A stretch of DNA of 64,000 nucleotides from Candidatus Doudnabacteria bacterium (GTDB lineage Bacteria > Patescibacteriota > Doudnabacteria > UBA920). The notes below the pieces were generated by a model. It was not told where the DNA came from. It saw nothing but the letters and a program-made list of their open reading frames with translations, and did no database searches. Numbering within the stretch: position 1 is the first letter of the stretch; each line of letters begins with the position of its first letter. The position numbers were made by a program, and so were the translations under genes. Positions 1-64,000 of the stretch are shown here, one piece after another. The stretch spans positions 93,210 to 157,209 of the forward strand of contig PLYC01000013.1 of assembly GCA_003151625.1 (NCBI GenBank), read 5' to 3'.

Positions 1-85
1 TTATGCCCGACTTTTTAGCAAGGTCATGTTGAGTAATCCCCTGCTTGGTTCTTATTCTCTTTAAATTTTCGCCAATAGTTGCCAT
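1..85 (-). CDS. XRE/Cro-C1-type HTH transcriptional regulator (partial; N-terminus only, runs off window start)
   Basis: Minus-strand translation from ATG at 85: MATIGENLKRIRTKQGITQHDLAKKSGI..., a classic helix-turn-helix signature. Divergent from the serine recombinase. Confidence 0.5.
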   Translation of the reverse strand, partial: MATIGENLKRIRTKQGITQHDLAKKSGI

Positions 86-138
86 AGTATCCAAATTTTG
101 ATAGTCTATATGTAAATAAAATTTTAATCAATAATTCT

Positions 139-1701
139 ATGGTATCAAACAAATCTCCTTTAGTAAACAACTATTTCCTCTACGCCCGTAAATCCACTGA
201 CGTGGAAGACAAACAGGTTTTATCCATTGAAGCTCAATTGTCAGAATTACGTACATTGGCAAAGGGGCAGTCCCTAAACATTATTTGTGAGTTCGTGGAA
301 AAACAGTCGGCCAAATCTTTAGGTCGTCCTGTTTTTAACGATATGCTCGCACGGATTGGGAAAGGAGAAGCCCAAGGACTTGTCAGTTGGAAACTAGACA
401 GACTAGCCCGCAATCCAGTCGACGGCGGCCAGATAAGCTGGATGCTGCAGCGCGGAATACTCCAGCATATCCAAACCAATGAGCGGAGCTATTACTCAAC
501 TGACAATGTTCTTCTTATGAGCGTGGAGTTCGGCATGGCCAACCAGTTTATCTTGGATTTGAGCAGTAACACAAAACGTGGTCTTAGGGAAAAAGTCAGA
601 CGCGGTGACTTCCCCGCTCTGGCTCCTATCGGCTATCTTAATGACCCAAGAACTAAGACAGTTGTTATTAACAGAAAAAAAGCCGAGCTCATTAAAAGGG
701 CTTTTGAGATTTATTCTCAAAACAATTCCCGGCTGGAAGATATATCTACCTTTTTAGCCGAACATGGCCATGTTTCAAGCTATGGAAAGCCGTTGAGCCG
801 TGATCAAATTACAATGTTCCTTTCTAACCCTTTTTATTATGGTCACTTTCGATATATGGGCGAAGTCTATGAAGGACGGCATAAGCCGATTGTTACTAAA
901 CAGCTTTGGGATAAGGTGCAGGTAGTTTTAAAAGACCGCGGTCGTGTTCATAAGAGCCCGTATAACGATCCAAGGCCATTCTGCGGTCTCCTTCGCTGTG
1001 GCCAGTGTGGTTGTGCTATCACGGGCGAGAACAAGACAAAATATCAAAAAAATGGCACAACCCACCATTATGTGTATTACCGCTGTACAAGGAAGAAGGG
1101 TATTTGCCGGGAACTTGCCGTTCGTGACGAAGTTTTGGATTTGCAACTTACAAACATTCTTAAGGATTTTGTTATGCCACCGGATTGGGCCGAAACTTTG
1201 GAAAAAATGGCCGACAAACACAGTCAGCAGTCAGCACATTCCACTGCGGGGTTTGTTCAAGACTTGCGGTCAAAGGTTTTGGATATTGACCGCAAGCTCC
1301 AAAGGCTTCGAGACATCTACCTTGACCAGGATATTGAACGGGATGAATACCTAAAAGACAAGAATACCTTGATGTCCGAAAAGAAGTCTTTGGAGGGGCA
1401 GATAGCCCGTTTTGAGCAAAACCAGAATGCTTGGCTCGCACCTCTCAAAAATTGGCTGAAAGACGCAGAAACATTGGGCGAAATAACGCTTTCGCCCGAA
1501 CTGCACCCCAAAAAACTCTTTGCCCAAAAAATCTTCGGCTCGCACCTGTTCCTTCAAAATCAAAAAGTTGTTTTCACCCCACAAAAACAATGGGCGGCCG
1601 TTAAGGCCGCCCGTGCAAAAGTGGGGAAAGTCCCCTTGAGTTGTATAGTGGAGCCCACTATCGGATTTGAACCGATCACCTGCTCCTTACCATTAGGGTA
1701 A
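139..1701 (+). CDS. large serine recombinase (resolvase/invertase N-domain + recombinase domain + zinc ribbon)
   Basis: N-terminal YARKSTDVEDKQVLSIEAQ, a catalytic Ser-recombinase-like motif. Cys cluster CGQCGCAI...YRCTRKKGICR. 520 aa. The C-terminal 18 aa are encoded by the att/tRNA-derived repeat. Confidence 0.85.
   Translation: MVSNKSPLVNNYFLYARKSTDVEDKQVLSIEAQLSELRTLAKGQSLNIICEFVEKQSAKSLGRPVFNDMLARIGKGEAQGLVSWKLDRLARNPVDGGQISWMLQRGILQHIQTNERSYYSTDNVLLMSVEFGMANQFILDLSSNTKRGLREKVRRGDFPALAPIGYLNDPRTKTVVINRKKAELIKRAFEIYSQNNSRLEDISTFLAEHGHVSSYGKPLSRDQITMFLSNPFYYGHFRYMGEVYEGRHKPIVTKQLWDKVQVVLKDRGRVHKSPYNDPRPFCGLLRCGQCGCAITGENKTKYQKNGTTHHYVYYRCTRKKGICRELAVRDEVLDLQLTNILKDFVMPPDWAETLEKMADKHSQQSAHSTAGFVQDLRSKVLDIDRKLQRLRDIYLDQDIERDEYLKDKNTLMSEKKSLEGQIARFEQNQNAWLAPLKNWLKDAETLGEITLSPELHPKKLFAQKIFGSHLFLQNQKVVFTPQKQWAAVKAARAKVGKVPLSCIVEPTIGFEPITCSLPLG
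1647..1688. repeat. 42-bp direct repeat (left copy), identical to the 3' portion (anticodon loop to CCA) of the minus-strand tRNA-Thr at 26196-26237; putative att site
   Basis: Exact match agtggagcccactatcggatttgaaccgatcacctgctcctt at both positions. The reverse complement contains T-arm GGTTCAAATCC, the acceptor 3' strand and CCA. Confidence 0.85.
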
Positions 1702-1884
1702 GATGGAAATAATATCCATTTTCACCCTAGATGGTAAGGGATTACTGGAAAAAAGATTTAAAAAGTTATGCCGTTACAGTGAGCAACTCCCTGCACAAAA
1801 TTCAGGGACGAAATCCAAGAATAAAAGCTACTGCAACAAACTTATTTAAGTGCTTTTTTAATGTTCTATTTAAATCATAGCACA

Positions 1885-2835
1885 CTAAATTAAATTTTCC
1901 ATATTGGCCAAAGACTCCACGTCGGGCCGCAAGGTATGGGTTGGCAGACAGCGCAGATAGACTTCCGTCATGCGCAAATCCGTATGCCCAAGTAACTGCT
2001 TAAGCGCGGCCAAACTTCCTCCGTTCGCCAAAAAGTTTACGGAGAATGTATGCCGGTATTGGTGAACATGAAATTTCACGCCCGAACCCTCAATCACTTT
2101 GTTTACAAAATGTTTGAAGCCGTCAAAACTTAGGCGTTGGTCCCGGCTGTTGGACACAAACAGGTACGGATTTTTATAGTCTTTTTCTTTACGGGCTTTT
2201 AGGTAATCAACTAATAATTTATACGCGGCCGAATTTATGGGAATAAAGCGATCCCTCCTGGACTTGGAAGTTTCCCCCCGCACATGGAGTTCGCGTTTTT
2301 CCAAATTCAAATCAAGCACCTTAAGTTGTATTAATTCCCCTCTCCTAACGCCGGTGTTAAGCAGGGTGCCAATAAGAGCCATACTCCTTTTTTGTATGAA
2401 TGGGCTATGCCAATCAATGTTAAGACTTACGGCTAGCCAAATCCGTTCCAGTTGTTGCTTGTTCAGGAATTTTCTGTCGCTGTAAATAATCCGAGGGTAG
2501 CGCATATGCTTAAATGGATTATCGGCCAGGTATTTATTTTGTACCAGCCAATCAAAAAAACTATTTAATTTTGACCGGTATGTACCAATGGTGCTAATCC
2601 TGACGCCATTCCTTATTTCCCCTTTTCCGACAACTCTGTCGCGCTGTTCCAGGCGTTTGAAGAATTCGTTTAGAGTTTTGATAGTTAGCGTGTTTAAATC
2701 TACCCCAGGCATAAGCTTTTGGAACAATTCAAACGTCGCCACGTATCCTCTAATTGTGGCCGGTGAGCGCCGGGTTGAATACCGGCGCTCGTTCACAAAC
2801 TCCTGGTGGAGTTCGGTTAAATCTCTATTCTTCAT
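1885..2835 (-). CDS. tyrosine recombinase/integrase (XerC/D-phage integrase family)
   Basis: C-terminal HQYRHTFSVNFLANGGSLAALKQLLGHTDLRMTEVYL (R..H..R/H..Y catalytic box). 316 aa. Confidence 0.85.
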   Translation of the reverse strand: MKNRDLTELHQEFVNERRYSTRRSPATIRGYVATFELFQKLMPGVDLNTLTIKTLNEFFKRLEQRDRVVGKGEIRNGVRISTIGTYRSKLNSFFDWLVQNKYLADNPFKHMRYPRIIYSDRKFLNKQQLERIWLAVSLNIDWHSPFIQKRSMALIGTLLNTGVRRGELIQLKVLDLNLEKRELHVRGETSKSRRDRFIPINSAAYKLLVDYLKARKEKDYKNPYLFVSNSRDQRLSFDGFKHFVNKVIEGSGVKFHVHQYRHTFSVNFLANGGSLAALKQLLGHTDLRMTEVYLRCLPTHTLRPDVESLANMENLI

Positions 2836-3808
2836 TTGGATCTCCTTCGGGTAGGCTTGCTACTTTAGCCTCTATAACTTCCGGTTCGGCTTCCTCCGGT
2901 TCGTTTAGCCATCTGGCGACATGCCTTTTGACGCTCCTAAGGTTTAGTAATACCCTGGCAATGTTAATTGCGCCTATATCTGCCGGGTTATAGTTTTGCA
3001 GATGGGTTATAAGCTTTCGGGAGGCATCGCTGATTTTTTCCGCTGGTTCCATGGCGGCACTAATGGCGTCACTAACTGGCGTGGGCGAGTAGTTGGGAAT
3101 AATTTTTGACATCTGGGCATTAACCGCAAATTCGTCTAAGCCCGTGTAATCAACATTCATTATTTCCACGCCTTGGTCCGGGTATTGCACCAACGCTCTT
3201 TTAACCGCCATCGCGCTTTCTTTGGACTGGAACTCTTCGGCAATTATTTTTTCTTCCATCTCTTCCTTAAAGTCTTCCGGGATGTCTTTTAAGGCGCGGG
3301 CGTAGCTAGAGGGTATACCTTTTTCGGTTATGGCTTTTTTCATAACAGGAGAAAGATCAAGTAGACTTAATTTCTCATGCACATAGCTTTCGGACTTACC
3401 TACAGCGTGGGCAAGTTCAGTAATGCCTTTGTCATTGTGACCACCACTCCCTTTTTTTGCCTTGGCAGGAGTGATTAATGAAAGCATCTGATGTAGTGCT
3501 TTGGCTATATCCATATCGGGCATGGAATTTTGGATCAAGTTTTCTATAACCTGTCTTTGAAACCGGGCGCTGGCGTTTTCTGGATTAACTTCGCGGCAGG
3601 GTACAGTTTTTAATCCTGCTTTTTTGGCTCCTTCGTAACGGACGTGACCGGTGACAATGACAAAATTATTGTCAATTTCTATGGGATTAATAATCCCTTG
3701 AGCCGCAATACTCCTGGCCATATCAGCGACCGCCGCAGGGTCAATCTTGGAACGCGGCTGGTTTGGATCGGGTTTAATTTTCCCAATCTGTACTTCTTTG
3801 ATGTTCAT
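2825..3808 (-). CDS. ParB-like nuclease (ParB N-terminal/Srx) domain protein
   Basis: GHVRYEGAKKAGLKTVPC resembles the ParB box GxRRxxAA..G..xVP. Overlaps the integrase gene by 11 nt (operon). Confidence 0.65.
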   Translation of the reverse strand: MNIKEVQIGKIKPDPNQPRSKIDPAAVADMARSIAAQGIINPIEIDNNFVIVTGHVRYEGAKKAGLKTVPCREVNPENASARFQRQVIENLIQNSMPDMDIAKALHQMLSLITPAKAKKGSGGHNDKGITELAHAVGKSESYVHEKLSLLDLSPVMKKAITEKGIPSSYARALKDIPEDFKEEMEEKIIAEEFQSKESAMAVKRALVQYPDQGVEIMNVDYTGLDEFAVNAQMSKIIPNYSPTPVSDAISAAMEPAEKISDASRKLITHLQNYNPADIGAINIARVLLNLRSVKRHVARWLNEPEEAEPEVIEAKVASLPEGDPNEE

Positions 3809-3819
3809 ATTGATTTGAA

Positions 3820-4197
3820 TTAGTTGTTTACAATTTTACCGAATTGTTTGAAGCACAATTCATGGTACTCACACAGAACATCTTTGAAATGTTCCTTAGA
3901 AGTAGCAAATTCGAGTCTTGATTCTTCCCTAAATTTCGGATTGACTAATTCCCAATTACACTTGGCTGGATTCGCTATAAAATGTAACGCTAATACAATA
4001 GCATCGTGTATAACCTCACCGGCTACTTGGCCACATTCTAAGGAGGCGCTGATTTCTACAAGTTCATCGTCGCTAAGTTCGTATCCAAGATGTTCTTTTG
4101 CTATGTCTTTAATTGAGCTTTCAGGGATTGCTAAAACTATACGGTCAATTTTAACTTTTTTTTGATTTTGTTTTGAAGACTTTGTAATTTTGTTCAT
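3820..4197 (-). CDS. hypothetical protein
   Basis: 125-aa ORF tightly following the ParB-like gene. No recognisable motif. Confidence 0.4.
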   Translation of the reverse strand: MNKITKSSKQNQKKVKIDRIVLAIPESSIKDIAKEHLGYELSDDELVEISASLECGQVAGEVIHDAIVLALHFIANPAKCNWELVNPKFREESRLEFATSKEHFKDVLCEYHELCFKQFGKIVNN

Positions 4198-4378
4198 GGT
4201 TTTATTAATTAGTTAATTATTTATTTACTCGCCCTTAAATTTTTTCTATTTCCAGAGCGAATAATTCAGGCAATGTGCAGTTTAATCCCGCCTAAACGGT
4301 AAAGTGGATGGGTAGTGGGCAAACAGAGTTTATAAGCCCTGTTTGCCCCAGTTTCATACCACTTTTTCCAACTCGTTT

Positions 4379-4669
4379 TTACAGAGCTGTTTTAGTCCTT
4401 CTTAACAGCTGTTCGAGAATATCTCTCTCATCGCTCCTGTCATATTCCCGTTTGTCTACCAACCTGTGGAAAGCCCGGCGTAAAGCGCGCTCGTTATAGC
4501 CTTGGCCTTGAACTGCTGCCGAGAAGCAATCCAAGGTGGGAAGATTTTCGTTTCCCGCTTTGGCTTTTACTTCACGGAACTTGGTCCGTATAGTTTGCAT
4601 ATGATTATTTTTTTTCTTAACGGCTTTCATAAAAACAATCAAGGGTAAAGTTGTGCCGCTATTAAACAA
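4379..4669 (-). CDS. hypothetical protein (start uncertain; TTG or internal ATG)
   Basis: 96-aa ORF. Basic/acidic composition. No motif. Confidence 0.3.
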   Translation of the reverse strand: MFNSGTTLPLIVFMKAVKKKNNHMQTIRTKFREVKAKAGNENLPTLDCFSAAVQGQGYNERALRRAFHRLVDKREYDRSDERDILEQLLRRTKTAL

Positions 4670-4693
4670 AATACCACGCTACACGCGTGGTAT
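4661..4693. promoter_or_regulatory. perfect 11-bp-stem inverted repeat (operator-like or bidirectional terminator)
   Basis: aaataccacgc-tacac-gcgtggtattt flanked by an A-run and a T-run. Sits at the 5' end of the minus-strand operon. Confidence 0.4.
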
Positions 4694-5397
4694 TTTGAGT
4701 TTAGGGCATTAAAAAACCCCGCTAAAAACTAAATATCGCGCTATCGCGTATAACTTAGTTTCTGCGGAGGGACAAATTACCCTTGCCTAGATGTATATTA
4801 CTTCAGAACACTTTGCTGACAGTTTCATCGCCCTTTAAGCCCGTAAGCTTTAAAGTGGAGGCCGTAGCCAACCTTAGAATGACATTTTCAGCTGTTTTTC
4901 TGTTGTTGAATATAACAGTAAACCCAATATTTGATTGTTAATACTAAGTATACACCCTAATTAGCAATCTGTCAAGAGGAGTGCTAATAAATATATTAAA
5001 ACTATTTGATTCATTGATGTTTTATTTGCGGAGAAGTGGCACCCATGCCCTAGTTTTTAGTGAATTATCCACAATTTTTTGGAGCCTTAAGGACAGTTCA
5101 TCGAGCTTTAAGGTTTCTTTACGGTTTTAGAATATAACAGCTTTATAAAATTACCAGAAAACCTATAATTGGACGAAAATTGCAAAATTGCAAATACGCC
5201 TCCCACCATAACGCCCATCCCTGGCATTTAACTACTTTAAGCCAAACTACTCCCCTACCCGGTTCCTATACTTTAATCCCTTTTTCCCAGAATATATTCT
5301 AGAAACAAAAATATTTTCAGGCTAGACCTGATTAAGCGTTCCCTGACCGGCATCGTAAACAAGCCGGTCTTTTTTAATTCTTAACTTTATAAATCTA

Positions 5398-5511
5398 TGG
5401 CAAAAGATTACCACAAGTGTCCGCAATGCAATCACAATCTTTCCTACGAGGAAGAGACTGACCAAATGTGCAGTGAATGTGGTTATTCCTGGTACGACAT
5501 AAACACTTAAT
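5398..5511 (+). CDS. small zinc-ribbon protein (37 aa, two CxxC pairs)
   Basis: MAKDYHKCPQCNHNLSYEEETDQMCSECGYSWYDINT. Not in the ORF track (<60 aa). Confidence 0.4.
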
Positions 5512-5579
5512 ACCTTATTTGTGAGCGTTGCCGAGGTCGACGGTAACGTTTTTAAAATTAATCGTTAATCAAAAAATCT

Positions 5580-5804
5580 ATGCAAAAAGTTATAGAAATG
5601 AACGTCGCCCTGGCGGACCATCCATTTATGGGTATGGATCATTGCGAAATTTGCAGGGCATTATTCTTTGCTAGAAGCCGAGAAAAGTGGAATCGGCTTT
5701 TGAGCCGTTGGGATCAAATCCGGGCAAGGTCACTGCAAACCCATAGTCTAAACCCTATGATTCAGCAGGCCATTATGACCAGGACTAAGGAGGACGAGCA
5801 ATGA
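5580..5804 (+). CDS. hypothetical protein
   Basis: 74-aa ORF. Stop overlaps the next start (ATGA), so likely an operon. Confidence 0.4.
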   Translation: MQKVIEMNVALADHPFMGMDHCEICRALFFARSREKWNRLLSRWDQIRARSLQTHSLNPMIQQAIMTRTKEDEQ

Positions 5805-6109
5805 CCGAACACATTGTTAAAACCTTAACCAACTGGACCGGTTCACAAAAAACCGAGGAATTGGTTAGAGAACAAGTCCGTCAGCTCCTTGGCGAGGATG
5901 AGGCAGATTCCTTTGATCCGCGCTATAGTGCCCGGCCTTTAAGGGCGTGGCATAAACTCGGAATGCGGGTTAAGGACTCGGAATTTAACCGGCCACTCCG
6001 TTCCTTCGTGCTTATACAGAAAAAGGACAAAGACGGCGTTGTCACCAAGCGCTACTTTAAAACCATTTTCCTATACCACGTACGGCAAACGGAATTGGTT
6101 AAGAGGTAA
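5801..6109 (+). CDS. hypothetical protein
   Basis: 102-aa ORF in an operon with the RadC-like gene. Confidence 0.45.
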   Translation: MTEHIVKTLTNWTGSQKTEELVREQVRQLLGEDEADSFDPRYSARPLRAWHKLGMRVKDSEFNRPLRSFVLIQKKDKDGVVTKRYFKTIFLYHVRQTELVKR

Positions 6110-6114
6110 AGCCT

Positions 6115-6585
6115 ATGAACTATGTTATAAGCCTTAACTGTAAAGTTGACGCCAGAAATCAAGAAGAGGCCAAAGCCAAGGCGCTGATGAATATCCAGGT
6201 TAGAGAAGCCGCACCTTTAATGCTTGCGCCTCTTGATGTTTATGAGTGTCTAGAAAAATACCGAAAAAAGCAGAAGGAATATTTTATTACCTGCCTCCTT
6301 GATACGCAAAATAACCTCCTGGGCTTTAAGGTTATTGCCGTCGGCACATTAAATACTTCGCTGGTGCATCCGCGCGAAGTATTCAGGCCTGCGATAGCCG
6401 CCAACTGCGCCAGTATTATTGTGGCGCACAACCATCCATCGGGAACATTGGAGCCGAGTCCCGAAGATGTCCAAGTCACCAAAAGGCTCAAGGAGTCAGG
6501 TAAATTGATAGGAATTGAACTCACGGATCATGTCATCATAACCATGTACGGCTTTTATAGCTTCCGCGAACATCACCTGCTCTAA
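6115..6585 (+). CDS. RadC-like JAB/MPN domain protein
   Basis: JAMM motif AHNHPSGTLEPSPEDV (HxHx7Sx2D). Confidence 0.8.
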   Translation: MNYVISLNCKVDARNQEEAKAKALMNIQVREAAPLMLAPLDVYECLEKYRKKQKEYFITCLLDTQNNLLGFKVIAVGTLNTSLVHPREVFRPAIAANCASIIVAHNHPSGTLEPSPEDVQVTKRLKESGKLIGIELTDHVIITMYGFYSFREHHLL

Positions 6586-6642
6586 ATAAAAAATTAATCA
6601 GGCCGAATTGCCTAATAGGCATTTGGCGGAAATATCAAACCC

Positions 6643-7023
6643 GTGAATACTAAGTTACAAATTAACCTGTCTACTCGCATTCAACCGGAGTCGCAAAAAG
6701 TCTTGGAATATTCTGTTTTGGCTAACGTGGCGGCCAATACTATTGATGAACTCTCGGAGTTGTATAGCCAAATGAAGAATGTACTGGGAAAGGAAGTAGT
6801 TATAACCGGCTTACTACAACAACCGTATACTCCAACGCCGGTTCAATTACCGGCCGCTCCGCCGAGGCAAGAAGAAGATTTGGGATTATGCCCAAACTGC
6901 TCCGCGCCTTTAAAGCGCATTGTCTGCAAAAAGTATGGGAGCAAAAACTATGGCAAGCAATACGCTGTCTGCCCCCGTCATAGAACGACCGGGTGCAGCC
7001 ACATTCAGGAACTTGCCAGTTAA
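6643..7023 (+). CDS. zinc-ribbon protein (topoisomerase-type C4 zinc finger-like C-terminus)
   Basis: CPNCSAPLKRIVCKKYGSKNYGKQYAVCPRHRTTGC. Confidence 0.5.
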   Translation: MNTKLQINLSTRIQPESQKVLEYSVLANVAANTIDELSELYSQMKNVLGKEVVITGLLQQPYTPTPVQLPAAPPRQEEDLGLCPNCSAPLKRIVCKKYGSKNYGKQYAVCPRHRTTGCSHIQELAS

Positions 7024-7245
7024 ATAAAATAAGGGTTTGGCTTAGGGCTATATGTCCTTTGTCTTACCCTTATTTTTTTCTTCCCGCTCAACAAAGTCGT
7101 CAATAAGCGTATTTATTATTTGGTATCAGCCATCCCTAAACTTTTTTATTTCTTCGTCTGTTAGGCTTCCAAACTCTTTTCCGAGTATCTCCCTGCATTT
7201 TTCTATGGATAGCATATTTTTTGCTCGCACCCGGTGAGGACAAGA

Positions 7246-7977
7246 TTATTTTGGTTCCTGCTCACTAACAACCAAGGTTTTTAGCAATTCTTCAATCTGC
7301 TGGCGGTCTTTTGGGAAATGGTAAAAAGGATGGGAGGCAATAAGCTTTTGAATCCATTGTTTTTGAATAATATAGGTATTTTCCAGAGGTTTAAGTCCAA
7401 AAGTTATTTTAGCTCTGGAAAACACTATTGTCGGTTTTATATAAATTTCTACTCCCAGTTTTTCTTTAAGAAAGTTATGCAGGGACAAAGCCTGGGACTT
7501 GGATTGCCATAAAAAGTTTTTTTCCAGCAGTTGGCCATATCTGGTTAGCTGGGAGCCATTAAAGCCTATTATGCCTTTGTGGCTTTTAACTTCTATGGTA
7601 AATATTCCGGTTGGCCCGACAAGCACAAAGTCTATATTCCCCTGCTCTGGCTTAATAACGACATCGGCAAATACGGAATAAGCGTCCGGTAGTTTTTTAA
7701 GTTCATAGGCAACTACATCTTCCCCTTTTAACCCCTGAAAAAATTTGTCAGCCATCCCGTCCTCTTTGTCAATTAGTTTTTTTATAACCCAAAAGAGCGG
7801 AGCAAAAACAATAATAGAAATTATTATGTAGCCGGGCTGGGATGTATGGCCGACTAATTTGGTAAAATATTCGTATAAAGCCCAAAGGCCGACTAAAGCG
7901 TATAACAAAACCGCGACCACAGAAACCCAGGCCATACGGATGGAATACTTACTTCGGTTGCCAAAAAATTGAGCCAT
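7246..7977 (-). CDS. NERD (nuclease-related domain) membrane protein
   Basis: N-terminal TM helices then DVVIKPEQGNIDFVLVGPTGIFTIEVKSHKG, NERD-like. Confidence 0.55.
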   Translation of the reverse strand: MAQFFGNRSKYSIRMAWVSVVAVLLYALVGLWALYEYFTKLVGHTSQPGYIIISIIVFAPLFWVIKKLIDKEDGMADKFFQGLKGEDVVAYELKKLPDAYSVFADVVIKPEQGNIDFVLVGPTGIFTIEVKSHKGIIGFNGSQLTRYGQLLEKNFLWQSKSQALSLHNFLKEKLGVEIYIKPTIVFSRAKITFGLKPLENTYIIQKQWIQKLIASHPFYHFPKDRQQIEELLKTLVVSEQEPK

Positions 7978-7981
7978 ATAG

Positions 7982-8566
7982 TTACAGGCTCGGTCCCCAA
8001 TAAATTACGTGGTGAATCTGGGTATGCCATAGCCAGCCGGTCTCCATTCCCAAATTATAAAACATTTTCCACATAAAGAACCTGATTAATAAGTTTGGTG
8101 TCATACACGCCGACTTTTCCCGGCCATTAGAAAAAAGTATATATACTTTGCTAAAATCGGAATCGTCGTATCTCATAGTAACATCATACGTGGCTCCGAA
8201 GTAGCTAACGGTTAGGCCGAGCTGTGGCCCGGACAAAAAAATAAAATGATGGCCGTTACTGTCAAAAGTGTTTAGGTAAAGCCCGTATTTCTTTTCCAAA
8301 TCAGCCACATTTGCCGGTATCTGGCTGGGATTGCTATAGCTTACGTAGTTTAAATAACCAATCGTGGCTTTAACCCCGTGCTTCCTGGCCTCTTGGGCGA
8401 CTTGAATGAAGTTGTAAGACTTGGACAGGTATATTTTGTCGTCTACGATGCTTTTGTAATCGCAAAATGCAAGACTGCCAAAGTCAAAAACGCAATAGTT
8501 AATTGCGGGTAAAACTATAAAAATTATTAACAGCCAAAACCAAACTTTTTTGTAATATTTCTTCAC
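7982..8566 (-). CDS. hypothetical secreted/membrane-anchored protein
   Basis: N-terminal hydrophobic segment. 194 aa. Confidence 0.45.
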   Translation of the reverse strand: MKKYYKKVWFWLLIIFIVLPAINYCVFDFGSLAFCDYKSIVDDKIYLSKSYNFIQVAQEARKHGVKATIGYLNYVSYSNPSQIPANVADLEKKYGLYLNTFDSNGHHFIFLSGPQLGLTVSYFGATYDVTMRYDDSDFSKVYILFSNGREKSACMTPNLLIRFFMWKMFYNLGMETGWLWHTQIHHVIYWGPSL

Positions 8567-8568
8567 AG

Positions 8569-8766
8569 CTAAGTATTTTTATTTGTTTTTAGAAAAGTAA
8601 TCATTTTGGTTATGGCTTCTTCCAAAGTTTTTCCGGTTTCTTTATGCTGGCTTCCGCCGCTAAAATAAGTTCTAACCAAACACTCGCCTGGCTTGTAGTA
8701 TAGGCTAAAGGTATTTTTTTGGGCCAGGGAAATTAATTCTTGAATTTGATTTTCCATAGGTGACAT
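8569..8766 (-). CDS. hypothetical protein
   Basis: 65-aa ORF adjacent to the upstream gene. Confidence 0.35.
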   Translation of the reverse strand: MSPMENQIQELISLAQKNTFSLYYKPGECLVRTYFSGGSQHKETGKTLEEAITKMITFLKTNKNT

Positions 8767-8773
8767 TAAGAAT

Positions 8774-8929
8774 TTATAAATCTAAATCATCAACATCAAT
8801 CCCCAAATTTTCCATCCGCTCTAAAGCCTCGTCAGCATCGCCATTGTTAATCTGCTCGGCCAGTTCTTCCTTTAGCCCGTCTTCGTCCACTTCCATTCTT
8901 ATTTCGTCCTCTAAATCTTCAAGTGGCAT
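8774..8929 (-). CDS. small acidic protein (51 aa)
   Basis: MPLEDLEDEIRMEVDEDGLKEELAEQINNGDADEALERMENLGIDVDDLDL. A truncated paralog of its 5' end lies at 11962-12009. Confidence 0.35.
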   Translation of the reverse strand: MPLEDLEDEIRMEVDEDGLKEELAEQINNGDADEALERMENLGIDVDDLDL

Positions 8930-8948
8930 AATTGCGTATGAGCAAATC

Positions 8949-9944
8949 CTAGTGTTTAATTATGTTAATTTTTGATTCTTTTGAGTTTGCAGTTATTTCT
9001 ACTTCGCCCCCAATGGGAAGTGTAATTTTTGGGTCTGTATGGCCAAAATCTACATTTGCTATTACAGGTATATTTTTAAAGTCAGGTTTGGATGTTATTA
9101 TTTGTTTTATTTTATTATCTGACATCTGGCTGGCTTTTTGAAACCTCCCAATAACTAAACCTCTTACTTTTCCAAAATTCGGTAGCTGAATTAACGATTG
9201 CAAATTGCGGTCAAATTCCACGGCTGAAGATTCCTTTGGTAGATCATCGTCTTCCAAGAAAAGAATACTGTCTGTTAAGTCCGGGAAGTATTCCGTACCC
9301 TGTAGCAAATTAAAGGTGCAAAGATTGCCGCCAAGAATGGTGCCGCTGGCCTTACCCTGATTTATAACCAGTTGTCCTTGGTTAGGAATAAGGGCGCGTT
9401 CATTTTGGTTTTTAAACCACAGGTCATCACTCCAATCCTTGCTGGGTTCAATTTTAAAAGGCTCGTTAGAAAATAAACATTTTTTGCAATAATCCAGCGT
9501 GTAGTCAAAATATTTTTCTTGGCCAAAAGTGGAATAATGCGGCCCGTAATAACTCACAAGCCCGGTCTTGGCAAAAATCGAGTTGTTTAAAATTGTAATG
9601 TCTGAGTACCCGCAGAGAATTTTTGGGTTGTCTTTAATCAACTGCCAATCAACATGCCTTAATAATTGGTTAGAATTATAGCCGCCAATTACTGTAAAAA
9701 TAGCCTTAACGTTCTTGTCCGCAAACGCCTGGTGTAAGTCTTCAATACGCGATTCTATTGTGGTAGAATCAAATTCGTCTTTTTCTTCAACGTTTCTGCC
9801 AAAACTAATCTTTAGCCCCAAGTCATTAAATCGGTTGTTGGCAATTTGCCTTAAGCCGCCTGAAATAATCCCCAGAGATCTTGACGGAGCTATAACCCTA
9901 ACCTCGTCCCCTGTTTTTAATTTTGAAGAGTAGATTTTATTCAT
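8949..9944 (-). CDS. S66 family LD-carboxypeptidase (LdcA/MccF-like)
   Basis: GDEVRVIAPSRSL, CGYSDITIL, GGNLCTF and FGHT motifs. Confidence 0.8.
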   Translation of the reverse strand: MNKIYSSKLKTGDEVRVIAPSRSLGIISGGLRQIANNRFNDLGLKISFGRNVEEKDEFDSTTIESRIEDLHQAFADKNVKAIFTVIGGYNSNQLLRHVDWQLIKDNPKILCGYSDITILNNSIFAKTGLVSYYGPHYSTFGQEKYFDYTLDYCKKCLFSNEPFKIEPSKDWSDDLWFKNQNERALIPNQGQLVINQGKASGTILGGNLCTFNLLQGTEYFPDLTDSILFLEDDDLPKESSAVEFDRNLQSLIQLPNFGKVRGLVIGRFQKASQMSDNKIKQIITSKPDFKNIPVIANVDFGHTDPKITLPIGGEVEITANSKESKINIIKH

Positions 9945-9962
9945 AATAGTTAACTAATATTG

Positions 9963-10157
9963 TTAAAATTTTTTAGCTTTTAGTCTATTATTGGCAAAAT
10001 GCAAAGTAAAAGCCGAACCTGACGGCCGGGAAATTCCAAGCCGCGTGTCCATATAAAAACAGCGCGGACAGTCTAAGAACGTGCCAATCTTGCCCCGGCT
10101 TGGCTTAAAGAGCTTGTCGGTCGCTTGATCGAATAAATAGTTTCTTTTGCTTGGCAT
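9963..10157 (-). pseudogene. truncated paralog of the N-terminus of the Cas4-like nuclease at 15434-16177
   Basis: MPSKRNYLFDQATDKLFKPSRGKIGTFLDCPRCFYMDTRLGISRPSGSAFTL vs MAYKRSNLYEPEADKPFKLSRSKIDMFLDCPRCFYMDRRLGISRPSGPAFTL. ~85% DNA identity over ~150 bp. Confidence 0.6.
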
Positions 10158-10158
10158 A

Positions 10159-10806
10159 TTAGGATGCCAATAATTTTGTTACCCAATCGTTGAAATGTGG
10201 GCAATTATTTCTAATTTCCTGCAAACCGGTTCTGGAAGCTATTAGGCTGCCAAAAAGTGGCTTTCTATAGTTTGGGAAAAGTTTTATAAGTCTTTTGCTT
10301 GGATGAGTTTCCGGACCTTGGTTTATTTCCTCGGGAGTTTTAAAGGCATCTCTTATATTTTGCACATCCTGTTTTTTATTCCGATCCAAAGTATCGGAAA
10401 TAACTTCTGGTACTGAAAAAAGCAGGCCTTCAAACTCGTGAAGTTGCAAATAAGGAATGAAGCGTTCATTATTGATGTCGTTAGCAAAAGCCTGTTCCGC
10501 CGCTTTAACTTTATCGTAGCAAGAACCTTCATTTTTCCAATTTGGAAAGTCGGCAGGCAGGCCATAAAAATCCATCATCGTGGTTACCGCGGTAACATTT
10601 GAGTCCCTGAATAATTTTTTTGCATCGCGCTTTATGGCTCCATACGAACTTACGCCGCCCTTAAAATTTGGACTATTTTTAAGTATTTTTGTATTAATTA
10701 TGGTTGGAATTAAAAACAGACCCTGCTCCTGGAAGGTAGGGTTTAAAATATCTTTTACGAACCGTTCCTCAGTTTGTCCTTCGACTAAGATAAAAATTCT
10801 TTTCAT
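10159..10806 (-). CDS. DUF4276-like protein (partner of AAA_21 ATPase; possibly Toprim/OLD-like)
   Basis: N-terminal MKRIFILVEGQTEERFVKDIL, a characteristic DUF4276 start. 8-nt gap to the ATPase gene. Confidence 0.55.
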   Translation of the reverse strand: MKRIFILVEGQTEERFVKDILNPTFQEQGLFLIPTIINTKILKNSPNFKGGVSSYGAIKRDAKKLFRDSNVTAVTTMMDFYGLPADFPNWKNEGSCYDKVKAAEQAFANDINNERFIPYLQLHEFEGLLFSVPEVISDTLDRNKKQDVQNIRDAFKTPEEINQGPETHPSKRLIKLFPNYRKPLFGSLIASRTGLQEIRNNCPHFNDWVTKLLAS

Positions 10807-10813
10807 AAGTCAG

Positions 10814-11911
10814 TTATGGCCTGCCGCCAATAATATTTTTTTCCCACATATCTCCCAGTCCATAATCTTCAAGCCAAGAACCGAGTTCGTTAGAAGTGAG
10901 TCTTCGAAAAGAAGACTGTCCGTCGCTTCTGTCCACCACAATAATAGATTCGGGTTTTAGCTGATTTATCAAAGTTACGGATTGGGTTGAAACAATAACC
11001 TGTGTTCTGGTCGCGGCGCTTTGCAAAAGATTGGCAAGCAAATTTATTGCCGCGGGATGCAAACCTAATTCAGGTTCATCAAGCAAAATTGTGGTCGGCA
11101 ATTTTTCCGCCGGTTGTAATAATAAAGTTGCCAGGCATATAAAACGCAATGTGCCGTCAGACAATGAAGCTGCATTAAAATAGCTGTCAGAATTTTTGTG
11201 CTGCCATTCCAACTGAATACTGTCCGGTTTTAAGGGCGATGTTCTTAATACGAAAGAGTTAAAAAACGGAGCAATTAATTTAACGGTGTCAGTTATATTT
11301 TTAAAATCATAAGGATATTTTTTTTCCAATAAATACAAATAAGCCGCTAAATTTGAAGCGTCCGGTTTAAAAGAAGCGTTGTCATTTATTGGCCCGGTTT
11401 TTTTTAGTAAAGCTGTGTCGCTGGTATCATGGAAATGATACAGTCTCCAACTTCTTATGCTGGCCAAAGTGCTGGCAGAAACATTTCCCGCTTCTGCCGC
11501 GAGCCCCGTTTCCTTACGGTCGGGAGAGAGTGTATTAAATTCAAACGGTTTGGTGTAATTAGGTCCTAAATAAGAACCCCCTTCTTCTTCAAAAAATAAA
11601 GAATCATCAGCCGTAGGAACCAACTTTAGCCAGTAGGAATTGGGACCAAAATCAACTTTAACTTCCAAGGCGTGAGTAGTTTTTGAACCAAAATAAAGAA
11701 GCGTGTTGGCGCCTCCAGATTTTCTGATAAGGTTTTGCATGCGGCCTTCGGCCATTTCTCCCAAAAATTTGAAGAGTGAAATAAAGTTTGATTTTCCCGC
11801 GCCATTGGAACCAATCATTACATTTAAATCGCCCAATTTAAAATTTTCCAACGACTTGATGGATTTATAGCCTTTTATTGTAATATCAGTAACCTTATTT
11901 TGGTATACCAT
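10814..11911 (-). CDS. ABC-type AAA_21/SMC-like ATPase
   Basis: Walker A GSNGAGKSN, Walker B/D-loop LLDEPELGLHP, and VIVSTQS. Confidence 0.8.
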   Translation of the reverse strand: MVYQNKVTDITIKGYKSIKSLENFKLGDLNVMIGSNGAGKSNFISLFKFLGEMAEGRMQNLIRKSGGANTLLYFGSKTTHALEVKVDFGPNSYWLKLVPTADDSLFFEEEGGSYLGPNYTKPFEFNTLSPDRKETGLAAEAGNVSASTLASIRSWRLYHFHDTSDTALLKKTGPINDNASFKPDASNLAAYLYLLEKKYPYDFKNITDTVKLIAPFFNSFVLRTSPLKPDSIQLEWQHKNSDSYFNAASLSDGTLRFICLATLLLQPAEKLPTTILLDEPELGLHPAAINLLANLLQSAATRTQVIVSTQSVTLINQLKPESIIVVDRSDGQSSFRRLTSNELGSWLEDYGLGDMWEKNIIGGRP

Positions 11912-12214
11912 AATGCTTATATTATATCATAATTTTGACTATTTCATAGGCCAACTAGAAATCACTTTGACTCACCCTTTATTTCGTCCTCTAAATCTTC
12001 AAGCGGCATAGGTTTTAACTATTTGTTCTATCTTCTCCGGTTGTGCTTATTCCCAAGACTAAACAAAGCCCAAACGACAGAAAGCAGGCTTAAGAAAATT
12101 GCCAGTCCTTTGTGCCCGGTTTTAAAGAGTGCGTATATTAAGCAACAAAATGCTACAAATAGTATGAAGTCTAGCATGGGAGTTTAGTTATAATTTTTAT
12201 TAATAAATATAGAT

Positions 12215-12550
12215 TCATTCGCCTCTATTTTGTGTTTCGTATATCTCCCAGGCATAATCAAACGGCAGTAGTGAACATAAAAAATTGCCGTCCTTGTCCT
12301 TTGGGGTATATTCATCCACTATATCCAAAATTGCACTTTGCTCATCTTCCGAAAGTTCTCTCCCAATTAGATCCTGCAACTCAAGGAACTGTTCATCGAT
12401 AATGGCAACATTCCCTTCAATCCGCTGATCTTCATCTGTGGCTTGCTTCTGAGCAACTTTGTGCTCCACCATAAGTGTCCAAAACACATCCTCAAGAGTC
12501 ATCTTAGGAAGCATATTATCTTGTGCAAATTTTTTTGCTTTTTTCTTCAT
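12215..12550 (-). CDS. hypothetical acidic protein (last gene of the 8-gene operon)
   Basis: 111-aa ORF, 11 nt after the upstream gene. Confidence 0.45.
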   Translation of the reverse strand: MKKKAKKFAQDNMLPKMTLEDVFWTLMVEHKVAQKQATDEDQRIEGNVAIIDEQFLELQDLIGRELSEDEQSAILDIVDEYTPKDKDGNFLCSLLPFDYAWEIYETQNRGE

Positions 12551-12561
12551 ATTTATGATTT

Positions 12562-12873
12562 TTAATTTGGCAGCCTACCTTCTTTTTCTCTGATTAGATA
12601 TGTTTCTGACTTTAAACAACGGTTTATAATACCTTCCATATGCCAGTAGGTGTAACCGTTATAGTCAAAATATACCTGCTTTGTTTGATAAAAATGGGAT
12701 TCGTAACCGAAGGTGTCGATGTGATGCGCGAGTGCCAGGAACAAATCGTTATCAACCCGCTCCTGGACAATATACTCGTGAGGCCAGGTTTTTGCGTACG
12801 TGACTGCAAAAATCCACTTTGAATTGTCTATAAATTGTTTTAACTTTTCAGAAAGTTTACCATTCTTGGTCAT
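12562..12873 (-). CDS. hypothetical protein
   Basis: 103 aa. 4-nt overlap with the upstream gene. Confidence 0.45.
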   Translation of the reverse strand: MTKNGKLSEKLKQFIDNSKWIFAVTYAKTWPHEYIVQERVDNDLFLALAHHIDTFGYESHFYQTKQVYFDYNGYTYWHMEGIINRCLKSETYLIREKEGRLPN

Positions 12874-13979
12874 TCCGTCGCCTCCAAAGATTTTTTAATC
12901 CATAAACAGACTTCAAAAAATTCACGCCTGGCGTCTTCATTGGCGATAACCCGGAGAGGCAACTTTAGGCCGTTGTAGCCGTCAACATTATCCACATGTA
13001 CCGTGGCACCTTTGATTGAGCTAAGCCGTTTTAATATTTCGGAACGTTTTACCGGGTTATCAAAAGGGTATGGGCTTTTATTTCCCTGGTGGGGAGCATT
13101 CCAAGAAACATTCCCATCTCCGGTAACCGATAAAGGATAAAAACCTTTTTTACCCTCGGGATAATAACACAAGAAAAAACCGCCGCGCTGGCTCGTGGTC
13201 CATTCAATTTCTATACCATTGTCGTTTGCCCAATCAATGATCTTTTGTGCCGCTATCACTTCTTCTGCGCCAATTTCTTTCAAACGCTCTTTAAATATAT
13301 CCCAGTCCCATAATTTCTTATCACGAGTTGTTGTCTTCATGTCCTTTTTGACCTCGGCTCCAAATATTCTCGGAATAATTATCTCATACGTTTCGTGTTT
13401 ATAATACTCAAGCTCAACAGCATATATATCAAACTGGCTGTTTTGGTTAACGTAAAGTATTAAGTCCTTAAGTCTGGCATCAAGACTGTCCATCAATATG
13501 ACAAAATGAAGAGCACCGTCACTCAAATTATCGCGGACGGAATTCAGCAATTGGGCTATTTCTTCGTTAGATAGGCCAAAGTGTTCCTGAAGTTTTTGAT
13601 TCAGCGAAATCTTGAATGTTTTTTGAACATTCGCCTCAAGTATTGAGGAAAATTCACTAAAATCATTTGAGTGCTTCCAAAGAGCAGCACCATAATCCAG
13701 TGATTGAGCTACTACGGTTCGCTTATCGGGATTTTTGTACAGTTTAGTTTCAATAATATATATTTCTCCCTCTCTATCAACGCCGATTGCGTCAATTGGG
13801 CCGCTGTGCGTCGGGAACTCCCTAGCCAGGATAAGAAGCCGTATATCTTCTTTGATGTCATATAATGGGACACTGTCGGGATTATCGTAAATATATTTCT
13901 GAAGATAATCTTCTTTATCAAAAGTTGATTTTTCTATTTTTTTAGCATTTTTGCCGTTTTTAGAAATAATAATCGCCAT
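12870..13979 (-). CDS. hypothetical protein, possible PD-(D/E)xK nuclease fold
   Basis: GPIDAIGVDREGEIYIIETKLYK, a D..E.K-like arrangement. 369 aa. Confidence 0.4.
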   Translation of the reverse strand: MAIIISKNGKNAKKIEKSTFDKEDYLQKYIYDNPDSVPLYDIKEDIRLLILAREFPTHSGPIDAIGVDREGEIYIIETKLYKNPDKRTVVAQSLDYGAALWKHSNDFSEFSSILEANVQKTFKISLNQKLQEHFGLSNEEIAQLLNSVRDNLSDGALHFVILMDSLDARLKDLILYVNQNSQFDIYAVELEYYKHETYEIIIPRIFGAEVKKDMKTTTRDKKLWDWDIFKERLKEIGAEEVIAAQKIIDWANDNGIEIEWTTSQRGGFFLCYYPEGKKGFYPLSVTGDGNVSWNAPHQGNKSPYPFDNPVKRSEILKRLSSIKGATVHVDNVDGYNGLKLPLRVIANEDARREFFEVCLWIKKSLEATE

Positions 13980-14060
13980 AGGTTATATGTGTTAATTTCG
14001 CTTATACTATTTGTAATCTGATTAAGGCTCTTTCAATTAGTTTAAATTTTTATAGTTAGC

Positions 14061-15419
14061 TTATTCAAGAAAATCAGCTATCTTTTCTTGATTTATGATT
14101 CCATTTGCAAGAAAAAGGTCTTCTAATTGCGAATGGTCAACGCCAGCATGTGAAAGTTTATGAGCAATGATATTAAGTAAATCATTTGCTTTCATTAAAA
14201 CTACAGGGCATCGTGTTTCCTTATAAATATCTTTTATGGAGCTATCCAACGATTGGTTGTCAGAAAAGTCTGATGAGACAATCAGAAATGAAAATTTTTT
14301 AATCCGCCTTTTTTGGAGCTCTTTTTGATATTTTTTTATATATTCACTAATTTCTCTATCCCCAGTGCCAATAGAATATCCTTTTTCTCTAGCCTTTGCG
14401 TCATAAACAATGGCATAATAGTATTCAGAGTTTGCATCTGTCGAATAAGCGATGCCGTCTGGTTCTCTGCCTTTTCCTTGCCCGAGACTTTCCACTTCAT
14501 AACCCAAAATCCCAAATGCATAACCCAATTTTATTTCAAAAGCCCTTTCCGGTTTGAGATTCATTTTTTTTGACCATTCTGTTTCTTTATTTAAGGCAAG
14601 TTCTTTAAGGTCACTGATAATAGGCGGCACCCATTCTCTGACCAATTGATTAGGTTTTTGTTTAATGGGTGATTCCTTTTTGGTTTCTGCCTCTATTATT
14701 TCATCCGTTCTTATTGGCTCTTTAAATCCACCCCAAGGAGCTTGGTCATCTTCCGCATCAACTTTCCATAAATCTTTCACGCCAGACGAATATAGAAAAG
14801 ATGTTAATGTCCGTGGTGAGTATTTTATACCTAACTTTCTAAAACCAGCAATTAAATCATCGTTTGATTGGACAATCTTTTCCCCTATAGGGTCTTTTTC
14901 AAAATCCACGTGGCTTTCAAAGCCAAAGTATTCCGTGGCCTTTTTACGGTCTCTCAGCGAGATAACGCTGACACTGGAAGATGGGTTATAGGCAAAAATC
15001 ATAGCACTGACCGCGTTGCCGCGTGGTCCGGTTAAGTTGTTGTGGTTACCTTCATTTAACTTATATAGTTCATCAATTAATTTAGCTTTTTCTTCACCCA
15101 CGGTTTTGAATATTTGATCTAGTTGTTTATGCAGTTCTGGCTTATTTTTAATTTCATTAAACATCCGACGCCAAGCCCCTTGTGTGATCATAGTCCTCGC
15201 TACTGCTTCACTTTCTCTGGTATTGCCCTTCCCAGCCCTGTCCAATATTCTGATTATTCCATCCAATTCTAAATCATCCAAATCCTCTTTGGAATTGGTC
15301 ATAATCTTACCATTCCAAAAGTCCCTAAACTCCCTGCTTTGTGCTACCCATAAAGCGTCCTTAGACTCGGAGTCATAATTTTTTATAAACTCGTTAAATA
15401 ATTCTATGATTTTGTCCAT
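14061..15419 (-). CDS. hypothetical protein (C-terminal possible PD-(D/E)xK-like motif)
   Basis: EPDGIAYS...YYYAIVYDAKAR. 452 aa. No confident family. Confidence 0.4.
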   Translation of the reverse strand: MDKIIELFNEFIKNYDSESKDALWVAQSREFRDFWNGKIMTNSKEDLDDLELDGIIRILDRAGKGNTRESEAVARTMITQGAWRRMFNEIKNKPELHKQLDQIFKTVGEEKAKLIDELYKLNEGNHNNLTGPRGNAVSAMIFAYNPSSSVSVISLRDRKKATEYFGFESHVDFEKDPIGEKIVQSNDDLIAGFRKLGIKYSPRTLTSFLYSSGVKDLWKVDAEDDQAPWGGFKEPIRTDEIIEAETKKESPIKQKPNQLVREWVPPIISDLKELALNKETEWSKKMNLKPERAFEIKLGYAFGILGYEVESLGQGKGREPDGIAYSTDANSEYYYAIVYDAKAREKGYSIGTGDREISEYIKKYQKELQKRRIKKFSFLIVSSDFSDNQSLDSSIKDIYKETRCPVVLMKANDLLNIIAHKLSHAGVDHSQLEDLFLANGIINQEKIADFLE

Positions 15420-15433
15420 TTTAGTATGCTTAA

Positions 15434-16177
15434 TTATGTAACTTCTACTAGCTGAGATTTTTTTCTATACTGGCAGAATTCGCATTCCGGGTTAGGAGCA
15501 GGGAGACTGGCTTGGTTTAAGCAATCGTGAATATTAAAAATTGTTTGCTCTACCCAGGAGTCCGAGCCGGTGTAAGGGATTAGTTTAGCGTCAAATTCCA
15601 ATACGCCATTAAAGCCTGCCCTGTCTTTCTTGCCGTTCACATAAAAAAAGTAACCGATGTTAGAAACTTTTAAACCATTTTGTCTTAACAGCCACTGGTA
15701 GACTTCCATTTGCCTGCGGTAGGAGTTATGCCACTTGGCATCCGTTAACTCTACCTCACCCTCTTTGCTGGTGGCCTTATAATCCACCACAATGTATTCT
15801 CCTTCCGAGTTTTTCCACAAATCATCAATGGCTCCAAAAATTAACATATTGGTTTTTTTGTGGAGGCACTGCACGCCGGTAAAATTATGCCGCCACTGGT
15901 CTAAAAGCTCATGAGCTACAGGCACAGCGTCCAGGCCGTAGGCTTCCATAAGCGGATGTTTGGTTCCATTGGCGCGGTAGACATCAAATTCTTTTTTCAA
16001 CAAAGCGTCCACGGCAACGTTCAAAGTAAAAGCCGGACCGGATGGTCGGGAAATTCCAAGCCGTCTGTCCATATAAAAACAGCGCGGGCAGTCTAAAAAC
16101 ATGTCAATCTTGCTCCGGCTTAGCTTAAAGGGCTTGTCGGCTTCGGGCTCGTATAGGTTGCTTCTTTTATAGGCCAT
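15434..16177 (-). CDS. Cas4-like/RecB-family PD-(D/E)xK nuclease with 4-Cys cluster
   Basis: N-terminal DCPRCFY, IVVDYKAT (D..K), C-terminal CEFCQY. 247 aa. Confidence 0.6.
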   Translation of the reverse strand: MAYKRSNLYEPEADKPFKLSRSKIDMFLDCPRCFYMDRRLGISRPSGPAFTLNVAVDALLKKEFDVYRANGTKHPLMEAYGLDAVPVAHELLDQWRHNFTGVQCLHKKTNMLIFGAIDDLWKNSEGEYIVVDYKATSKEGEVELTDAKWHNSYRRQMEVYQWLLRQNGLKVSNIGYFFYVNGKKDRAGFNGVLEFDAKLIPYTGSDSWVEQTIFNIHDCLNQASLPAPNPECEFCQYRKKSQLVEVT

Positions 16178-16185
16178 TTTAAAGT

Positions 16186-18771
16186 TTAATTTGAAAGATT
16201 TAATTTATCGCGTCTTTTCTCCAATGCTTTTTTGCCACCTTCCAAAATCTCAATAATTTCATCTCTGATTGCCGGGTTTTCAATAGCCCCTGATTCGTAA
16301 GTAAAGTTTGGATTTTTACCCGCAGTTTTATTTGAGACAACGACTTCCTCGCTGTCTCCGCAAACCACTAGATTTGCGTTATGGGATGCTATTATTATTT
16401 GCCGCTTTATTTTTTCGGCTTTTAGAAAGTCCACAATATGTTTTGAAATAGCTTTTGCATCCAAATCATCCTCTGGTTGATCCAGTAATACCGGGTAATT
16501 ATAATCGTCAAATTTAAAAATAAACTCTAATAAAGCTAGCATCTTTTCGCCATCGGACATATTGACAAACTCATCGCCATTTCGGCTTTTAATACTTTTC
16601 TGAAAGTCTACCTTAAACCTATTCCTAAATAATTCCATGAGCAAAATTTCTTCATTTTTTCCGGACTTCAAAATTAATTGACCTGTTAAAATACCCAGCG
16701 TTAGCTGTTTAAGAAGTAATGAGAATTCAATTTTTTTGTAGTCCCATTGCTCTGGCTCTCTTAGAAATGTATTTGCTTTTTCGTTTTTTGGATTTTCTTT
16801 AAAAGAAATAGAATTGTGGTAATTAATATTGTCTTCAATAAATTTTTTAAATGATTGCGTATCAAAACTAGTGGTAATGTCCACTTTTGAGAAAGCCAAG
16901 CTCCCCAGGTTTATGCTTAAACTTTTGAACTGCTCATTAAACTGGCTATACTTTTCTACAATTTTGCTAAGTCTGTCCGAGTAAGAGGCCCTTAACTTTA
17001 TAATTTCTTCGTCTGTTTCATTAATGGTTTTTAAAATTTCGGCTTTTTCTTGCAAGGTCTTTGTTAACATTAACAGCGCTTGATGTTTTTCTACCTTGGT
17101 TTGTAGAGGCTTTAACTCCGTGTCCAGTTCTTTAATTTTCTTTTTAACGTTTTCCTTTGAATTTACTAATTCCGTAATCTCTTTTTCAATAAAGTCCTTT
17201 TTAAAAACTTCGTCAGATTCTTTAAGTTTGGCCTCCATCTTTATTACATATTTTTGCGAAAATTCAAATTCCAAAATCTTGTCCGCTGAAATTACTTCTT
17301 CCTGCTTCAACATTTTAAAAGAAGCTAAGTCCTTGTCTATAATCTTAATTTCGCGTTCTTGCGCCGCCTTGTCAGAATTTATTTTTTTATAATTTTCAAG
17401 TTCCTTATTTGTGACTTCACTATTACTTTTCCTGGTCAAATTAAGGCTTGCCTCAATTTTCAAAATTTCTTTTTCCAAATCTTCCTTTTTCCCAAGTTTT
17501 TTTAATTTTTCTCCCTTTTCCCTGCCGTTATTCCTTATTGCTAGAAGTTCTCTGACAAGAGATGTTATAGACAATACGTTTTCGTCTTCAAATTTTTTGT
17601 AATTTTGTAGCGCATTTTTAAAGTTGTCTTTATTTTCAAAAAGATTTGACAAAAAGTTGTCAAAATTAACATTTTTTTCATACACCAAGTCCCCTAGGTA
17701 TTTTTGAGGAATAAAAAGAACTCCTTTATCTTCTGTTTCTTTTAAAGAACTAACTTTGCCATCTCTCCAAAATAGTTTGAAATTCTTTAACTGCAGGAAG
17801 TCGGCACCATCAACTCCTTTCAGCCTGCACTGAACTGGATCAATAGAAAAGGCAATATTTCTTAAAAGATTTGATTTCCCTGTGGCCCGACTCCCAATTA
17901 CTGAGTTTAAATTTTGATTAAAGTAAACTATTTGTTTACTACCGTCATGATTTGTGAATTCCGCTCTGTCAATAATACAATAATCGGATTTTTCCTCTGG
18001 TTTTAATTCTTGAATTTTAACCCTACATTCTGGTTCATAAATTATTTGTTTTAAACCTTCAAAAGTTGGATCGGCTTTTATCCAGCAATTTTGTTTAAGG
18101 GAGTATTTTTTGACATTATGGTTATCGGAACAAATAACCATTGGAAAAAAGCCAATCTTCTTAAAGACAGTATCCCTATAGTCGGCCTGGTCTTTCTCCT
18201 GCCCTAACTCAAAAATTTGCACTTCGCTCGCTATGTCTTTTTTCTCAGCCATTTTTACAGGCAGAGAGTTAGTAATTTTTTCTATGGAATTCGACTTCCT
18301 GCCCGCATGGATTGAGACAACGCCGCCGAGTCTTTTTATTAAGTTCGCAGTATCTTTTAAATCGCAGTAAATTTCGTTATCCTTTTGTCCTGATTGTCTT
18401 TGCGATGCAATCTTGGCTTGGGATTGTATTTCGTTCCAAATGTAATTTACATCCGAATTTTCCGGGAAAATGCCAATAAAGTGGACCGGCTCGCTCCCCC
18501 GGCTGTCTGAGCAAAATTCTATTCCTGGCAAAACAGTCAAATCATCACCGCCAGCCTTTTTTAATTTTTCAATAACCTGGGAGTCAATAATGTGATGATC
18601 GGTAATCGCAACAACTTTAATTTGTTGCTTTTTTAAGGCTTCAGCAATTTCCTCTGAAGTGTTGGCTTTATTGTCATGGTCGTAGGAGCTGGGAGTGTGA
18701 AAGTGTAGATCCCATTTTCTCCATTCGGAACCTCTAAAGTATTTTTGCATAGTTTTTATAGTAACGGCCAA
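16186..18771 (-). CDS. PHP-domain + SMC/ABC-like ATPase fusion protein (Ppl-like)
   Basis: N-terminal WDLHFHTPSSYDHD...AITDHH (PHP metal-binding motifs). Walker A GSRATGKSN, long coiled-coil, Walker B LLDQPEDDLD. 861 aa. Confidence 0.7.
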   Translation of the reverse strand: MAVTIKTMQKYFRGSEWRKWDLHFHTPSSYDHDNKANTSEEIAEALKKQQIKVVAITDHHIIDSQVIEKLKKAGGDDLTVLPGIEFCSDSRGSEPVHFIGIFPENSDVNYIWNEIQSQAKIASQRQSGQKDNEIYCDLKDTANLIKRLGGVVSIHAGRKSNSIEKITNSLPVKMAEKKDIASEVQIFELGQEKDQADYRDTVFKKIGFFPMVICSDNHNVKKYSLKQNCWIKADPTFEGLKQIIYEPECRVKIQELKPEEKSDYCIIDRAEFTNHDGSKQIVYFNQNLNSVIGSRATGKSNLLRNIAFSIDPVQCRLKGVDGADFLQLKNFKLFWRDGKVSSLKETEDKGVLFIPQKYLGDLVYEKNVNFDNFLSNLFENKDNFKNALQNYKKFEDENVLSITSLVRELLAIRNNGREKGEKLKKLGKKEDLEKEILKIEASLNLTRKSNSEVTNKELENYKKINSDKAAQEREIKIIDKDLASFKMLKQEEVISADKILEFEFSQKYVIKMEAKLKESDEVFKKDFIEKEITELVNSKENVKKKIKELDTELKPLQTKVEKHQALLMLTKTLQEKAEILKTINETDEEIIKLRASYSDRLSKIVEKYSQFNEQFKSLSINLGSLAFSKVDITTSFDTQSFKKFIEDNINYHNSISFKENPKNEKANTFLREPEQWDYKKIEFSLLLKQLTLGILTGQLILKSGKNEEILLMELFRNRFKVDFQKSIKSRNGDEFVNMSDGEKMLALLEFIFKFDDYNYPVLLDQPEDDLDAKAISKHIVDFLKAEKIKRQIIIASHNANLVVCGDSEEVVVSNKTAGKNPNFTYESGAIENPAIRDEIIEILEGGKKALEKRRDKLNLSN

Positions 18772-21700
18772 TTAGAAATAAGCTGATCAATTTCTTTCAT
18801 AATGCGGATGGTTTCGCGGAGGGAGGCGACGATTTTCATATAGTGCTTTAAGTCGTCCAAAGACAGGCTACGCTCGGCCTTTTTGCGATCCTTTAGCCAC
18901 TTCTCACAAACCTGATAGCCGCCAATCATAAACTCCCAAACTTCTTTTTCCACACCTTCAAAATACTGGCCGGGATTTACGTAAACTCGTCGGTCTTTAG
19001 CTGAATATTTAACCTCGGTAACTTTCCAGTCTTCCAAACTTTCCGGCTTCTCACCCCCAAGACTAATCCCCCATTTGTCCGAATCGTCAAAAATTGTCTT
19101 GGACTGATCAAACGGATTTTCTCCGAGCAAATGCAAATTTACTAACTCGTTACCTTTGGCAACTAATTTTTTAAACAGTTCTTTATTGGAAGTTAGCGGT
19201 AAGCGCGGAAAATCTATTTTCAACTGTTCGGCATACCTGATCCGGTAAGTCGGGCAATGAAAAATAGCATAAGTATAGTAAAACACATCTTCCGGTCCAA
19301 AAGTTTTTTCCAAATCACCTCGCCCATCGCTAATAAAGCTTATCCCAAGTTTTTGAGAACATTCCTTAGTAAATTTTTCGGAAAAATTTACTTTTTTGTT
19401 TAGTTTCCCAAAAAGATTAGATTGTGTTGAGTCGGAGTATAGGTATAGCGGAAAGATATAAGAGCCTATTGCTGAATCTAGATTATGCATATCACACAAT
19501 AATGATGTAACAAAAAAATGGTTATTTTTCTGATTCTGGATATTTCGATGTAGGGTCAGCCCTAAATTATTTTTATTAAGGAAATGTTTCATTATATCTT
19601 GTCTAGGCCAGTCTAACAATTCCTTGTTGTATATTAAATAACGGTTGTCAAAAGCTCTGAATTGAATTTTAATAATCTCATTATTATAATCTATCTTCTT
19701 TTTTCTCGCTTCTGATAAAAGCCATCCTCGCGTATCGCCCTTTAAATACTTACCTGATCTTTTCCCAGAAGAAAAAAATCTGACCCTAATAGTATCATCA
19801 CTATTATTTAAATTAAAAAAATAATCTAACTTTTTTAACAAATCTTTTCTTTCAAATCCATAAACAAGCTGATCCCTTGAAGATTGTATGCCTGTATTGC
19901 AAGAATCAAATACATCCTTTACAGAATTTATTTGGTTATAGTCATCTTCGTGATGGACTACTTTAAAAATGTAATGTGGAGCGTTTGGTTCAATTTCAGT
20001 CCACTCTGTATTATTAACTTCATGAGTTAAAAGGAACTCAAATTTATTTTCTTTTAGGCCAAAAAGTTCAGAATAAAAAATATTCTTTGCTATTTTTCTT
20101 TCGTTTTTGATAAAAAATGAAATTACAACACCTGTTTGAATTGGAAAAACATTTTCATCCTTTGTACCATCAGGCGCCTTTTCATTTTTGACCGAACTGC
20201 CATGTAAATTAAGAATATAAATTTCATCGAAATAATTCAATAAATTATAGCGCATTCCTCTAAAAGTTGGGTTATCCAGAAAATTGTGATTTGTTATAAA
20301 AGATAAAATTCCATGTCCTATATCTGCAATCTTCCATTGAGCAAAACGAATAAATTTTACATAATCATCTTGAAGCCAATGCTTTTTTTCTCCAAAATGT
20401 TTACCATCAATATATTTATAGTCCTCAATAAGTTTATTAATCCATTCTCCTTTATTAGCCGATACCCCGGAATATGGCGGGTTGCCGATTATAGCTAAAA
20501 TTGGCGCGTCTTTTTTGACTTTACGCGCGGCTTCGCTTTCTTCAGCGATTGAGGGAAAGGCTATAGAACCAAAATCAGTTGTAGCTTTGGCCTGTTTTTG
20601 GTAAGCGTTGGGATCATCAAGCGTATTTGCCAAATAAACTTTTAAGCGGTCTTTGTCGCCGTCGCCCTTTGCCATCTCAAAATCAAAACCCAAATCTTCT
20701 AAAAGCAAAGTAAGTTTTAAATGGGCAATGGCGTAAGGTGCGACTAAAAGTTCAAAGCCATAAAAATGTTTTAAAATGTGGTCAACAACTACCCTATTAA
20801 ATTCCTTAGTTACCATTTCTGGGCCCAAGGTGTTATTTTGCTTTTGAACTGCGGAGTGAATTTGCTGAATGGCGGACATTAAGAATGTGCCGGTGCCAGT
20901 GGCCGGGTCAAGTAAATGGACGCTTTCATCAGCCAAACCTTTTTCTTTGCCGAATTTTTCTTTTAAGATGAAATCTACACTACGGACAATGTAATCTACT
21001 ACCGGCTTTGGCGTGTAGTAGACACCTCGCGCTTCGCGTTCCTTAGGGTCGTATTCGTTCAAAAACGGCTCGTAGAAATGAATAACCGGGTCCTCGCCGA
21101 CTTTATGCTCTCGTAACTTTAACTCAATTTTAGCCATCTCGGCCGCGTTCAGCTGGTCTATTAGGGCGGTGGTGGCCTGGTGAATATTAGGAATAACTTG
21201 GGAGACTTTTTTAATCAAAGAATATAAGTCGGCCAAAATAGGAACGCTTGCTGGTAAATAATCCATTGCCGTGGTTAAGGTTAGAACATCGGACTTGCCG
21301 CGCTTGGTATGCTCCAAAGAGGCCAGGAATAAAGAATACGCCACAGTTTCGGCCACCATATTGGCAAACTGGTGCGGCTCTATATTTTGGATTAAAGTTT
21401 TCTCAAAAGTTTCTTTTAGCTTAACCAAGTCCGAAGTTTCGTCGGCATCCTTAAAGGCTTCTTCCACTTGATTAGACAAAAGCTTAGTCTTTTTTGCCAA
21501 GGCCAACGCCAGCTGTTTAGTGGTACGCGCTTCATAAGCTTTGCCGGAAAAGAATTGATGCAAGATGTCAATCAGGTTTTGCTCCTCGCCGGTGGTAAAA
21601 TTTGCAACATCAAAAATTATTTCTTTTATTTTTACCGGCTTGCCTTCGTCACCCCATTGCCAAAGCTGCCACTGTTTAAAATTGGTGAATAGAATATTTT

Positions 21701-22004
21701 CTAAAGCGTCCTTATATTTTTCAAACTGCTTATTGAATTTAGGACTGTCTAAGGAATCTTCCGGTAGTTTTACTTCCACCCAGCCAACCAGCCGGTCTTT
21801 TCGCCGTACAGTAACGTCAGGAAAGCCCACGCCACCGGCAACGGCTTTAGCGCTCTCTTCGGCCGTGGCAAATATGTCTTTGGACTTTTCCAATTCGGCG
21901 AGCTCCTGCAGGAAGTTAGTTAAAGCCGGGTAAAAGGATCGTTCGGTGCCGTGGTCTTTAATCCTTAAAAAACTTTGTTGGAATTTTTCTATTGGTATGT
22001 TCAT
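18756..22004 (-). CDS. N6-adenine DNA methyltransferase, Type IIG/IIL(MmeI)-like or PglX-like; possible N-terminal PD-ExK endonuclease segment
   Basis: Motif I LLDPATGTGTFL and motif IV IIGNPPYSG. N-terminal FPDVTV..GWVEVK. 1082 aa. 16-nt overlap with the downstream gene. Confidence 0.8.
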   Translation of the reverse strand: MNIPIEKFQQSFLRIKDHGTERSFYPALTNFLQELAELEKSKDIFATAEESAKAVAGGVGFPDVTVRRKDRLVGWVEVKLPEDSLDSPKFNKQFEKYKDALENILFTNFKQWQLWQWGDEGKPVKIKEIIFDVANFTTGEEQNLIDILHQFFSGKAYEARTTKQLALALAKKTKLLSNQVEEAFKDADETSDLVKLKETFEKTLIQNIEPHQFANMVAETVAYSLFLASLEHTKRGKSDVLTLTTAMDYLPASVPILADLYSLIKKVSQVIPNIHQATTALIDQLNAAEMAKIELKLREHKVGEDPVIHFYEPFLNEYDPKEREARGVYYTPKPVVDYIVRSVDFILKEKFGKEKGLADESVHLLDPATGTGTFLMSAIQQIHSAVQKQNNTLGPEMVTKEFNRVVVDHILKHFYGFELLVAPYAIAHLKLTLLLEDLGFDFEMAKGDGDKDRLKVYLANTLDDPNAYQKQAKATTDFGSIAFPSIAEESEAARKVKKDAPILAIIGNPPYSGVSANKGEWINKLIEDYKYIDGKHFGEKKHWLQDDYVKFIRFAQWKIADIGHGILSFITNHNFLDNPTFRGMRYNLLNYFDEIYILNLHGSSVKNEKAPDGTKDENVFPIQTGVVISFFIKNERKIAKNIFYSELFGLKENKFEFLLTHEVNNTEWTEIEPNAPHYIFKVVHHEDDYNQINSVKDVFDSCNTGIQSSRDQLVYGFERKDLLKKLDYFFNLNNSDDTIRVRFFSSGKRSGKYLKGDTRGWLLSEARKKKIDYNNEIIKIQFRAFDNRYLIYNKELLDWPRQDIMKHFLNKNNLGLTLHRNIQNQKNNHFFVTSLLCDMHNLDSAIGSYIFPLYLYSDSTQSNLFGKLNKKVNFSEKFTKECSQKLGISFISDGRGDLEKTFGPEDVFYYTYAIFHCPTYRIRYAEQLKIDFPRLPLTSNKELFKKLVAKGNELVNLHLLGENPFDQSKTIFDDSDKWGISLGGEKPESLEDWKVTEVKYSAKDRRVYVNPGQYFEGVEKEVWEFMIGGYQVCEKWLKDRKKAERSLSLDDLKHYMKIVASLRETIRIMKEIDQLISNWPLL

Positions 22005-25000
22005 TTAGGCAGTTATTTTAAATTGTATTTTTGCTAAATTTTTATACTCAAAAGTCATTTCCAGTTTATTCCTTAAATCCATAACTTTTTGGTCTTTCTG
22101 TAAAAACTGTTCCTGCTGCATTTTCATATACTTATTTTGGGCTTTAAATAAATCTTTTTGTTTTTTATCTTTTTCTTCCAATATTTGCTGGCGCTCATGA
22201 AAGCCGGTAGTCTTAGATGAAATTTTTAACTTTTTACCTATTTCCTTAAGCTCCTGCTCGCGCAAGTCCATCTCCTGTTTGTATTTTAAAATGGATTCAT
22301 CCACAAAACGGTCAAGATTCTGCATTTCTTGATCCACATAACCCTCATTTTCAGCTTTAATTTCCTGTTTAAAGTCGTTCCCGTTTTTTTGTATTAAGTC
22401 CGACAATTCGTCCCGAAGCCTTTCGTGCATATTTTTTTCTTCCGTCACTTCCAACTCAAACAGTTTTTCAGCTCTTTTTGGCTCAATTTTTTGCCACTGC
22501 CCGTCTTTAAATACCAACGAGCTTACAATAATTTTTTCAAAAGTTTCTTCGGTGTTGTTTATGGTTTTCCGGCTGCAGTTTAAGACATCAACCGAAATCT
22601 GGCCGTCCAGGCCAATAAATTCTTCCAAGACTTTCCTGTGGTCCTGTGGGTGCTTAAAAGTTAAAGACCATGAACCGGACAATTTTTTGTCCTGATCAAT
22701 GTTGTGCCTGACAAAATTGGTTTCCAGGTTAATTGGCAAAATACCCTCTTCCCTTTCGGCTTCAGAGAGTCTTCCTAAACAAAATTTACCGCCGGAATAT
22801 TCAAAAATTTTGTCACTTTTATAGTTAATGGTTTTACCTAAAGTAAAATTTAAGTAAGCCTTAAGCTGGGCGTCAAACTTGTTCAAAGAATCGTCAAAAG
22901 TCTGCTGGCGAATTTTTAGTTTTTGCCTGATTTCTTCGTCAAAATGTTGAATAACCTTTTTTTGCGTGTCTTCAATCTTTTCCTCAATAAAGTCGCCTAA
23001 GTCCAGCTGTAACTGTTTAAAGCCCTGGGCTATTTGCTGTTCAGTCCGGCACTTACGGTAAATTTCCAAAATTTTTCTTTCAAAATCCAAGCCCGCTCCC
23101 AAACCTCCTAAAGCAACTTCCCGGACCTCGTAACCGTCATCGGTTAATTTTTCAGTTCCTAAAACTTGATCGCTAAAATCAAACAGGTTACCGAATAATT
23201 TGATTTTTTCCTGCAACAATTCGTAAACTCTTTGGTCAGCGTAGTTTTTTTTATTTAAAAAGTTTACTACCAAGACATCCAACTTTTGGCCGTACCTGTG
23301 GCATCTGCCGATGCGCTGTTCAATGCGCTGCGGATTCCACGGTAAATCATAGTTAATAACAATGTTGGCAAACTGTAAGTTTATACCCTCGGCTCCGGCT
23401 TCTGTGGTAATTAAAATCGCCTTTGGCAGTTCTTTAAACTTCCAAACCAAGGCTTTTCTGATGTTGATGCTTTTAGAACCTCTGGCGGCTTCATCGGGAA
23501 AAGTCTGTTCCCATTCCGCGTAAATGTCTTTTGATCGTTTGGAGGCGTTGCTGCCATTAAATAAAACTAATTCGTACCCGCTGGCGCTTAAAAGTTTTTC
23601 CAAATGGTCCTGGGTACGCCTGGACTCAGTAAAGATTACCGCTTTTTGCGGCCAATGTTGCTTTTCGGCGTGAATGAAAACTTTTTTTAATACTTTGACC
23701 AATGCCTGACTTTTTTGGTTGACATCAATACTGCAAGCCAAATAGTAATATTCCAAAACATCCTTAAGTTCACGAAAGATTTCTTCTTTACTAAATTTAT
23801 GGTCTATTTCCCGCTCATTTTTCTTTTCCTGCGTTCCGTCAACTTTTTCGTCCTCTTGTAAGTCGTCCGATTCTTGGGTTTCTTCTTCCACTTCACCGGC
23901 TTTTATTTCCGCGTCTTCAAATCCCGGCAAAACTTCCTGAATCAAATCTTTTGTAGTTTCGGCAGGTTGAAGTTGGATGTCCGGCAGTGCCTTGCTGTAC
24001 TTGGTTTGAATTTCTAATTTTTGTTGCTTTATGTAGGCCTGGACATCTTCAAAAGTTACATCCTGCTCCTGCTGCAGTCTTTTAGCTAGAAAATGGACAA
24101 TCTTTTCCAACGTTCCGGCAATCGCGAACGAGGAACTGGCCAATATTTTGCGGTAAACCAATTCCATCATGTTTCTTTGGGTCGCGAGAGTGGAAGCTAA
24201 AATCGGCCTGCGTAAATATTCGCTTACCAGGTCATAAAGCTCTATTTCGTTGTCGTTCGGCGCGAAGTCTTCGGTGTGGCTAAAACGATTGGTAAAACTT
24301 ACAAATCCTCTAACCTGTTTTCTTAAGGTTCGGGTTAAAACGCCGCCGCTGACTTCCCCATTTTCAATAGTGCCCATTAGCCGTTCCTTGAGCTGGCCTA
24401 ATGAATCATATTTTTTGTGTCTTTTTACCGGATTAACAAAAAGGTTTCTAAAAGAATATTCTGTTCCTAAATAATTTTCTTCCAAAAAACTGGTCAAACC
24501 AAAAAGCTCCATTAAATTATTTTGTAATGGCGTCGCGGTCATTAAGATTTTAGGCCTGCTTAAAATAGCATCCTTAACTTTTTTTGCGACTTTATTTGTT
24601 TTTCTCCAAACGTTCCTTAAGCGATGGGCTTCATCAATTACAACCAAATCCCAGGCAACGTCTTTTACAAATTTTTCATACCGGTAAGCAAAATTATGGG
24701 ACGCTATATATATTCCATTTTCGGAAAGCGGATTTAACTTGTCTGTTTTGTCCTGTAAAATTTTTAACTGGGCCGAATCAACAATACTGCTTTCAAGATT
24801 AAAGCGGAGCGTGAGTTCATCTTGCCATTGAGTTCTTAAGGATGCCGGAACCAAAATTAGAATATGCTGCCTGCCTTCCACCCATAACTGATTGATTATT
24901 AGCCCGGCTTCTATGGTTTTTCCCAAGCCCACTTCATCAGCCAAAATCGCGCCTCTGGAAAGAGGACTTTTAAACGCAAAAACCGCCGCATCGACCTGGT

Positions 25001-25115
25001 GTGGGTTTAAGTCAATATTGGCGGCACGAATTACATTATTCAATTTTTCCGGGTCGCTGATTGATTTTTTTTCAGTCAGCTTGTGGGCTAAATAAAGCCT
25101 TTGAATTTGGGACAT
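22005..25115 (-). CDS. SNF2-family (SF2) helicase/translocase
   Basis: ILADEVGLGKTIEAG (motif I), VVIDEAHRLRN (motif II), MTATPLQNN (motif III), QRIGRCHRYGQ (motif VI). 1036 aa with a C-terminal coiled-coil extension. Confidence 0.85.
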   Translation of the reverse strand: MSQIQRLYLAHKLTEKKSISDPEKLNNVIRAANIDLNPHQVDAAVFAFKSPLSRGAILADEVGLGKTIEAGLIINQLWVEGRQHILILVPASLRTQWQDELTLRFNLESSIVDSAQLKILQDKTDKLNPLSENGIYIASHNFAYRYEKFVKDVAWDLVVIDEAHRLRNVWRKTNKVAKKVKDAILSRPKILMTATPLQNNLMELFGLTSFLEENYLGTEYSFRNLFVNPVKRHKKYDSLGQLKERLMGTIENGEVSGGVLTRTLRKQVRGFVSFTNRFSHTEDFAPNDNEIELYDLVSEYLRRPILASTLATQRNMMELVYRKILASSSFAIAGTLEKIVHFLAKRLQQEQDVTFEDVQAYIKQQKLEIQTKYSKALPDIQLQPAETTKDLIQEVLPGFEDAEIKAGEVEEETQESDDLQEDEKVDGTQEKKNEREIDHKFSKEEIFRELKDVLEYYYLACSIDVNQKSQALVKVLKKVFIHAEKQHWPQKAVIFTESRRTQDHLEKLLSASGYELVLFNGSNASKRSKDIYAEWEQTFPDEAARGSKSINIRKALVWKFKELPKAILITTEAGAEGINLQFANIVINYDLPWNPQRIEQRIGRCHRYGQKLDVLVVNFLNKKNYADQRVYELLQEKIKLFGNLFDFSDQVLGTEKLTDDGYEVREVALGGLGAGLDFERKILEIYRKCRTEQQIAQGFKQLQLDLGDFIEEKIEDTQKKVIQHFDEEIRQKLKIRQQTFDDSLNKFDAQLKAYLNFTLGKTINYKSDKIFEYSGGKFCLGRLSEAEREEGILPINLETNFVRHNIDQDKKLSGSWSLTFKHPQDHRKVLEEFIGLDGQISVDVLNCSRKTINNTEETFEKIIVSSLVFKDGQWQKIEPKRAEKLFELEVTEEKNMHERLRDELSDLIQKNGNDFKQEIKAENEGYVDQEMQNLDRFVDESILKYKQEMDLREQELKEIGKKLKISSKTTGFHERQQILEEKDKKQKDLFKAQNKYMKMQQEQFLQKDQKVMDLRNKLEMTFEYKNLAKIQFKITA

Positions 25116-25252
25116 ATCATATGGTGCATTTCATATAATTGGCAGTAAAAGCTAACGCAAAAAGGCAAGCCAATACTCCAAATTGTCTTTATTGTGGCAT
25201 TTTTTCCGAATTTTAGCAACTTTTTGCCCACACCGGGTGAGGGCAAAATTCT

Positions 25253-26158
25253 TTATAGATTATTCAGCGGGTGTTTCGTGATTTGTGCCCGCAGATGTTC
25301 AGCCGTCGCGCTTAAATAAATTGTCGTGGTCTTGATGTCCGAATGGCCCATCATTTTGCTTAGGCTGTAAATGTCGCACCCACCTTCCAACATTAAAACC
25401 GCAAACGAATGTCTAAGTTTGTGAATTCCAAAGTTTATTTTGCTGGCTTTTTTTATAATCTCCACTAAGTTGCGCAGGCCCATTTGGGTAAAACCCATAT
25501 TCCGGTTTAACGAAGCAAAGAATTCCGGGCAGGTTTTATGTATTCTCTTTCTTTCAACCACGTATCTTTTTAAAGTTTCCGCCAGGGCAAAACAGATTGG
25601 AATCATTCTGTCTTTGTTGCCTTTCCCCTGCCGGACAAAGATTGTAAGGTTTTCCAAGTCTACATCCGCGAATTTTAAGTTTAGCAATTCGCCTTTGCGG
25701 AGCCCGGCCATTATAAATGTGGCAAAAATTGCGTGGTTGCGGTAACGCAGGTATTTATATTGGTACGGGTAATTGTAGACCACTTCCAGCAGTTTCATTG
25801 TCTGCTGTTTTGTCAGCTTGGGTGGCAGCCGCTTTTCTAACTTTGGAATTTCTATTTTCTCCGCGTAATTTTCAGGCATGTATTTCTCTTTGACGCACCA
25901 GCGGAAAAACACAACCAGACTTTTAATAAAGTTAATGTAGGTATTTGTACTCCAATTTCGTTCTGTGCGGCCATAGAAAAACAGCTTCCGGATATTCTCT
26001 TCGTTTATCTGCTCAAACTCGGTGACATTGCAATATTTGCAGTAATAGTTAATAACAAACCTATACCGTCTGATTGTGGCTTTGGCGTATCCTCGTATAA
26101 ACGAGGAATAGTCATAGAACTTTAGGGCCGCTAATTGTATGTCCATATATACCTCCAA
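25253..26158 (-). CDS. tyrosine recombinase/integrase adjacent to tRNA
   Basis: HKLRHSFAVLMLEGGCDIYSLSKMMGHSDIKTTTIYL catalytic box. 301 aa. ~40 bp from the tRNA 3' end. Confidence 0.85.
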   Translation of the reverse strand: MEVYMDIQLAALKFYDYSSFIRGYAKATIRRYRFVINYYCKYCNVTEFEQINEENIRKLFFYGRTERNWSTNTYINFIKSLVVFFRWCVKEKYMPENYAEKIEIPKLEKRLPPKLTKQQTMKLLEVVYNYPYQYKYLRYRNHAIFATFIMAGLRKGELLNLKFADVDLENLTIFVRQGKGNKDRMIPICFALAETLKRYVVERKRIHKTCPEFFASLNRNMGFTQMGLRNLVEIIKKASKINFGIHKLRHSFAVLMLEGGCDIYSLSKMMGHSDIKTTTIYLSATAEHLRAQITKHPLNNL

Positions 26159-26195
26159 AATAAAAACACTGCATAAACTTGTTGCAGTGCTTTTA

Positions 26196-26237
26196 AGTGG
26201 AGCCCACTATCGGATTTGAACCGATCACCTGCTCCTT
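26196..26237. repeat. 42-bp direct repeat (right copy) = 3' exon of tRNA-Thr; putative att site
   Basis: Identical to 1647-1688. Confidence 0.85.
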
Positions 26238-26460
26238 CACTTCTACCTCAATTTCGTAAATCTTATATGAGGGTTAGACTGTATATTTTTCCCGGCGCCG
26301 GGAAACCCTTGTCAGTCGTTCGGGCGATTGCTCGCCACGGTCTTGACCCGTGAGGGCTATTAACCGTTATTCGGGATTCGCTTTGAAATTACTTTCAGAG
26401 TGGGCATGAACATAAGCTGTTCTCACCATGGAGCTGCTCTACCAAATGAGCTAAGTGGGC
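26198..26460 (-). tRNA. tRNA-Thr(GGU), interrupted by a ~186-nt intervening sequence in the anticodon loop (putative intron)
   Basis: Minus strand: GCCCACT-TA-GCTC-ATTTGGTA-GAGC-A-GCTCC-ATGGTGA..[~186 nt]..GGAGC-AGGTG-ATCGG-TTCAAAT-CCGAT-AGTGGGC-T-CCA. All four stems are perfectly paired. Confidence 0.55.
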
Positions 26461-26602
26461 TTACAACGGCATGAGATTTTGAATGAACTTTTTTTGAGCC
26501 CGCGACCATCTCCCTGCGGGAGGTGCTCATGGGCTTTTCTCTTTTTGTGATTTTGCTCTTATATTAGAGCAAATCCCTGATAACAAGGTAGACTGCCTTT
26601 TT

Positions 26603-26638
26603 ACCATGGAGCTGCTCTACCAAATGAGCTAAGTGGGC
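26603..26638 (-). repeat. second tandem copy of the tRNA-Thr 5' half (acceptor, D-arm, anticodon stem 5' strand + GGT AA)
   Basis: 36-nt identity to 26427-26460. No T-arm or 3' half follows it. Confidence 0.55.
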
Positions 26639-26685
26639 ACAAAGTTATTGGATTTTTTAAATACCACTTCGCACGATATATTTTT

Positions 26686-27549
26686 CTACCCAACTTTATT
26701 ATCAGTTCGTGGCAACACTAGCTTTTCCAGCTTGGCTTTAACTACCCCATTTTCCGGTTCAAGGGCTTGGGCTTTATGTAAAATTTCACGGGCCAATTGC
26801 CCGTTGTTGAGCTTTAAATACACATTACTCAAGCTAATGTAATATTTAACGGAAGGTTCAAGAGAGATTGCGGTCTCGAAATTCTTTACCGATTCAGGAA
26901 AATTCCCCGCCCCTTCCAAACTTAGGCCTAGGTTATAATAGCGGTTTGGCTGGGTGGAATCAAGAGCTAAAGATTTTTGATAATGTTCGGCCGCTTTGGC
27001 GAATTGCTTATTTTGGTAAAGGCAATAACCTAAACGCGCCTGGAATTCCGGGTTTCCGGGTTCGTGGTTGCAGAGATATTCATAAATATCCCTGGCATCT
27101 GAATGGTTTGACTGTTCCAAATAAAATTTTCCAAGCAAATCGTAATTGGATAAATTCTTGGGCTGCAATTTTATCATATCCAAATAGTAGGCTTCGCTTT
27201 TTACTTCGTGGGTGGTAATTGGGGCGGCGGCAACAGGGGCTTTAAAACCGGGCAGTTTAACATTATTAAAGATTTTCTGCATTTTGTAGCCGCCTATTGA
27301 GTGAGGCCTTAAGTCCTTGGCTTCCAAAATAAAGTTCCAGATTTTTCTGACCCAAAATTTTAGAAATGAGGCGATTTTTGAAAAAGCTTCGGCAGGCAGG
27401 CCTTTAGCCAAAAGTTTTTGTTGGGCGCCAACTTCCAAAGGCGCTTGTTGTGCCTCGGAGACGGCCTCCGGCAAGCGCCTAAGGATAATTAGCATTATCC
27501 CCAAAACCGCAAAAATAAATATAATATTGGGAAGAATTTGGTAGCTCAA
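26686..27549 (-). CDS. TPR-repeat protein with N-terminal TM anchor
   Basis: Repeated A..Y..G/LG..Y helical-repeat pattern. 287 aa. Confidence 0.65.
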   Translation of the reverse strand: MSYQILPNIIFIFAVLGIMLIILRRLPEAVSEAQQAPLEVGAQQKLLAKGLPAEAFSKIASFLKFWVRKIWNFILEAKDLRPHSIGGYKMQKIFNNVKLPGFKAPVAAAPITTHEVKSEAYYLDMIKLQPKNLSNYDLLGKFYLEQSNHSDARDIYEYLCNHEPGNPEFQARLGYCLYQNKQFAKAAEHYQKSLALDSTQPNRYYNLGLSLEGAGNFPESVKNFETAISLEPSVKYYISLSNVYLKLNNGQLAREILHKAQALEPENGVVKAKLEKLVLPRTDNKVG

Positions 27550-27696
27550 GGAAGGCAGAATTGATAATTAATAATTTATAACTGATAACATCATAACATA
27601 TTTTTAAATGTTTTGAAGTTAATAAATTGCTGTTATAAATTATTTGATTGGTTAGTGTTCCTTCGCAGTGGTTTTAGATTAAAACGGTGCTCTTTT

Positions 27697-27790
27697 GGCG
27701 TCATTCTGAGCCCCTAACGCGCCATCGGGGCGAAGAATCCCTATTAAATTAGAGATCCTTCACTCGGGCGCACTCGTTCAGGATGACGCC
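27697..27790. mobile_element. ~94-bp miniature element with 13-14-bp terminal inverted repeats (MITE-like)
   Basis: ggcgtcattctgag...tcaggatgacgcc. The interior is ~80% identical to the reverse complement of the element at 30233-30327. Confidence 0.55.
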
Positions 27791-27816
27791 GGGAAGGAAG
27801 TGTTTTGCGATTAAGC

Positions 27817-28398
27817 CTAGTTTCCCAGTACAAATCTAGCAAAACGTTTTACCACTACCTTCTCCCCCATTTTTGCAACGGCTTCGCCGATTAAATCTTT
27901 GACTTTAATGTCGGGATTTTTTGCAAATGGTTGCTCCATTAAGCAGGCTTCTTCAAAATATTTGGCAAGTTTACCTTCCAAAATTTTGTTAACCATATCT
28001 TCCGGTTTACCCTTAATTTGTTCTTTGTAGATTTCCTTTTCTTTATCCACAACTTCTACCGGGACATCGGCTGTAGAAACATACAACGGGTTTGCGGCTG
28101 CTATATGCAAAGCCAATTCTTTGGCCAAATGCTTAAAATCGTCCGTACGAGCCACAAAGTCTGTTTCGCAGTTAATTTCCACCAAAACGCCCACGCGGCT
28201 GCCCGGATGGATATAGGCTTCCACAAGGCCTTCATTGGCAACACGGTCGGCCTTTTTGCCGGCTTTAAGTGTGCCTTTTTTGCGCAAAATTTCCACGGCC
28301 TTGGTCTTGTCGCCCCCGGCCTCGGTTAATGCGCCCTTAATTTCCATCATCCCAGCCCCGGTTTGTTCGCGGAGTTCTTTTATTAGATTTTTAGACAT
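27817..28398 (-). CDS. tsf: translation elongation factor Ts
   Basis: MSKNLIKELREQTGAGMMEIKGAL UBA-like N-terminus. 193 aa. Sits downstream of rpsB. Confidence 0.9.
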   Translation of the reverse strand: MSKNLIKELREQTGAGMMEIKGALTEAGGDKTKAVEILRKKGTLKAGKKADRVANEGLVEAYIHPGSRVGVLVEINCETDFVARTDDFKHLAKELALHIAAANPLYVSTADVPVEVVDKEKEIYKEQIKGKPEDMVNKILEGKLAKYFEEACLMEQPFAKNPDIKVKDLIGEAVAKMGEKVVVKRFARFVLGN

Positions 28399-28570
28399 AA
28401 GTTTACGAAGTACCTGCCCACCAATGTTAATTTTTATAGTAGCACTGATGGTAATTATCCATTGTCTGTACTATGAAAGTTTGCTTTGGCAGGCGGGCGA
28501 AATTTTACGAACTTACGAAAGGACAAACTTCGTAAGTTCGTACCTATTCGTACTTCGTAAAATCAGTTAA

Positions 28571-29299
28571 TTATTTAGTTTCAATTAATTTATCAGCTTC
28601 TTTCGTTACCGGTGTCGCTTGTCTTCCTTCGGTTATGGCTTCGGATATAACCGAGCACATAAGTTCAATACTTTTTGTGGCGTCGTCGTTGCAGGGAATA
28701 ACGTAGTCTATGCCTTCGGGGCTGCAGTTGGTGTCTACCAGGCCGATAATTTTTACTTTGCTTTTTTGCGCTTCCTTTACCGCAATGGAATCGTGTTTGA
28801 CATCGGTGACAAAAATCGCGTCAGGGAGTTTTTTCATGCTTTGGATGCCTTCGAACAATTTTCTCATTTTTTCGATTTCGCGTTCTATGAGCAAACGTTC
28901 TTTTTTGGTGTAGCGGCTTTCCAATTCACCGGAGGCTTTTAAGCTTTCCAATTTTTCCATTTTGCGGATGGTTTTTTGAATGGTCTTAAAGTTGGTAAAG
29001 GTTCCGCCGAGCCAGCGGACGTTAACGTACGGCACGGCCGCGGCTATGGCTGAATTTTTTAAAATTTCTTTGCTCTGGCGCTTTGTGCCAACAAACAAAA
29101 TTATGCCGCCGCGTGAAGTTGTTTCCTTGGCAAACTTAGCCGCTTTTTCCAAACCTTGTTTGGTTTTTTCCAAATCCAGAATGTGGATGTTGTTGCGAGT
29201 TGTAAAAATAAACGGCTTCATTTTGGGGTTCCACCTGGAGGTGGTATGGCCAAAGTGCGCGCCGCTCTTCATCAACTCTAAAAGGGTGATGTCTTTCAT
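28571..29299 (-). CDS. rpsB: 30S ribosomal protein S2
   Basis: GAHFGHTTSRWNPKM. 242 aa. rpsB-tsf synteny. Confidence 0.95.
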   Translation of the reverse strand: MKDITLLELMKSGAHFGHTTSRWNPKMKPFIFTTRNNIHILDLEKTKQGLEKAAKFAKETTSRGGIILFVGTKRQSKEILKNSAIAAAVPYVNVRWLGGTFTNFKTIQKTIRKMEKLESLKASGELESRYTKKERLLIEREIEKMRKLFEGIQSMKKLPDAIFVTDVKHDSIAVKEAQKSKVKIIGLVDTNCSPEGIDYVIPCNDDATKSIELMCSVISEAITEGRQATPVTKEADKLIETK

Positions 29300-29550
29300 T
29301 GTGGTTTTATGTAGTGTGCGGCGGTGTAGCGGCGGGTATTGCCCACCATTAATGGAGGCCGAGTAGGCCTTCCGCTACAGCGCATAAAATACACGCTACA
29401 TTATCCTTTTCCTTCCATTCTCTTTATCCCCTGCTTTGGCTCTCGAGCCGCACGGGACAGGATAATTATCCGAGAATGTGCTTAATTAATAACTGGCTTA
29501 TTATAACAGGGGTTGACGAAAATGGCAAGAGCTGGTAAAATGTCTGTACT

Positions 29551-29895
29551 ATGGGCGAAATAGACAGAGGCGCCAAAGACTATATCGATCAAATTCCGAT
29601 TGAAGAATTGGATTATTTGGGTGTAGAAACCGAGAAGGGCAGGCTGCAAGCAATCGAAGCTTTAGCCGGTTCTTTATTGGTTGCTTTAGAGAGGAAGGAT
29701 TACGAAGTTGCTCAAAGAAAAGCCCATTTGATATTTAGAACAAGTTTGCTATTTAATGAAAGATCTGTGCCCATTTCAGAAAAAGGCTTGGAGTTATTTA
29801 AAAGACAATTGGTTAAAGAGCTTTATTCAAATACAGGTAGTCCTAGCAGTTTAGATATTTTATCAAAAGGGAAAAGAATAGAAGATAAGAAATAA
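29551..29895 (+). CDS. hypothetical protein
   Basis: 114-aa ORF. No motif. Confidence 0.4.
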   Translation: MGEIDRGAKDYIDQIPIEELDYLGVETEKGRLQAIEALAGSLLVALERKDYEVAQRKAHLIFRTSLLFNERSVPISEKGLELFKRQLVKELYSNTGSPSSLDILSKGKRIEDKK

Positions 29896-29913
29896 TTAAT
29901 TTAAACAGAATTC

Positions 29914-30174
29914 ATGAAACCCACAATCCATCCCCAATTTAATACAGACGTAGTAGTAACCTGCGCTTGCGGCGCTACTTTTACCACCGGTTCAACGGCC
30001 AAGACTTTGCATACTGAAGTCTGTAGCCAGTGCCATCCGTTTTACACGGGTAAGCAAAAATTGCTTGATGCCGCCGGTTCCATCGACAAATTCAAAAAGC
30101 GCTCCGCCGCCGCCGTTCACATTAAAGCCGCGGTTAAACCCAAAAAGGAACGCAAGAGCAGAACAAAGAAGTAA
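29914..30174 (+). CDS. rpmE: 50S ribosomal protein L31
   Basis: [28 protein letters not shown]...[13 protein letters not shown]. Confidence 0.9.
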
Positions 30175-30184
30175 CTTATTTAAA

Positions 30185-30213
30185 AGGCCCTCTTTAGTTG
30201 GAGGGTCTTTTTG
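30185..30213 (+). terminator. intrinsic terminator after rpmE
   Basis: ggccctc-tttagttg-gagggtc followed by ttttt. Confidence 0.6.
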
Positions 30214-30232
30214 TGGTAAGATTAGTTTATTC

Positions 30233-30327
30233 GGCGTCATCCTGAGGGAGTGCGTCCGACCGAAGGATCTCTGTCAAAAGAAGAGATTCTTCGCCCCTCA
30301 GAGACATTCGGGGTTCAGAATGACGCC
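30233..30327. mobile_element. ~95-bp miniature TIR element, same family as 27697-27790 in opposite orientation
   Basis: ggcgtcatcctgag...ttcagaatgacgcc. Lies immediately upstream of the true prfA start. Confidence 0.55.
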
Positions 30328-30339
30328 AAGGAGATAGTT

Positions 30340-31437
30340 ATGGATTCCACTTTTAAAAAAATAGCAGATGAGTACGAACAGCTAACCGAGCAAATGGCTT
30401 CGGGTAGTTCTTTCGATATGGCTAAATTAGGCAAAAGGCAGGCCGAGCTGGCGCCAATGGTGGGGAAGATCAAAGATTTAGGATTAAAGATTAAAGAACA
30501 AGAAGATAATAAAAAGCTTTTGGAAGACCAAGATTCGGAAATAAAATCGATGGCGCTGGACGAGGGTCGGCGGCTTGAATCTGAAATCTTAAATCTTAAA
30601 TCCTCGATCGAGGATTCCCTGTTGCCCAAGGATAAAAACGACGACAAAAATATAATCGTAGAAATTCGTGCCGGAGCCGGCGGTGACGAAGCCACCCTGT
30701 TTGTGGCGGAGATGTTTAGGGCTTACGGTAAGTTTGCGGAAGAACAGGGTTTTAAACCTCATATTGTTTCTTCTTCCCGTTCGGATGCGGGCGGTTTTAA
30801 AGAAGTAATCTTCGAAATCCACAGCCCCTTGAAGATTCCCATCAAGGGGCACGATGGGAATCTTCAAGGGGCGCCTTATGCTTTGTTTAAATACGAATCC
30901 GGCGTCCACCGCGTACAGCGCGTGCCGGAGACGGAAAAAAGCGGCCGCGTGCATACCTCTACCATAACCGTGGCCGTGTTGCCCATTTTGGAAGAAAAAG
31001 ACTACGCCATTGCGGATAAAGATCTGAACATCGAGGCAACTACATCTTCCGGCCACGGCGGGCAGAGTGTAAATACTACATATAGTGCTATCCGCATAAC
31101 CCATATCCCTACCGGTATAACCGCTCAGTGCCAGGATGAGCGTAGCCAGGCGCAAAACCGGGAGAAGGCCTTGGAAGTTATTCGCGCCCGCGTTGCCCAG
31201 CATTACGAGGAAATAGAAAGCAAAAAAGTGCGCGACCTTACAAAGTCTCAAATAGGAACCGGTGATCGGTCGGAGAAAATCAGAACTTATAATTTTCCCC
31301 AAGATCGTGTTACCGATCACCGTATTAACGAAAATTTTAACCAAATAAATTTGATTATGGAAGGCAAATTTGCCGATATTGTTGAAGCATTACAGAAAGC
31401 GGATTTGGAAGCAAAAAGGGAGGCGTTAAAGAATTGA
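30340..31437 (+). CDS. prfA: peptide chain release factor 1
   Basis: GGQ motif SSGHGGQSVNTT and PET (PxT) tripeptide. AAGGAG 6 nt upstream of ATG 30340. The track ORF begins earlier (30250) inside the miniature element. Confidence 0.9.
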   Translation: MDSTFKKIADEYEQLTEQMASGSSFDMAKLGKRQAELAPMVGKIKDLGLKIKEQEDNKKLLEDQDSEIKSMALDEGRRLESEILNLKSSIEDSLLPKDKNDDKNIIVEIRAGAGGDEATLFVAEMFRAYGKFAEEQGFKPHIVSSSRSDAGGFKEVIFEIHSPLKIPIKGHDGNLQGAPYALFKYESGVHRVQRVPETEKSGRVHTSTITVAVLPILEEKDYAIADKDLNIEATTSSGHGGQSVNTTYSAIRITHIPTGITAQCQDERSQAQNREKALEVIRARVAQHYEEIESKKVRDLTKSQIGTGDRSEKIRTYNFPQDRVTDHRINENFNQINLIMEGKFADIVEALQKADLEAKREALKN

Positions 31438-31443
31438 AAAGGT

Positions 31444-31470
31444 GTGACGGCAACATGAAGTTGCCGTCAC
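31444..31470. terminator. perfect 11-bp-stem hairpin between convergent prfA and a minus-strand ORF (bidirectional terminator)
   Basis: gtgacggcaac-atgaa-gttgccgtcac. Confidence 0.5.
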
Positions 31471-31500
31471 TGGTAAGGAATGCTACTACTCGTCCAGAAC

Positions 31501-31854
31501 TCAGTCCAGAAATTCCTTGTAATGGCGCAGCAGTTCGGCAACCTGGATATCGGTGAGGTAGATGAACTTGCGGGCATTATTCTGGAATGTTGCCCACACC
31601 ATCGCGAAAAGCGGGTATGGGGTGTTGAGCTCGACCTGCGTTAGGCCTTGCTCCATGATGGGGTACAAATCTGACCCGGATTCGTCAACGCCGTCACGGA
31701 ACTTGCGAAGTATTTCCAGGAACTCGGGTTCCGTAAAAGTTGCGCTGTGGATTTCATCTGTGTTGTTTTCCCGCAGCGTGTAGTATGTTGCCGACTTAGT
31801 TTGGGCTTTAATCACCCAAACCTCAGACTGTTGGCGGTTGATCACAGTAGGCAT
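31501..31854 (-). CDS. hypothetical protein
   Basis: 117-aa ORF. Confidence 0.45.
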   Translation of the reverse strand: MPTVINRQQSEVWVIKAQTKSATYYTLRENNTDEIHSATFTEPEFLEILRKFRDGVDESGSDLYPIMEQGLTQVELNTPYPLFAMVWATFQNNARKFIYLTDIQVAELLRHYKEFLD

Positions 31855-31906
31855 TTGCTCCTCCTTGGGTAGCTAGATAGTATAGTATTAAATATTGTTT
31901 GCGTCA

Positions 31907-32023
31907 ATGCAACCTACAATAAAAGATGTATTAAAAAAATACCATAAAATAGAAATAGAACTCCTGCTGGAGCATGTGTTGCGGAAACCAAACCCTTCGA
32001 CAAGCTCAGGGTTAGATTTATGA
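31907..32023 (+). other. 38-codon upstream ORF homologous to the PrmC N-terminus (partial 5' duplication). Its stop overlaps the prmC ATG (ATGA).
   Basis: MQPTIKDVLKKYHKIEIELLLEHVLRKPNPS vs PrmC MTIRQALIKYHCIEIELLLADLLGKSKEF. Confidence 0.35.
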
Positions 32024-32874
32024 CGATACGACAAGCATTAATTAAATATCACTGTATTGAAATTGAGTTGCTTCTTGCGGATCTCCTTGGTAAATCTAAG
32101 GAGTTTTTGTTTATGAATCCCGGGCACAGCTTATCAGCTGGGCAGCTTATAAGCTTATCAGCTCTTGTTAAACGCAGGGAGAGCGGTGAGCCGATGGCTT
32201 ATATTTTGGGGTATAAGGATTTTTATGGGTTAAAATTTAAAGTTAATCGCAACGTGTTAATCCCCCGCCCGGAGACGGAATGGGTGGTTGAAAGAATTAG
32301 GAATTATGAATTAGAAATTATGAATGGGAAACCATTTCGAGTCCTTGATGTCGGTACCGGAAGCGGGTGCATTGTTATAAGCTTAGCGAAATTGTTGCCA
32401 CCCTCCCCTAACCCCTCCCGTCAAGGGAGGGGAAAACTGCAGTTTTGCGCAAGTGACATGTCATCAGAAGCTTTAAAGATTGCCAAGCAAAATGCCAAAA
32501 AGTATAAAGTAAAAATTAAGTTTATTAAAAGCGACCTTTTAAAAAATATTAAGGGCAATTTTGACGTTATAATCGCAAACTTGCCATATGGATGGCGTGG
32601 GGTCAAAAACAGATTTTCTTCGGTTAAAGATGGATTAAAATTTGAGCCAAAGAAGGCTTTATATACATCGGAACGCGGTTTGCGGGAGATCCGCCGCTTG
32701 CTACAACAAGTCGCTTTGTTAAAAAATAAACCAAAGTTGGTTTATTTGGAATTTGACCCAAGACAAAAACGCGAGCTGGGATCACTAATAAAAAAATCCC
32801 TCCCAGGATCTAAAACAAAGTTTTATAAAGACTACAACGGTTTTTGGCGTTATGCGGAAGTTATTCCGTTATGA
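32020..32874 (+). CDS. prmC: release factor glutamine methyltransferase (HemK/PrmC)
   Basis: VLDVGTGSGCIVISLAK (motif I), IIANLPYGW (NPPY-like, here NLPY). Downstream of prfA. Contains a 12-aa GC-rich palindromic insertion. Confidence 0.8.
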   Translation: MTIRQALIKYHCIEIELLLADLLGKSKEFLFMNPGHSLSAGQLISLSALVKRRESGEPMAYILGYKDFYGLKFKVNRNVLIPRPETEWVVERIRNYELEIMNGKPFRVLDVGTGSGCIVISLAKLLPPSPNPSRQGRGKLQFCASDMSSEALKIAKQNAKKYKVKIKFIKSDLLKNIKGNFDVIIANLPYGWRGVKNRFSSVKDGLKFEPKKALYTSERGLREIRRLLQQVALLKNKPKLVYLEFDPRQKRELGSLIKKSLPGSKTKFYKDYNGFWRYAEVIPL

Positions 32875-33754
32875 TTTTTTGGAATTTTTCCAAAGTTTCC
32901 TGTCCATGCACGCGGACACGAGGGATACGCATTAAATCATCCAGATTTATTAGTTTCCCTTCATGCACAGTTACACCCATTACAAAGCCGGATTTTTTGG
33001 CTTGAGTAATATAAGAGTCGGTATAGTGGCCGTAAGGGTAAATTAAAATATTTGTGGTGGTTCCGAGATTGTTGTAAATGTCGGAAATAGATGCGGACAA
33101 GTTTTGAAAAATGTAGCTAGCTGTAAATTTAGGATTTTGTCCGTCAAAATGATTTTGAGTGTGCGAGACAATTTCATTGCCCTGGCTTTGGGCATTTTTT
33201 ATTTCTTCCCAAGGGGCATAAATATTGGTACCCTGCGAAGTTCCGGGGTTTTGTGTAATTATCCCAAAACTGCCCGTATAATTATATTTTTTTAAAATTG
33301 GCACGGCGTTTATAAACACATCTTCGTATCCGTCGTCAAAAGTAAATAACACCGGTTTTTTTGGCATAACAAATTTTCCCTGGCTGTAAAGATAAATATC
33401 CTCCAGAGTAACGCTGTTATACTTGTTATCGCTTAGCCATTTAACCTCCGCTTCAAAATTGGCGGTCGGCACGGTTAAGTCCTGCCGCACTTTATTGGCT
33501 TTTGTCGGCAAATCTTCAACATGGTGGTACATTAGAATGGGAATGGATAGCGTGCGGCCTTTTACTATGGCGTCATTAGGAACCGGCAGCGGCTCGTAGT
33601 CCTTTGGTGTTACCAATTTCGGGTATGTCTTGCCCCTCGGTTCGATTACAGTCACTTTTGGCATTTGGCGATCGAAATAAAAAAATCCTCCCGCCAATAC
33701 CAGGCAGGCGAGGATTAAAATGGACAATTGGATTGCTTTTTTCTTTAGGTACAT
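32861..33754 (-). CDS. polysaccharide deacetylase (NodB/CE4 domain) with N-terminal TM
   Basis: TFDDGYEDV and ILMYHHV motifs. Confidence 0.75.
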   Translation of the reverse strand: MYLKKKAIQLSILILACLVLAGGFFYFDRQMPKVTVIEPRGKTYPKLVTPKDYEPLPVPNDAIVKGRTLSIPILMYHHVEDLPTKANKVRQDLTVPTANFEAEVKWLSDNKYNSVTLEDIYLYSQGKFVMPKKPVLFTFDDGYEDVFINAVPILKKYNYTGSFGIITQNPGTSQGTNIYAPWEEIKNAQSQGNEIVSHTQNHFDGQNPKFTASYIFQNLSASISDIYNNLGTTTNILIYPYGHYTDSYITQAKKSGFVMGVTVHEGKLINLDDLMRIPRVRVHGQETLEKFQKIITE

Positions 33755-33900
33755 TGTAGTTTAAATTATAACATAAGTATAGCGTGCCCATTTATTGGGC
33801 TGCAGCCCAATAAATGGGCACGCTACAGCAAAGATCGTCCGGGCAATAAGAGAAAACAAAACCCGCCCTGTCATCGACAGGGCGGGTTTTAAAATCGTAA

Positions 33901-34602
33901 TTATTTCTTTTCTTCTTTTTTCTCTGACTTTTCTGCCTTTTCGGGTTTTGCACCGTCTTTGGCTTCGGCAACGGGTTTGTCTTCCGCCGCGCCTTCAACT
34001 TTGCTGACGTCTTCCACAACCGGCGCGGTTAATTCTGTTTCCACCTCTCTGGGCGGCTGGACTTTAACTATCATTTCATCGCCGGGTGTTATAATTTTAA
34101 CTTTGGCCGGAGCAATTAAGTCTTTAATGTGTATGGTCTCCTGTAAGGCTTGCAAGACATCCAGGCTGACCGGAATATTGTGGGGTAAATCCGCCGGCAA
34201 ACATTCTACTTCCACTTCATTTAATATTTTGACCAATACGCCGCCGAGCTGTTTTACCGCTTTGCTTTCGCCGGTAAATTCCAAAGCCACTTTGGCTTTG
34301 AGTTTTTCTGTCAGGCTTACCTGGTAAAAGTCCACGTGTGTCGGGACGCTGGTTAAATAGTGGCGTTGAAATTCGTGAATAAGTACCGGGTGGGTTTTAC
34401 CGTCATCGGTTATTAATTCCACAATTGTACTTTCCCCCGCTTTCCTTAAGAGTTTATCAAATTCCCTGGCATTAATAGAAAGAGATACTGTCGGAAGATT
34501 GTGTCCATACATAACAGCGGGTAACAGTCCAACTTTACGCATTTTTTGAGGATTTTCTTTTTTAACATCGCGAACCGATGCTTTGAGCTGTAGTTTTTCC
34601 AT
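33901..34602 (-). CDS. rplY: 50S ribosomal protein L25/general stress protein Ctc, with Lys/Glu-rich C-terminal tail
   Basis: MEKLQLKASVRDVKKENPQKMRKVGLLPAVMYGH. The track ORF extends to 34641. Probable start is the internal Met. Confidence 0.8.
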   Translation of the reverse strand: MEKLQLKASVRDVKKENPQKMRKVGLLPAVMYGHNLPTVSLSINAREFDKLLRKAGESTIVELITDDGKTHPVLIHEFQRHYLTSVPTHVDFYQVSLTEKLKAKVALEFTGESKAVKQLGGVLVKILNEVEVECLPADLPHNIPVSLDVLQALQETIHIKDLIAPAKVKIITPGDEMIVKVQPPREVETELTAPVVEDVSKVEGAAEDKPVAEAKDGAKPEKAEKSEKKEEKK

Positions 34603-34753
34603 TTTATTCCCTGTTCGGCTTTGCCCATCGGTTTTCATCATCGGATAATGATTACTCGCCTACTCACAAAACCTTAAAATTAAATCCTGATTATTCTAAC
34701 AAAAAACCCCTGCTTTGGCAAGGGTTAAAGTAAATTATGTTAAGTAGTGTGAT

Positions 34754-35197
34754 TTAACAGTTTGTTTTAGTTAGGCTGTTTTTGCTTGTAAGTGGATTCT
34801 GTGTAAAGCTGGCCACAAAATCGCCCTTAAAGCTTTTAAGTGCCTGGTGGATGCCGATGATTTCGTTAGTTTGAATGGGACCGAGTTTGTTGAACTTGGA
34901 GCTGTCCTGGCCGGTTAAGTCGGTAACCATGCCAACGCTAAAGACCTCGGGACCGCGAATTTCGACGTTGAACATTACCGAACTTTTGCATTTACTGCAG
35001 TCGGAGTGGATTAAAACCCTGGCTTCGCCGTAAAATTCGTCCTGCTCGCTTTCAATCACCCGGGTTTTATCCAGGTTATATTTAGCCCCGCAGATTGGGC
35101 ATTTAAGCATAATGCCGAGCCACTCTATAATTCTTTTGAAGTCAAAGTTTTTTCCGGCGGAGCCGGATCCCGCTCCGCGGGACATATCATTTCTCAT
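34754..35197 (-). CDS. hypothetical zinc-ribbon protein
   Basis: CPICGAKYN...CSKCKSS. Confidence 0.4.
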   Translation of the reverse strand: MRNDMSRGAGSGSAGKNFDFKRIIEWLGIMLKCPICGAKYNLDKTRVIESEQDEFYGEARVLIHSDCSKCKSSVMFNVEIRGPEVFSVGMVTDLTGQDSSKFNKLGPIQTNEIIGIHQALKSFKGDFVASFTQNPLTSKNSLTKTNC

Positions 35198-35221
35198 ATA
35201 CTTTTATGTTATCATAATTCT

Positions 35222-36322
35222 TTAAAACCGCAAAGCCTTGGATTGGACGGAGACGTTTTGCAGGACGCCAAGGAGCATTAAACAGACAATTAAAGAACTT
35301 CCTCCAGCCGAAACAAAAGGCAAAGGAATGCCAGTTACGGGCAAAAGGCCGATATTCATGCCAATATTAATTAACACATGGAAAAAGAAAAAGAAAAATA
35401 CGCCGCCGGCCAAATACATACCCAGGTCATCTTTGGCTTTTTGCATAATTTTAAGCAGCCTGAAAAGCAGAAAAAAATACAGGCATAACAGGCTGGCCGA
35501 GCCCAAAAAGCCAATTTCTTCACTGCTGGCCGCAAAGATAAAATCGGTTTGCCGTTCGGGTAAAAATTTACTTTGGCTTTCCACTCCTTTGCCCAGTCCC
35601 CTGCCTGTAAATTCTCCGCTACCCACGGCAATGGTTGCCTGGCGTACGTTGTAGCCGCGGCCATGCGGGTCGAGTCCCGGGTTTAAAAATACCTCAATGC
35701 GGCTTTTTTGAAAATCCTTTAAAACAAATTTCCAGGTAATGCCGGCAAAAACCAAAAAGGCTAAAAATAATATGGCTAAATATTTTTTCTTGATCGGGCT
35801 GATTAAAATAATTCCCAACCAAATACCGGAAATAATAAGCGCCGAACCCAAATCTGGTTCCAGCGCCACCAAAAAAGCCGGCACTAAGGCGTAAGCCAAT
35901 GACCAAAGAATGGTTTTGTAGGAATTAATTTGCCCGCGTTTTAAATATAGCAATCGCGCCAGACCTAAAATAACGGTAAACTTTATAAACTCCGCCGGCT
36001 GGAACCTGGTTATGCCAAAATCAACCCAGCGCCGGCCGCCGCGTATTAGCGAACCGAATACAGTTAGATATAAAAGTAATGAAACCAAGACGACGTAAAT
36101 AACGCGGTTAGTTTTGGCCAGCGCGTGATAATCAAAAAAACTCAAAAATAAAAAAGCCGCCAGGCCCATGCCCAAAAATATTAATTGACGATAAAATACC
36201 CCGGAGCTTCCGTCCGAGAGAGTGGTGGCGTACAAAGTCGCCAGCCCCGCCGCTACCAGCAGTAAGGTGCAAACCAACAGCGGGACATCAAAATATTTAA
36301 AACGGTTTAGAAAATTAAACAA
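35222..36322 (-). CDS. SEDS family peptidoglycan glycosyltransferase (FtsW/RodA)
   Basis: 10 TM. PFVSAGGSSLIV C-terminal motif. Confidence 0.85.
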   Translation of the reverse strand: MFNFLNRFKYFDVPLLVCTLLLVAAGLATLYATTLSDGSSGVFYRQLIFLGMGLAAFLFLSFFDYHALAKTNRVIYVVLVSLLLYLTVFGSLIRGGRRWVDFGITRFQPAEFIKFTVILGLARLLYLKRGQINSYKTILWSLAYALVPAFLVALEPDLGSALIISGIWLGIILISPIKKKYLAILFLAFLVFAGITWKFVLKDFQKSRIEVFLNPGLDPHGRGYNVRQATIAVGSGEFTGRGLGKGVESQSKFLPERQTDFIFAASSEEIGFLGSASLLCLYFFLLFRLLKIMQKAKDDLGMYLAGGVFFFFFFHVLINIGMNIGLLPVTGIPLPFVSAGGSSLIVCLMLLGVLQNVSVQSKALRF

Positions 36323-36373
36323 GGTTTTATCCTTTATCTTTTACCCGCGTGAATGATGAAGGATTAAGGGTAA

Positions 36374-37249
36374 TTATTGCTTGCCCGCGGAAGGGTGGCT
36401 AAGGTCAGAGGAGGAGTTAGTTTGGATAGTTGGAGCGGAAAGGTCGGTTGAGTCTAAGGTGTCGGTATCGGCGGTTACATCTACGCGGTTTAAACTCGGC
36501 GCGACTAAGTTGGGCCACAGCTGTTTATAAGCTCGGCGCTCAAACGGGGCGACCGTAAATTCGTCGCGCTGGCTGACGCCGATAATTTTATTATCTTGAT
36601 CAAATAACACCAGAGTTAATCGGACTTTGCTAATGGTATAAGGACTGTTGTTTAAAAAATCTCCTTGCGCCACAAATGCCAAAGGCGAGGTCTGCTCAAA
36701 TGTTTGTGGCAAAGATGTAGAGAAACTTACCGTAGGAATGGACAGTCTTTTTTGCCAAGGCAGAGTTTGAGGCAAATTAAAATCGGCATAGGAAATTTGT
36801 CCGCTCGGCGAGAAGGTTGGAGCCGTTATGTATTTGGTCTGGTTCGGGAGCAAAAAAAGTTTGTCCTGGTACTGGTAGATTTGTTGCTTTTGGGCATTGT
36901 AAAAAGTAAATGAAAAAGGCACGTTGTCCAAAGACAAATCCAAATTTTGGTTGCTAATTTGCACAACCGCGCCAAAGTCTTCGGGGCCTGAAGTGGTTAA
37001 AGTCACCAGCGAAATTTTTGGCGCCTGCGGGTTGGTAAAACTCGGCTTGGCCATTATGGCTCCCTGTTGGTAGCGAGCCAGCCAAGTTTTTTGCGACATG
37101 CTTTTGGAAATATAATAAGCCGGAATAATTGCCAAAAAAGCTATTACAACAACCCAAATAAGAGCCGGCGGGAATTGGGTTAAGTTTTTTTGAGCAAAAA
37201 GTTCAGCCTCCTGAATTTCCAGCTCAACTTTGTCTTTAAAAAGGGACAT
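36374..37249 (-). CDS. hypothetical membrane-anchored protein
   Basis: N-terminal TM. 291 aa. Confidence 0.5.
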   Translation of the reverse strand: MSLFKDKVELEIQEAELFAQKNLTQFPPALIWVVVIAFLAIIPAYYISKSMSQKTWLARYQQGAIMAKPSFTNPQAPKISLVTLTTSGPEDFGAVVQISNQNLDLSLDNVPFSFTFYNAQKQQIYQYQDKLFLLPNQTKYITAPTFSPSGQISYADFNLPQTLPWQKRLSIPTVSFSTSLPQTFEQTSPLAFVAQGDFLNNSPYTISKVRLTLVLFDQDNKIIGVSQRDEFTVAPFERRAYKQLWPNLVAPSLNRVDVTADTDTLDSTDLSAPTIQTNSSSDLSHPSAGKQ

Positions 37250-37324
37250 TTTTGTTTAATTTGTTTAGATTTTTATGTTAATTTTAGTATAGCAAAGTTT
37301 GGGGTTTTTTGGTATTCTGTATGT

Positions 37325-37417
37325 AGAAGCGAAAGAGACGCGAAGACTGCAGCGCGAAAATAGACGCGAATTCGCGTACTGTTCGCTTGTGTCCGATTCG
37401 CGTTTGTATTCGCTTCT
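37325..37417. promoter_or_regulatory. 93-bp imperfect dyad made of 4+4 inverted (A/G)CGCGAA hexamers at ~12-bp spacing, ending 6 bp before the dnaE ATG
   Basis: agaagcgaa..acgcgaa..gcgcgaa..acgcgaa|ttcgcgt..ttcgct..ttcgcgt..ttcgcttct. Confidence 0.45.
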
Positions 37418-37422
37418 ATATT

Positions 37423-40400
37423 ATGACCTTTACCCATCTCCACTGCCATTCCCATTACTCCTTGCTGGACGGCCTTTCCAAGACCGAGCCGCTTATTGAG
37501 CGCGCCAAAGAGCTGGGAATGGACGCCTTGGCCGTGACCGACCACGGCGTTATGTACGGCACAATAGAATTTTACAACAAGTGCCGGGAGGTTGGGGTTA
37601 AACCGATTATCGGCCTGGAAGCATACATCGCGCCGCGGGGTATGGACGAAAAAGAAGGAAAAATAGACGCGGATTACCACCATTTAATTTTGCTCGCGCA
37701 AAATGATGCCGGGTATAAAAATTTAATTAAATTGACGACCGAGGCGCACCTGCGGGGTTTTTACTATAAGCCGCGGATAGATCTGGAGTTATTAACCAAG
37801 CACAGCGAAGGTTTGGTTTGCCTTACCGGATGCCAGCGCGGGGAAATTGCCCGCGCGGTAACAAACAAATCCGAAGACGAGGCGCAAAAAGTTTTGGAAA
37901 AATATCTGGCTATTTTTACTCACGAGCGGTTGTTCGTGGAAATCCAAAGAAACAGCAGAGTGAGAAATTCAAAAGAAGATGAGCTTAATCAAAAACTGAT
38001 TAAGCTGGCCAAAAAAAATAATTTAAACGTAGTTGCCACCGCCGACTGCCACTATATATACCCGGAGGACGCGGAAGCCCAGGATATTTTGGTGTGCATT
38101 GGCACCGGACGCACGGTTAATGACATAGATCGTCTGGATATGCGTAGCCACGATCTTTCTTTAAAATCCGCAGAGCAAATGATGGAACTTTTTGCCGATA
38201 TTCCGGAAGCCGTGGAAAATACGCAAAAAGTTGTAGACTTGTGCAATTTGGAAATTTTAATTGACCAGCGCTATTTCCCAAAGGTAAAAATCCCCGAAGG
38301 CTTGACCTCGGAACAATATTTAATAAATACGACTTACGAAAAGGCTTTGCCGCTTTACGGCAAAGACGGAGCCATCCCTGAGGAAATAAAAAAACGCATA
38401 GATTATGAACTGAATATTATTTGCAAAAAAGGTTTTGACACCTATTTTTTAATGGTGGCCGACGTGGTTCAGGGCGCGCATAAAACTGGCGCCATTACCA
38501 ACACCAGAGGCAGTGCGGCCGGTTCCATTGTGGGAAAAATTTTGGGAATAACGAATGTCGATCCCTTGTATTACGAACTGCCCTTTGAGCGTTTTTTAAC
38601 TATGCATCGCCCAACCCCGCCCGATATTGACCTAGATATTGCCGACAACCGGCGCGATGAGGCCATAGAATATATTACCGAACATTACGGCAAAGACAAA
38701 GTCGCGCAAATTATAACTTTTGGAACAATGGCTGCCAGGGCTGCAGTACGCGATGCCGGTCGCGCCTTGGCTGTTCCGTATTCAAAATGCGATCAAATTG
38801 CCAAAATGATTCCCATTGGCAAACAGGGTTTCCAAATGACACTGGATAAAGCTTTGGAAAAAAGTCCGGAACTGAAAGAAATTTATGAACGTGATCCCGA
38901 GACCCGCCATGTTCTGGAAATTGCCAAAAAATTGGAAGGCTGCGCCCGCCATGCCTCTATGCACGCGGCCGGGATTGTTATTACCCCAACTCCGCTGACC
39001 GACTATATGCCGCTCCAAAAAGAACCGGACGGCGAAAGAATTATTACGCAGTACGACATGTACGCGCTGGACGTTAACGCCAACGGCAAAGCTTTGGGCG
39101 TGGTTAAGCTCGACCTTTTGGGAATTCGCAATTTATCGATTTTGGAATCTGCCGTAAAAACCGCTGAAAAGCGGCACGGAGTCAAGATTGACATTTATAA
39201 TCTCCTCCACCCCGATCCAAAAACATTTAAGTTACTTTCAGAAGGCCTGACTTTCGGCGTTTTCCAGCTGGGGTCTTCCGGCATGACCCGCTATTTGCGG
39301 GAGTTGGAGCCTTCCACAATTTTTGACATTATGGCCATGATAGCCCTATACCGCCCGGGCCCAATGCAATTTATCCCCGACTATATTGCGCGCAAGCACG
39401 ACAAAAGCCTGATAAAATATTTTGACTCGGCTCTGGAGAAAATTTTGCACCGCACTTACGGGATTTTAGTTTACCAGGACGATTTGTTGACCATCGCGCA
39501 CGACTTGGCCGGCTATACCTGGGAAGAAGTGGACAAGTTCCGCAAAGCCGTGGGTAAAAAAATTCCCGAGGATATGGCCAAGCAAAAAATTAAATTTGTC
39601 CAGGGTTGCCAGGATACCAGTAAGTGGTCTTACCAAAAAGCCGAGCAAATTTGGACGTGGATTGAGCCGTTCGCGGCTTACGGTTTTAACAAAGCGCACT
39701 CCGCCTCCTATTCCGTGGTTTCCTACCAGACCGCCTATATGAAGGCGAATTTTCCCGTGGAATTTATGGCCGCGTTTATGACCGCCGAGTCCGGCGATGA
39801 AGACAAAATTTATGAAGCCGTGGAAGACTGCGAACAGATGGGAATTAAAGTTTTGCCCCCGGACGTTAACGAAAGCTTAGGTGATTTTACAGTAGTCGAC
39901 GAAAAAACTATTCGGTTTGGCTTGAACGCGATTAAGAATTTAGGGAGTGATGTAATAGAGAAGATTATAGATTTAAGATTAAAGATTGAAGAAGACGCAA
40001 GTTTGGATTCCGGCCTTAATCTTAAATCTTCCAACTTAAATCTTTTTAACTCTCTAGAGGACTTCCTTCTAAAATCCCACACCAAAAATCTCAACAAAAA
40101 ATCCTGGGAAGCTTTGGTCAAAGCGGGTGCTCTGGATACTTTTGGCGAACGCGGCCAATTGTTGAATAACACAGAAGAAGTTTTGGACTTTGTGCGGCAG
40201 CATTTTAAAAATGAAGCCAGCGGCCAAAATTCGCTGTTTGGAAAATCGGTTGATGCCGGAAAAATAAAACTTCGCCCGTCCCAGCCGGCCACCAAAGAGG
40301 AAAAACTGCTTTGGGAAAAGGAACATTTGGGCATGTATGTTTCCGCACACCCGCTTGACGTTTACAGTAAAGTACTTTCCACGCTTAGAACAGTAAAAAG

Positions 40401-40932
40401 TTTGTCGCTCGATGAGCTTGGGGCGAACGTGGTTATGGGTGGAATAATTTCGCGGCTAAAAAAAACCTTAACGCGTAAAAACGATCCCATGGCATTTTTT
40501 ACCTTGGAAGATATGACCGGCAGTATTGAAGTTTTGGTTTTTCCAAAAGTTATGGAAAAAAGCCTGCCATTTTTAACCGACGACAGGATTGTGCAGGTTA
40601 TTGGGAGACTTTCCGATAAAGATGAGGAATTTAAATTAATTGCCGATGAAATAAAAGAACTGCCGAGCGACGATTTGTACAATATGGCGCTTTCGGAAAT
40701 GGAAAGAAGCAAGCAGGTGGTTATTCACATGCAAAGCCTGGCAAATATGGAAGCTTTAAACAAGATTAAAGATATTTTGCAAAAACATCCGGGCAATGTC
40801 CAAGTGTTTCTCTCGGTCGGCTCCGGCCGCCTCGCCAAAAAAATAAAAACCCAAAGCCAGGTGGCGATGAGTAATGAGCTAATGGCGGAGCTGAGGTCGG
40901 TTTCAGAGATTGCTATGGTGGATACGAATTAG
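37423..40932 (+). CDS. dnaE: DNA polymerase III alpha subunit
   Basis: N-terminal PHP MTFTHLHCHSHYSLLDG. ~1170 aa. Confidence 0.95.
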   Translation: MTFTHLHCHSHYSLLDGLSKTEPLIERAKELGMDALAVTDHGVMYGTIEFYNKCREVGVKPIIGLEAYIAPRGMDEKEGKIDADYHHLILLAQNDAGYKNLIKLTTEAHLRGFYYKPRIDLELLTKHSEGLVCLTGCQRGEIARAVTNKSEDEAQKVLEKYLAIFTHERLFVEIQRNSRVRNSKEDELNQKLIKLAKKNNLNVVATADCHYIYPEDAEAQDILVCIGTGRTVNDIDRLDMRSHDLSLKSAEQMMELFADIPEAVENTQKVVDLCNLEILIDQRYFPKVKIPEGLTSEQYLINTTYEKALPLYGKDGAIPEEIKKRIDYELNIICKKGFDTYFLMVADVVQGAHKTGAITNTRGSAAGSIVGKILGITNVDPLYYELPFERFLTMHRPTPPDIDLDIADNRRDEAIEYITEHYGKDKVAQIITFGTMAARAAVRDAGRALAVPYSKCDQIAKMIPIGKQGFQMTLDKALEKSPELKEIYERDPETRHVLEIAKKLEGCARHASMHAAGIVITPTPLTDYMPLQKEPDGERIITQYDMYALDVNANGKALGVVKLDLLGIRNLSILESAVKTAEKRHGVKIDIYNLLHPDPKTFKLLSEGLTFGVFQLGSSGMTRYLRELEPSTIFDIMAMIALYRPGPMQFIPDYIARKHDKSLIKYFDSALEKILHRTYGILVYQDDLLTIAHDLAGYTWEEVDKFRKAVGKKIPEDMAKQKIKFVQGCQDTSKWSYQKAEQIWTWIEPFAAYGFNKAHSASYSVVSYQTAYMKANFPVEFMAAFMTAESGDEDKIYEAVEDCEQMGIKVLPPDVNESLGDFTVVDEKTIRFGLNAIKNLGSDVIEKIIDLRLKIEEDASLDSGLNLKSSNLNLFNSLEDFLLKSHTKNLNKKSWEALVKAGALDTFGERGQLLNNTEEVLDFVRQHFKNEASGQNSLFGKSVDAGKIKLRPSQPATKEEKLLWEKEHLGMYVSAHPLDVYSKVLSTLRTVKSLSLDELGANVVMGGIISRLKKTLTRKNDPMAFFTLEDMTGSIEVLVFPKVMEKSLPFLTDDRIVQVIGRLSDKDEEFKLIADEIKELPSDDLYNMALSEMERSKQVVIHMQSLANMEALNKIKDILQKHPGNVQVFLSVGSGRLAKKIKTQSQVAMSNELMAELRSVSEIAMVDTN

Positions 40933-41389
40933 TTTGTAGTTGGTAGTTGGTAGTTTGTAGCCAAACAGCGGATGTAGCGGCGGCCACTGGCCGCCGTTTA
41001 TGTCACGTTGCGATCTGTCAGTATATAAAAAAGTTCAACGCGGGCTCCAGAGAAAAGACAATCTCTGAAGTCCGCGTTATTGAATACCGCCGCGAGGGGC
41101 GGCTGGGGTTGTGGGTCGCGCCGCGCCGGGAATCTGGCGGGCGGGTTGCGCTGAATGGGATCTGCTGCTCGCTAGCCGTCGTTGGCATGGGTGATAACCC
41201 ATCTTAGGGCTATCCCAAGAAGCAGAAAGGAGACAGCGAGGATTGTCCAATCTTTTGGCGTGAGATGGGTGAGGTCTTCCCAGAAGTCCCGCATGGGAAT
41301 CTGTTCCTCGATCAGGAGCGCTATAGGGAGGATCATTGCATATCTCCAGTTGGCCTGCCACCATGTCTTCGGTGGCAGGGATTGAGAAG

Positions 41390-41674
41390 CTACGGCTTCG
41401 TCTGACTGCTGGGGGCATTCGCTTGGCGAAGCGCCGCCGTCAGATCGCTGTCGGCGCTGGTGTGCTTTTTGCTCCACCAATAGCTTGCGGCGAAGCCCAG
41501 GACTACAAACAAAAATGCGGCCACGATCACGTAAAACGGGTTTCCTATGATGGTTTGCATTTTCTCTCCAGTGTGGTAAATTCGCAAACAAACCGCTGGT
41601 TCACCCTTGTTGGTAAATCCTCCTGCGGTTTGTTTCGCTAGGCTCAAAATAGCACTACCGTGCCTTGGCGTCAA
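41390..41674 (-). CDS. small membrane protein in a GC-rich atypical segment (possibly frameshifted with 41172-41591)
   Basis: MQTIIGNPFYVIVAAFLFVVLGFAASYWW TM helix. The local GC content looks far above the flanking sequence. Confidence 0.3.
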   Translation of the reverse strand: MTPRHGSAILSLAKQTAGGFTNKGEPAVCLRIYHTGEKMQTIIGNPFYVIVAAFLFVVLGFAASYWWSKKHTSADSDLTAALRQANAPSSQTKP

Positions 41675-42018
41675 TGCCTTAAAAAATGACCTCGGATACG
41701 GGCTTTGGATTTGTCGTAAATATGACGAACAGTAGTGCTAAATTTAGGGTGTGGAAAACATTCTTGTCAGAGTTTTATTGGTATGTTATAGTAATTTCAG
41801 TTCATCAAGCGTTGATCCGAACAACCAATTCGGGGAGTTTGAAACAAATTGTAATAAATCTGTTATGTTCTAGAGCCATAACGGATGAAAAGTTTTCTGA
41901 TGCTAAACATCAGGAAAATTCTGGGACGGAAACGTCCTGCGCAGCAGGGCCCCAGGATTGGGTTATCAAATTTTGATAGCTTAATCTTGGGGCTTTTACG
42001 TATTTTAAAGTCCCATTA

Positions 42019-42454
42019 GTGTGTCATCCCGACCGAGTCGAATGCATCTGAGGCGAGTGGAGGAATCCCTTATCTTTTGTTTATGCAAGACAGGCAGTAT
42101 TTTGTATACATAATGGCCAGCCATAGCGGAACTTTATATATTGGAGTTACTAGTGACTTGTATAAAAGAGTTTATCAGCACAAAAATAATTTAATTGAAG
42201 GTTTTACCAAGAAGTATGAGTGCCATAAGTTAATTTATTTTGAAGATACTTCAGATGTCGAAGGTGCAATTTTAAGAGAAAAGCAACTAAAGAACTGGAA
42301 CAGAAAGAAGAAAGAATTTTTAATTAAAACAAAAAATCCAAGTTGGAAAGATTTAAGCTTAGATTGGAAATAGCTAATATTTAAGGGATCCCCCACTCCC
42401 CCTCGACTCGTCACCCAAAGGGTGACTCGCCCGGGGTAGGTCGGGATGACACAC
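42019..42454. mobile_element. 436-bp element with perfect 16-bp TIRs carrying a GIY-YIG nuclease gene, inserted 12 bp upstream of thrS
   Basis: gtgtgtcatcccgacc ... ggtcgggatgacacac. Subterminal ...gaggaatccc resembles the miniature elements. Confidence 0.6.
42077..42373 (+). CDS. GIY-YIG nuclease family protein (~98 aa)
   Basis: YFVYIMASHSGTLYIGVTSDLYKRVYQH. Confidence 0.8.
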   Translation: MFMQDRQYFVYIMASHSGTLYIGVTSDLYKRVYQHKNNLIEGFTKKYECHKLIYFEDTSDVEGAILREKQLKNWNRKKKEFLIKTKNPSWKDLSLDWK

Positions 42455-42466
42455 TAAAGGAAATTT

Positions 42467-44203
42467 ATGAAGGAAAACGAAAAACTCGAACACATCCGCC
42501 ACAGTCTCGCCCACCTTTTAGCCGCGGCGGTAATTAAGTTGTACCCGGGAACAAAACGGACTATTGGACCGGCTATAGATAACGGCTTTTATTATGACTT
42601 TGAATTTAAGGAACCGATAACGGACAAAGATTTGCCCAAGATTGAAAAGGAAATGAAAAAGCTTCTAAAGACCTGGACGACTTTTGAGCGCCGTGAAATA
42701 ACGGCCGATGAAGCAAGGGAAATTTTTAAAGACAATCCATATAAACTGGAACTCATCGAGGAATTCTCAAAAGAAGGCCAGACTCTTACTATGTACAAGT
42801 CCAGCCAGTACTTTGAGGACTTGTGCCGCGGCGGCCATGCGGAAGATATGTCCAAAATAGACCCGGATTCTTTTAAGCTAAATAAAGTTGCCGGAGCCTA
42901 CTGGCGCGGGGACGAGAAAAACAAAATGCTGACCCGTATTTATGGCTTGGCTTTTGAAACCAAAGAAGATTTGGAAAGTTACCTTAAAATGATGGAAGAA
43001 GCCGAAAAGCGCGACCACAAAATACTTGGCCCAAAACATGAGCTGTTTATGTTCCATCCCACAGCGCCGGGGATGCCATATTGGCTGCCTAAGGGAGTAA
43101 TTTTGTACAATCAGCTAATAGATTTTTGGCGCAAAGAGCACACCAAGCGCGGGTACCAGGAAATTGTTTCTCCTTTGTTGAATAAAAAGGATCTATACGT
43201 GACTTCCGGGCACTTTGACCACTATTGGTCGGATATGTTTGTGGCCAACATGGGTGAAAATGAGGAATACGGCATTAAAGCCATGAACTGCCCTAATGCC
43301 ATGATAGTCTTTGGCCATAAATTGCGCAGTTATAAAGACCTGCCTTTGCGGTTAAGCGATACCGATATGCTGCACCGCTATGAAGGATCGGGCTCTTTAA
43401 ACGGCTTGCTTAGGGTGCGTGAATTTCGCCAGGACGACGCCCATATTTTTATTACCGAAGACCAAATTGAAGCGGAATACGAACGGGTGTTTGAAATTAC
43501 AAAATTATTTTATGGTGTTTTTGGATTGGAGTACAACTACAGGTTGGGTACCAGGCCGGAAAAATTTTTGGGCGATGTTGAGACCTGGAATAAAGCCGAG
43601 GCGTCGCTTAAAAAAATTCTTGAGCACAGCGGACGGAAATATTCCATAGAAGAAGGCGACGGCGCGTTTTACGGTCCGAAGGTAGATATTTTAATGAAAG
43701 ACGCAATAGGCCGGGAGTGGCAAATGGGAACCATTCAGCTGGACTTCCAGCAGCCGCGCAGGTTTGAACTTGAGTACATTGCCGAAGACGGCAGCAGAAA
43801 AACGCCGGTAGCCATTCACCGCGTAATTTACGGCTCCTTGGAAAGATTTATTGGTTTGCTTATTGAGCATTATGCCGCGGCTTTTCCCGTGTGGCTGTCC
43901 CCTGTTCAGGTTGCGGTGTTGCCGATATCGGAAAACCAAGTTGAGTACGCGAAAGAAACAATTAACAATTTACAATTAACAATTAACGATCTTCGGGTTG
44001 AGCTGGATGACCGGTCCGAATCCATAGGCAAAAAAATCCGTGAGGCGACAATGCAAAAAATTCCTTATCAGTTGATAATCGGCGAAAAGGAAGTGGCGGC
44101 CGGAAAAATTGCTATCCGCCTCCGTGACGGAACGGACTTGGGGCAGATGGCGCTAGATGAATTTGTTGATAAAATAAATTTGGAAATCAAAGACAAAAAG
44201 TAA
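42467..44203 (+). CDS. thrS: threonine--tRNA ligase (short N-terminus)
   Basis: HRYEGSGSLNGLLRVREFRQDDAHIF class II motifs. Anticodon-binding C-terminus. 578 aa. Confidence 0.95.
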   Translation: MKENEKLEHIRHSLAHLLAAAVIKLYPGTKRTIGPAIDNGFYYDFEFKEPITDKDLPKIEKEMKKLLKTWTTFERREITADEAREIFKDNPYKLELIEEFSKEGQTLTMYKSSQYFEDLCRGGHAEDMSKIDPDSFKLNKVAGAYWRGDEKNKMLTRIYGLAFETKEDLESYLKMMEEAEKRDHKILGPKHELFMFHPTAPGMPYWLPKGVILYNQLIDFWRKEHTKRGYQEIVSPLLNKKDLYVTSGHFDHYWSDMFVANMGENEEYGIKAMNCPNAMIVFGHKLRSYKDLPLRLSDTDMLHRYEGSGSLNGLLRVREFRQDDAHIFITEDQIEAEYERVFEITKLFYGVFGLEYNYRLGTRPEKFLGDVETWNKAEASLKKILEHSGRKYSIEEGDGAFYGPKVDILMKDAIGREWQMGTIQLDFQQPRRFELEYIAEDGSRKTPVAIHRVIYGSLERFIGLLIEHYAAAFPVWLSPVQVAVLPISENQVEYAKETINNLQLTINDLRVELDDRSESIGKKIREATMQKIPYQLIIGEKEVAAGKIAIRLRDGTDLGQMALDEFVDKINLEIKDKK

Positions 44204-44220
44204 TCACTTAAGTGCAGTAT

Positions 44221-44256
44221 CCCCTCCCCCTTTGGGGGAGGGTTAGGGAGAGGGTC
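44221..44256. repeat. GC-rich palindromic element, cccctccccc-ttt-gggggaggg (terminator-like), related to the insertion inside prmC
   Basis: Its reverse complement is ~80% identical to 32401-32432. Confidence 0.45.
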
Positions 44257-44258
44257 TT

Positions 44259-44630
44259 ATGGTCAAAATAAAAGTTTACGATCCCAAAATAATTAAGTAT
44301 GCCAGAGAGTTAAGAAAAAACTCCACGCCTCAAGAGAGGAAGTTGTGGAGTTTTTTAAAGTCTTCAAAGTTTTACGGGTTTAAGTTCAGAAGGCAATTTC
44401 CTATCGGCGATTTTATTGTTGACCTTTGCTGTGTAAAAGCTAAGTTAGTAATTGAGTTGGATGGTGGACAGCATTCGGATAAAGAAAGTAAAGATTACGA
44501 TAAAGCGCGCAGTGATTACCTTAATAAAGAGAGCTATCGAGTATTGAGGTTTTGGAATAACGATATTGATAAAAATTCGGAAGGTGTTGGCGAGAAAATT
44601 TACGAAATGCTTATGAATCCTCATCCCTAG
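44259..44630 (+). CDS. DUF559/Vsr-like endonuclease domain protein
   Basis: FRRQFPIGDFIVDLCC...VIELDGGQH. Confidence 0.7.
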   Translation: MVKIKVYDPKIIKYARELRKNSTPQERKLWSFLKSSKFYGFKFRRQFPIGDFIVDLCCVKAKLVIELDGGQHSDKESKDYDKARSDYLNKESYRVLRFWNNDIDKNSEGVGEKIYEMLMNPHP

Positions 44631-44712
44631 CACTTTTCCAAAAGAACCCTCATCTGTCGCTCGACTGCACTCGCGACATCTTCTCTCAGGGGGAGAAGAG
44701 CTCCGCGATTTG

Positions 44713-45474
44713 CTAAGTCAAAATCCTCATGCCGGTTTTGGTAACCGCGACGGTATGTTCAAAGTGGGCGGAAAGGCCGCCGTCTTTGGTGGAAATGGTC
44801 CAGCCGTCGGGTTCAAACACAACAAAGTAGTCAAACTCGCACAGCATTGGTTCAATGGCCAAAACCATGCCTTCGCGCAAAACTTCCCCCGTCCCCTTTT
44901 TTCCGTAATTCGGCACCATAGGGTCTTCGTGGACTTCGTAGCCCACACCGTGGCCGACTAAATCCCGGACCACGGAAAAACCTGCGGATTCAGCGGTTGT
45001 TTGGGCGCAGAAAGCAATATCGCCAATCCTGTTTCCCGATCTAACCTGCGCTATGGCCGCGGATAAAGATTTTTTTGTCGTTTCCAAAAGCCTTTTTGCA
45101 ACGTCGGAAATTTTTCCTACCGGAACCGTAATGGCCGTGTCGGTAAAGAGGCTCTTATATTCCATGCCAATATCCAGGCCAATAATGTCGCCGTCGCGCA
45201 AAATTACGTCGCGCGACGGTATTCCGTGCACAACCACGGAGTTAACCGAAGTGCACAGCCCGGCCGGAAAAGGGTTCTTTTTCGGGCCGTAATTTTTAAA
45301 GCTGGGTTTTCCCCCGACCCGCGTTATTTCCTGTTCGGCAAATTCATTTAATTCCCATGTAGAAATACCCGGCTTAATCAGTTCGGCCGTAGAATGCAAG
45401 ATATTATGAAGAAGACGTCCGCCTTCGCCGATTATGTTTATTTCTTCAGGAGTTTTAATTAGACCCTTTTTCAT
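44713..45474 (-). CDS. map: type I methionine aminopeptidase
   Basis: Metal ligands in GHGVGYEVHE and SAHFEHTV. Confidence 0.95.
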   Translation of the reverse strand: MKKGLIKTPEEINIIGEGGRLLHNILHSTAELIKPGISTWELNEFAEQEITRVGGKPSFKNYGPKKNPFPAGLCTSVNSVVVHGIPSRDVILRDGDIIGLDIGMEYKSLFTDTAITVPVGKISDVAKRLLETTKKSLSAAIAQVRSGNRIGDIAFCAQTTAESAGFSVVRDLVGHGVGYEVHEDPMVPNYGKKGTGEVLREGMVLAIEPMLCEFDYFVVFEPDGWTISTKDGGLSAHFEHTVAVTKTGMRILT

Positions 45475-46084
45475 AATTTTGGAGTTTTAACAGCAATCTT
45501 TTTCTGGCTTGGAAAATTGTGCCCAGCGTGGAAATTTTCACAAACGGATAAAGTTTTTTAAAATAAGCCACAACCTCCGTAATATTTTTTTTGTAGTAAG
45601 AAATCCTGTTTTTTAAAGCTTTATTATTGTCATCGGGCCGCTTGGAAAATTTTCCCTTAAAATAGGTTTTGCGCGCCGTCATGCGCAGTATGGTTTCTTT
45701 AAGCGGGATGGAAAGATAAATAAATAAAACGCTTCCACGTTTTTCCTGCTTCAGCCATTTGGCCACTAATTTGGCTTCACCCAGCATTTTGGGCGTGCCG
45801 TTAAATAAAATTCCTTGGTTTTTGGGCGTGCTATGAATTTTATCGCGCAATAAATTCCTGACTAATTCCGTGGGCGTGAGCCTGCCGCTATCCAAAGTTT
45901 TATCCAGCTGATATTTTTTTCGCAGTTCTTTATTGTGTTCCAAGCCCCGCAGTTCTCGTCCCATATCCAAATCGTAAAGGTCATATTTGCGCGCCAAAAA
46001 TTGGCCGTGGGTGGCTTTGCCAGCCGCCGGATCGCCAAGCAGTATTATGTTTAGGGGATGTTGATTTTTCATCAGTGTTAACAA
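45455..46084 (-). CDS. adenylate kinase-like P-loop nucleotide kinase (paralog)
   Basis: LGDPAAGKAT and LFNGTPK motifs. Confidence 0.55.
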   Translation of the reverse strand: MLTLMKNQHPLNIILLGDPAAGKATHGQFLARKYDLYDLDMGRELRGLEHNKELRKKYQLDKTLDSGRLTPTELVRNLLRDKIHSTPKNQGILFNGTPKMLGEAKLVAKWLKQEKRGSVLFIYLSIPLKETILRMTARKTYFKGKFSKRPDDNNKALKNRISYYKKNITEVVAYFKKLYPFVKISTLGTIFQARKRLLLKLQNYEKGSN

Positions 46085-46121
46085 TGGGCATCATTGTGTA
46101 ACACAATGATGCCCATTGTTG

Positions 46122-46697
46122 TTAACTTAATTTCAAAACTTTATTTATTTCCTTAGTTACTTCCTCTACGCTCGGTGTCCCGTCGATTTCAAAAAAACTG
46201 GATTTTGGTCTTAGAAAATCCAAAACCGGTAAAGTGTCTTCCTCGTACTGTTTTAGCCTAAATTCAATTTTTTCCCTGGTGTCGTCCGCTCTTTTTTCAA
46301 TCTCGGCTCTTTTAAGGAGTCTGGCGATAGATTCCTCCCTGGGTAAATTAACAAACAGAGTGGCAAAATCTTTACGCCCCTGATTTAACAAAAATTTTAT
46401 TAAATGTTCGGCCTGGGCCACGCGGCGGGGAATGCCGTCAAAAATAATCCCTACATTATGGGCGATTTCGCCAAGCCGGTTGTCTACAACTTCGTAAAGC
46501 TGTTCGTCGGTTAACAGGACGCCGGAGTCAATCAAATTTTTAATTTTTTTCCCCAGAGGGCTGTCACTTGACCCGACTTCCCGTAAAATCCCTCCCATTT
46601 CCCAGTAAAAAAAGTTGAGTTTTTTTGCCAGAATTCGTGCCTGCGTGCCTTTGCCAGACCCCTGCGGGCCAATAAAGAAAATGGTATTTAGATTCAT
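46122..46697 (-). CDS. adk: adenylate kinase (short form)
   Basis: FFIGPQGSGKGTQ, IFDGIPR. Confidence 0.9.
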   Translation of the reverse strand: MNLNTIFFIGPQGSGKGTQARILAKKLNFFYWEMGGILREVGSSDSPLGKKIKNLIDSGVLLTDEQLYEVVDNRLGEIAHNVGIIFDGIPRRVAQAEHLIKFLLNQGRKDFATLFVNLPREESIARLLKRAEIEKRADDTREKIEFRLKQYEEDTLPVLDFLRPKSSFFEIDGTPSVEEVTKEINKVLKLS

Positions 46698-46794
46698 TTA
46701 AAATAAATTAAAATATTAAGCTTAGTTTATCAAAATTTGGGATTTAAATCAAGTTGTGTTATAATAAATTAAATTTTTCAGACAGAAACAAAAA

Positions 46795-48501
46795 ATGGAC
46801 CACACCTTATTTTACCAGCTCACGGGCGTGCTTTTAATAGCCGGGCTCATTGCCGTCTTAATTAGCGTCCTTAAGCAGCCCAGCGTGCTGGCGTTTATTT
46901 TAACCGGCATTTTGGTCGGTTATTTTGGGTCTACGCAGCTCCACGCGACTGCGGTTTTTTCGGATTTGGGCGAGATTGGCATTACCCTATTGCTTTTTAT
47001 GGTCGGTTTGGAACTAGATGTGGGCAGGTTAAAAGAGCTTGGAAAGGTAGTGGTTGTTACCGCTATTGGACAAATTTTAGGCAGCAGTATTTTGGGATTT
47101 GTCTTTGCCCGACTGTTTGGTTTTAACTTTCAGGCCTCGGTATTCATTGCCGTGGCTCTGACTTTTACTTCTACCATCATTGCCGTAAAGCTTTTAAGCG
47201 AAAAAGGCCAGCTGCAAAGCCTGCACGGCCGGATTGCCGTGGGTTGCAGCATTGTCCAGGATTTTGCCGCGCTGGTCCTTTTGATGTTTTTGGGCAGCTC
47301 AACCAATTCTTCAATAATCCCCTCTGCTTTGCCCGGTTGGCAGCTGGCGGTGATTACGCTGGTTCGGGCTTTAATTTTGTTTTTGCTGCTGCTTGTTGCC
47401 AGCAAAAAAGTTTTGCCCTGGGTTTTAAAATTTTTGAGCAAAAACGGCGAACTGCTTTTGTCGTTTTCTTTGGCCTGGGCTTTGGGTATGGCGGCTTTTG
47501 CCTCTTTGCCCCTGGTGGGTTTTAATTTTGAAATTGGCGGATTTTTAGCCGGCCTGGCTTTGGCCAATTCCCAGGTGCACTGGGAAATCGCGGCGAAGGT
47601 TAAATCTATCCGCGACTTTTTTATTATTATCTTTTTTATAGTTTTTGGTTCTCAGCTGGCTTTTGGCAACGTTTGGGCGCATTGGCCGCAAGTGGCGGCT
47701 TTTTCCGTTTTTATGCTGGTTGTAAATCCTTTTTTGGTTTTGCTCTTGCTTACGAGGCAGGGCTACAAATCCAAAACGGCTTTTTTGGCCGGCAGCGTGG
47801 TGGTTCCTATGTCGGAGTTTAGTTTTATTTTGGCGGCTTTGGGCAGCCGCAGCGGGCAAATTACCCAGGAGGTCGCCAGCTTAATTACTTTGGTCGGGCT
47901 AATAAGCATTGCCTGTTCTTCTTACATAATTATCCATGCCGAAAGACTGTATGTTTTATGGAAACCGGTTTTAAAATATTTTGAACCAAAAAATGGTCTG
48001 GCCGAAATTGCTTCGGACACGGTTTTAAAAAATCACGTAATTTTGGTGGGCGCCCACCGCTTGGGCAGGCATTTAATAGCCACACTGGAAAAATCCAAAA
48101 AGGCATTGGTAATAGTAGATATTAACCCCGATGTCACGGCCGAGTACGCGGCCACGGGCTTAACCGTGGTCTGTGGGGATATTACTGAAGGTTACATTCA
48201 GGACCAGGTAAATTTGGCCGAAGCCAAAGTGATTATTTCCACTGTTCCGGATTTCCAGGATAATCTTTCTTTGCTGGAAGCTGTAAAAATAAAAACAGCC
48301 AACCGCAGAAGCAAGCCCAAACTTATTTTTGCCGCCCAAACCGAAGCCGAGGCCAAAAAACTCTACGAGCAGGAAATAGATTACGCCCTATCCCCTCACT
48401 TTATTAGCGGCCTGCATCTGGCGAAAATCCTGCGCGGCACGGATAATTTTAAGGAACTGAAAACCCTGCGCGAACAACATTTGAAGGTTATAAGGGCCTA
48501 G
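46795..48501 (+). CDS. CPA2 monovalent cation:proton antiporter with C-terminal RCK/TrkA-N domain
   Basis: ~12 TM. ILVGAHRLGRHL Rossmann segment. Confidence 0.8.
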   Translation: MDHTLFYQLTGVLLIAGLIAVLISVLKQPSVLAFILTGILVGYFGSTQLHATAVFSDLGEIGITLLLFMVGLELDVGRLKELGKVVVVTAIGQILGSSILGFVFARLFGFNFQASVFIAVALTFTSTIIAVKLLSEKGQLQSLHGRIAVGCSIVQDFAALVLLMFLGSSTNSSIIPSALPGWQLAVITLVRALILFLLLLVASKKVLPWVLKFLSKNGELLLSFSLAWALGMAAFASLPLVGFNFEIGGFLAGLALANSQVHWEIAAKVKSIRDFFIIIFFIVFGSQLAFGNVWAHWPQVAAFSVFMLVVNPFLVLLLLTRQGYKSKTAFLAGSVVVPMSEFSFILAALGSRSGQITQEVASLITLVGLISIACSSYIIIHAERLYVLWKPVLKYFEPKNGLAEIASDTVLKNHVILVGAHRLGRHLIATLEKSKKALVIVDINPDVTAEYAATGLTVVCGDITEGYIQDQVNLAEAKVIISTVPDFQDNLSLLEAVKIKTANRRSKPKLIFAAQTEAEAKKLYEQEIDYALSPHFISGLHLAKILRGTDNFKELKTLREQHLKVIRA

Positions 48502-48517
48502 TTACTAAGATTTTTTT

Positions 48518-48553
48518 GTAACCATTTTAACGTGGCCACGCTAAAATGGTTAC
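48518..48553. repeat. 36-bp GGCC-centred palindrome (family member 1)
   Basis: gtaaccattttaacgtggccacgctaaaatggttac. Confidence 0.7.
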
Positions 48554-48562
48554 GCATAGTTT

Positions 48563-49081
48563 ATGCCAAGAAGCATAAAACTTAAAATCACCGAAGCAAT
48601 GCTCAAAGCAGTTTGGGACGCTTTTTCTAATTTTGGTGATCATTCGGAATACATTCAAGATAAATATGATTGTTCAAGCCAGTACTATCGCAATTCTCTT
48701 TCCCGATTAAAGAAGCGAGGGCTAATTAAAGTTGTCTCCAAACAAGGAAAAAAATTTATTGAATTGACCAAAAATGGCGAGCTAAAAGTTTTGTTAAGTA
48801 TGGCTGAACTTGAAAAAACCGACGCTTGGGATGGCAAGTGGAGGCTAATAATTTTTGATATTCCTGAAGACGCAGATATTCAAAGAGACAAGTTAAGAAA
48901 ACTTTTAAAACAGCACCAGTTTTTTAAATTGCAAGCGAGCGTTTACATTAATCCTTATCCTTTGAATCGTCAGGCTCTTGATTACTTGAGACAAAGTGGC
49001 TTAATTGATTATATACGGATTTTGCGTGTCGACGACATAGATTTTGACTTGGATTTAAAAAGAAAATTTAAACTAAAATAA
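48563..49081 (+). CDS. PaaX-like regulator C-terminal domain protein
   Basis: WDGKWRLIIFDIPEDADIQRDKLRKLLKQHQFFKLQASVY. Confidence 0.55.
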   Translation: MPRSIKLKITEAMLKAVWDAFSNFGDHSEYIQDKYDCSSQYYRNSLSRLKKRGLIKVVSKQGKKFIELTKNGELKVLLSMAELEKTDAWDGKWRLIIFDIPEDADIQRDKLRKLLKQHQFFKLQASVYINPYPLNRQALDYLRQSGLIDYIRILRVDDIDFDLDLKRKFKLK

Positions 49082-49082
49082 T

Positions 49083-49118
49083 GTAACCACTTTGACGTGG
49101 CCACGTCAAAGTGGTTAC
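49083..49118. repeat. 36-bp perfect palindrome (family member 2)
   Basis: gtaaccactttgacgtggccacgtcaaagtggttac. Confidence 0.7.
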
Positions 49119-49161
49119 AGATAAAATTGACCTTACCATTAATTTTCTTTAAACTAACCCT

Positions 49162-50577
49162 ATGCTTAAGCTTTATAATACTCTATCAAGAAAAATCGAA
49201 GAGGTTCCGCAAAAGGACCATATTAACCTCTATACCTGCGGGCCGACGGTTTATAATTACGCGCATATTGGGAATTTGCGGAGTTATATAATGGCGGATT
49301 TGCTTTATCGTACTTTAAAATACGATGGTTATAAGCCAAAGTGGGTAATGAATATTACGGATATAGACGATAAAACCATTAAGGGGGCAATCACAAAGTT
49401 TGGTAATAAGGCGACCGTGGAAAACCTGCGCGAGTTTACCCAATTTTATTTGGATGAATTTTTAAAGGATTTGAGCGAGGTGAATGTGGTCTCATCGGAA
49501 GATTATCAGATATATCAGCCGGGGCAAGCATTGGATTTTTCAAAGAAACTGATTTTTATTCGCGTAACCGATGTCATAAAAGAAACCCAGGATTTTATCG
49601 TGGAGTTAATAAATAAAGGCTACGCCTACAAAGCCGACGATGGCAGCACTTATTTTAGCATTGAAAAATACCAAAAAGGTTTTGATGATTACGGCGCATT
49701 AGTTGGTGAGAAGTTTATAGAAGGGAAAAAAGTCGGTGCGCGCGTGGCCGTGGATGAGTATGAAAAAGATAACTTGAGCGATTTTGCACTGTGGAAGGCG
49801 TGGGATGAGGCATCGGATGCCCAAATTTTTTGGGATCATTCGACTTTAGGCAAAGGCCGCCCGGGTTGGCACATTGAATGTTCCGTAATAAATAAAATCG
49901 GATTTAACGGCGAACCCACGGACATCCATACTGGCGGTGTTGATTTAATATTCCCCCACCACACCAACGAAATTGCCCAATCACAGGCGTTATTTGGCAA
50001 AGGCAATTTTGTGCACCATTGGTTCCATTCCGAGCACTTGCTTGTTGACGGCAAAAAAATGTCTAAGAGTGCTGGGAATTTTTACGTTTTGAAAGATTTA
50101 AAACCCATAAATAGTTATCATTTGGATAAATATCAGCCCTACGCTTTACGATATTTATTTTTACAAGCGCACTATAGGGTTCAACAGAATTTTACTCAGA
50201 AATCATTAGATGCTTCACACAATGGTTTGCTAGGGTTAATAGTTTCAGCTCATAAGGATGGAGTTATTTCCGATTTAAGATTAGTCGGGCTTGATAATGA
50301 TTTAAACTCGCCTTTAGCTATCTCCGAAAATAAACCCTCGGAGATTTTAGAAGCCTTGATTGGAATTTCTGTTAAATCTATGATTGACCCTAACAGATTA
50401 GTATCAGATGATGAGTTGTCAGCTGACATCAAGAGTTTAAAAAAAGAACGAGAAACAGCTAAAAATCAAAAAGACTTCAAAAAATCTGACGAATTGCGAA
50501 AGCAAATAGAAGATTTGGGGTACGAGGTTATGGACACTCCGGAAGGGCAGAAAGTTAAGAAAAAGCTGCAAATTTAG
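49162..50577 (+). CDS. cysS: cysteine--tRNA ligase
   Basis: HIGN and KMSKS motifs. Zn ligands. Confidence 0.95.
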   Translation: MLKLYNTLSRKIEEVPQKDHINLYTCGPTVYNYAHIGNLRSYIMADLLYRTLKYDGYKPKWVMNITDIDDKTIKGAITKFGNKATVENLREFTQFYLDEFLKDLSEVNVVSSEDYQIYQPGQALDFSKKLIFIRVTDVIKETQDFIVELINKGYAYKADDGSTYFSIEKYQKGFDDYGALVGEKFIEGKKVGARVAVDEYEKDNLSDFALWKAWDEASDAQIFWDHSTLGKGRPGWHIECSVINKIGFNGEPTDIHTGGVDLIFPHHTNEIAQSQALFGKGNFVHHWFHSEHLLVDGKKMSKSAGNFYVLKDLKPINSYHLDKYQPYALRYLFLQAHYRVQQNFTQKSLDASHNGLLGLIVSAHKDGVISDLRLVGLDNDLNSPLAISENKPSEILEALIGISVKSMIDPNRLVSDDELSADIKSLKKERETAKNQKDFKKSDELRKQIEDLGYEVMDTPEGQKVKKKLQI

Positions 50578-50729
50578 GTATACACCTGTATTCCCCACCA
50601 TACCCACAAATAGGCCAAAATAGGCCTATTTTTGGTCTTTCCAGGAGGCTTGAAAGTGAGTATAATAAATAATAGAAGTCATCAAATAACGATTGGCCTT
50701 TGAGGCCGATAAATCGGCACACTACACTT

Positions 50730-52121
50730 ATGTCAGACAACTCATCTATCCAACGAATCCCGCCCCAAAACCTGGACGCAGAAATGTCGGTTTTGGGATG
50801 TTTAATGCTGGACAAAGACGCGATTATAAAGATTGGCGATATTGTTAGCGCAGACCATTTTTACGACGAAAAAAATAAAATAATTTTTGAGGCGGTTTTG
50901 GCTTTGTACGCCACCAATACATCCGTGGATATTTTAACAGTTACCAACTGGCTGGAAGAAAAAAAACTTCTTGAAAAAGTCGGCGGCAGTTCCTATTTAA
51001 CCCAGCTGGTTAACGCGGTGCCCAGCGCCGCGCACGTTACCCACTACGCCTACATTGTCCGAAAAAAGGGCACGCTTCGTAAATTAATTACGGCTGCCGG
51101 AGAAATCAGCAATATCGCTTTTAAGGAAGAAGGCGAAATGGAAGATATTTTGGACGTGGCCGAGCAAAAACTTTTTAATATTTCCCAAAAACATTTAAAA
51201 CAGAATTTTGTTTCTATTGGGAACATTCTACACGCCACCTTTGAAAGAATAGATGAACTGCATCGGGAGAAAGGAAAGTTAAGGGGCCTGCCAACAGGTT
51301 ATGTGGATTTGGATAATTTGCTCGGCGGACTGCAGAAATCGGATTTGGTGGTTTTGGCCGCACGTCCCTCCATGGGCAAAACTTCCCTGGCTTTAGACAT
51401 AATGAGGAATGTTGCCGTAAACGCCAAAGTACCGGTCGGAATTTTTTCCCTGGAAATGAGCAAGGATCAGTTGGTGGACCGTTTGCTTTCCAGCCAGAGC
51501 GATGTTAACTTGTGGAAAATCCGCACCGGACATTTGAACGAGGACGACTTTGACCAAATTGGCAAAGCTATGGGCGAACTTTCCGAGTCCCCTATTTTTA
51601 TAGACGACGCGGCCGGCAGCAACATTATGGAAATTCGTACCAAAGCCCGTCGGCTGCAGTCCGAGCATGGTGTGGGGTTAATTGTGGTAGACTATTTGCA
51701 ATTAATGGAAGGCCGCAACCAGGAAAATCGCGTACAGGAAGTTTCCGAAATTTCCCGCGCTTTAAAATTGTTGGCTCGCGAGCTGAACGTGCCGGTGCTG
51801 GCTTTGTCCCAGCTGTCCCGCGGCGTGGAAAGCCGGCCGGATAAAATCCCCCAGCTAGCCGATTTAAGAGAATCGGGATCTATTGAACAGGATGCGGACG
51901 TGGTTATGTTCATTTACCGTGAGGAAATGTATAAAGGTAAAGATAGCAAGCGCCCTCACATTGCGGAAATCCACATTAAAAAGCACCGTAACGGCCCGAC
52001 CGGACAGGTGGATTTGTATTTTGACCAGGAAAAAACTTCCTTTAAGAATTTGGACCGTAGTTTTGACGTTTCACCGCAGACGGTAATGGACAGTATGGTT
52101 CCGGCGGAAGAACCGGTGTAG
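50730..52121 (+). CDS. dnaB: replicative DNA helicase DnaB
   Basis: Walker A ARPSMGKTS. Walker B/RecA-fold motifs. Confidence 0.9.
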   Translation: MSDNSSIQRIPPQNLDAEMSVLGCLMLDKDAIIKIGDIVSADHFYDEKNKIIFEAVLALYATNTSVDILTVTNWLEEKKLLEKVGGSSYLTQLVNAVPSAAHVTHYAYIVRKKGTLRKLITAAGEISNIAFKEEGEMEDILDVAEQKLFNISQKHLKQNFVSIGNILHATFERIDELHREKGKLRGLPTGYVDLDNLLGGLQKSDLVVLAARPSMGKTSLALDIMRNVAVNAKVPVGIFSLEMSKDQLVDRLLSSQSDVNLWKIRTGHLNEDDFDQIGKAMGELSESPIFIDDAAGSNIMEIRTKARRLQSEHGVGLIVVDYLQLMEGRNQENRVQEVSEISRALKLLARELNVPVLALSQLSRGVESRPDKIPQLADLRESGSIEQDADVVMFIYREEMYKGKDSKRPHIAEIHIKKHRNGPTGQVDLYFDQEKTSFKNLDRSFDVSPQTVMDSMVPAEEPV

Positions 52122-52242
52122 TCAGGTTTTAAGTTATTAGTTATGGAAGCCGGTGTGGTAGTAAGTGGTTGGTTGTAAGTAATCTAAAACTTTTTACTTA
52201 TAACCAAACTGGCTTCTATAACTTATAACCAATTACTATTTC

Positions 52243-52854
52243 ATGACAAAATTACCTACCAGCCTGCAAAAACTAATAAACGAGCTCGGAAGCTTGCCTG
52301 GCATTGGGCCAAAGACAGCGCAGCGGTTGGCTTTTTATCTGCTTAAGGAAGACAATATAGATTTAAACAATTTGTCCGATTCAATTTCCAGAGTTAAGGA
52401 AGGGATTGTTTTTTGTTCCACTTGCCATAATATGGGCGAAAGCGACCCTTGCCACACCTGTACCGACTCTAAGCGCGACAAAAGCCTTATATGCGTGGTG
52501 GAAGAGCCGCTAGACGCGCAAGCTATTGATAAGAGCGGACAGTTTAATGGAGTCTTTCACGTTTTGGGCGGCGTGCTTAACCCTTTGGAAGGAATTGGGC
52601 CGGAGAATTTGGAAGTTGAATCGTTGATCGAAAGAACCAAGAATCAAGATCCAAGAATCAAAGAAATTATAATCGCGACAAACCCATCGCTTGAAGGTGA
52701 GACAACCGCGATGCATTTGTCAAAAGTTATAAAACAATCAAACACCAAAATAAAAATTACCCGCATTGCTCGCGGCCTGCCCATGGGCGGAGACTTGGAG
52801 TACGCGGATGATATTACGCTGATGAGGGCGATGGAAGGGCGGAGGGAATATTAA
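52243..52854 (+). CDS. recR: recombination protein RecR
   Basis: HhH LPGIGPKTAQR, C4 zinc finger, Toprim. Confidence 0.9.
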   Translation: MTKLPTSLQKLINELGSLPGIGPKTAQRLAFYLLKEDNIDLNNLSDSISRVKEGIVFCSTCHNMGESDPCHTCTDSKRDKSLICVVEEPLDAQAIDKSGQFNGVFHVLGGVLNPLEGIGPENLEVESLIERTKNQDPRIKEIIIATNPSLEGETTAMHLSKVIKQSNTKIKITRIARGLPMGGDLEYADDITLMRAMEGRREY

Positions 52855-52855
52855 T

Positions 52856-53488
52856 ATGCAACCAGAAAATTTTTTGGAAAAAGAAAGGCAAGAAGTAAAT
52901 TTTCGTCATCCCGAAACGGTTGTGGAGATTGGAGCTACTGATAATATATTAGATGCCTACTATCTCAGGAATTGGTCAGACTTTGACAAAAATAAGGACG
53001 TTTACGTGGCATTAAATATTATAAATCATCAGGGTTCGTTAAATGGGATTAACTATCAGCTTTCTGATAAAAATATAAAAGGGGCTGCTATACAAGCTGA
53101 TGCTGCGAATATGCCTTTTGGAGATAAAAGTGTTGATAAGTTAGTATTAAATGACGTGCTAAATTCATTCAGATTGCCAAATGCTGACCCAGACATAGAA
53201 AAGCTATTTGTAAATGACGGTATCCATCCTACTTTTGCCGATTCTGATGAGATGTTGGCGGCTATGCGACAAATTTTTAATGATTGCAAAAGGATTGTGA
53301 AAGAAAATGGCGAAATTCTCATAGTTATGGACTTGCCGGATGCCAGTGACGGGATGGTCGATTATTTTATCGAAGGTTTAAAAACCTCGGAATCATATGA
53401 AATTATAAAACAACCAAAATTGAATATTGAACCAGACGGAAAACAAACTAACTCCGAAGTTATCACTATAAAATTTAAACTGCCCTAA
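52856..53488 (+). CDS. hypothetical protein (degenerate SAM-MTase-like)
   Basis: ADAANMPFGDKSVDKLVLNDVL resembles the MTase post-I motif, but no glycine-rich motif I. Confidence 0.35.
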   Translation: MQPENFLEKERQEVNFRHPETVVEIGATDNILDAYYLRNWSDFDKNKDVYVALNIINHQGSLNGINYQLSDKNIKGAAIQADAANMPFGDKSVDKLVLNDVLNSFRLPNADPDIEKLFVNDGIHPTFADSDEMLAAMRQIFNDCKRIVKENGEILIVMDLPDASDGMVDYFIEGLKTSESYEIIKQPKLNIEPDGKQTNSEVITIKFKLP

Positions 53489-53530
53489 GCCTAAGAGCGG
53501 GGTTTTTTTTATCAGCGTTAATTCAATATT

Positions 53531-53574
53531 TTAAATGGCACGATTTTAACGGCCGTTAAAATCGTGCCATTTAA
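53531..53574. repeat. 44-bp perfect palindrome with ttttaacgGCCgttaaaa core
   Basis: ttaaatggcacgattttaacggccgttaaaatcgtgccatttaa. Confidence 0.65.
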
Positions 53575-53607
53575 AATGAATCAATCATAGCAAATTAAAT
53601 TAAAAAG

Positions 53608-53649
53608 TGTGTAACCACTTTGGCGTGGCCACGCCAAAGTGGTTACACA
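53608..53649. repeat. 42-bp perfect palindrome (family member 3)
   Basis: tgtgtaaccactttggcgtggccacgccaaagtggttacaca. Confidence 0.7.
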
Positions 53650-53673
53650 GTAAAATAGTTCCAAACATCAAAA

Positions 53674-53703
53674 AGACTGCAGGTTAGGGCAGTCTTTTTT
53701 TAG
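53674..53703. terminator. bidirectional intrinsic terminator between convergent genes
   Basis: aaaa-agactgc-aggttagg-gcagtct-ttttttt. Confidence 0.6.
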
Positions 53704-53742
53704 CGATATATCAGCGTATTAATCAGCAATTTATCAGCGGTT

Positions 53743-53826
53743 CTATGCTTTTGTAATTTCTACTTCGATGTAAAATTGCCTTGCGCCGATTTTTCTTCCG
53801 CCTTCGCTAAAGCTTCGGCGGATTTT
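53743..53826 (-). pseudogene. start-less duplicated fragment of the rplU 3' end
   Basis: ...GGRKIGARQFYIEVEITKA* vs L21 C-terminus RRKIGARQAYTEIEIVKA*. Confidence 0.4.
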
Positions 53827-53845
53827 ATCGGTTTCTGATTATTTT

Positions 53846-54139
53846 CTAAGCCTTGACGATTTCGATTTCGGTATAGGCTTGCCGGGCTCCTATCTTACGG
53901 CGGTATTTGCTTTTGGCTTTATATTTTAGAACGTGGACTTTGGCTCCCCTGCCCTGCTTTATAACTTTGGCGGTCACTGCCGCGCCGGGGACATACGGCT
54001 TACCGACTTTGCCGTCCGCGTATAAAACTTTATCAAAAGTTAATGTGGCTCCGGCTTCGCCTTCGAGTTTTTCTACCTGGACTTTGTCGCCGGAAGAAAC
54101 CAAATATTGTTTTCCGCCTGATTCGAAAATTGATAGCAT
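53846..54139 (-). CDS. rplU: 50S ribosomal protein L21
   Basis: MLSIFESGGKQYLVSSGDKV. 97 aa. Confidence 0.9.
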   Translation of the reverse strand: MLSIFESGGKQYLVSSGDKVQVEKLEGEAGATLTFDKVLYADGKVGKPYVPGAAVTAKVIKQGRGAKVHVLKYKAKSKYRRKIGARQAYTEIEIVKA

Positions 54140-54169
54140 TAGATTAAAGATTTAGGATTAAAGATTTAG

Positions 54170-55297
54170 TTACTTGGATATTTTACCAGCTTTTTCGTTA
54201 TCCGTCAACTCCGCGTAATCAAACAAATCCGGGATGTGGGGATGTTTCCGCTTGTAGAGAATAACCACCATAATGGCCATAATCAGCATTACAAACACCA
54301 AAACTACCAGCGCTATCAATTTGCCCATACTTTGCAAAGATACCGCTACAGCGCCAAAAATCGCGGAAATTGCGTACAGCGCCAAGACAGCCTGGCGCTG
54401 GCTTAATCCAACATCCAAAAGCCTAAAGTGCAAATGTTGGCGGTCTCCGGCAAAAGGGCTTCGGTGGTAGAAAATTCTTCTGGCAATTGCCCAGGCAACG
54501 TCGAGAATTGGGATGCCCATAACCAACAACGCCGTGGCAATTTTGGCGCCTAAAATTATTGCCAGTACGCCGAGTATAAAGCCGATTAACGTGCTGCCCG
54601 ATTCGCCCAAAAAAATTGAAGCCGGATTAAAATTATAAAATAAAAATCCTAAAAGGCAGCCGGCAAAAATTATCGCGATGCTGGCTGTAATCGGCTGGTT
54701 AACTTTGGAGGTTAAGGATAGGGCGAACATTGTCAGCGAACCAATAAGGCCAATCCCCCCGCATAATCCGTCCAATCCGTCCAAAAGTTTGGTGGTAAAA
54801 ATCATTCCCATCATCCAGAGCCAGACCAAAATTACAGGTAATTGAAAATTGAAAATTGAAAATTGAAAATTGTGATTTATGTTAATTGGGGAGCCAAAAG
54901 GATTACTAATTTGGGTAATGCCAACGCCAATCCCCGACCAAACTATAATTAAAGACGCAATAGCCGGGAATAGCCACAGGATTTTTGGCGGCAGATTAAG
55001 TTTGTCGTCCAAAATTCCTCCGATAATTAAAGTTAACCCGCCAAAAATAATTCCCACAAAAAATTTGACCGGCACGATGCTATAATCCGGATTTCCAAAT
55101 TGCAGGTAAGCAGTAAGTGCGATTAAAAAACTTAAATAAACCGCCAAACCACCGAGCAGAGGCGTTGGTTTGGGATGATTTTTTCTAGGTTGGCTCGGCA
55201 AATCCAAAACACGCCAGCGCCTGGCAAAAATAATAATGGCCGGAGTGATTGCCGCAGAAAGGGCGGCGGATACCAAAAAGAAAATTAGATATGTCAT
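54170..55297 (-). CDS. polyprenyl-phosphate sugar-1-phosphate transferase (MraY/WecA, GT4 family)
   Basis: Polytopic. Contains a 7-bp tandem repeat. 4-nt overlap with the next gene. Confidence 0.7.
   Translation of the reverse strand: MTYLIFFLVSAALSAAITPAIIIFARRWRVLDLPSQPRKNHPKPTPLLGGLAVYLSFLIALTAYLQFGNPDYSIVPVKFFVGIIFGGLTLIIGGILDDKLNLPPKILWLFPAIASLIIVWSGIGVGITQISNPFGSPININHNFQFSIFNFQLPVILVWLWMMGMIFTTKLLDGLDGLCGGIGLIGSLTMFALSLTSKVNQPITASIAIIFAGCLLGFLFYNFNPASIFLGESGSTLIGFILGVLAIILGAKIATALLVMGIPILDVAWAIARRIFYHRSPFAGDRQHLHFRLLDVGLSQRQAVLALYAISAIFGAVAVSLQSMGKLIALVVLVFVMLIMAIMVVILYKRKHPHIPDLFDYAELTDNEKAGKISK
54840..54872. repeat. 7-bp tandem repeat (aattgaa) x4.7 inside the coding sequence
   Basis: aattgaaaattgaaaattgaaaattgaaaattg encodes NFQFSIFNFQL on the minus strand. 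Confidence 0.8.
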
Positions 55298-57576
55298 TGT
55301 TTTAATTTACGTCCGATTTTAAATTGCCAATAAAATAATATCAGCCACGCTAACAGCGCAAAAAAAGACAGTTTCCAGCCTAAACCGTATGCGTAATTCT
55401 TGGGATGATAAGCAATTGTGGAGGAATCTTGTCCGGCTAAAATTGGCAGAGCCCGCAGTCCCATTACATTTGAAACCGGAATTAGCTGGTTGCCAATCTC
55501 TTCAAACCAGCCTGGGTAAAAGTTGTCGGTGGTTATCAAATAGCCTTGCGTCCCGTTATTATAGCCAATTTTTTCTGTACCGTCTTCCAAAACGGAAAAA
55601 GAAGCGACCGGAGAAACCAAATCCAAATTTTTGCCTGTTTGCAAATCGGCAAGCTTATTCGCTAAATCATTAAGATTCGAAGCATTTATGGTGAATGCCC
55701 TAGGCAAAGGGTTGCTTAATTTTAATACGGTATAATTATTATCATTAAAGGCCACGCTGGTATCGCCGGGATGGGATTGCAGAAAGTCCAACCCCTTTTG
55801 ATTTGGAAATAACAAATACCCAACGCTTAAAAAACGCAACGCATTTAAATTGGGGTCGCTAAAAGTATATTCGGGGGAATAGTTGTAATTACCCACGGCT
55901 GCTTTGAGTTGTTTATTGCTGGTTAAATAAATTGTGTCATGGTCGTTGAGTTCGTTAATGTGGTACCAGGTGCCGATGTTAGGGAGCAATACATCGCCAA
56001 AAGTAAAGACACGGTAAAAATTTTGGGTATACTGTGTTTGCAAATAATTCAAAGCAGGCTCGTTTGGGTAAAAGTCCGTTGGCCTGGAAGTTTTCATAAA
56101 AATCATCCCGTGGAAAGCCGTCTCAAACGAAACTAAAATAAACAAAAACGCCAAAGCACTTTTTTTTGGCAAATACTTAAAAATAAAATAGGCAATAAGT
56201 AAATTTACAAAAAATACCGTAATCAATACGTCTTGCCATAGGCTAACCGTGTGCCAGTCTAAATTATGGGCGAACTGCCATCCGTGCGTGATCAACCGAT
56301 TTGCAATAATCAGAACAATCGAAAAAATCGTAAATCCCGCAAACGTCCGGTTTAGAAGCTTACGGCTGATTTTGCCATTAATTAAATTATCCAAACCAAA
56401 GGCCGCGAGCACAGAGCCGCAAAATGCCCATATGTATAAAAGTCGATTGTTATAATTTAGGTTAAAGCCCGGAAGTTTATTTATCAGAAAATAAATAAAC
56501 GGCGCGTGATAAACCAAAGCGAGGCAAAATAGTGTCGCAACTGCGAAAAACCATACGTGTTTTTTTACCTGTCTTTTAAAGGACATCAAGGATAAAATGA
56601 GCCCGCTGATGCCAATGTAGCCAAGCGCCAGTTCACCATAATTTGGCACGAGCAAATAACTGAAGTTTTTGACGCCGGTGTTGCCGTAAAAATCCGGAAT
56701 AATATTCGCCAAAAAAAGTAGTGGTTGTAAATAAAAGGGATTTTCGGTAAAGCCCGAGCGGTAATTTAAGTTGGCGCTTAATTTTAAATATTCCAAAAAT
56801 GGTAATACGGCCATTGCGGAGATAATCAGTCCGAGAAAAAATATGCAGGTAATTAACACAAGGCTAGAGACCCCCTTTTTAAAACTCAAACCGGAAAAAA
56901 ATGATTTAAAAATCGCGTAACCGTAAATTACAAAAAAGATGTAAAAAAAAGTCTGCGGATGTCCGGCTAACAGGCCTAAAGCCGTAACCGGAGCCAGCCA
57001 AAGGACGGTTTTGGCATTATTAGCATTAAAATGCCTTTCAATAATAAAAAGAGATAATGGCAAAATTAAAATAACCGACGTAAGCGGCCATAAAAACCAT
57101 ATTACATTGGCGTTGCAAAATGCAAATAAGATTGCCCCGAGCAAACAGGAATAAATATTTAGCTTCAGCTCTCGCAAGTAAAAATACGTAAACAAACCCA
57201 TTAAAAACAATTTTAAAAAAGCGTAGGCGGCTAATGCTGCCCGAATGTTTAAAAAATAAAAAAGCCAAGTTAGCGGAAAAAATATTGCCGACTGCATATT
57301 CGCTAAAAGCGGCAAGCCGTTTCCGGAAAAAACATTCCAAAATGGAATATGGCCGGTTCGGATAATTTCCCCGGATAATTTCCACCACGGCAGCATTTGG
57401 GTAGTAATGTCTAAATAAGGGGCAACATAGTGGGTTGTATCTACAGGCGCCAATAATCGTCCCTGAAAAAATGACGGGGAAATAAAAAGGAGAACCAAAA
57501 AGCCCAGCACCATCATGGCTGCCAAGTTTGGCCGTGAATTAATAAGTTTTTTAGTCTTAAAAAAAATTTTATTCAT
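55294..57576 (-). CDS. large polytopic membrane protein (YfhO-like)
   Basis: ~14 TM + large extracytoplasmic C-terminal domain. 760 aa. Confidence 0.45.
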   Translation of the reverse strand: MNKIFFKTKKLINSRPNLAAMMVLGFLVLLFISPSFFQGRLLAPVDTTHYVAPYLDITTQMLPWWKLSGEIIRTGHIPFWNVFSGNGLPLLANMQSAIFFPLTWLFYFLNIRAALAAYAFLKLFLMGLFTYFYLRELKLNIYSCLLGAILFAFCNANVIWFLWPLTSVILILPLSLFIIERHFNANNAKTVLWLAPVTALGLLAGHPQTFFYIFFVIYGYAIFKSFFSGLSFKKGVSSLVLITCIFFLGLIISAMAVLPFLEYLKLSANLNYRSGFTENPFYLQPLLFLANIIPDFYGNTGVKNFSYLLVPNYGELALGYIGISGLILSLMSFKRQVKKHVWFFAVATLFCLALVYHAPFIYFLINKLPGFNLNYNNRLLYIWAFCGSVLAAFGLDNLINGKISRKLLNRTFAGFTIFSIVLIIANRLITHGWQFAHNLDWHTVSLWQDVLITVFFVNLLIAYFIFKYLPKKSALAFLFILVSFETAFHGMIFMKTSRPTDFYPNEPALNYLQTQYTQNFYRVFTFGDVLLPNIGTWYHINELNDHDTIYLTSNKQLKAAVGNYNYSPEYTFSDPNLNALRFLSVGYLLFPNQKGLDFLQSHPGDTSVAFNDNNYTVLKLSNPLPRAFTINASNLNDLANKLADLQTGKNLDLVSPVASFSVLEDGTEKIGYNNGTQGYLITTDNFYPGWFEEIGNQLIPVSNVMGLRALPILAGQDSSTIAYHPKNYAYGLGWKLSFFALLAWLILFYWQFKIGRKLKQ

Positions 57577-57694
57577 GTAAACTTATTAGCGACGTAGAGC
57601 GAGTGAAAGTTATCCGCCTGAGGCGGATAACTTTCCGAGCCCAAGGAGTCTTAATACAGGTTCAATACCTCGGAGTTCTACGAAGAGCGAACCT

Positions 57695-59356
57695 TTATTT
57701 GTTAGAATTAGTTTGCATTTCTTTCATGGAAAGCCCGGTGTTCTCCCCTTTGCGGGCTTTGGGCGTTACCCAAAATTCAAGATACTGCCCAAACATTAAA
57801 CGGGTTTGGGCTTCCACGGCGGGCAAGCTGCCAAAAATTACCGAAACTATTGGCACGAAAATCCACTGCACGTACATCATTGCCGACCGCCAAATGCTGT
57901 ATTTTTTCGGCCGCGGCGGCAATAAAACCATATTTATGTAAACACTAAAAATTAAAAATACCAGGGCTATATTTAATAGAATGACTGTTATTTTTGGCAG
58001 ATTGTATCCCACTACGCTTTGGTTAAAAGCGTCACCACCTAAATAAAGCGGCAAACGGCCCAACAGAGTAATAAGAATACTGGCTGTGGCCCAGTTAAAA
58101 TTCCCTTCCGCGTACTGGTAAAGCTTATACATTCTATCCCAAAACGGTGCTTTGGATTTTAAAAGCGCGGGGACCAAATGCGGATAATATTCGACATTGT
58201 AAGCCCAGCGGCGCTTTTGTTTATATTGATTTATTAAAGTTTGCCAGGTACTTGGAGCTAAGCAGGTATCCAGGGAAATGGGCACGAAAAGAGGAACAAC
58301 CTGGTAATCCCCGTTATAATGCAAATAGCATTGCCAATAAATATATCCGTCTTCATTAACAATATCTTTTTTCCAAAAACCTACCTCTATTAGAGCCCGC
58401 AATGTCATGGTGTGGGAAGAAAAAGTCCGCAGGCGGTCGGGCCGACTGCTCTCCGTAAATTGCCAAAAAGAGTTGGAAACCGAAACTACTCGGATTATTG
58501 CAGGACTGTCCCAAATGTTATTGTTGTAAATTGCCACCGGCTGATAGCTTTTTTGGTAAGGTTTGTCGGCGGTTAAAAATTCATACATAACCCGGGCAAA
58601 GTACTGGGGATGGATAATTGTGTCGGAGTCAAAATTGGAAATTAAAACCTGGTCGGTGTTAATTCCCAAATTTTTTAATTCCGGCAAAATTGACTGCACG
58701 GCATAACTGGCATTGGCGCTCTTACCTTTAATCTCGCCAAAAAGCCCGTCGGGGTGGATTGAAACAAAGAATTTAAAAAAATGTTCCTGGTACTTTTGTT
58801 TAATTTGCGCGGCCACTTCCTGGCCTTTAATGCCCGCACGGACTTCACCGGCCAACAGCATTATCATTTTGTCCTTAGGATAGTGGCTCGCGACCAGGGC
58901 TTCGAAAGTTGAATTTAGAACTTCAAAACTTTCGTCAATAAAAGGAATTAAAATTACCTGATAGTAGTTTAAGTAATCGCCGCCCTTTTTGCTTTGGCTA
59001 ATTGCCACTTTTAATCTTTTTACTTCATTTCTAAAAAAAACTTTTGCTTGTGAAGTTTGTGCTGCGTGGCCTTGTGTTGCTAGAAATTCCGTAAAGCTTC
59101 CAAAATTATTAAGCCTTTTTATGTAATCGTGCCAGTCTATAGTGACTATAAATTTAAATTTCCAATAACTGGTGAGTAAATGAGCGGCCACGTTAATGGC
59201 TTTTAAAACCCAGTATAAATCAAAACAAATTATAAAGAGTGCCGCCCATACCGGCTGGTAGTAAGAAAGTAAAATCGAGCCAAAAAAAACCGCCCAGAAC
59301 TGCAGTCCCGGTATTGTTTCCCAAAGTCTTTCTTGAAACGTCCTTTTTCTAAACAT
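57695..59356 (-). CDS. membrane glycosyltransferase family 2 (processive, QxxRW-like)
   Basis: NFDSDT (DxD) and QKRRW motifs. N- and C-terminal TM segments. Confidence 0.6.
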   Translation of the reverse strand: MFRKRTFQERLWETIPGLQFWAVFFGSILLSYYQPVWAALFIICFDLYWVLKAINVAAHLLTSYWKFKFIVTIDWHDYIKRLNNFGSFTEFLATQGHAAQTSQAKVFFRNEVKRLKVAISQSKKGGDYLNYYQVILIPFIDESFEVLNSTFEALVASHYPKDKMIMLLAGEVRAGIKGQEVAAQIKQKYQEHFFKFFVSIHPDGLFGEIKGKSANASYAVQSILPELKNLGINTDQVLISNFDSDTIIHPQYFARVMYEFLTADKPYQKSYQPVAIYNNNIWDSPAIIRVVSVSNSFWQFTESSRPDRLRTFSSHTMTLRALIEVGFWKKDIVNEDGYIYWQCYLHYNGDYQVVPLFVPISLDTCLAPSTWQTLINQYKQKRRWAYNVEYYPHLVPALLKSKAPFWDRMYKLYQYAEGNFNWATASILITLLGRLPLYLGGDAFNQSVVGYNLPKITVILLNIALVFLIFSVYINMVLLPPRPKKYSIWRSAMMYVQWIFVPIVSVIFGSLPAVEAQTRLMFGQYLEFWVTPKARKGENTGLSMKEMQTNSNK

Positions 59357-59599
59357 AAGAAATAAATCGAATCTGCGAATAAGACCCGCCTGCCTTTGCC
59401 TGTCATTTAAGTTTAGATGATTGTTGACAGTTAATTAAAATACCAATACTCATCAAACTAACTACTAAAGGCTATGGCGGGCAGGCGAATCAACGAATGA
59501 CTACGAAGTGGTGCAATCCGTATATTTGTTGTTATTCGTAGATTCGCCCGCCTCGCGTCGACGCGAGTCGAGGCGGGTTCCATTCGTTGATTCGATTTA

Positions 59600-59956
59600 T
59601 TAATTAACTTTTGCCAAAAACAAAACAGCGGCAAGTAAAATTAATTGCGCGCAAATACTGATAAAAACAGTAAGCAGCGACAGAAAGAATTTATTATCCT
59701 TTAGCGCTTTATAAAGGACGTAATTTACAGCCGATACTGCCAGGCCGATCCCGGGAATAAAATATAAATTTTTTCCCTTGCCATACCACTGCACCCCGAC
59801 CAAAACATTATAGTGCAAAGCCAGGGTCTTATTCCCAGGGTGAATTTTGAAATAAATGAATAAAAATGTTATAATGTTAAAAATTAGACAAAGAGCCCAC
59901 AGAAACCAAACGTTCGATAACCAAAATCTGACTTTTTCCGTCCAAGTAAGCGACAT
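59600..59956 (-). CDS. small 4-TM membrane protein
   Basis: 118 aa, hydrophobic. Confidence 0.4.
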   Translation of the reverse strand: MSLTWTEKVRFWLSNVWFLWALCLIFNIITFLFIYFKIHPGNKTLALHYNVLVGVQWYGKGKNLYFIPGIGLAVSAVNYVLYKALKDNKFFLSLLTVFISICAQLILLAAVLFLAKVN

Positions 59957-60086
59957 TTAGTTTGATATGTTTAATTTTTCGTTACCTGCTCAAGTATAGC
60001 AAAATAATAGGGTTATTTCCATCCCCAAACAGTTTTTAAAAATTTCGAATATCGCGAAAAATATCTTAATTAAGGCAAAAAACCAA

Positions 60087-61877
60087 ATGAGTCAAAAGCA
60101 AAAGGCGGGTTTTATTGTAATAATCTTTTTAGCAATATTTTTCAGATTTTATCAAATTGCCAAAATGCCCGGCGGGCTGTTCCCGGACATGGCGGCCAAC
60201 GGCCTGGATATTAATTTAATGCAACAAGGTCGCCTCCAGCCTTTTTACGAAAGGGGCAACGGGCGGGAGGCTTTGTTTTTTTACATGGAATGGGCTTCGG
60301 TCGCGCTTTTTGGCAAAGGAGTCTGGCAATTTAGCATTGTCTCCGCACTGTTTGGCGTTCTGGCTGTTATGATGTGTTATTTTGTCTGCTACAGATTATT
60401 TTTAATGGGTGAGAATCGCGATGATCCTCTGGTCAAGAAAAGGTCGGTTAATATTTCTTTGCTGGCGATGTTTTTAATGGCCGTTTCTTCCTGGCACGTT
60501 GTTTTATCACGAACCGCCTTTAGGGCAACTTTAATCCCATTTTTTTCCGCTTTAACAATATATTTTTTGCTTCGTGCTTATCAGGCCGGTTCTGTAAAAG
60601 CTAAATTAGCCCATTCTTTTTTATTTGGAGCAAGCTTTGCCTTGGGTTTTTATACTTATATTGCTTTCCGTATTATGGCTCCAATTTTGGTCGCGGCGGT
60701 GGCTTGGCCGTGGCTTGGCACGATAAAAATTAGCGAGTTTAAACTAACTGCTAAAAAATATTTTTTGCCTGTAATTGTATCGTTAGTGGCTTTTATAATT
60801 TTCTTTTTCCCATTGGGAAAATATTTTTACGACCACCCTGGCTCTTTTGTCGGCCGCGCCGGGCAAGTCAGTATTTTTAACCAAACTTTGTACACAATTA
60901 ACGGGGTTCAGCTTACTTCCAAGCCTCCCTTAGTGGATGTTATCGCTGTTGCAGTGGAAGTTTTTAAAACGCAATTTTTGGGATTTTTTACCCAGGGCGA
61001 TTTAAACTGGCGGCAAAATATTTCGGGCTATCCGTTTCTGTCGCCATTAGTTAGCCCGTTTTTTGCTGGTGGGCTGGCAGTTATTGTTTTCGTGGGAATT
61101 TGGTACTTTTTTGCCCCGAATAAGCGTTCTTACTGGTGGAAATACTACCTGCTTACAGGTTGGTTCTTTGGCATGCTTTTGCCTGTTATTACCACAGCTG
61201 AAGGCATCCCTCACGGGCTCAGGGGCATCGGGGTTATCCCAGTAGTATTTATAATTTCCGCCTGGGCTATTTATTCATTCGCTCAAATTATTTTGAAACT
61301 TCACAAGAGACTTTGGGAAAGGGTTTTGTACCACTTCAAAGACCCGCAATGGATAAGAGATAATCATTTTACGCCCCTTCGTATGAGGGTGGTAAATTTT
61401 GGGCTTAAGCTCGTCGCGGTTTGTTTTTGTCTGGCGTTAATTTTGCAAACCTACTTTTTGTATTTTGTAAACGCGGCCAATGACCCCGCGAACTTTTATT
61501 ATTTCCGCTCCGACCTAACACCTGTTAGCCAATATCTTATTGATAGTTGTAATCAATCCGTGGGCGCCGGCCTTGGTTCAACTGCGGCGCATACGTATTT
61601 AGTTTTGGACAAATACTCCGTGCAAACAACGGACTATTTAACCAGCAACCGGTATGGAAACTTCAGTGACCCCTGCAATGTCCCCTACCAGCAGATTGAT
61701 CCGGAAAACTCCTGGCAGCTCACCGATTTAACCTCGCAAGACCAAATTGTCTTTACTCAAAGCAGTATGTTCGACACTAAAAAATTTAAGCAATACCATT
61801 CCGACGAACATTTAATTTTAGAATACCGCAACCAATTTAACCAAAGCGTGATGGCGGTATATAAGATAAATAAATAA
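60087..61877 (+). CDS. ArnT/PMT-like (GT39/GT83) glycosyltransferase
   Basis: N-terminal IFFRFYQIAKMPGGLFPDMAANGLD. ~12 TM. Confidence 0.7.
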   Translation: MSQKQKAGFIVIIFLAIFFRFYQIAKMPGGLFPDMAANGLDINLMQQGRLQPFYERGNGREALFFYMEWASVALFGKGVWQFSIVSALFGVLAVMMCYFVCYRLFLMGENRDDPLVKKRSVNISLLAMFLMAVSSWHVVLSRTAFRATLIPFFSALTIYFLLRAYQAGSVKAKLAHSFLFGASFALGFYTYIAFRIMAPILVAAVAWPWLGTIKISEFKLTAKKYFLPVIVSLVAFIIFFFPLGKYFYDHPGSFVGRAGQVSIFNQTLYTINGVQLTSKPPLVDVIAVAVEVFKTQFLGFFTQGDLNWRQNISGYPFLSPLVSPFFAGGLAVIVFVGIWYFFAPNKRSYWWKYYLLTGWFFGMLLPVITTAEGIPHGLRGIGVIPVVFIISAWAIYSFAQIILKLHKRLWERVLYHFKDPQWIRDNHFTPLRMRVVNFGLKLVAVCFCLALILQTYFLYFVNAANDPANFYYFRSDLTPVSQYLIDSCNQSVGAGLGSTAAHTYLVLDKYSVQTTDYLTSNRYGNFSDPCNVPYQQIDPENSWQLTDLTSQDQIVFTQSSMFDTKKFKQYHSDEHLILEYRNQFNQSVMAVYKINK

Positions 61878-61961
61878 TTTTTTGTTTCAAGTTTAGTGTA
61901 ATAAAGCTTATGGCCATATATTCTATTACACTAAATAAAATCGGGATTTTCTTTTAAAGTT

Positions 61962-63023
61962 ATGAAACTAAAATACTGGGCAATTATAATATTAGCAACC
62001 GCCGCAGTTTGCGCCGGAGTCTTTTATTACCTTAACCAACCCGCGCCGGACTTGGGTCCGGTTGTGGTTCATCACGCGTTAAAATCGGAATCTCCTCCCA
62101 CTCCCCAACCTTCCGCTTCTTCATCGTCGGCAGACATTAGCGCGATATCGTTCCCGAGCGCAGTTGAGGGGTGGAAGACATATACCAATAGTCAGTATGG
62201 GTTTTTTGTCTCTTATCCTGACAATTTGGAAGTAACGGAAGGCAAGAAGGATAATTCCGTGTCATTTTCCGATCCAAAATATAATGATCTGCCATCTATT
62301 TTGACTATCTCTGTTGAACAATCTACTAAACAATATTTGGGAACTCAGCAGCAAATGCTTTTAGCGCTTGCAAAGGATCAATTAGGGGGAAATTTTTCTT
62401 CACTTAGGCGTTATCAAGGTAATGAGATAATAGTTGACTCGCTAGACATTTATGGCGTGCACTCATACATTTACGATTCGAGCTTAAATTTGTTCGCTTC
62501 GATTATTGGACGTGATTCTGCGGATGATAATAATGATTTGTATAATAAGATTTTATCAACTTTTCAATTTACCCAACCCCAAGCCGGCGCCAGCGTGACA
62601 ACGTCCCCGAGCGCAGTCGTGGGGTGGAAGACATATGTGAGTAGTGACTATGGGGTTGAGTTTGATTACCCGGCGGATTGGACTATAGGGATTGATTCGT
62701 ATGATCAGTCTATCTCTATTAATGAGCCGGGAGATGATTTGGGTGATGGCAGTATCGGTATCTCAAAAAATTTGTATACTAAAGAAGCCGTTCTTGCTCA
62801 AATAAATCAGGATCCAGAAGTCCAAATTATTGGTCAGACTACAGAGGTATATAACAATTTAAACTGGTCTAAAGTAACAACTAAAGAAAAAGCATCGGGA
62901 CATATTGGTATAGATTATTTTAATAAAAAAAATAACGATACAGTAACTATTGCTTATTTCTATTACCCTACACAAGAAATGGTAGTGAAAAAAGTCTTAA
63001 ACTCTTTTAAATTTACAAAATAA
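61962..63023 (+). CDS. secreted/membrane-anchored protein with repeated GW(K/Q)TYxNSxYG..YP.DW modules
   Basis: Signal-anchor MKLKYWAIIILATAAVCAGVFYYL. Two internal repeats. Confidence 0.5.
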   Translation: MKLKYWAIIILATAAVCAGVFYYLNQPAPDLGPVVVHHALKSESPPTPQPSASSSSADISAISFPSAVEGWKTYTNSQYGFFVSYPDNLEVTEGKKDNSVSFSDPKYNDLPSILTISVEQSTKQYLGTQQQMLLALAKDQLGGNFSSLRRYQGNEIIVDSLDIYGVHSYIYDSSLNLFASIIGRDSADDNNDLYNKILSTFQFTQPQAGASVTTSPSAVVGWKTYVSSDYGVEFDYPADWTIGIDSYDQSISINEPGDDLGDGSIGISKNLYTKEAVLAQINQDPEVQIIGQTTEVYNNLNWSKVTTKEKASGHIGIDYFNKKNNDTVTIAYFYYPTQEMVVKKVLNSFKFTK

Positions 63024-63029
63024 CATTTC

Positions 63030-64000
63030 ATGAAACCAAAATACCGGGCAATTATAATATTAGCAACCGCCGCGATTTGTGCTGGTGTTGTTTATTATCT
63101 AGATCAACCCATTTCTGATTTGGGACCGATTACGATTCATCATGTGGTAAAAACCGCAGTAACTCCCTCATTTGGCACTTCTTCATCGTCAATAGATATC
63201 AGCGGCTGGCAGACTTATACTAATAGCCAGTATGGGTTTGAATTAAAATATCCCGTCGATTGGCAGGATGTAAATGGCACCGGACAGGGTGAGATACTGG
63301 ATATTGTTTACCAAAGAAATAAAGCTACACACGCGGAAGGTGTTGGGTATTCTTATCCCGGAGAGATTTTTTTGAGAGGAATTACAAAAAAATCAATTCT
63401 CGTTCCTTACGGTTCAACTCCGCCAGCAAACTTTTTGGATTTTGCGAAAGAGTACGATGTCTCGGGTTTAGATAACCAGGGAAACGTAGTGCCGCTTATG
63501 GCAATTGACGGTCACCAGGCAGTGCAGATTAATGCACCTGACAATCTCACTGGCCCTGATAAAGGATTAGTGCCAAATATTACACTATTGATTGATTATT
63601 CATCCGATTCTGTCATTTGGGTTGAAGTTAATTATTTTTACGAAAATAAGGATTATGTTTCAAAAACTTTTAATCAAATCCTTTCAACTTTTAAATTTAT
63701 TGCTCCGGTCACACCCCCTACAGCTCAAACCGACACGAGTGGGTGGAAGACATATACCAATAGCCATGACGGTTATCAGATACAGTATCCTTCAGATATA
63801 TCAACATCTTATTCAAATGGTGATTTAAGATTGCAAAACTACCCCTCCACAGAAGATAATTTTAAGAGCGGAGAGTTCTTTATGGATATTTTTGCGACAG
63901 ACATCGAAACTGGCTTCAAAAGCCATATCGATAATGTCCAAACTTACCAATTTGGTAACGCGACCGGTTATGGCGGCGGTCGAGCAGATGCGGACATAAG
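63030..64000 (+). CDS. paralog of the preceding secreted repeat protein (partial, runs off window)
   Basis: MKPKYRAIIILATAAICAGVVYYLDQP... with GWQTYTNSQYGF and GWKTYTNSHDGY modules. Confidence 0.5.
   Translation, partial: MKPKYRAIIILATAAICAGVVYYLDQPISDLGPITIHHVVKTAVTPSFGTSSSSIDISGWQTYTNSQYGFELKYPVDWQDVNGTGQGEILDIVYQRNKATHAEGVGYSYPGEIFLRGITKKSILVPYGSTPPANFLDFAKEYDVSGLDNQGNVVPLMAIDGHQAVQINAPDNLTGPDKGLVPNITLLIDYSSDSVIWVEVNYFYENKDYVSKTFNQILSTFKFIAPVTPPTAQTDTSGWKTYTNSHDGYQIQYPSDISTSYSNGDLRLQNYPSTEDNFKSGEFFMDIFATDIETGFKSHIDNVQTYQFGNATGYGGGRADADI

Follow-up and report, generated by a model that had tools for sequence, protein, structure and literature searches.

The window (the whole 64,000-nt stretch of DNA that was analysed) carries at 16,186–18,750, on the minus strand, a gene for an intact protein (854 aa plus stop) identified by NCBIfam profile NF045780 and by reading of the sequence as a TrlF-family PHP-ABC ATPase. 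With a probability of roughly 0.7, this TrlF is a self-contained, Ppl-like defence module embedded in the cargo slot of a restriction operon, and not the missing nuclease of that operon. Autonomy is favoured because, among the closest TrlF relatives, some are solo genes and the others belong to type III operons, because a TrlF homologue is absent from all 38 loci that hold relatives of the adjacent methylase, and because many TrlF loci are lone and the restriction fusion has a PD...ExK motif of its own. The protein would combine a PHP metal-dependent nuclease with an SMC/Rad50-like ABC nucleotide-binding head, split in two by a coiled coil, and would occupy a variable slot just downstream of an SNF2 translocase and a nuclease-methylase-specificity fusion.

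The start at ATG 18,750 was preferred to TTG 18,771, which opens the longest ORF and would add 7 residues. In all 65 aligned homologues the first Met falls in the column of ATG 18,750, making the M1 column invariant, and this codon lies 5 nt past the stop of the methylase gene (TAA, 18,758–18,756). The 16-nt overlap of the two genes proposed in the sequence-only reading arises only with the TTG start, which the homologues do not favour (65/65), but the tight packing of TrlF behind the methylase gene holds, as a 5-nt spacer. Together with an 8-nt spacer on the side of the downstream nuclease gene, this packing points to obligatory co-expression with the neighbouring restriction genes, which weighs against autonomy; TrlF and these genes are presumably co-transcribed, and a promoter/terminator scan of the island gave the same counts as shuffled sequence and was uninformative on transcription units. 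The motifs quoted in that reading (DLHFHT...DH, ITDHH, GSRATGKSN, LLDQPEDD) are all found in the translation.

TrlF scores 450.9 bits against NF045780 (“TrlF family AAA-like ATPase”; cut-off 350, E=1.5e-134), with residues 6–850 aligned end to end with profile positions 1–943 of 944. The family has 4,475 representatives at E≤1e-30, and among 150 representatives listed all but three are 840–990 aa long and matched end to end. The family is patchily distributed, and 1,159 plasmid records contain matches to it. Copies annotated by PGAP on plasmids of Klebsiella, Enterobacter, Lactococcus and Levilactobacillus share the length class, the PHP domain, ABC head and coiled coil, and the motifs, but the best-matching of these are only 25–27% identical to TrlF from the window. 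The closest relatives (54–68% identity) are from uncultured bacteria, several of them represented by candidate-phyla-radiation genomes. A literature search for the origin of the name TrlF returned only laser-fluorescence papers and a tropolone-pathway enzyme of the same name, an unrelated thioesterase.

An N-terminal PHP phosphoesterase is followed in TrlF by an SMC/Rad50-type ABC ATPase head interrupted by a coiled coil of ~235 aa. The fusion of PHP and SMC/ABC ATPase domains recognised from the sequence alone is borne out by Pfam, NCBIfam, an AlphaFold2 model (65 homologues as input; pLDDT 86.2, pTM 0.70) and Foldseek, and the profile and structure searches returned matches to both domains. 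The PHP domain (18,016–18,729, minus strand; ~residues 8–245) is marginal by sequence (Pfam PHP, 26.8 bits vs cut-off 26.4, residues 14–115), and Foldseek aligns the model with the PHP domain of DNA polymerase III alpha (4gx8, E 5e-5, 216 columns). Pfam SMC_N and AAA_21 likewise match TrlF, and Foldseek retrieves SMC, MukB, JetC and Rad50 heads with coiled coils (E 1e-8 to 1e-4). Predicted PHP metal ligands are D14, H16, H18, D51, E78, D209 and H211; among 74 family members including E. coli Ppl, these are kept in 73, 68, 70, 71, 74, 74 and 68, respectively, in an alignment where the middle His ligands are not confidently placed. A profile search of PDB sequences for a TrlF or Ppl structure gave only SMC, Rad50 and AriA heads and one PHP protein, with weak E-values. 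As regards OLD/Gabija-type identity, there is no TOPRIM match, and the ATPase lobe gives only weak matches to AAA_21 and HEC-01A.

The N-terminal lobe of the ABC head (17,635–17,979, minus strand; ~residues 258–372), defined by matches to SMC/Rad50 heads, contains Walker A (GSRATGKS, 286–293), with G286, G291 and K292 in 74/74 family members, and the Q-loop (Q349, 73/74). It is followed by an antiparallel coiled coil (16,924–17,628, minus strand; ~residues 375–609; AF2 secondary structure, Foldseek), in which helices 375–482 (up) and 499–609 (down) give ~2 × 110 residues in the model, shorter than the ~300 aa first estimated. The apex (~483–498) has no cysteine, hence no CxxC zinc hook, and no hinge domain in its sequence. 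The C-terminal lobe (16,189–16,923, minus strand; ~residues 610–854), delimited by motif conservation and similarity to the Ppl C-terminus, carries the signature (MSDGEK, 731–736), Walker B (LLD757, then Q758-P-E760), the D-loop (D764) and the H-loop (H790). Motifs in this lobe are conserved in 72–74 of the 74 members (G734, D757 and D764 in all, H790 in 72), except for S732 of the signature, which is Ser in 65 and Thr in nine. All motifs of SMC/Rad50-type ABC ATPases (Walker A, Q-loop, signature, Walker B Asp, D-loop and H-loop) are thus present in TrlF, and the set is intact across the 74 members, Ppl included, which come from many phyla. In 74/74 members including Ppl, the residue that follows the Walker B Asp, where the catalytic Glu would be expected, is Gln758 (DQPE); it aligns with the Gln of the LDQ Walker B stretch in an SMC1A head-domain chain. 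Because an invariant Gln replaces this Glu, the predicted properties of the head suggest that it is not a fast motor but a nucleotide sensor or clamp, although the invariant E760, two residues further on, might compensate for the missing catalytic Glu.

TrlF belongs to a large family that is already curated, and for Ppl, its paralogue, a mechanism has been published. E. coli Ppl confers phage resistance as a single gene and is an NTP-inhibited 3′–5′ ssDNA exonuclease, reported for E. coli Ppl only, that is also said to require free 3′-OH ends (review PMC12904381). The kinship with Ppl proposed from the sequence stands as distant, full-length homology: the PADLOC Ppl profile (PDLC02208) matches TrlF at E=3e-35, and hhalign against E. 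coli Ppl gives 99.9% probability over 758 columns. Equivalence does not, since TrlF scores 130 bits against the NCBIfam Ppl equivalog NF042955 (cut-off 1000). Domain order and length are the same in the two proteins, as are the Walker B block (LLDQPEDDLD) and the HxH, E and SDxH PHP motifs. BLASTP identity is 26% in the stretch that runs from PHP through Walker A and 33% in the C-terminal lobe, while similarity in the coiled coil is not detectable. The searchable literature holds no functional study or experiment on any TrlF-family protein, so defence activity, substrate and polarity are extrapolated here from a homologue at 26–33% identity. On the strength of its homology to Ppl, nucleotide bound at the ATPase head and the PHP site would hold TrlF off; once nucleotide pools fell in an infected cell and free 3′ ends of DNA were present, its putative 3′–5′ exonuclease would be released and would degrade phage DNA.

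TrlF lies within an integrase-bounded island made up of defence genes; Pfam matches elsewhere in the window are to housekeeping functions. Immediately upstream of TrlF is a 1082-aa restriction-modification fusion (18,756–22,004, minus strand) with a PD...ExK motif, a methylase of N6-adenine type (Pfam N6_Mtase) and, at the C-terminus, a specificity domain of Type ISP (Pfam Type_ISP_C, 8.6e-88); PADLOC matches it to REase_MTase_IIG (1.1e-229). Its relatives in the PDB are DrdV (7lo5), LlaGI and LlaBIII. The methylase and specificity regions of the Type ISP enzymes LlaGI and LlaBIII and of Type IIL DrdV match this fusion and not TrlF. The fusion is preceded by a 1036-aa, DrmD-like SNF2-family ATPase (22,005–25,115, minus strand; Pfam SNF2-rel_dom and Helicase_C; PADLOC DrmD 1.8e-157). 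Among 38 loci holding methylase relatives, SNF2 is directly upstream in nearly every one with enough upstream sequence, with spacers of 4–7 nt. The gene after the methylase varies in these relatives (LmuB-like SMC ATPase, GmrSD, radical SAM plus DUF2779, nucleotidyltransferase, unknowns). In effect, the host operon encodes a Type ISP-like restriction system in two genes and has a slot for variable cargo; Type ISP enzymes are single polypeptides, whereas here an SNF2 protein supplies the ATPase motor separately. DISARM was rejected as the host system, as DrmA, DrmB and DrmC are absent from the scanned proteins and the SNF2 protein scores 531 bits against NCBIfam DrmD_b, under the cut-off of 950. 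Hma, which comprises an m5C methyltransferase and a DUF499 ATPase with a helicase (PMC8565338, PMC12839542), was also rejected: the methylase here is of N6-adenine type with Type_ISP_C, and TrlF is not DUF499.

The gene following TrlF, 8 nt past its stop, encodes a 247-aa PD-(D/E)XK (Cas4-like) nuclease (15,434–16,177, minus strand; Pfam PDDEXK_1 1.1e-14) and is probably another independent cargo gene. A 91%-identical copy is found in a different island without TrlF (locus L088), while a 62%-identical copy comes after a distant TrlF (L062). A fixed module of TrlF and this nuclease, suggested by L062 and L081, where such a nuclease comes after TrlF, was rejected, the pairing being rare and the 91%-identical nuclease occurring elsewhere without TrlF.

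The sequence-only reading had made TrlF the arm of the larger system that acts as its effector or nuclease, substituting for a missing partner nuclease, i.e. a dedicated subunit of the SNF2-methylase system in place of the usual restriction nuclease. The 5-nt spacer behind the methylase gene would fit such a role, as would distant TrlF lineages adjoining SNF2 and Eco57I-like methylase genes (L068, L021, L012, L049). In seven relatives of the SNF2-methylase pair, the slot after the methylase gene is taken by another SMC-like ATPase, perhaps a sign that the pair needs a partner of this kind. However, a TrlF homologue is found in 0/38 loci with methylase relatives (23–78% identity, best segment) even though the SNF2-methylase pair is conserved and different genes follow the methylase. 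The methylase protein also has an N-terminal PD-x13-ExK motif of its own (D63, E77, K79), which is invariant in sets of nine and 26 homologues, with weak VRR_NUC matches in 5/9. The closest TrlF relatives with context are solo (62%, 63% and 54% identity) or in type III operons (65%, 64%), and the G+C content of TrlF (34.4%) is below that of the SNF2 (39.2%) and methylase (38.2%) genes. A subunit role is consequently improbable.

Across genomes, TrlF has no same-strand neighbour within 150 nt in 21/69 loci, and on enterobacterial and Lactococcus plasmids it is alone or adjoins DUF2130. At least 19 of the 80 genome loci have restriction components within three same-strand genes of TrlF, and other neighbours include Abi, Gabija-like and toxin-antitoxin genes. 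Near restriction genes TrlF often occupies the classic slot between methylase/specificity and restriction genes. Contexts among the 80 loci are type I (seven, five of them with TrlF between methylase/specificity genes and hsdR, in the same orientation), type III-like (six), SNF2/IIG (four) and C5-methylase (four). That operons of BREX, DISARM, Hma and Type I RM systems can have independent defence genes embedded in them is documented (bioRxiv 10.1101/2024.01.29.577857).

This recurrent placement might stem from a functional partnership with restriction and not from passive embedding. TrlF might then be coupled to restriction without being a subunit, either extending damage from restriction-made ends or acting as a latent back-up in the style of PrrC, kept inactive by the restriction complex until phage anti-restriction attack on that complex releases it; we consider this coupling unlikely, while giving it more weight than a subunit role. 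It would account for same-orientation embedding in all four restriction contexts and for the Mod-TrlF-Res order with 3- and 6-nt spacers in L133–L135, and would suit the free 3′-OH ends reportedly needed by Ppl (PMC12904381). PrrC, an ABC-ATPase-nuclease fusion, invariably occurs in linkage with a restriction system, which silences it (PMC3458546, PMC2610378). Coupling cannot be obligatory, as restriction genes are missing from the vicinity of many family members; many unrelated defence genes fill the same slots, as generic embedding predicts, and TrlF does not co-vary with any single restriction type. That TrlF is wired to restriction across type I, III and SNF2/IIG systems, with ends as entry points or as a PrrC-like fallback, is slightly more doubtful again. 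Were it so wired, entry at restriction ends would turn single cuts into processive destruction by TrlF, and the invariant Gln of Walker B would let its head sense nucleotide levels.

Under the preferred reading of TrlF as an autonomous defence gene, the analysis corrects a tempting mis-assignment, in which a nested defence gene is taken for the nuclease subunit of its host operon. It also presents that operon as a Type ISP-like restriction system made of two proteins, with a slot whose cargo varies, and documents that TrlF genes recur inside restriction operons, of which at least four kinds are represented. The family-wide change of Glu to Gln at the catalytic site offers a testable handle on nucleotide sensing by TrlF proteins. 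As a discovery the protein itself carries little weight, the family being large and curated and the mechanism of Ppl published.

Among known systems, E. coli plasmid Ppl is free-standing, whereas TrlF here is embedded in an operon. SbcCD/Mre11-Rad50 has, like TrlF, a Rad50-like head with an inserted coiled coil and a metal-dependent phosphoesterase nuclease. A housekeeping DNA-repair enzyme of this kind, with PHP in place of the Mre11-type nuclease, would be in keeping with the structural resemblance of TrlF to Rad50/SMC heads with coiled coils, and PHP domains of polymerases work as proofreading exonucleases. Such a role is nevertheless highly improbable given the location in an integrase-bounded defence-gene island, the patchy spread that includes 1,159 plasmid records, neighbours from restriction, Abi, Gabija-like and toxin-antitoxin systems, the lack of a zinc hook and the Gln at the catalytic Glu position in 74/74 members. 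The nuclease of SbcCD/Mre11-Rad50 is a separate, calcineurin-like Mre11/SbcD protein, while that of TrlF is a PHP domain fused in cis, and no gene of the island encodes an Mre11/SbcD-type phosphoesterase partner. The TrlF coiled coil is also much shorter, with no zinc hook, and the head has Gln for the catalytic Glu.

RloC and PrrC gave no sequence match to TrlF in any profile search run. Both resemble it in being ABC ATPase-nuclease fusions in or beside restriction-modification operons, RloC being Rad50-like with a coiled coil (PMC3458546, PMC2610378). However, RloC has a zinc hook, which TrlF lacks, and the nuclease of RloC and PrrC is a C-terminal anticodon RNase, whereas that of TrlF is the N-terminal PHP domain.

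The open reading frame at 16,186–18,771 (minus strand) picked out in the sequence-only reading is real and intact. The 16-nt overlap with the upstream methylase gene, from which translational coupling had been proposed, holds for the longest form (TTG at 18,771) but not for the preferred start, ATG at 18,750, which lies 5 nt past the upstream TAA (18,758–18,756). As the first Met column of all 64 homologues aligned with the window protein falls at this ATG, the gene is taken as 16,186–18,750 (854 aa; TrlF). Whichever start is used, the spacer between the methylase gene and TrlF is too short to hold a separate promoter.

The proposed architecture, a PHP domain joined to an SMC/Rad50-like ATPase, is confirmed by Pfam, NCBIfam, structure modelling and Foldseek. 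The Pfam PHP match (residues 14–115) is barely over its cut-off (26.8 vs 26.4 bits), SMC_N and AAA_21 are also matched, and NCBIfam NF045780 (‘TrlF family AAA-like ATPase’) aligns end to end with the whole protein (450.9 bits; cut-off 350). The NCBIfam Ppl model also gives an end-to-end match, though its 130 bits fall far short of the cut-off (1000); the PADLOC Ppl model matches at E = 3e-35. A confident AlphaFold2 model (65-sequence alignment; pLDDT 86.2, pTM 0.70) comprises an alpha/beta PHP-type domain (residues about 8–245), an ABC head N-lobe (258–372), two long helical arms (375–482 and 499–609) and the head C-lobe (610–854). Foldseek relates the model to PDB entries for coiled-coil-bearing heads (SMC, MukB, JetC, Rad50, RecN and AriA, at E from 1e-8 to 1e-4) and, at E 5e-5, to the DNA polymerase III alpha PHP domain (4gx8); a sequence search of the PDB found no solved TrlF or Ppl structure. 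Inspection of the coiled-coil apex sequence revealed no CxxC hook.

Searching 1.84 billion cluster representatives with a profile recovered 4,475 related proteins at E ≤ 1e-30, rising to 8,151 when the threshold is relaxed to E ≤ 1e-10; among the 150 matches listed, nearly all are 840–990 aa long and align along their whole length, with three shorter or partial. By tblastn, 1,159 plasmid records contain matches; most are conjugative plasmids of enterobacteria, and PGAP labels the products either ‘TrlF family AAA-like ATPase’ or ‘anti-phage protein Ppl’. Phage matches are confined to seven records. The closest homologues are from candidate-phyla-radiation genomes (Yanofskybacteria, Nomurabacteria, Saccharimonadales). 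Assignment to a Ppl-like family is correct in the broad sense, with shared motifs and end-to-end homology: TrlF aligns with Ppl of an E. coli IncF plasmid over 758 columns (hhalign, probability 99.9%), with 26% identity from the PHP domain to Walker A and 33% in the C-lobe.

Motifs were compared across 74 proteins: the window TrlF, E. coli Ppl, a plasmid TrlF of Klebsiella type and 71 members from genomes spread over many phyla. The PHP ligands D14, H16, H18, D51, E78, D209 and H211 are kept in 68–74 of these, and conservation extends to the ATPase motifs (Walker A GxxxxGK(S/T), Q349, signature S-x-G, Walker B D757, D-loop D764 and H790). All 74 have Gln directly after the Walker B Asp (DQPE; Q758 in the window, codon 16,477–16,479), the position occupied by the catalytic Glu in SMC, Rad50 and ABC transporters. 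In a PDB sequence search Q758 aligned with the Gln of vLDQIDAALD in an SMC1A head-domain chain, presumably an engineered E-to-Q construct, given the native LDEID rather than the entry label. The DQPE Gln is a natural counterpart of this laboratory trap mutation. Since E-to-Q ABC heads bind nucleotide and engage, yet hydrolyse poorly, we tentatively infer a nucleotide sensor or clamp role for the TrlF head; E760, likewise invariant, might compensate for the missing catalytic Glu.

TrlF lies in a row of minus-strand genes downstream of a tyrosine integrase (25,253–26,158). The first, a SNF2 ATPase (22,005–25,115; Pfam, PADLOC), is followed by the methylase, a 1082-aa protein (18,756–22,004) that combines an N6-adenine methylase with a C-terminal Type ISP specificity domain and matches DrdV, LlaGI and LlaBIII from residue ~226 on. 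The two genes form a conserved unit: in nearly all related loci with enough upstream sequence SNF2 directly precedes the methylase, with spacers of 0–7 nt overall and of 4–7 nt among the metagenome loci described below. At the methylase N-terminus, GFPD-x13-E-x-K is invariant in nine diverse homologues (one only 27% identical) and ≥95% conserved across 26, and five of the nine give sub-threshold VRR_NUC matches on exactly this stretch. Because of this conservation and these repeated matches, the SNF2–methylase pair already has a predicted nuclease; judged by their domains, the two proteins resemble a Type ISP-like enzyme divided in two, with the motor on one polypeptide and the nuclease, methylase and specificity parts on the other.

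TrlF had been proposed as the nuclease arm of this system, and reciprocal tests, starting from methylase relatives and from TrlF relatives, both argue against it. None of 38 loci with methylase relatives, taken from a metagenome scan, contains a homologue of TrlF or of the PD-(D/E)XK or FokI-like proteins encoded beyond it. In seven, the post-methylase gene instead encodes an 814-aa LmuB-like, SMC-like ABC ATPase (PADLOC 9.6e-25) with an unassigned ~180-aa C-terminal extension (e.g. 7,029–9,470 of metagenome locus L101); elsewhere the slot is taken by GmrSD, by a PDC-M30A-like gene with radical SAM and DUF2779, by a nucleotidyltransferase pair, by an unknown of 1200 aa or by small genes. Among TrlF relatives with context, the nearest stand alone (62%, 63% and 54% identity); others are found in type III settings, either downstream of Mod-Res (65%) or inserted between Mod and Res, 3 and 6 nt from the flanking genes (64%). 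Of 80 genome loci sampled from many phyla, 69 include both flanks, and in 21 of these no gene on the same strand lies within 150 nt of TrlF; in at least 19 of the 80, restriction components are encoded no more than three same-strand genes away (type I, 7; type III-like, 6; SNF2/IIG-like, 4; C5 methylases, 4; some loci in two classes). This frequent tight linkage lends some support to a weaker alternative, true cooperation with restriction by end-feeding or PrrC-like latency (PMC3458546, PMC2610378), but the many solo copies argue against obligatory coupling. Independent defence genes occur inside BREX, DISARM, Type I RM and Hma operons (genetic embedding; Payne et al., bioRxiv 10.1101/2024.01.29.577857) and, as the pattern here matches, the window TrlF is read from gene context as a probable autonomous Ppl-like module occupying a cargo slot. 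G+C content (TrlF 34.4%, SNF2 39.2%, methylase 38.2%, the PD-(D/E)XK gene after TrlF 45.0%) fits a mosaic origin. In seven genome loci TrlF adjoins a DUF2130 gene, suggesting a two-gene variant of the system; the ~430-aa DUF2130 protein is encoded on the same strand, immediately beside TrlF genes of distant lineages, an arrangement also seen on Lactococcus plasmid pCV56A (locus L091, 5,659–9,529).

The genes beyond TrlF are also on the minus strand. Directly after TrlF is a PD-(D/E)XK (Cas4-like) protein (15,434–16,177; 247 aa), with a 91%-identical copy in another genome's island with AlwI-type restriction genes and GmrSD, without TrlF (locus L088, 10,001–10,756), and a 62%-identical copy directly after a distant TrlF behind type III Res (locus L062, 7,475–8,230). 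A 452-aa protein (14,061–15,419) has a FokI cleavage domain at residues 314–439 (E 4.8e-7); its first 310 residues have no match in Pfam, PADLOC, NCBIfam or PDB sequences. Three tightly packed small or unassigned genes follow (12,215–13,979). The 369-aa product of the first is similar to PADLOC candidate PDC-S11 (3.6e-18) and has weak hits to NucS and to nucleases of Cas4 type; the 103- and 111-aa products of the other two have no matches. A complete HEC-01-type pair (10,159–11,911) consists of an ABC ATPase (PADLOC HEC-01A, 3.4e-142) then DUF4276; the preprint defining this candidate system reportedly saw no protection against the phages tried there. Beyond roughly 10.1–26.2 kb the window is mostly housekeeping (including an unusually short EF-Ts, 193 aa, 27,817–28,398), apart from a second mobile-element-like region (139–8,566) with a large serine recombinase (139–1,701), a tyrosine integrase (1,885–2,835), a ParB-like protein (2,825–3,808) and a NERD nuclease-related protein (7,246–7,977). 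No tRNA genes were found in the whole 64 kb; taken with the short EF-Ts and the candidate-phyla-radiation origin of the closest TrlF homologues, this hints that the DNA may come from a small-genome bacterium of Patescibacteria type.

In Ppl, NTPs bound to the PHP domain as well as to the NTPase domain hold the enzyme inactive; it is triggered by nucleotide depletion together with 3′-OH ends from phage homing endonucleases (PMC12904381). By extrapolation, TrlF would be NTP-inhibited and released by nucleotide depletion and 3′-OH ends; as the motifs, DQPE included, are common to both proteins, such Ppl-like nucleotide-gated logic is plausible by analogy. The only features that deserve experimental follow-up are the Gln in DQPE and the repeated association with restriction genes. 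The window TrlF adds a member to a known curated family, and its genomic arrangement is also of a known type.

Follow-up and report, generated by a model that had tools for sequence, protein, structure and literature searches.

The locus described here raises the question of whether a large restriction enzyme and the SNF2 helicase encoded beside it are the two halves of a split Type ISP enzyme, or whether the enzyme is complete and the helicase is its partner. Within the window, a 64,000-nucleotide stretch of Candidatus Doudnabacteria DNA, a sequence-only reading had proposed a 1082-aa methyltransferase at 18756–22004, Type IIL/IIG-like and possibly carrying a nuclease segment, and had pointed out that, taken together with the helicase, the locus has the domain complement of a Type ISP enzyme. 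The ORF was recovered at these coordinates, running from ATG to stop, and its strand, which had not been given, is minus. A protein search returned >7000 homologs at E <= 1e-10 and Pfam Type_ISP_C (PF18135) matched with 295 bits (E 8.6e-88), extending to residue 1071, so the ORF is not due to chance. The Type IIL/IIG-like identity was borne out by the PADLOC family REase_MTase_IIG (1e-229) and by sequence matches in the PDB, amongst which DrdV, the Type IIL enzyme of Deinococcus wulumuqiensis (PDB 7LO5/7LVV), was best (1e-44), followed by LlaGI (1e-37) and LlaBIII (2e-36). Pfam matched four families only, all methylase or specificity models, and thus placed no helicase or ATPase domain on the 1082-aa chain. 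The features of both genes are presented in Table 1.

Table 1. Features of the enzyme gene and its SNF2 neighbour, with positions counted along the window.
Feature	Position	Strand	Basis
Bifunctional restriction-modification gene, 1082 aa, DrdV-like Type IIL/IIG, Type_ISP_C-type C-terminus	18756..22004	-	Pfam, PADLOC and PDB matches
N-terminal PD-(D/E)XK nuclease domain (putative), aa 1-135	21600..22004	-	AF2 fold, Foldseek, invariant residues
Helical connector, aa 136-300	21105..21599	-	All-helical AF2 model; Foldseek co-alignment with the N-terminal 300 residues of DrdV
Gamma-class N6-adenine methyltransferase domain, aa 301-655	20040..21104	-	Pfam, DrdV alignment, invariant motifs
Hypervariable target-recognition region (predicted), aa 656-900	19305..20039	-	Low pairwise identity; inside PF18135
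Conserved C-terminal module, aa 901-1082, common to DrdV, LlaGI and LlaBIII	18756..19304	-	PF18135, alignments, identity
SNF2 (RapA-like Swi2/Snf2) ATPase gene, 1036 aa, conserved partner	22005..25115	-	Pfam, NCBIfam, RapA match

The nuclease segment had been read from a PD-ExK pattern at residues ~60–80, and the reading held up. The stretch PDVTVRRKDRLVGWVEVK covers residues 62–79 (nt 21768–21821), with PD at 62–63 followed by E77-V-K79. Across 41 homologs, E21, D63, E77, K79, Q93 and Y97, the QxxxY motif included, did not vary, at a mean identity of about 52% for the nuclease domain as a whole, and homologs without SNF2 retained the same residues. The structure search suggested for the N-terminus was run on residues 1–300 and returned a nuclease fold, not a non-nuclease one. 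The AlphaFold (AF2) model (pLDDT 87) displayed PD-(D/E)XK topology plus the helical connector, the nuclease domain itself being arranged as alpha-alpha-beta-beta-beta-alpha-beta (pLDDT about 90). Foldseek matched this model to the DrdV nuclease and connector (E 2e-6, probability 1.0; identity 17–25%), with a TM of 0.74 to the nuclease-only chain 7lvv_C. The next match, BpuSI, was marginal (E 0.04) and no other confident fold match was found in the PDB. Residues D63, E77 and K79 fall on the catalytic D64, E79 and K81 of DrdV (10.1101/2021.01.06.425610) in a collinear alignment that is weak (7.6 bits). At the level of sequence, Pfam gave a sub-threshold VRR_NUC match to the domain and neither MmeI_N nor Mrr, whilst a profile of the N-terminal 300 residues had zero significant matches amongst PDB sequences. 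Because no homology to solved structures was found by sequence at the domain level, the nuclease call rests on fold and conservation, and the link to DrdV on fold and the weak collinear alignment. As far as computation can show, the N-terminus is a real PD-(D/E)XK nuclease, with the six invariant residues as its putative active site. The nuclease domain was N-terminal in every one of the 150 best N-terminal-profile matches.

The methylase motifs noted from the letters alone were both located and are invariant across homologs: SAM motif I, LLDPATGTGTFL, at residues 364–375 (nt 20880–20915) and motif IV, NPPY, at 508–511 (nt 20472–20483). Pfam N6_Mtase, MmeI_Mtase and Eco57I matched this domain, which aligned residue by residue with DrdV 282–762, the two motifs included. 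The proposal that the long C-terminal region contains a target-recognition domain also gained support, from PF18135 and from the distribution of sequence divergence. Mean pairwise identity was 33% in residues 656–900 compared to 64–69% in the flanking domains, the upper value being that of residues 901–1082, a module that aligned with DrdV 842–901 and LlaGI 1233–1345. These data support residues 656–900, the middle C-terminal part, as a predicted variable target-recognition domain within a Type ISP/DrdV-type specificity module. A search for an inverted recognition-domain cassette (shufflon), of the kind known in Prevotella and Bacteroides, yielded only two 19-nt inverted pairs, which do not form a cassette.

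The helicase partner is, as had been noted, a separate gene on the same strand, and its TAA stop abuts the ATG of the enzyme with a spacer of zero. Its product comprises an ATPase core (~aa 26–650) and a C-terminal beta domain with a long coiled coil (~aa 740–1036). Pfam identified SNF2-rel_dom (2.5e-32) and Helicase_C (3e-20), and the DrmD and BrxH models ranked best in both PADLOC (DrmD, 1.8e-157) and NCBIfam, where the top match, DISARM_DrmD_b (NF038318), scored 531 bits, under its cutoff of 950. In the PDB, RapA ranked first in both the sequence and the fold search, and motifs I (DEVGLGKT), II (DEAH) and VI (QRIGRCHRYGQ) were invariant in 33 homologs. Judged by sequence and fold, this is a true RapA-like member of the Swi2/Snf2 group with presumed motor activity and not an HsdR-type protein, in agreement with the sequence-only reading.

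The pairing of the two genes is conserved. SNF2 was found immediately upstream of the enzyme gene in 15 of the 16 loci that could be assessed at an identity of 46% or more, labelled in their records as Patescibacteria-group lineages, Thermodesulfobacteriota, 'Deltaproteobacteria', Bacteroidetes and Bacillota. The SNF2-linked enzymes formed one clade in a neighbour-joining tree, the identities of the two proteins were correlated across loci (Spearman 0.81, p = 5e-4), and independent enzyme and SNF2 searches shared >30 of their best matches, judged by equal longest-contig size. SNF2 was missing from relatives of the enzyme at about 40% identity, and fusions of the two proteins did not occur amongst the 150 best N-terminal-profile matches or the 120 best SNF2 matches. 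At 33–42% identity, SNF2 homologs adjoin other adenine-methylase restriction genes, including Type III-like systems that already have their own Res helicase. This argues against SNF2 merely supplying a missing translocase.

The pair sits in a ~24.5 kb integrative island adjoining a tRNA-like gene. Downstream lie TrlF-type ATPase, Cas4-like and FokI-like genes, which were rejected as parts of the system because their adjacency to the pair is not conserved. A scan for promoters and terminators gave counts no higher or lower than chance.

We compared the pair with characterised systems. DrdV has the same domain order (PD-ExK nuclease, helical connector, gamma-class adenine methylase, recognition domain) in one chain of ~1000–1100 aa, and its 'helical connector region' makes the dimer interface (10.1101/2021.01.06.425610). 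However, that study describes no helicase partner for DrdV, whereas the SNF2 gene here is fixed upstream. Single-chain enzymes of the DrdV/MmeI/BpuSI type are characterised by methylating one strand of an asymmetric site and by cutting at a fixed distance, for which several sites are required. A protein of the Borrelia burgdorferi plasmid lp56 is a full-length homolog of the enzyme, covering 98% of the query at 34% identity. The paralogs bbe02 and, on lp56, bbq67 both restrict incoming DNA in vivo and place strand-specific m6A at short asymmetric motifs (10.1101/375352), yet unlike the enzyme here BBE02 and BBQ67 are encoded by stand-alone genes, the lp56 locus having no SNF2 neighbour. A SNF2 partner was neither reported nor detected for these two proteins, DrdV or the ~40% identical relatives. 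This class of enzyme can therefore restrict without a motor.

The suggestion of a split Type ISP enzyme stood in part. The overall complement of Type ISP (nuclease, motor, methylase and recognition domain) equals that of the two genes here together, and the methylase and C-terminal specificity module of LlaGI and LlaBIII are homologous to those of the enzyme. However, Type ISP enzymes are single polypeptides with an Mrr-type nuclease, typically PD-QxK, and an internal SF2 motor (PMC3874165), whereas at this locus the motor is encoded separately, as a Swi2/Snf2 protein, and the nuclease, on the methylase chain, is DrdV-type with PD...ExK. Membership of Type ISP was rejected on these grounds, a chain with no helicase domain and PD...ExK in place of PD-QxK, despite the presence of the Type_ISP_C module. 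The ancestry implied by a split does not hold either: this is a complete DrdV-like Type IIL enzyme that acquired a DrmD/BrxHII/RapA-like helicase as its neighbour.

Our main explanation, to which we assign a probability of roughly 0.7, is that the two abutting genes constitute a two-component restriction-modification system in which SNF2 is the dedicated partner of a complete DrdV-like Type IIL/IIG enzyme. In the mechanism we infer, nuclease, methylase and ATPase would act jointly. The variable recognition domain would bind a short asymmetric site, and the gamma-class methylase would flip one adenine and methylate one strand, marking self DNA. The nuclease on its helical connector would cut unmodified foreign DNA once several site-bound molecules assemble, as in DrdV, which cleaves when such molecules meet (10.1101/2021.01.06.425610). 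The RapA-like ATPase would most likely spend ATP on translocating along or remodelling DNA and the DNA-bound enzyme, resulting in more efficient communication between, or recycling of, site-bound enzymes, an outcome functionally analogous to that of the motor built into Type ISP enzymes. A stronger and more tentative version is that the pair is a minimal, self-sufficient system for ATP-dependent restriction, in which SNF2 is physically coupled to the enzyme and, by letting sites communicate in one dimension, licenses it to cut, a convergence on the Type ISP solution, and that it represents a nuclease-retaining relative of the helicase and PglX-like methylase pair of BREX, DISARM class 1 and ARMADA. 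An intact nuclease could allow the pair to function on its own.

A different division of labour, possible but with clearly less than an even chance, is that the Type IIL enzyme is autonomous and SNF2 an accessory outside cleavage, which strips or recycles the long-lived site-bound enzyme, clears DNA-bound proteins or phage anti-restriction factors, or biases methylation versus cleavage on host DNA. The retention of the nuclease residues in SNF2-less relatives and the occurrence of the same family beside Type III-like systems already equipped with Res are consistent with such a role, as is the structural closeness of the partner to RapA, described as a recycler of RNA polymerase. DrdV stays tightly bound at its site in long-lived complexes (10.1101/2021.01.06.425610), and a Type IIG enzyme of Prevotella intermedia 17F, Pin17FIII, placed m6A at GGYGAB in E. 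coli on its own, without the helicase encoded upstream of it (PMC5608340). However, the adjacency, abutting ORFs and co-divergence fit an accessory SNF2 and our main explanation alike, and computation does not distinguish the two. Chance association, in which two independent defence genes co-travel in defence islands, is far less probable still. The island is rich in unrelated defence genes and those downstream of the pair differ between loci, but order, strand and near-zero spacing of the pair are constant in 15/16 loci across phyla whilst all other neighbours vary, and both the monophyly of the SNF2-linked enzymes and the correlated divergence of the two proteins argue against it.

The remaining alternative is a BREX-, DISARM- or ARMADA-like pair, in which the methylase marks self and defence proceeds without the N-terminal nuclease, that domain being vestigial or regulatory. 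In DISARM class 1 (DrmD-DrmMI), ARMADA (ArmA-ArmB) and BREX (BrxHII-PglX), as here, a SNF2/RapA-like helicase stands beside a large adenine methylase, and these methylases modify asymmetric sites. The combination of a BrxHII/RapA-like helicase and a PglX-like methylase is known as a module from both DISARM I and ARMADA (10.1101/2025.09.15.676423), and the best models for the SNF2 protein, DrmD and BrxH, come from such systems. However, these systems depend on additional core genes (DrmABC, the YprA-like ArmC, PglZ and others). A scan of the island, covering all minus-strand ORFs between the SNF2 gene and position 7246 and most other ORFs of at least 120 aa, found none of DrmA (helicase), DrmB (DUF1998), DrmC (PLD), PglZ, BrxC or a YprA-like gene. 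PADLOC calls DISARM class 1 only when all five components are present, and membership of DISARM, ARMADA and BREX was rejected because the core genes are missing. The sequence-only reading had allowed that the best homologs might be BREX PglX proteins lacking nuclease residues. This was not the case: PglX matches were marginal and confined to the methylase core (27 bits in PADLOC, 20 bits in NCBIfam), and DrmMI was not amongst the 13 PADLOC families that matched the enzyme at E <= 0.01. Invariance of the nuclease residues in a domain averaging only about 52% identity also argues against a vestigial role, and we consider this alternative improbable.

Taken alone, the enzyme belongs to a known class with solved structures and would be unremarkable; what sets the locus apart is the RapA-like SNF2 motor gene fixed beside it, a conserved and previously uncharacterised two-gene arrangement within an established type of anti-phage defence. 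Pairs of a helicase and an adenine methylase form the core of BREX, DISARM class 1 and ARMADA, whose mechanisms are incompletely understood. ARMADA requires the Walker motifs of ArmA, its helicase (10.1101/2025.09.15.676423). The role of the helicase is hard to isolate in these systems because several other proteins are required. The pair described here has no other conserved gene and its nuclease is intact, therefore motor-dependent cleavage, methylation and recycling could be assayed with two proteins. If the pair is indeed coupled and ATP-dependent, it would provide a two-gene model in which DNA cleavage is a direct read-out of what the helicases of BREX, DISARM and ARMADA do.

The SNF2/RAD54 helicase upstream of Pin17FIII was mentioned in passing in a methylome study (PMC5608340). 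That enzyme, 1117 aa by its coordinates, presents the same two-gene picture, likened to ours by description and not by sequence, but its locus has an inverted partial gene downstream, whereas a long inverted repeat of that kind is absent here. Finally, the SNF2 family occurs beside both Type IIL/IIG-like and Type III-like systems, two classes whose marks are known to be placed on one strand of asymmetric sites, and this wider pattern suggests a general, previously uncharacterised accessory role.

The sequence-only reading had proposed a methyltransferase with a possible N-terminal PD-ExK nuclease, and a check of the DNA recovered both the ORF, on the minus strand, and the quoted motifs at their places (see table). 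From sequence by itself, the nuclease call is weak: the sole Pfam match at the N-terminus of the enzyme was a sub-threshold one to VRR_NUC, the N-terminal stretch of its alignment with DrdV, a Type IIL restriction-modification enzyme of solved structure, scored 7.6 bits, and a profile of residues 1–300 gave no PDB-sequence match. The AlphaFold model of the same residues was confident (pLDDT 87, pTM 0.84), with a topology of two helices, three strands, a helix and further strands, followed by an all-helical region. D63 lies where the second modelled strand starts and E77/K79 where the third one finishes, the canonical PD-(D/E)XK placement. In a Foldseek search of residues 1–300 against the PDB, the only confident matches were DrdV chains (E 2e-6, ~300 columns; TM 0.74 to 7lvv_C, a chain of the nuclease only); BpuSI, a Type IIG enzyme, ranked second (E 0.04) and lower matches were noise. 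The sequence alignment with DrdV was collinear, pairing D63, E77 and K79 with D64, E79 and K81 of DrdV, whose active site comprises E25, D64, E79, K81 and K94 (10.1101/2021.01.06.425610). E21, Y25, G60, P62, D63, G74, E77, K79, Q93, F94 and Y97 were invariant in 41 sequences and also retained by remoter homologs. The N-terminal profile matched 1760 cluster representatives at E ≤ 0.001; in the best 150 of these the domain was always N-terminal, with full-length members of ~1000–1100 aa. Because the fold model, the DrdV match, the alignment and the invariant residues agree, we conclude that the nuclease domain is real and under selection, with predicted activity.

The remainder of the enzyme matched the N6_Mtase, MmeI_Mtase and Eco57I methylase models and the Type ISP C-terminal specificity domain (Pfam; the latter over residues 697–1071, E 8.6e-88), and Type IIG restriction-methylase fusion models covered its whole length (PADLOC, E 1e-229). 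An outcome that would have counted against a nuclease, BREX PglX proteins lacking nuclease residues as the best homologs, did not arise: PglX models gave marginal matches only (PADLOC, NCBIfam), and no PADLOC DrmMI model matched. Among 41 homologs (51–76% identical to the enzyme), mean pairwise identity was 33% in residues 656–900 vs 64–69% in the adjoining domains, the signature of a diversifying recognition domain; with the specificity-domain match, this bears out the C-terminal recognition domain suggested earlier. The lp56 protein of Borrelia burgdorferi is homologous to the enzyme along the full length (34% identity, 98% coverage). Both bbq67, on lp56, and the paralogous bbe02 act in restriction of incoming DNA and confer strand-specific m6A at CGRKA and GNAAYG (10.1101/375352).

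NCBI annotates these proteins as 'type ISP restriction/modification enzyme', which suits the C-terminal domain, not the architecture. On every testable criterion the enzyme is of Type IIL/IIG, as proposed, whereas two defining traits of Type ISP, a motor within the single chain and an Mrr-type nuclease, are absent from it. The idea of a Type ISP enzyme split over two genes stands for domain complement, the one respect in which the locus resembles that class, and fails for ancestry; by descent the enzyme is of DrdV type and has recruited a helicase of the DrmD/BrxHII/RapA-like kind.

The SNF2 gene is a separate ORF on the same strand, and its TAA stop directly abuts the enzyme ATG. Its product contains SNF2-rel_dom and Helicase_C domains (Pfam), with SNF2 motifs I, II, III and VI invariant across 33 homologs. 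E. coli RapA was the closest solved relative by sequence (E 3e-33) and also the top fold match (E 4.5e-21, with the full length aligned); this makes the protein a motor of the Swi2/Snf2 kind, as had been anticipated, and neither an HsdR nor a Type ISP one. In a confident model, residues 740–1036 comprise a beta domain and a long coiled coil; they had no PDB sequence match.

SNF2 homologs with 33–42% identity over their full length also adjoin other adenine-methylase restriction genes. The SNF2 gene comes before them in both groups: a Type III-like Mod and Res in all seven plasmids inspected (L031–L037) and, in metagenome loci (L038, L040, L041), paired Eco57I-type methylases or a MmeI/Eco57I-type protein of 945 aa. 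At these loci an upstream HTH gene and an inserted variable gene are frequent. The pattern suggests that SNF2 is a widespread, uncharacterised accessory of restriction systems of asymmetric-site-marking classes. Inserted operon genes at these loci encoded Abi, AIPR, DUF262, AAA plus DUF4276, or DUF3800 proteins, and one SNF2 homolog (P0318) was fused to an HTH. A BrxHII/RapA-like helicase with a PglX-like methylase is common to DISARM class 1 and ARMADA, both genes being BREX-like, and ARMADA depends on the Walker motifs in ArmA, its helicase (10.1101/2025.09.15.676423). In a Prevotella methylome study, a Type IIG enzyme of 1117 aa had an SNF2/RAD54 gene upstream and methylated without the helicase (PMC5608340). 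Our literature search found no published characterisation of an SNF2 and Type IIL pair; the conserved minimal pairing has been mentioned incidentally and is uncharacterised, and the enzyme itself is ordinary.

Scanning one genome per species gave 28 loci with an enzyme relative. Where identity was at least 46% and upstream DNA usable, the SNF2 gene was immediately upstream on the same strand in 15/16 loci, with gaps of at most ~45 nt and L013 as the sole exception (the 16 include the near-identical pair L007 and L008, and L020, where the SNF2 gene is represented by its 3' end alone). At 37–44% identity it occurred in 0/11 loci. SNF2-linked enzymes formed one clade in a neighbour-joining tree, L013 and L027 branched off immediately outside it, and SNF2 and enzyme identities were correlated across loci (Spearman 0.81). 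No other neighbour was conserved among the loci compared. Judged from these comparisons, the two genes form a co-inherited module, and with such recurrence their adjacency by chance is unlikely.

The best-supported reading (probability about 0.7) is that the DrdV-like enzyme would methylate an asymmetric site on one strand and cleave unmodified DNA via assemblies of site-bound molecules, with a dedicated SNF2 ATPase working with it. By analogy with Type ISP, the motor might provide site-to-site communication, a tentative proposal that we would not favour over an accessory or recycling role, which is about equally likely; for the latter speak the enzyme relatives that manage without a motor, and the presence of the same SNF2 family beside Type III-like systems already equipped with a helicase. 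A nuclease-independent, BREX-like mode, which the helicase–methylase pairing recalls, is unlikely for an enzyme with an invariant set of putative nuclease residues. Membership of DISARM, ARMADA or BREX was rejected, as their core genes are absent from the locus. If the pair does constitute self-sufficient, motor-licensed restriction, it would offer a two-protein model for the helicase–methylase pairs of those systems.

L007 and L008 carry the same SNF2–enzyme locus, with identical tblastn values, in a Bacteroidetes MAG and a Bacillota MAG, which points to a very recent transfer or else to an error in binning. In six other loci (L002, L003, L011, L013, L015, L016), of which L013 is without the SNF2 gene, the enzyme gene has large serine recombinases nearby; members scanned had Resolvase, Recombinase and Zn_ribbon_recom domains. 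Such recombinases suggest frequent travel of the module on integrative elements.

Features of the enzyme locus and its surroundings (window coordinates unless residues are given)
Feature	Position	Strand	Remark
Large serine recombinase	139-1701	+	just outside, and overlapping, distal island repeat
Direct repeat AAGGAGCAGGTGATCGGTTCAAATCCGATAGTGGGCTCCACT, 42 nt	1649-1690 and 26196-26240	-	equals 3' part of tRNA-like gene
Tyrosine integrase	1885-2835	-	other island end
ParB-like gene	2825-3808	-	
Direct repeat, 32 nt	8899-8930 and 11979-12010		97% identity
Direct repeat, 169 nt	9993-10161 and 16013-16181		80% identity
HEC-01A, AAA_21 ATPase	within 10159-11911	-	PADLOC E 3e-142
HEC-01B	within 10159-11911	-	PADLOC E 5e-82
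PDC-S11/NucS-like protein	12870-13979	-	
FokI-cleavage-domain protein	14061-15419	-	452 aa
Cas4-like PD-(D/E)XK nuclease	15434-16177	-	
TrlF-family PHP + SMC-like ATPase	ATG 5 nt past enzyme stop	-	NF045780 451 bits, above cutoff
Enzyme gene	18756-22004	-	ATG to stop, 1082 aa
Motif PDVTVRRKDRLVGWVEVK	enzyme residues 62-79	-	
Motif LLDPATGTGTFL	enzyme residues 364-375	-	
Motif NPPY	enzyme residues 508-511	-	
SNF2 gene	22005-25115	-	1036 aa
Tyrosine integrase	25253-26158	-	island end
tRNA-Thr(GGT)-like gene	26196-26640	-	5' half 26638-26598 and 26460-26420; 3' part 26232-26196

Downstream of the enzyme gene, on the same strand and with tiny gaps, are four putative defence genes (12870-18771). 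The TrlF-type, Cas4-like, FokI-like and PDC-S11/NucS-like genes were rejected as parts of the system, being unconserved beside the pair; in other loci this position holds Shedu, SMC-like ATPases, DUF6602 or DUF3800. The whole defence cluster sits on a ~24.5 kb island bounded by the 42-nt direct repeat, whose 25-mer core has a chance expectation of 0. The tRNA-like gene by the integrase looks split: its 5' half is present twice, the copies sharing 95% identity, and the 3' part follows ~190 nt further on; ARAGORN found no tRNA in the 64-kb window and no Rfam family was matched at this gene, which could be intron-bearing or disrupted. The HEC-01A/HEC-01B pair matches the PADLOC candidate system HEC-01. 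One copy of the 169-nt repeat forms the 5' coding end of the Cas4-like gene, and its counterpart, which may be a rearrangement remnant, is intergenic, with HEC-01B on one side and an LD-carboxypeptidase-like gene on the other.

Follow-up and report, generated by a model that had tools for sequence, protein, structure and literature searches.

The locus lies on the minus strand of the window, by which we mean the whole 64,000-nt stretch of DNA analysed, and comprises pieces of tRNA-Thr(GGU), two tyrosine recombinase genes and a block of mostly defence-type genes between them. Its features are the following.

26601-26638, minus strand: orphan 5' part of the host tRNA-Thr(GGU), positions 1-38, with 36/36 identity to the island copy
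26607-26601, minus strand: predicted attL core ATGGTAA, the end of the orphan 5' part
26461-26600, minus strand: P' arm, 140 nt between the core and the island tRNA, absent from the related contig L089
26425-26460, minus strand: 5' exon of the proposed island replacement tRNA-Thr(GGU), 36 nt, positions 1-36, U36 last
26238-26424, minus strand: insert assigned to the 'divergent group I' type of group I introns, 187 nt, between U36 and A37
26198-26237, minus strand: 3' exon of the same tRNA, from A37 to the encoded CCA
26162-26190, minus strand: putative terminator, a hairpin and T-run (GCACTGCA..TGCAGTG TTTTT) after the tRNA and upstream of the recombinase gene
25253-26146, minus strand: Int1, tyrosine recombinase (Pfam Phage_integrase, 6.6e-28, and a SAM-like N-domain)
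2836-25252, no strand assigned: island cargo, mostly defence-type genes (Pfam, PADLOC), absent from the empty site in L089
1885-2835, minus strand: Int2, second tyrosine recombinase, 316 aa (Pfam Phage_integrase, 6e-32), at the right end of the island
1694-1884, minus strand: P arm (right arm), 191 nt, with two inverted copies of ACCCTA(G)ATGGTAAGG
1693-1687, minus strand: predicted attR core ATGGTAA, the start of the orphan 3' part
1649-1693, minus strand: orphan 3' part of the host tRNA-Thr(GGU), positions 32-76, an exact 42-nt repeat with ATGGT before it

Joining 26460-26425 to 26237-26198 on the minus strand gives a 76-nt tRNA-Thr(GGU) in which all four stems are perfect and which ARAGORN calls, in agreement with the first-pass annotation, which had recognised this tRNA in two halves with an insert between them. 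The existence of the insert stands, although its size and position had to be corrected from about 186 nt at 26236-26426 to 187 nt at 26424-26238. ARAGORN in default mode called no tRNA over the whole 64-kb window, and Rfam at the gathering threshold gave no match in the entire window. In intron mode ARAGORN detected the gene, but labelled it 'tRNA-His(gtg)' and shifted the border; this border was discarded in favour of U36/A37 on the basis of the rule of a U at the exon end and a G at the insert end, and of the intronless orphan and empty-site sequences. A second identical 5' half, which had been noticed about 180 bp upstream, was confirmed at 26638-26603; it matches the island 5' half at 36/36 positions, 178 nt apart, where the number of chance matches expected is 0. 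It extends through A37 and A38 to 26601, which completes an intronless anticodon loop ATGGTAA (26607-26601), and beyond A38 the sequence is unrelated. The earlier view that this half has no matching 3' half does not hold, because an exact 42-nt copy of the island 3' exon lies at 1688-1647. It is preceded by ATGGT, so that 1693-1649 corresponds to an intronless tRNA-Thr from position 32 to position 76, and the two 42-nt copies form a direct repeat that brackets Int1 and Int2.

The island occupies window positions 1694-26600 (24.9 kb). The att core had been placed at the exon/intron border, which needs refinement, as the core is the 7-bp loop ATGGTAA itself and the intron sits inside it (ATGGT/AA). 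Such a coincidence is to be expected, as this core would be overlapped by any intron in the anticodon loop. The attL junction reads ...CCATGGTAAaaaggcag and is without the 3' strand of the anticodon stem; no tRNA is rebuilt there, since the host 5' part runs into the 140-nt arm and not into the 3' half. The P' arm begins with a motif resembling a recombinase half-site, AAAGGCAGTCTACC (consensus in the relatives, TAAACAGGTCTAC), and a second conserved motif, ..GATGGTCGCGGGCTCAAA, lies near its end at about 26510-26493. Within the island, 140 nt separate the complete tRNA gene from the left end; the gene points the same way as the host gene, and Int1 follows closely downstream of it. The hairpin at 26162-26190 was passed over by a consensus terminator scan because its loop exceeds 8 nt, and a homologous hairpin follows the tRNA in the related loci L090 and L017/L019/L020. 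A scan for sigma-70 promoters returned no sigma-70-like promoter and was uninformative. The ten large cargo ORFs that were compared match defence and restriction families (Pfam, PADLOC). Among the cargo genes are those for a DrmD-like SNF2 helicase, a type IIG/ISP restriction-methylase, a Ppl-like PHP-ATPase and a Cas4-like nuclease, together with HEC-01 A+B, PDC-S11 and a ParB-like protein. Exact-protein look-ups with EF-Ts and Int1 gave no matching record. At the other end, the length of the P arm agrees with the distance from Int2 to the core in relatives, which is about 200 nt in L045 and 216 nt in L073. The right-end half-site, ..CTTACCCTA/ATGGTAA, is not an inverted repeat of the left half-site; a symmetric core-flanking site is present in relatives such as L045/L052. 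Neither an internal attP-like junction (ATGGTAA with half-sites) nor a symmetric left half-site was found in the window. Given this asymmetry, Int2 may be the protein that binds the right end; alternatively, the island may be a composite or may have lost the ability to excise.

The borders were set by comparison with the metagenome contig L089, which comes from a relative and not from the same strain (nucleotide identity about 78-80%). This contig carries the empty site, where rpsB, tsf and a TPR gene are followed by an uninterrupted tRNA-Thr without intron, whose sequence is that of the spliced window tRNA, and the sequence after this tRNA is homologous to window positions 1693-1247. The homology between window and contig ends on the left at 26601 and starts on the right at 1693, and the overlap is exactly ATGGTAA, 7 bp. 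The 42-nt direct repeat was considered as the island border and discarded, as the homology breaks at 26601 and 1693; that the repeat begins with the 3' exon is due solely to the presence of a whole tRNA gene on the island. In another relative with the same chromosomal neighbourhood (L090), an intact intronless tRNA is followed directly by the sequence found upstream of Int1, which indicates that other junction types exist in the lineage.

[quoted passage not shown] A tyrosine recombinase would have inserted the island site-specifically into the 7-bp loop ATGGTAA of an intronless host tRNA-Thr(GGU), leaving the parts of the host gene stranded at the island ends (the 5' part at 26638-26601 and the 3' part at 1693-1649). 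The host gene would not be rebuilt, because island and target share only 7 bp, and the island tRNA-Thr(GGU) gene (26460-26198) would replace the lost function. Int1, probably together with Int2, would have catalysed the integration, and the host presumably needs the replacement tRNA, which may be transcribed after integration from the host tRNA promoter just upstream.

The same arrangement recurs elsewhere. Among the 80 relatives of Int1 kept from 196 found (57-69% identity; 71% in the truncated L073), the Int1 homologue lies about 40 nt downstream of a tRNA-Thr(GGU) in 22 loci. The tRNA in the related loci carries an intron of 192-221 nt in 11 cases (12 with the 187-nt intron of the window) and none in 10. 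About half of the islands are without an intron. In at least 17 related loci an orphan 5' half stands 112-148 nt upstream of the complete tRNA, always followed by xTGGTAA, the conserved half-site and an alignable spacer; the spacers of the 22 loci can be aligned end to end and measure 112-148 nt. Each of the 17 related loci with an orphan half has a matching complete tRNA gene. The orphan and the island gene of L016 are both of the Thr(CGU) type, so that the replacement has the anticodon of its target. In 18 orphan/replacement pairs (these 17 loci and the window), the orphan differs from the 5' half of the complete gene by 2-11 nt in 12 pairs, four intron-bearing and eight intronless, which makes them host and element copies rather than local duplicates. 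The closest Int1 relatives point to CPR/Patescibacteria as the possible host group. An Int2 homologue accompanies the Int1 homologue in more than 40 of the 80 loci. Moreover, L045, L052, L060 and L077 are unrecombined, in the order Int2, about 200 nt, C-ATGGTAA, about 130 nt, tRNA and Int1. When the reconstructed attP arms were compared with the related loci by BLASTN, only the tRNA and intron aligned, the arms being too diverged. On the sequences compared, the layout is common to at least 17 unrelated loci, with the intron present or absent.

The first-pass annotation had also considered scars of successive integrations and excisions that left a pseudo 5' half. That the half is a product of integration is borne out by the data, whereas the succession of events is not, since one event suffices and the partner of the half lies 24.9 kb away. 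In its fuller form this explanation supposes a composite island, in which an element of the Int2 type, with a classical attP of 47 nt from the tRNA 3' half, and one of the Int1 type, with a replacement tRNA, were both directed at this gene and the internal junctions were deleted later. It accounts for two different tyrosine recombinases at opposite ends, for a right half-site that differs from the left one and recurs as an inverted copy near Int2, and for the other junction type in the related chromosome of L090. However, the co-occurrence of Int1 and Int2 homologues in more than half of the loci, with one unrecombined core between them in the four loci named above, speaks for a joint unit, and the small element L073 has the same order of Int1, Int2 and attR as the window. 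In addition, the island holds no internal att-like junction and every feature is explained by one integration, so that we regard a composite origin as improbable. Still less probable is a local tandem duplication, by slippage or unequal crossing-over, within a chromosomal tRNA gene that already contained the intron, the island then being of the classical type at the tRNA 3' end. The identity of the 5' halves (36/36) at a distance of only 178 nt and the exact 42-nt 3'-half repeat around Int1 and Int2 would fit it. But the left-flank homology with L089 stops at 26601 and not at 26237, which makes the spacer and the intron-containing gene part of the insertion; the ATGGT upstream of the distant copy denotes an intronless gene; the halves differ in 12 of the 18 pairs; and the spacer is homologous across unrelated hosts. 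The '5' half duplicated in tandem' of the first-pass annotation is thus an identical half indeed, although not of tandem origin: it is the 5' portion of the host gene itself.

The single-integration reading leaves the nature of the insert to be considered. It folds as follows, all helices being on the minus strand.

26427-26422 / 26408-26403: P1
26399-26393 / 26388-26382: P2
26375-26373 / 26308-26306: P3, CCC/GGG
26367-26362 / 26342-26337: P4
26357-26354 / 26349-26346: P5
about 26336-26332 / 26327-26323: P6
26317-26313 / 26281-26277: P7, GACUG/CAGUC
26305-26302 / 26291-26288: P8, which reaches UUUCCCGG/CCGGGAAA in the window copy
26272-26268 / 26250-26246: P9
26238: terminal G of the intron, present in 12/12

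The comparison set consisted of 12 homologues, namely the window copy and eleven from other genomes. The P1-P9 fold is common to all of them, with 97.1% of cells paired against 33-44% when the partners are slid (RNAalifold, pair counts), and compensatory changes occur at 35 pairs. P1, P2, P5, P6, P8 and P9 covary among the 12 homologues, and P4 and P6 covary after viral homologues join the alignment. P3 and P7 are invariant yet always pairable and agree with the fold, covariation being no proof for them. The helix order, P3-P4-P5-P6-P7-P3'-P8-P7'-P9 with a P3/P7 pseudoknot, matches that of group I, and the insert has long invariant core segments besides the covarying helices. The MFE z-score of the insert is -4.3. 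At the 5' splice site a U36·G wobble (alignment columns 36/58) is found in 12/12; G34-C and G35-C adjoin it, while the remaining P1 pairs covary. At the other end, the intron-terminal G directly precedes AA(G/T)G in 12/12. The GC-rich stem ccgggaaaccc/gggtttcccgg that had been pointed out in the insert corresponds to P8. The intron core is also present in phage protein-coding genes (6 viral copies), which indicates that the family is not confined to tRNA-Thr. RF00028, the Rfam group I model by which a check of the insert had been suggested, gave no match at the locus, either at E<=1 on 1 kb or at E<=10 on 281 nt, and Rfam at permissive E-values gave no group I match at these introns in 8 related and 6 viral loci. 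As judged from covariation, a group I intron of 187 nt separates U36 from A37, and it presumably splices itself out to give a normal tRNA. The group I-like intron in the anticodon loop proposed by the first-pass annotation is supported by this fold and by published reports of the family (PMC13011429; bioRxiv 10.1101/2025.07.03.662931).

The bulge-helix-bulge (BHB) intron offered there as an alternative found no support, in view of the 36/37 site (BHB introns canonically lie at 37/38), the exon-U/intron-G rule and the conserved P1-P9. The BHB splicing endonuclease is an archaeal and eukaryal enzyme, which likewise tells against a protein-processed insert. That the interrupted gene is a dead pseudogene with a non-splicing insert, whether a decayed element or one of the protein-processed BHB type, and supplies no working tRNA-Thr is hardly credible: the missing Rfam match to group I or tRNA would suit it, but the tRNA stems are 98-100% paired across 12 loci with many compensatory changes, the invariant core and the covarying helices stand in group I order, exon-U and insert-G ends occur in 12/12, and published work puts this intron type in group I, although splicing in vitro concerned the Asn/Asp relatives alone (PMC13011429).

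The intron itself is not new, for by description it fits the 'divergent group I' introns published from tRNA-Thr(GGU) of Patescibacteria/CPR (Castelle 2018, as summarised in bioRxiv 10.1101/2025.07.03.662931); a further source on this family is tFind (Williams 2020, bioRxiv 10.1101/2020.01.27.920355). The published family occurs in tRNA-Thr GGU only, is spliced right after the anticodon and ends in G (PMC13011429; 10.1101/2025.07.03.662931), and it is missed by RF00028 and detected by the gpI_bact_tRNA model (Nakagawa et al. 2026, PMC13011429), with GCA_001029635.1, GCA_016700375.1 and GCA_030583745.1 among the examples (PMC13011429). Compared by description, the window intron shares with them the tRNA-Thr(GGU) host, the 36/37 site, the terminal G, a length of about 190 nt and the group I-like fold, and it is similarly unseen by RF00028 and poorly called by ARAGORN. 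Unlike in the published accounts, every copy here is island-borne and lies beside a tyrosine recombinase, in a sample that was collected via a recombinase search. The words 'integrase', 'island' and 'recombinase' had 0 matches in the part of the intron paper's text that was searched, and the intron core strings are absent from the supplement text of PMC13011429.

A strategy with replacement tRNAs has been shown experimentally in mycobacteriophages (Guerrero-Bustamante & Hatfull 2024, mBio, PMC10865867). As in this tRNA-dependent lysogeny, the enzyme is a tyrosine integrase (Int1 and Int2 by Pfam), attB lies within a tRNA gene, the common core is too short for the tRNA to be rebuilt (7 bp here and 8-10 bp there; PMC10865867), and the loss can, as predicted here, be complemented by an element-borne tRNA with the same anticodon. 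The island appears to work like tRNA-dependent lysogeny without being a member of it, as the window element is not a recognisable phage, let alone a temperate one; its cargo is of defence type, and searches with Int1 and Int2 in IMG/VR found distant relatives only (23-32%) and none close. It further differs in that two tyrosine recombinases flank attP, the replacement gene is immediately beside the core and oriented with the host promoter, and a group I intron lies inside the crossover core in half of the relatives.

Classical islands at tRNA genes carry only the 3' part of the tRNA and rebuild the gene at the junction. Williams is said to have distinguished in 2002 sublocation classes of such islands, including crossover in the anticodon loop. 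The present island resembles them in having a tyrosine recombinase gene next to the tRNA and a 7-bp overlap that coincides with the anticodon loop, between the two strands of its stem; unlike in them, no functional tRNA arises at the junction and a further, complete tRNA gene is brought along. For Archaea, Randau and Soll reportedly put forward in 2008 the idea that tRNA introns and split tRNA genes protect against integrating elements. A related model is given by Sugahara et al. (2012, PMC3293823). As in the archaeal idea, an anticodon-loop intron divides a recombinase target in two; unlike there, it is a bacterial group I intron and not of the BHB type, and it resides in the tRNA copy of the mobile element and not in the host gene.

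Tentatively, and with more doubt than confidence, we suggest that the intron is kept in the replacement tRNA since it splits the recombinase target. Dividing the 7-bp core as ATGGT/AA would set the half-sites 187 bp apart, and the island tRNA gene could then not be used as attB by its own recombinases or by competing elements; recombination by the island's own recombinases at its own tRNA gene would delete the 140-nt arm. The orphan is identical to the island 5' half in 6/10 intron-bearing and 0/8 intronless loci (Fisher p about 0.013), a count that includes L026 by eye (before, 5/10 vs 0/8, Fisher p = 0.036) and treats loci that are not phylogenetically independent. Furthermore, the intronless replacement genes of L006, L016 and L059 show odd changes in the presumed half-sites, GTAGAGC becoming GCAAAGC or GTAAAAC, and AGGTC becoming AGAGC, AGACC or GTGTC. 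Intron-bearing loci are scattered over a rough Int1 tree, and the host alleles in the present sample are necessarily intronless, which is an ascertainment bias. If this reading is true, a self-splicing intron serves a mobile element as a mask of its att site, and a host retaining the interrupted copy after loss of the island would be immune to re-integration.

The CPR tRNA-Thr intron and the phage replacement tRNAs are each known, and their combination is undescribed in the literature searched. Loci of this kind are missed by standard tools, as seen from the window, where no tRNA was called; tRNA-Thr would then be counted as absent, which would bias estimates of genome completeness, and island finders that expect a rebuilt tRNA would set the border off by about 400 bp. 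Horizontal transfer of endonuclease-less tRNA introns was judged infrequent in a recent survey (PMC13011429). If the published tRNA-Thr introns are generally island-borne, a vehicle for their horizontal spread would be identified, and island carriage would explain why they are reported from tRNA-Thr(GGU) only and from MAGs labelled as several phyla. In that case, non-phage defence islands of Patescibacteria and other phyla, equipped with a pair of tyrosine recombinases, would join the actinobacteriophages as users of the 'disrupt and replace' integration strategy.

The tRNA-Thr(GGU) gene at one end of the 24.9-kb island is interrupted by an insert, and further copies of its halves and the genes of two tyrosine recombinases, Int1 and Int2, are found in the same window:

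26460-26425, minus strand: 5' exon GCCCACTTAGCTCATTTGGTAGAGCAGCTCCATGGT, read from the sequence
26424-26238, minus strand: insert of 187 nt (GAGAAC...GAAGTG), read from the sequence
26237-26198, minus strand: 3' exon AAGGAGCAGGTGATCGGTTCAAATCCGATAGTGGGCTCCA, read from the sequence
26638-26603, minus strand: second 36-nt 5' half, identical to the 5' exon (0 chance matches expected)
25253-26146, minus strand: Int1 tyrosine recombinase, adjoining the interrupted tRNA
1885-2835, minus strand: Int2 tyrosine recombinase, adjoining a distant 3' piece of the tRNA

When the exons are joined, all four stems of the resulting 76-nt tRNA-Thr(GGU) pair perfectly, its CCA is encoded, and ARAGORN accepts it. 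Neither ARAGORN in default mode nor Rfam at gathering thresholds found any RNA gene in the whole 64-kb window. The last base of the 5' exon is U and that of the insert is G. The split gene described in the first-pass annotation is confirmed, with coordinates good to within 2 nt. The upstream 5' half runs on into AA, so that the whole intronless anticodon loop ATGGTAA is present there. It had been taken for a tandem duplication with no matching 3' half; the 36 identical nucleotides are indeed present, but they are the host half stranded at the island junction, and a repeat search of the window shows that 42 nt of the 3' half recur without mismatch at 1688-1647, 24.5 kb off. This copy is preceded by ATGGT, so that 1693-1649 corresponds to positions 32-76 of an intronless tRNA-Thr, and the overlap of the upstream 5' piece (through A38) with the far 3' piece (from A32) is exactly ATGGTAA. 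Between the two host pieces are located Int1, Int2, a ParB-like gene and defence genes (DrmD-like SNF2 helicase, type IIG/ISP restriction-methylase, Ppl-like ATPase, Cas4-like nuclease, HEC-01 A/B and PDC-S11). A 169-nt direct repeat inside the island (9993-10161 and 16013-16181, 80% identity, 6 kb apart) flanks the HEC-01/PDC-S11/Cas4-like gene block. Elsewhere in the window, a near-perfect palindrome of ~36 bp, GTAACCACTTTGACGTGGCCACGTCAAAGTGGTTAC, occurs in three copies (48496-48561, 49061-49126 and 53589-53654) in an AT-rich context that looks intergenic, and several diverged direct repeats near the window's end (61962-63766; families D2, D3, D5 and D12, spacings ~450-1070 nt) resemble modules repeated within a coding region.

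Metagenome contigs were scanned for the junction unique to an intact intronless gene, GTAGAGCAGCTCCATGGTAAGGAGCAGGTGATCGGTTC, and two contigs were returned. The empty-site contig L089 is ~78-80% identical to the window and collinear with it over rpsB, tsf and a TPR gene (window 28797-26723); it carries an intact intronless tRNA-Thr equal to the spliced tRNA of the window, directly followed by the homologue of window 1693-1247. Its left-flank homology stops at window 26601 and its right-flank homology starts at 1693, with a 7-nt overlap, ATGGTAA, in L089. Thus, what was inserted into the anticodon loop is window 1694-26600 (24,907 bp), which includes the interrupted tRNA gene as well as the 140-nt spacer; neither belongs to the host. 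The left chromosomal flank is also present in contig Ga0182027_10027508 (L090, 1-110), where the hairpin found ahead of Int1 in the window comes immediately after an intact intronless tRNA-Thr and the contig ends. This stretch lacks an orphan half, an arm and an intron, showing that other junction forms exist in the lineage; this one is either a junction rebuilt in the classical way or the outcome of a secondary deletion. A large serine recombinase ORF (window 139-1701, plus strand, 520 aa, with Resolvase, Recombinase and Zn-ribbon domains) has its last ~18 codons antisense to the host tRNA-Thr 3' half and to a few island-arm bases. In L089, too, the homologous ORF borders on the tRNA, which is intact there, so this recombinase is not part of the island.

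Int1 has 196 relatives in one-genome-per-species contigs, of which the best 80 were used (57-69% identical, 71% in the truncated L073); they come from MAGs labelled Patescibacteria, Bacteroidota, Ignavibacteria and others. A tRNA-Thr(GGU) ends ~40 nt upstream of the Int1 homologue in 22 of these best 80, 11 with an intron of 192-221 nt and 10 without, while tRNA-Lys adjoins other relatives. At least 17 of the Thr loci have an extra 5' half 112-148 nt upstream of the complete gene, which always ends in xTGGTAA followed by a conserved motif (consensus TAAACAGGTCTAC), and the spacers in between can be aligned over their whole length. In 12 of 18 pairs (17 related loci and the window; 4 of the 12 intron-bearing, 8 intronless), the 5' half of the orphan differs from that of the complete gene by 2-11 nt, so that the two are alleles of host and element, not duplicates that arose locally; in L016, orphan and complete gene are each Thr(CGU). 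This element family thus disrupts tRNA-Thr and brings along a complete gene to replace it. A second conserved site (window 26493-26530, roughly GACCnGTTC-N7-AAACAGGTCnnCGGGTTCAaa) lies near the tRNA-proximal end of the arm and at the matching spacer position in L001, L003, L008, L013, L016, L026, L051 and L053. Its right half resembles a relic of the tRNA variable loop and T-arm (AGGTC-nnCGG-TTCA), and it may be a second recombinase-binding site or the fossil of an ancestral 3'-half attP. In addition, LOOT RNA (Rfam RF03000; 76-84 bits, gathering score 46), which is absent from the window, lies downstream of Int1 in three related islands:

L013, 2157-2278: LOOT RNA just after Int1
L021, 3762-3888, and L053, 6568-6698: LOOT RNA 2.4-2.7 kb further on

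Homologues of Int2 are found alongside Int1 in more than 40 of the 80 loci. The order in L045, L052, L060 and L077 is Int2, ~200 nt, GTAGACCTGTTTA|ATGGTAA, ~130 nt, tRNA-Thr and Int1, an unrecombined attP between the two recombinase genes; in L073 it is Int1 ... Int2, 216 nt, then ATGGTAA with the tRNA 3' half, an attR like that of the window. The window distances (191 nt from Int2 to core, 140 nt from core to tRNA) fit the attP layout. Judged by gene order in the window, these five loci and more than 35 others, Int1 and Int2 are a pair of different tyrosine recombinases travelling together. They flank the core before recombination and lie at opposite island ends once integration has taken place. 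In many Bacteroidota loci the two genes stand in tandem and no tRNA-Thr separates them; in some of these, Int1 is closely followed by a tRNA-Lys on the opposite strand. A XerC/XerD-like heteromer, with each recombinase on its own half-site, is one possibility. The right half-site of the window, CTTACCCTA, is not symmetric with the left one, and ACCCTA(G)ATGGTAAGG has an inverted second copy ~37 nt away at the right end; this side may be bound by Int2, or the island may be composite or immobile.

In the alignment of the 12 interrupted genes, variable stems lie between long blocks that do not vary (GAATCCCGAATAACGGTTAA, AGACCGTGGCG, CGCCCGAACGACTGACAAGGG and ATACAGTCTA). RNAalifold recovered the cloverleaf around the insert and, inside it, P1 (exon GGU with GCC, U36·G), P2, P4, P5, P6, P7, P8 and P9; the P3 pseudoknot (CCC/GGG) was added before pairs were counted. 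Paired cells amount to 97.1%, compared with 33-44% when partners are slid by 1-3 columns, and 35 of 67 pairs show compensatory change, values reached by 0 of 500 shuffles. P2, P5, P6, P8 and P9 covary, whereas P3, P4 and P7 are invariant among these genes; U36·G is found in 12/12 introns and the terminal G in all. The window intron folds 4.3 SD better than shuffles. The helix order P3-P4-P5-P6-P7-J7/3-P3'-P8-J8/7(AAGAUA)-P7'-P9 is that of the group I core, and J8/7 and P7 resemble the Tetrahymena R/S elements. On this fold the insert is a group I intron; the Rfam group I model RF00028 matched neither it nor its tRNA-Thr relatives in any search. Moreover, an intron-anchored scan of IMG/VR with the pattern GACTGACAAGGG-N15-45-ATACAGTCTA matched six viral contigs, in which the core sits in protein-coding regions and not in tRNA genes:

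L091, 4400-4640
L092, ~3090-3330
L093, minus strand
L094, ~6270-6500
L095
L096, ~7450-7690

In L094 and L096 it interrupts an ORF starting MATYASSSS... (MATYASSSSSIAVLKELYVDNSDFMKDLVYAKQ). RF00028 had no match at the six copies, but 0.5 kb from the core in L091 it detected another group I intron, a canonical one, at 5099-5361. Given these viral copies, the family called "divergent group I" is not restricted to tRNA-Thr(GGU). When five of them were added to the alignment, P4 and the closing pair of P6 also showed compensatory changes; in P4, four sequences have U-A for A-U and one has G-C for U-A.

We infer that Int1 and Int2 would catalyse crossover within ATGGTAA, using flanking presumed half-sites similar to the tRNA sequences GTAGAGC... 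and ...AGGTC, that the pre-tRNA would splice itself, and that the replacement gene would substitute for the host gene; the host promoter may drive its transcription, as it lies 178 nt downstream and has the same orientation. Because the intron is inside the core (ATGGT|AA), the island's own gene offers no uninterrupted target, and the intron might act as an att-site shield that keeps this gene from serving as target, an idea we hold to be rather unlikely. Every intron in the anticodon loop can be expected to overlap the core, and roughly half of the islands are intronless, so the position alone proves nothing. Weak hints in favour are that the 5' halves of the orphan and the island gene do not differ in 6/10 loci with the intron, compared with 0/8 without it (counting L026, whose single difference is an alignment offset, as identical), and that the intronless replacement genes of L006, L016 and L059 have the D-arm GGCAAAGC or GGTAAAAC instead of GGTAGAGC and the variable loop AGAGC, AGACC or GTGTC instead of AGGTC, substitutions falling exactly at the presumed half-site positions. 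A rough neighbour-joining tree of Int1 does not separate elements with the intron from those without it; the two are interspersed.

The disrupt-and-replace logic is that of tRNA-dependent lysogeny in actinobacteriophages, where lysogens are viable only with a phage tRNA of the same isotype and the common core is 8-10 bp (PMC10865867), compared with 7 bp (ATGGTAA) here. Thr(GGU) introns at 36/37 have been reported in three complete Patescibacteria genomes as divergent group I, a type that Williams' tFind model detects but that escapes RF00028 and, in many cases, ARAGORN (Nakagawa et al. 2026, PMC13011429). As summarised in the preprint of that study (10.1101/2025.07.03.662931), Castelle et al. 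2018 described 15 introns, only in tRNA-Thr GGT, that end in G, are spliced directly after the anticodon and are undetected by Rfam; the window intron fits every point of this summary. Integrases, islands and orphan halves are absent from the available portions of Nakagawa et al. 2026 (PMC13011429) and of its preprint (10.1101/2025.07.03.662931), and no paper tying tRNA-Thr introns to them turned up in literature searches. The group I-like intron proposed for the anticodon loop by the first-pass annotation is correct, as the covarying fold in 12 interrupted genes indicates, yet already published; what is new is its combination with a replacement-tRNA island and the recurrence of this combination across many genomes.
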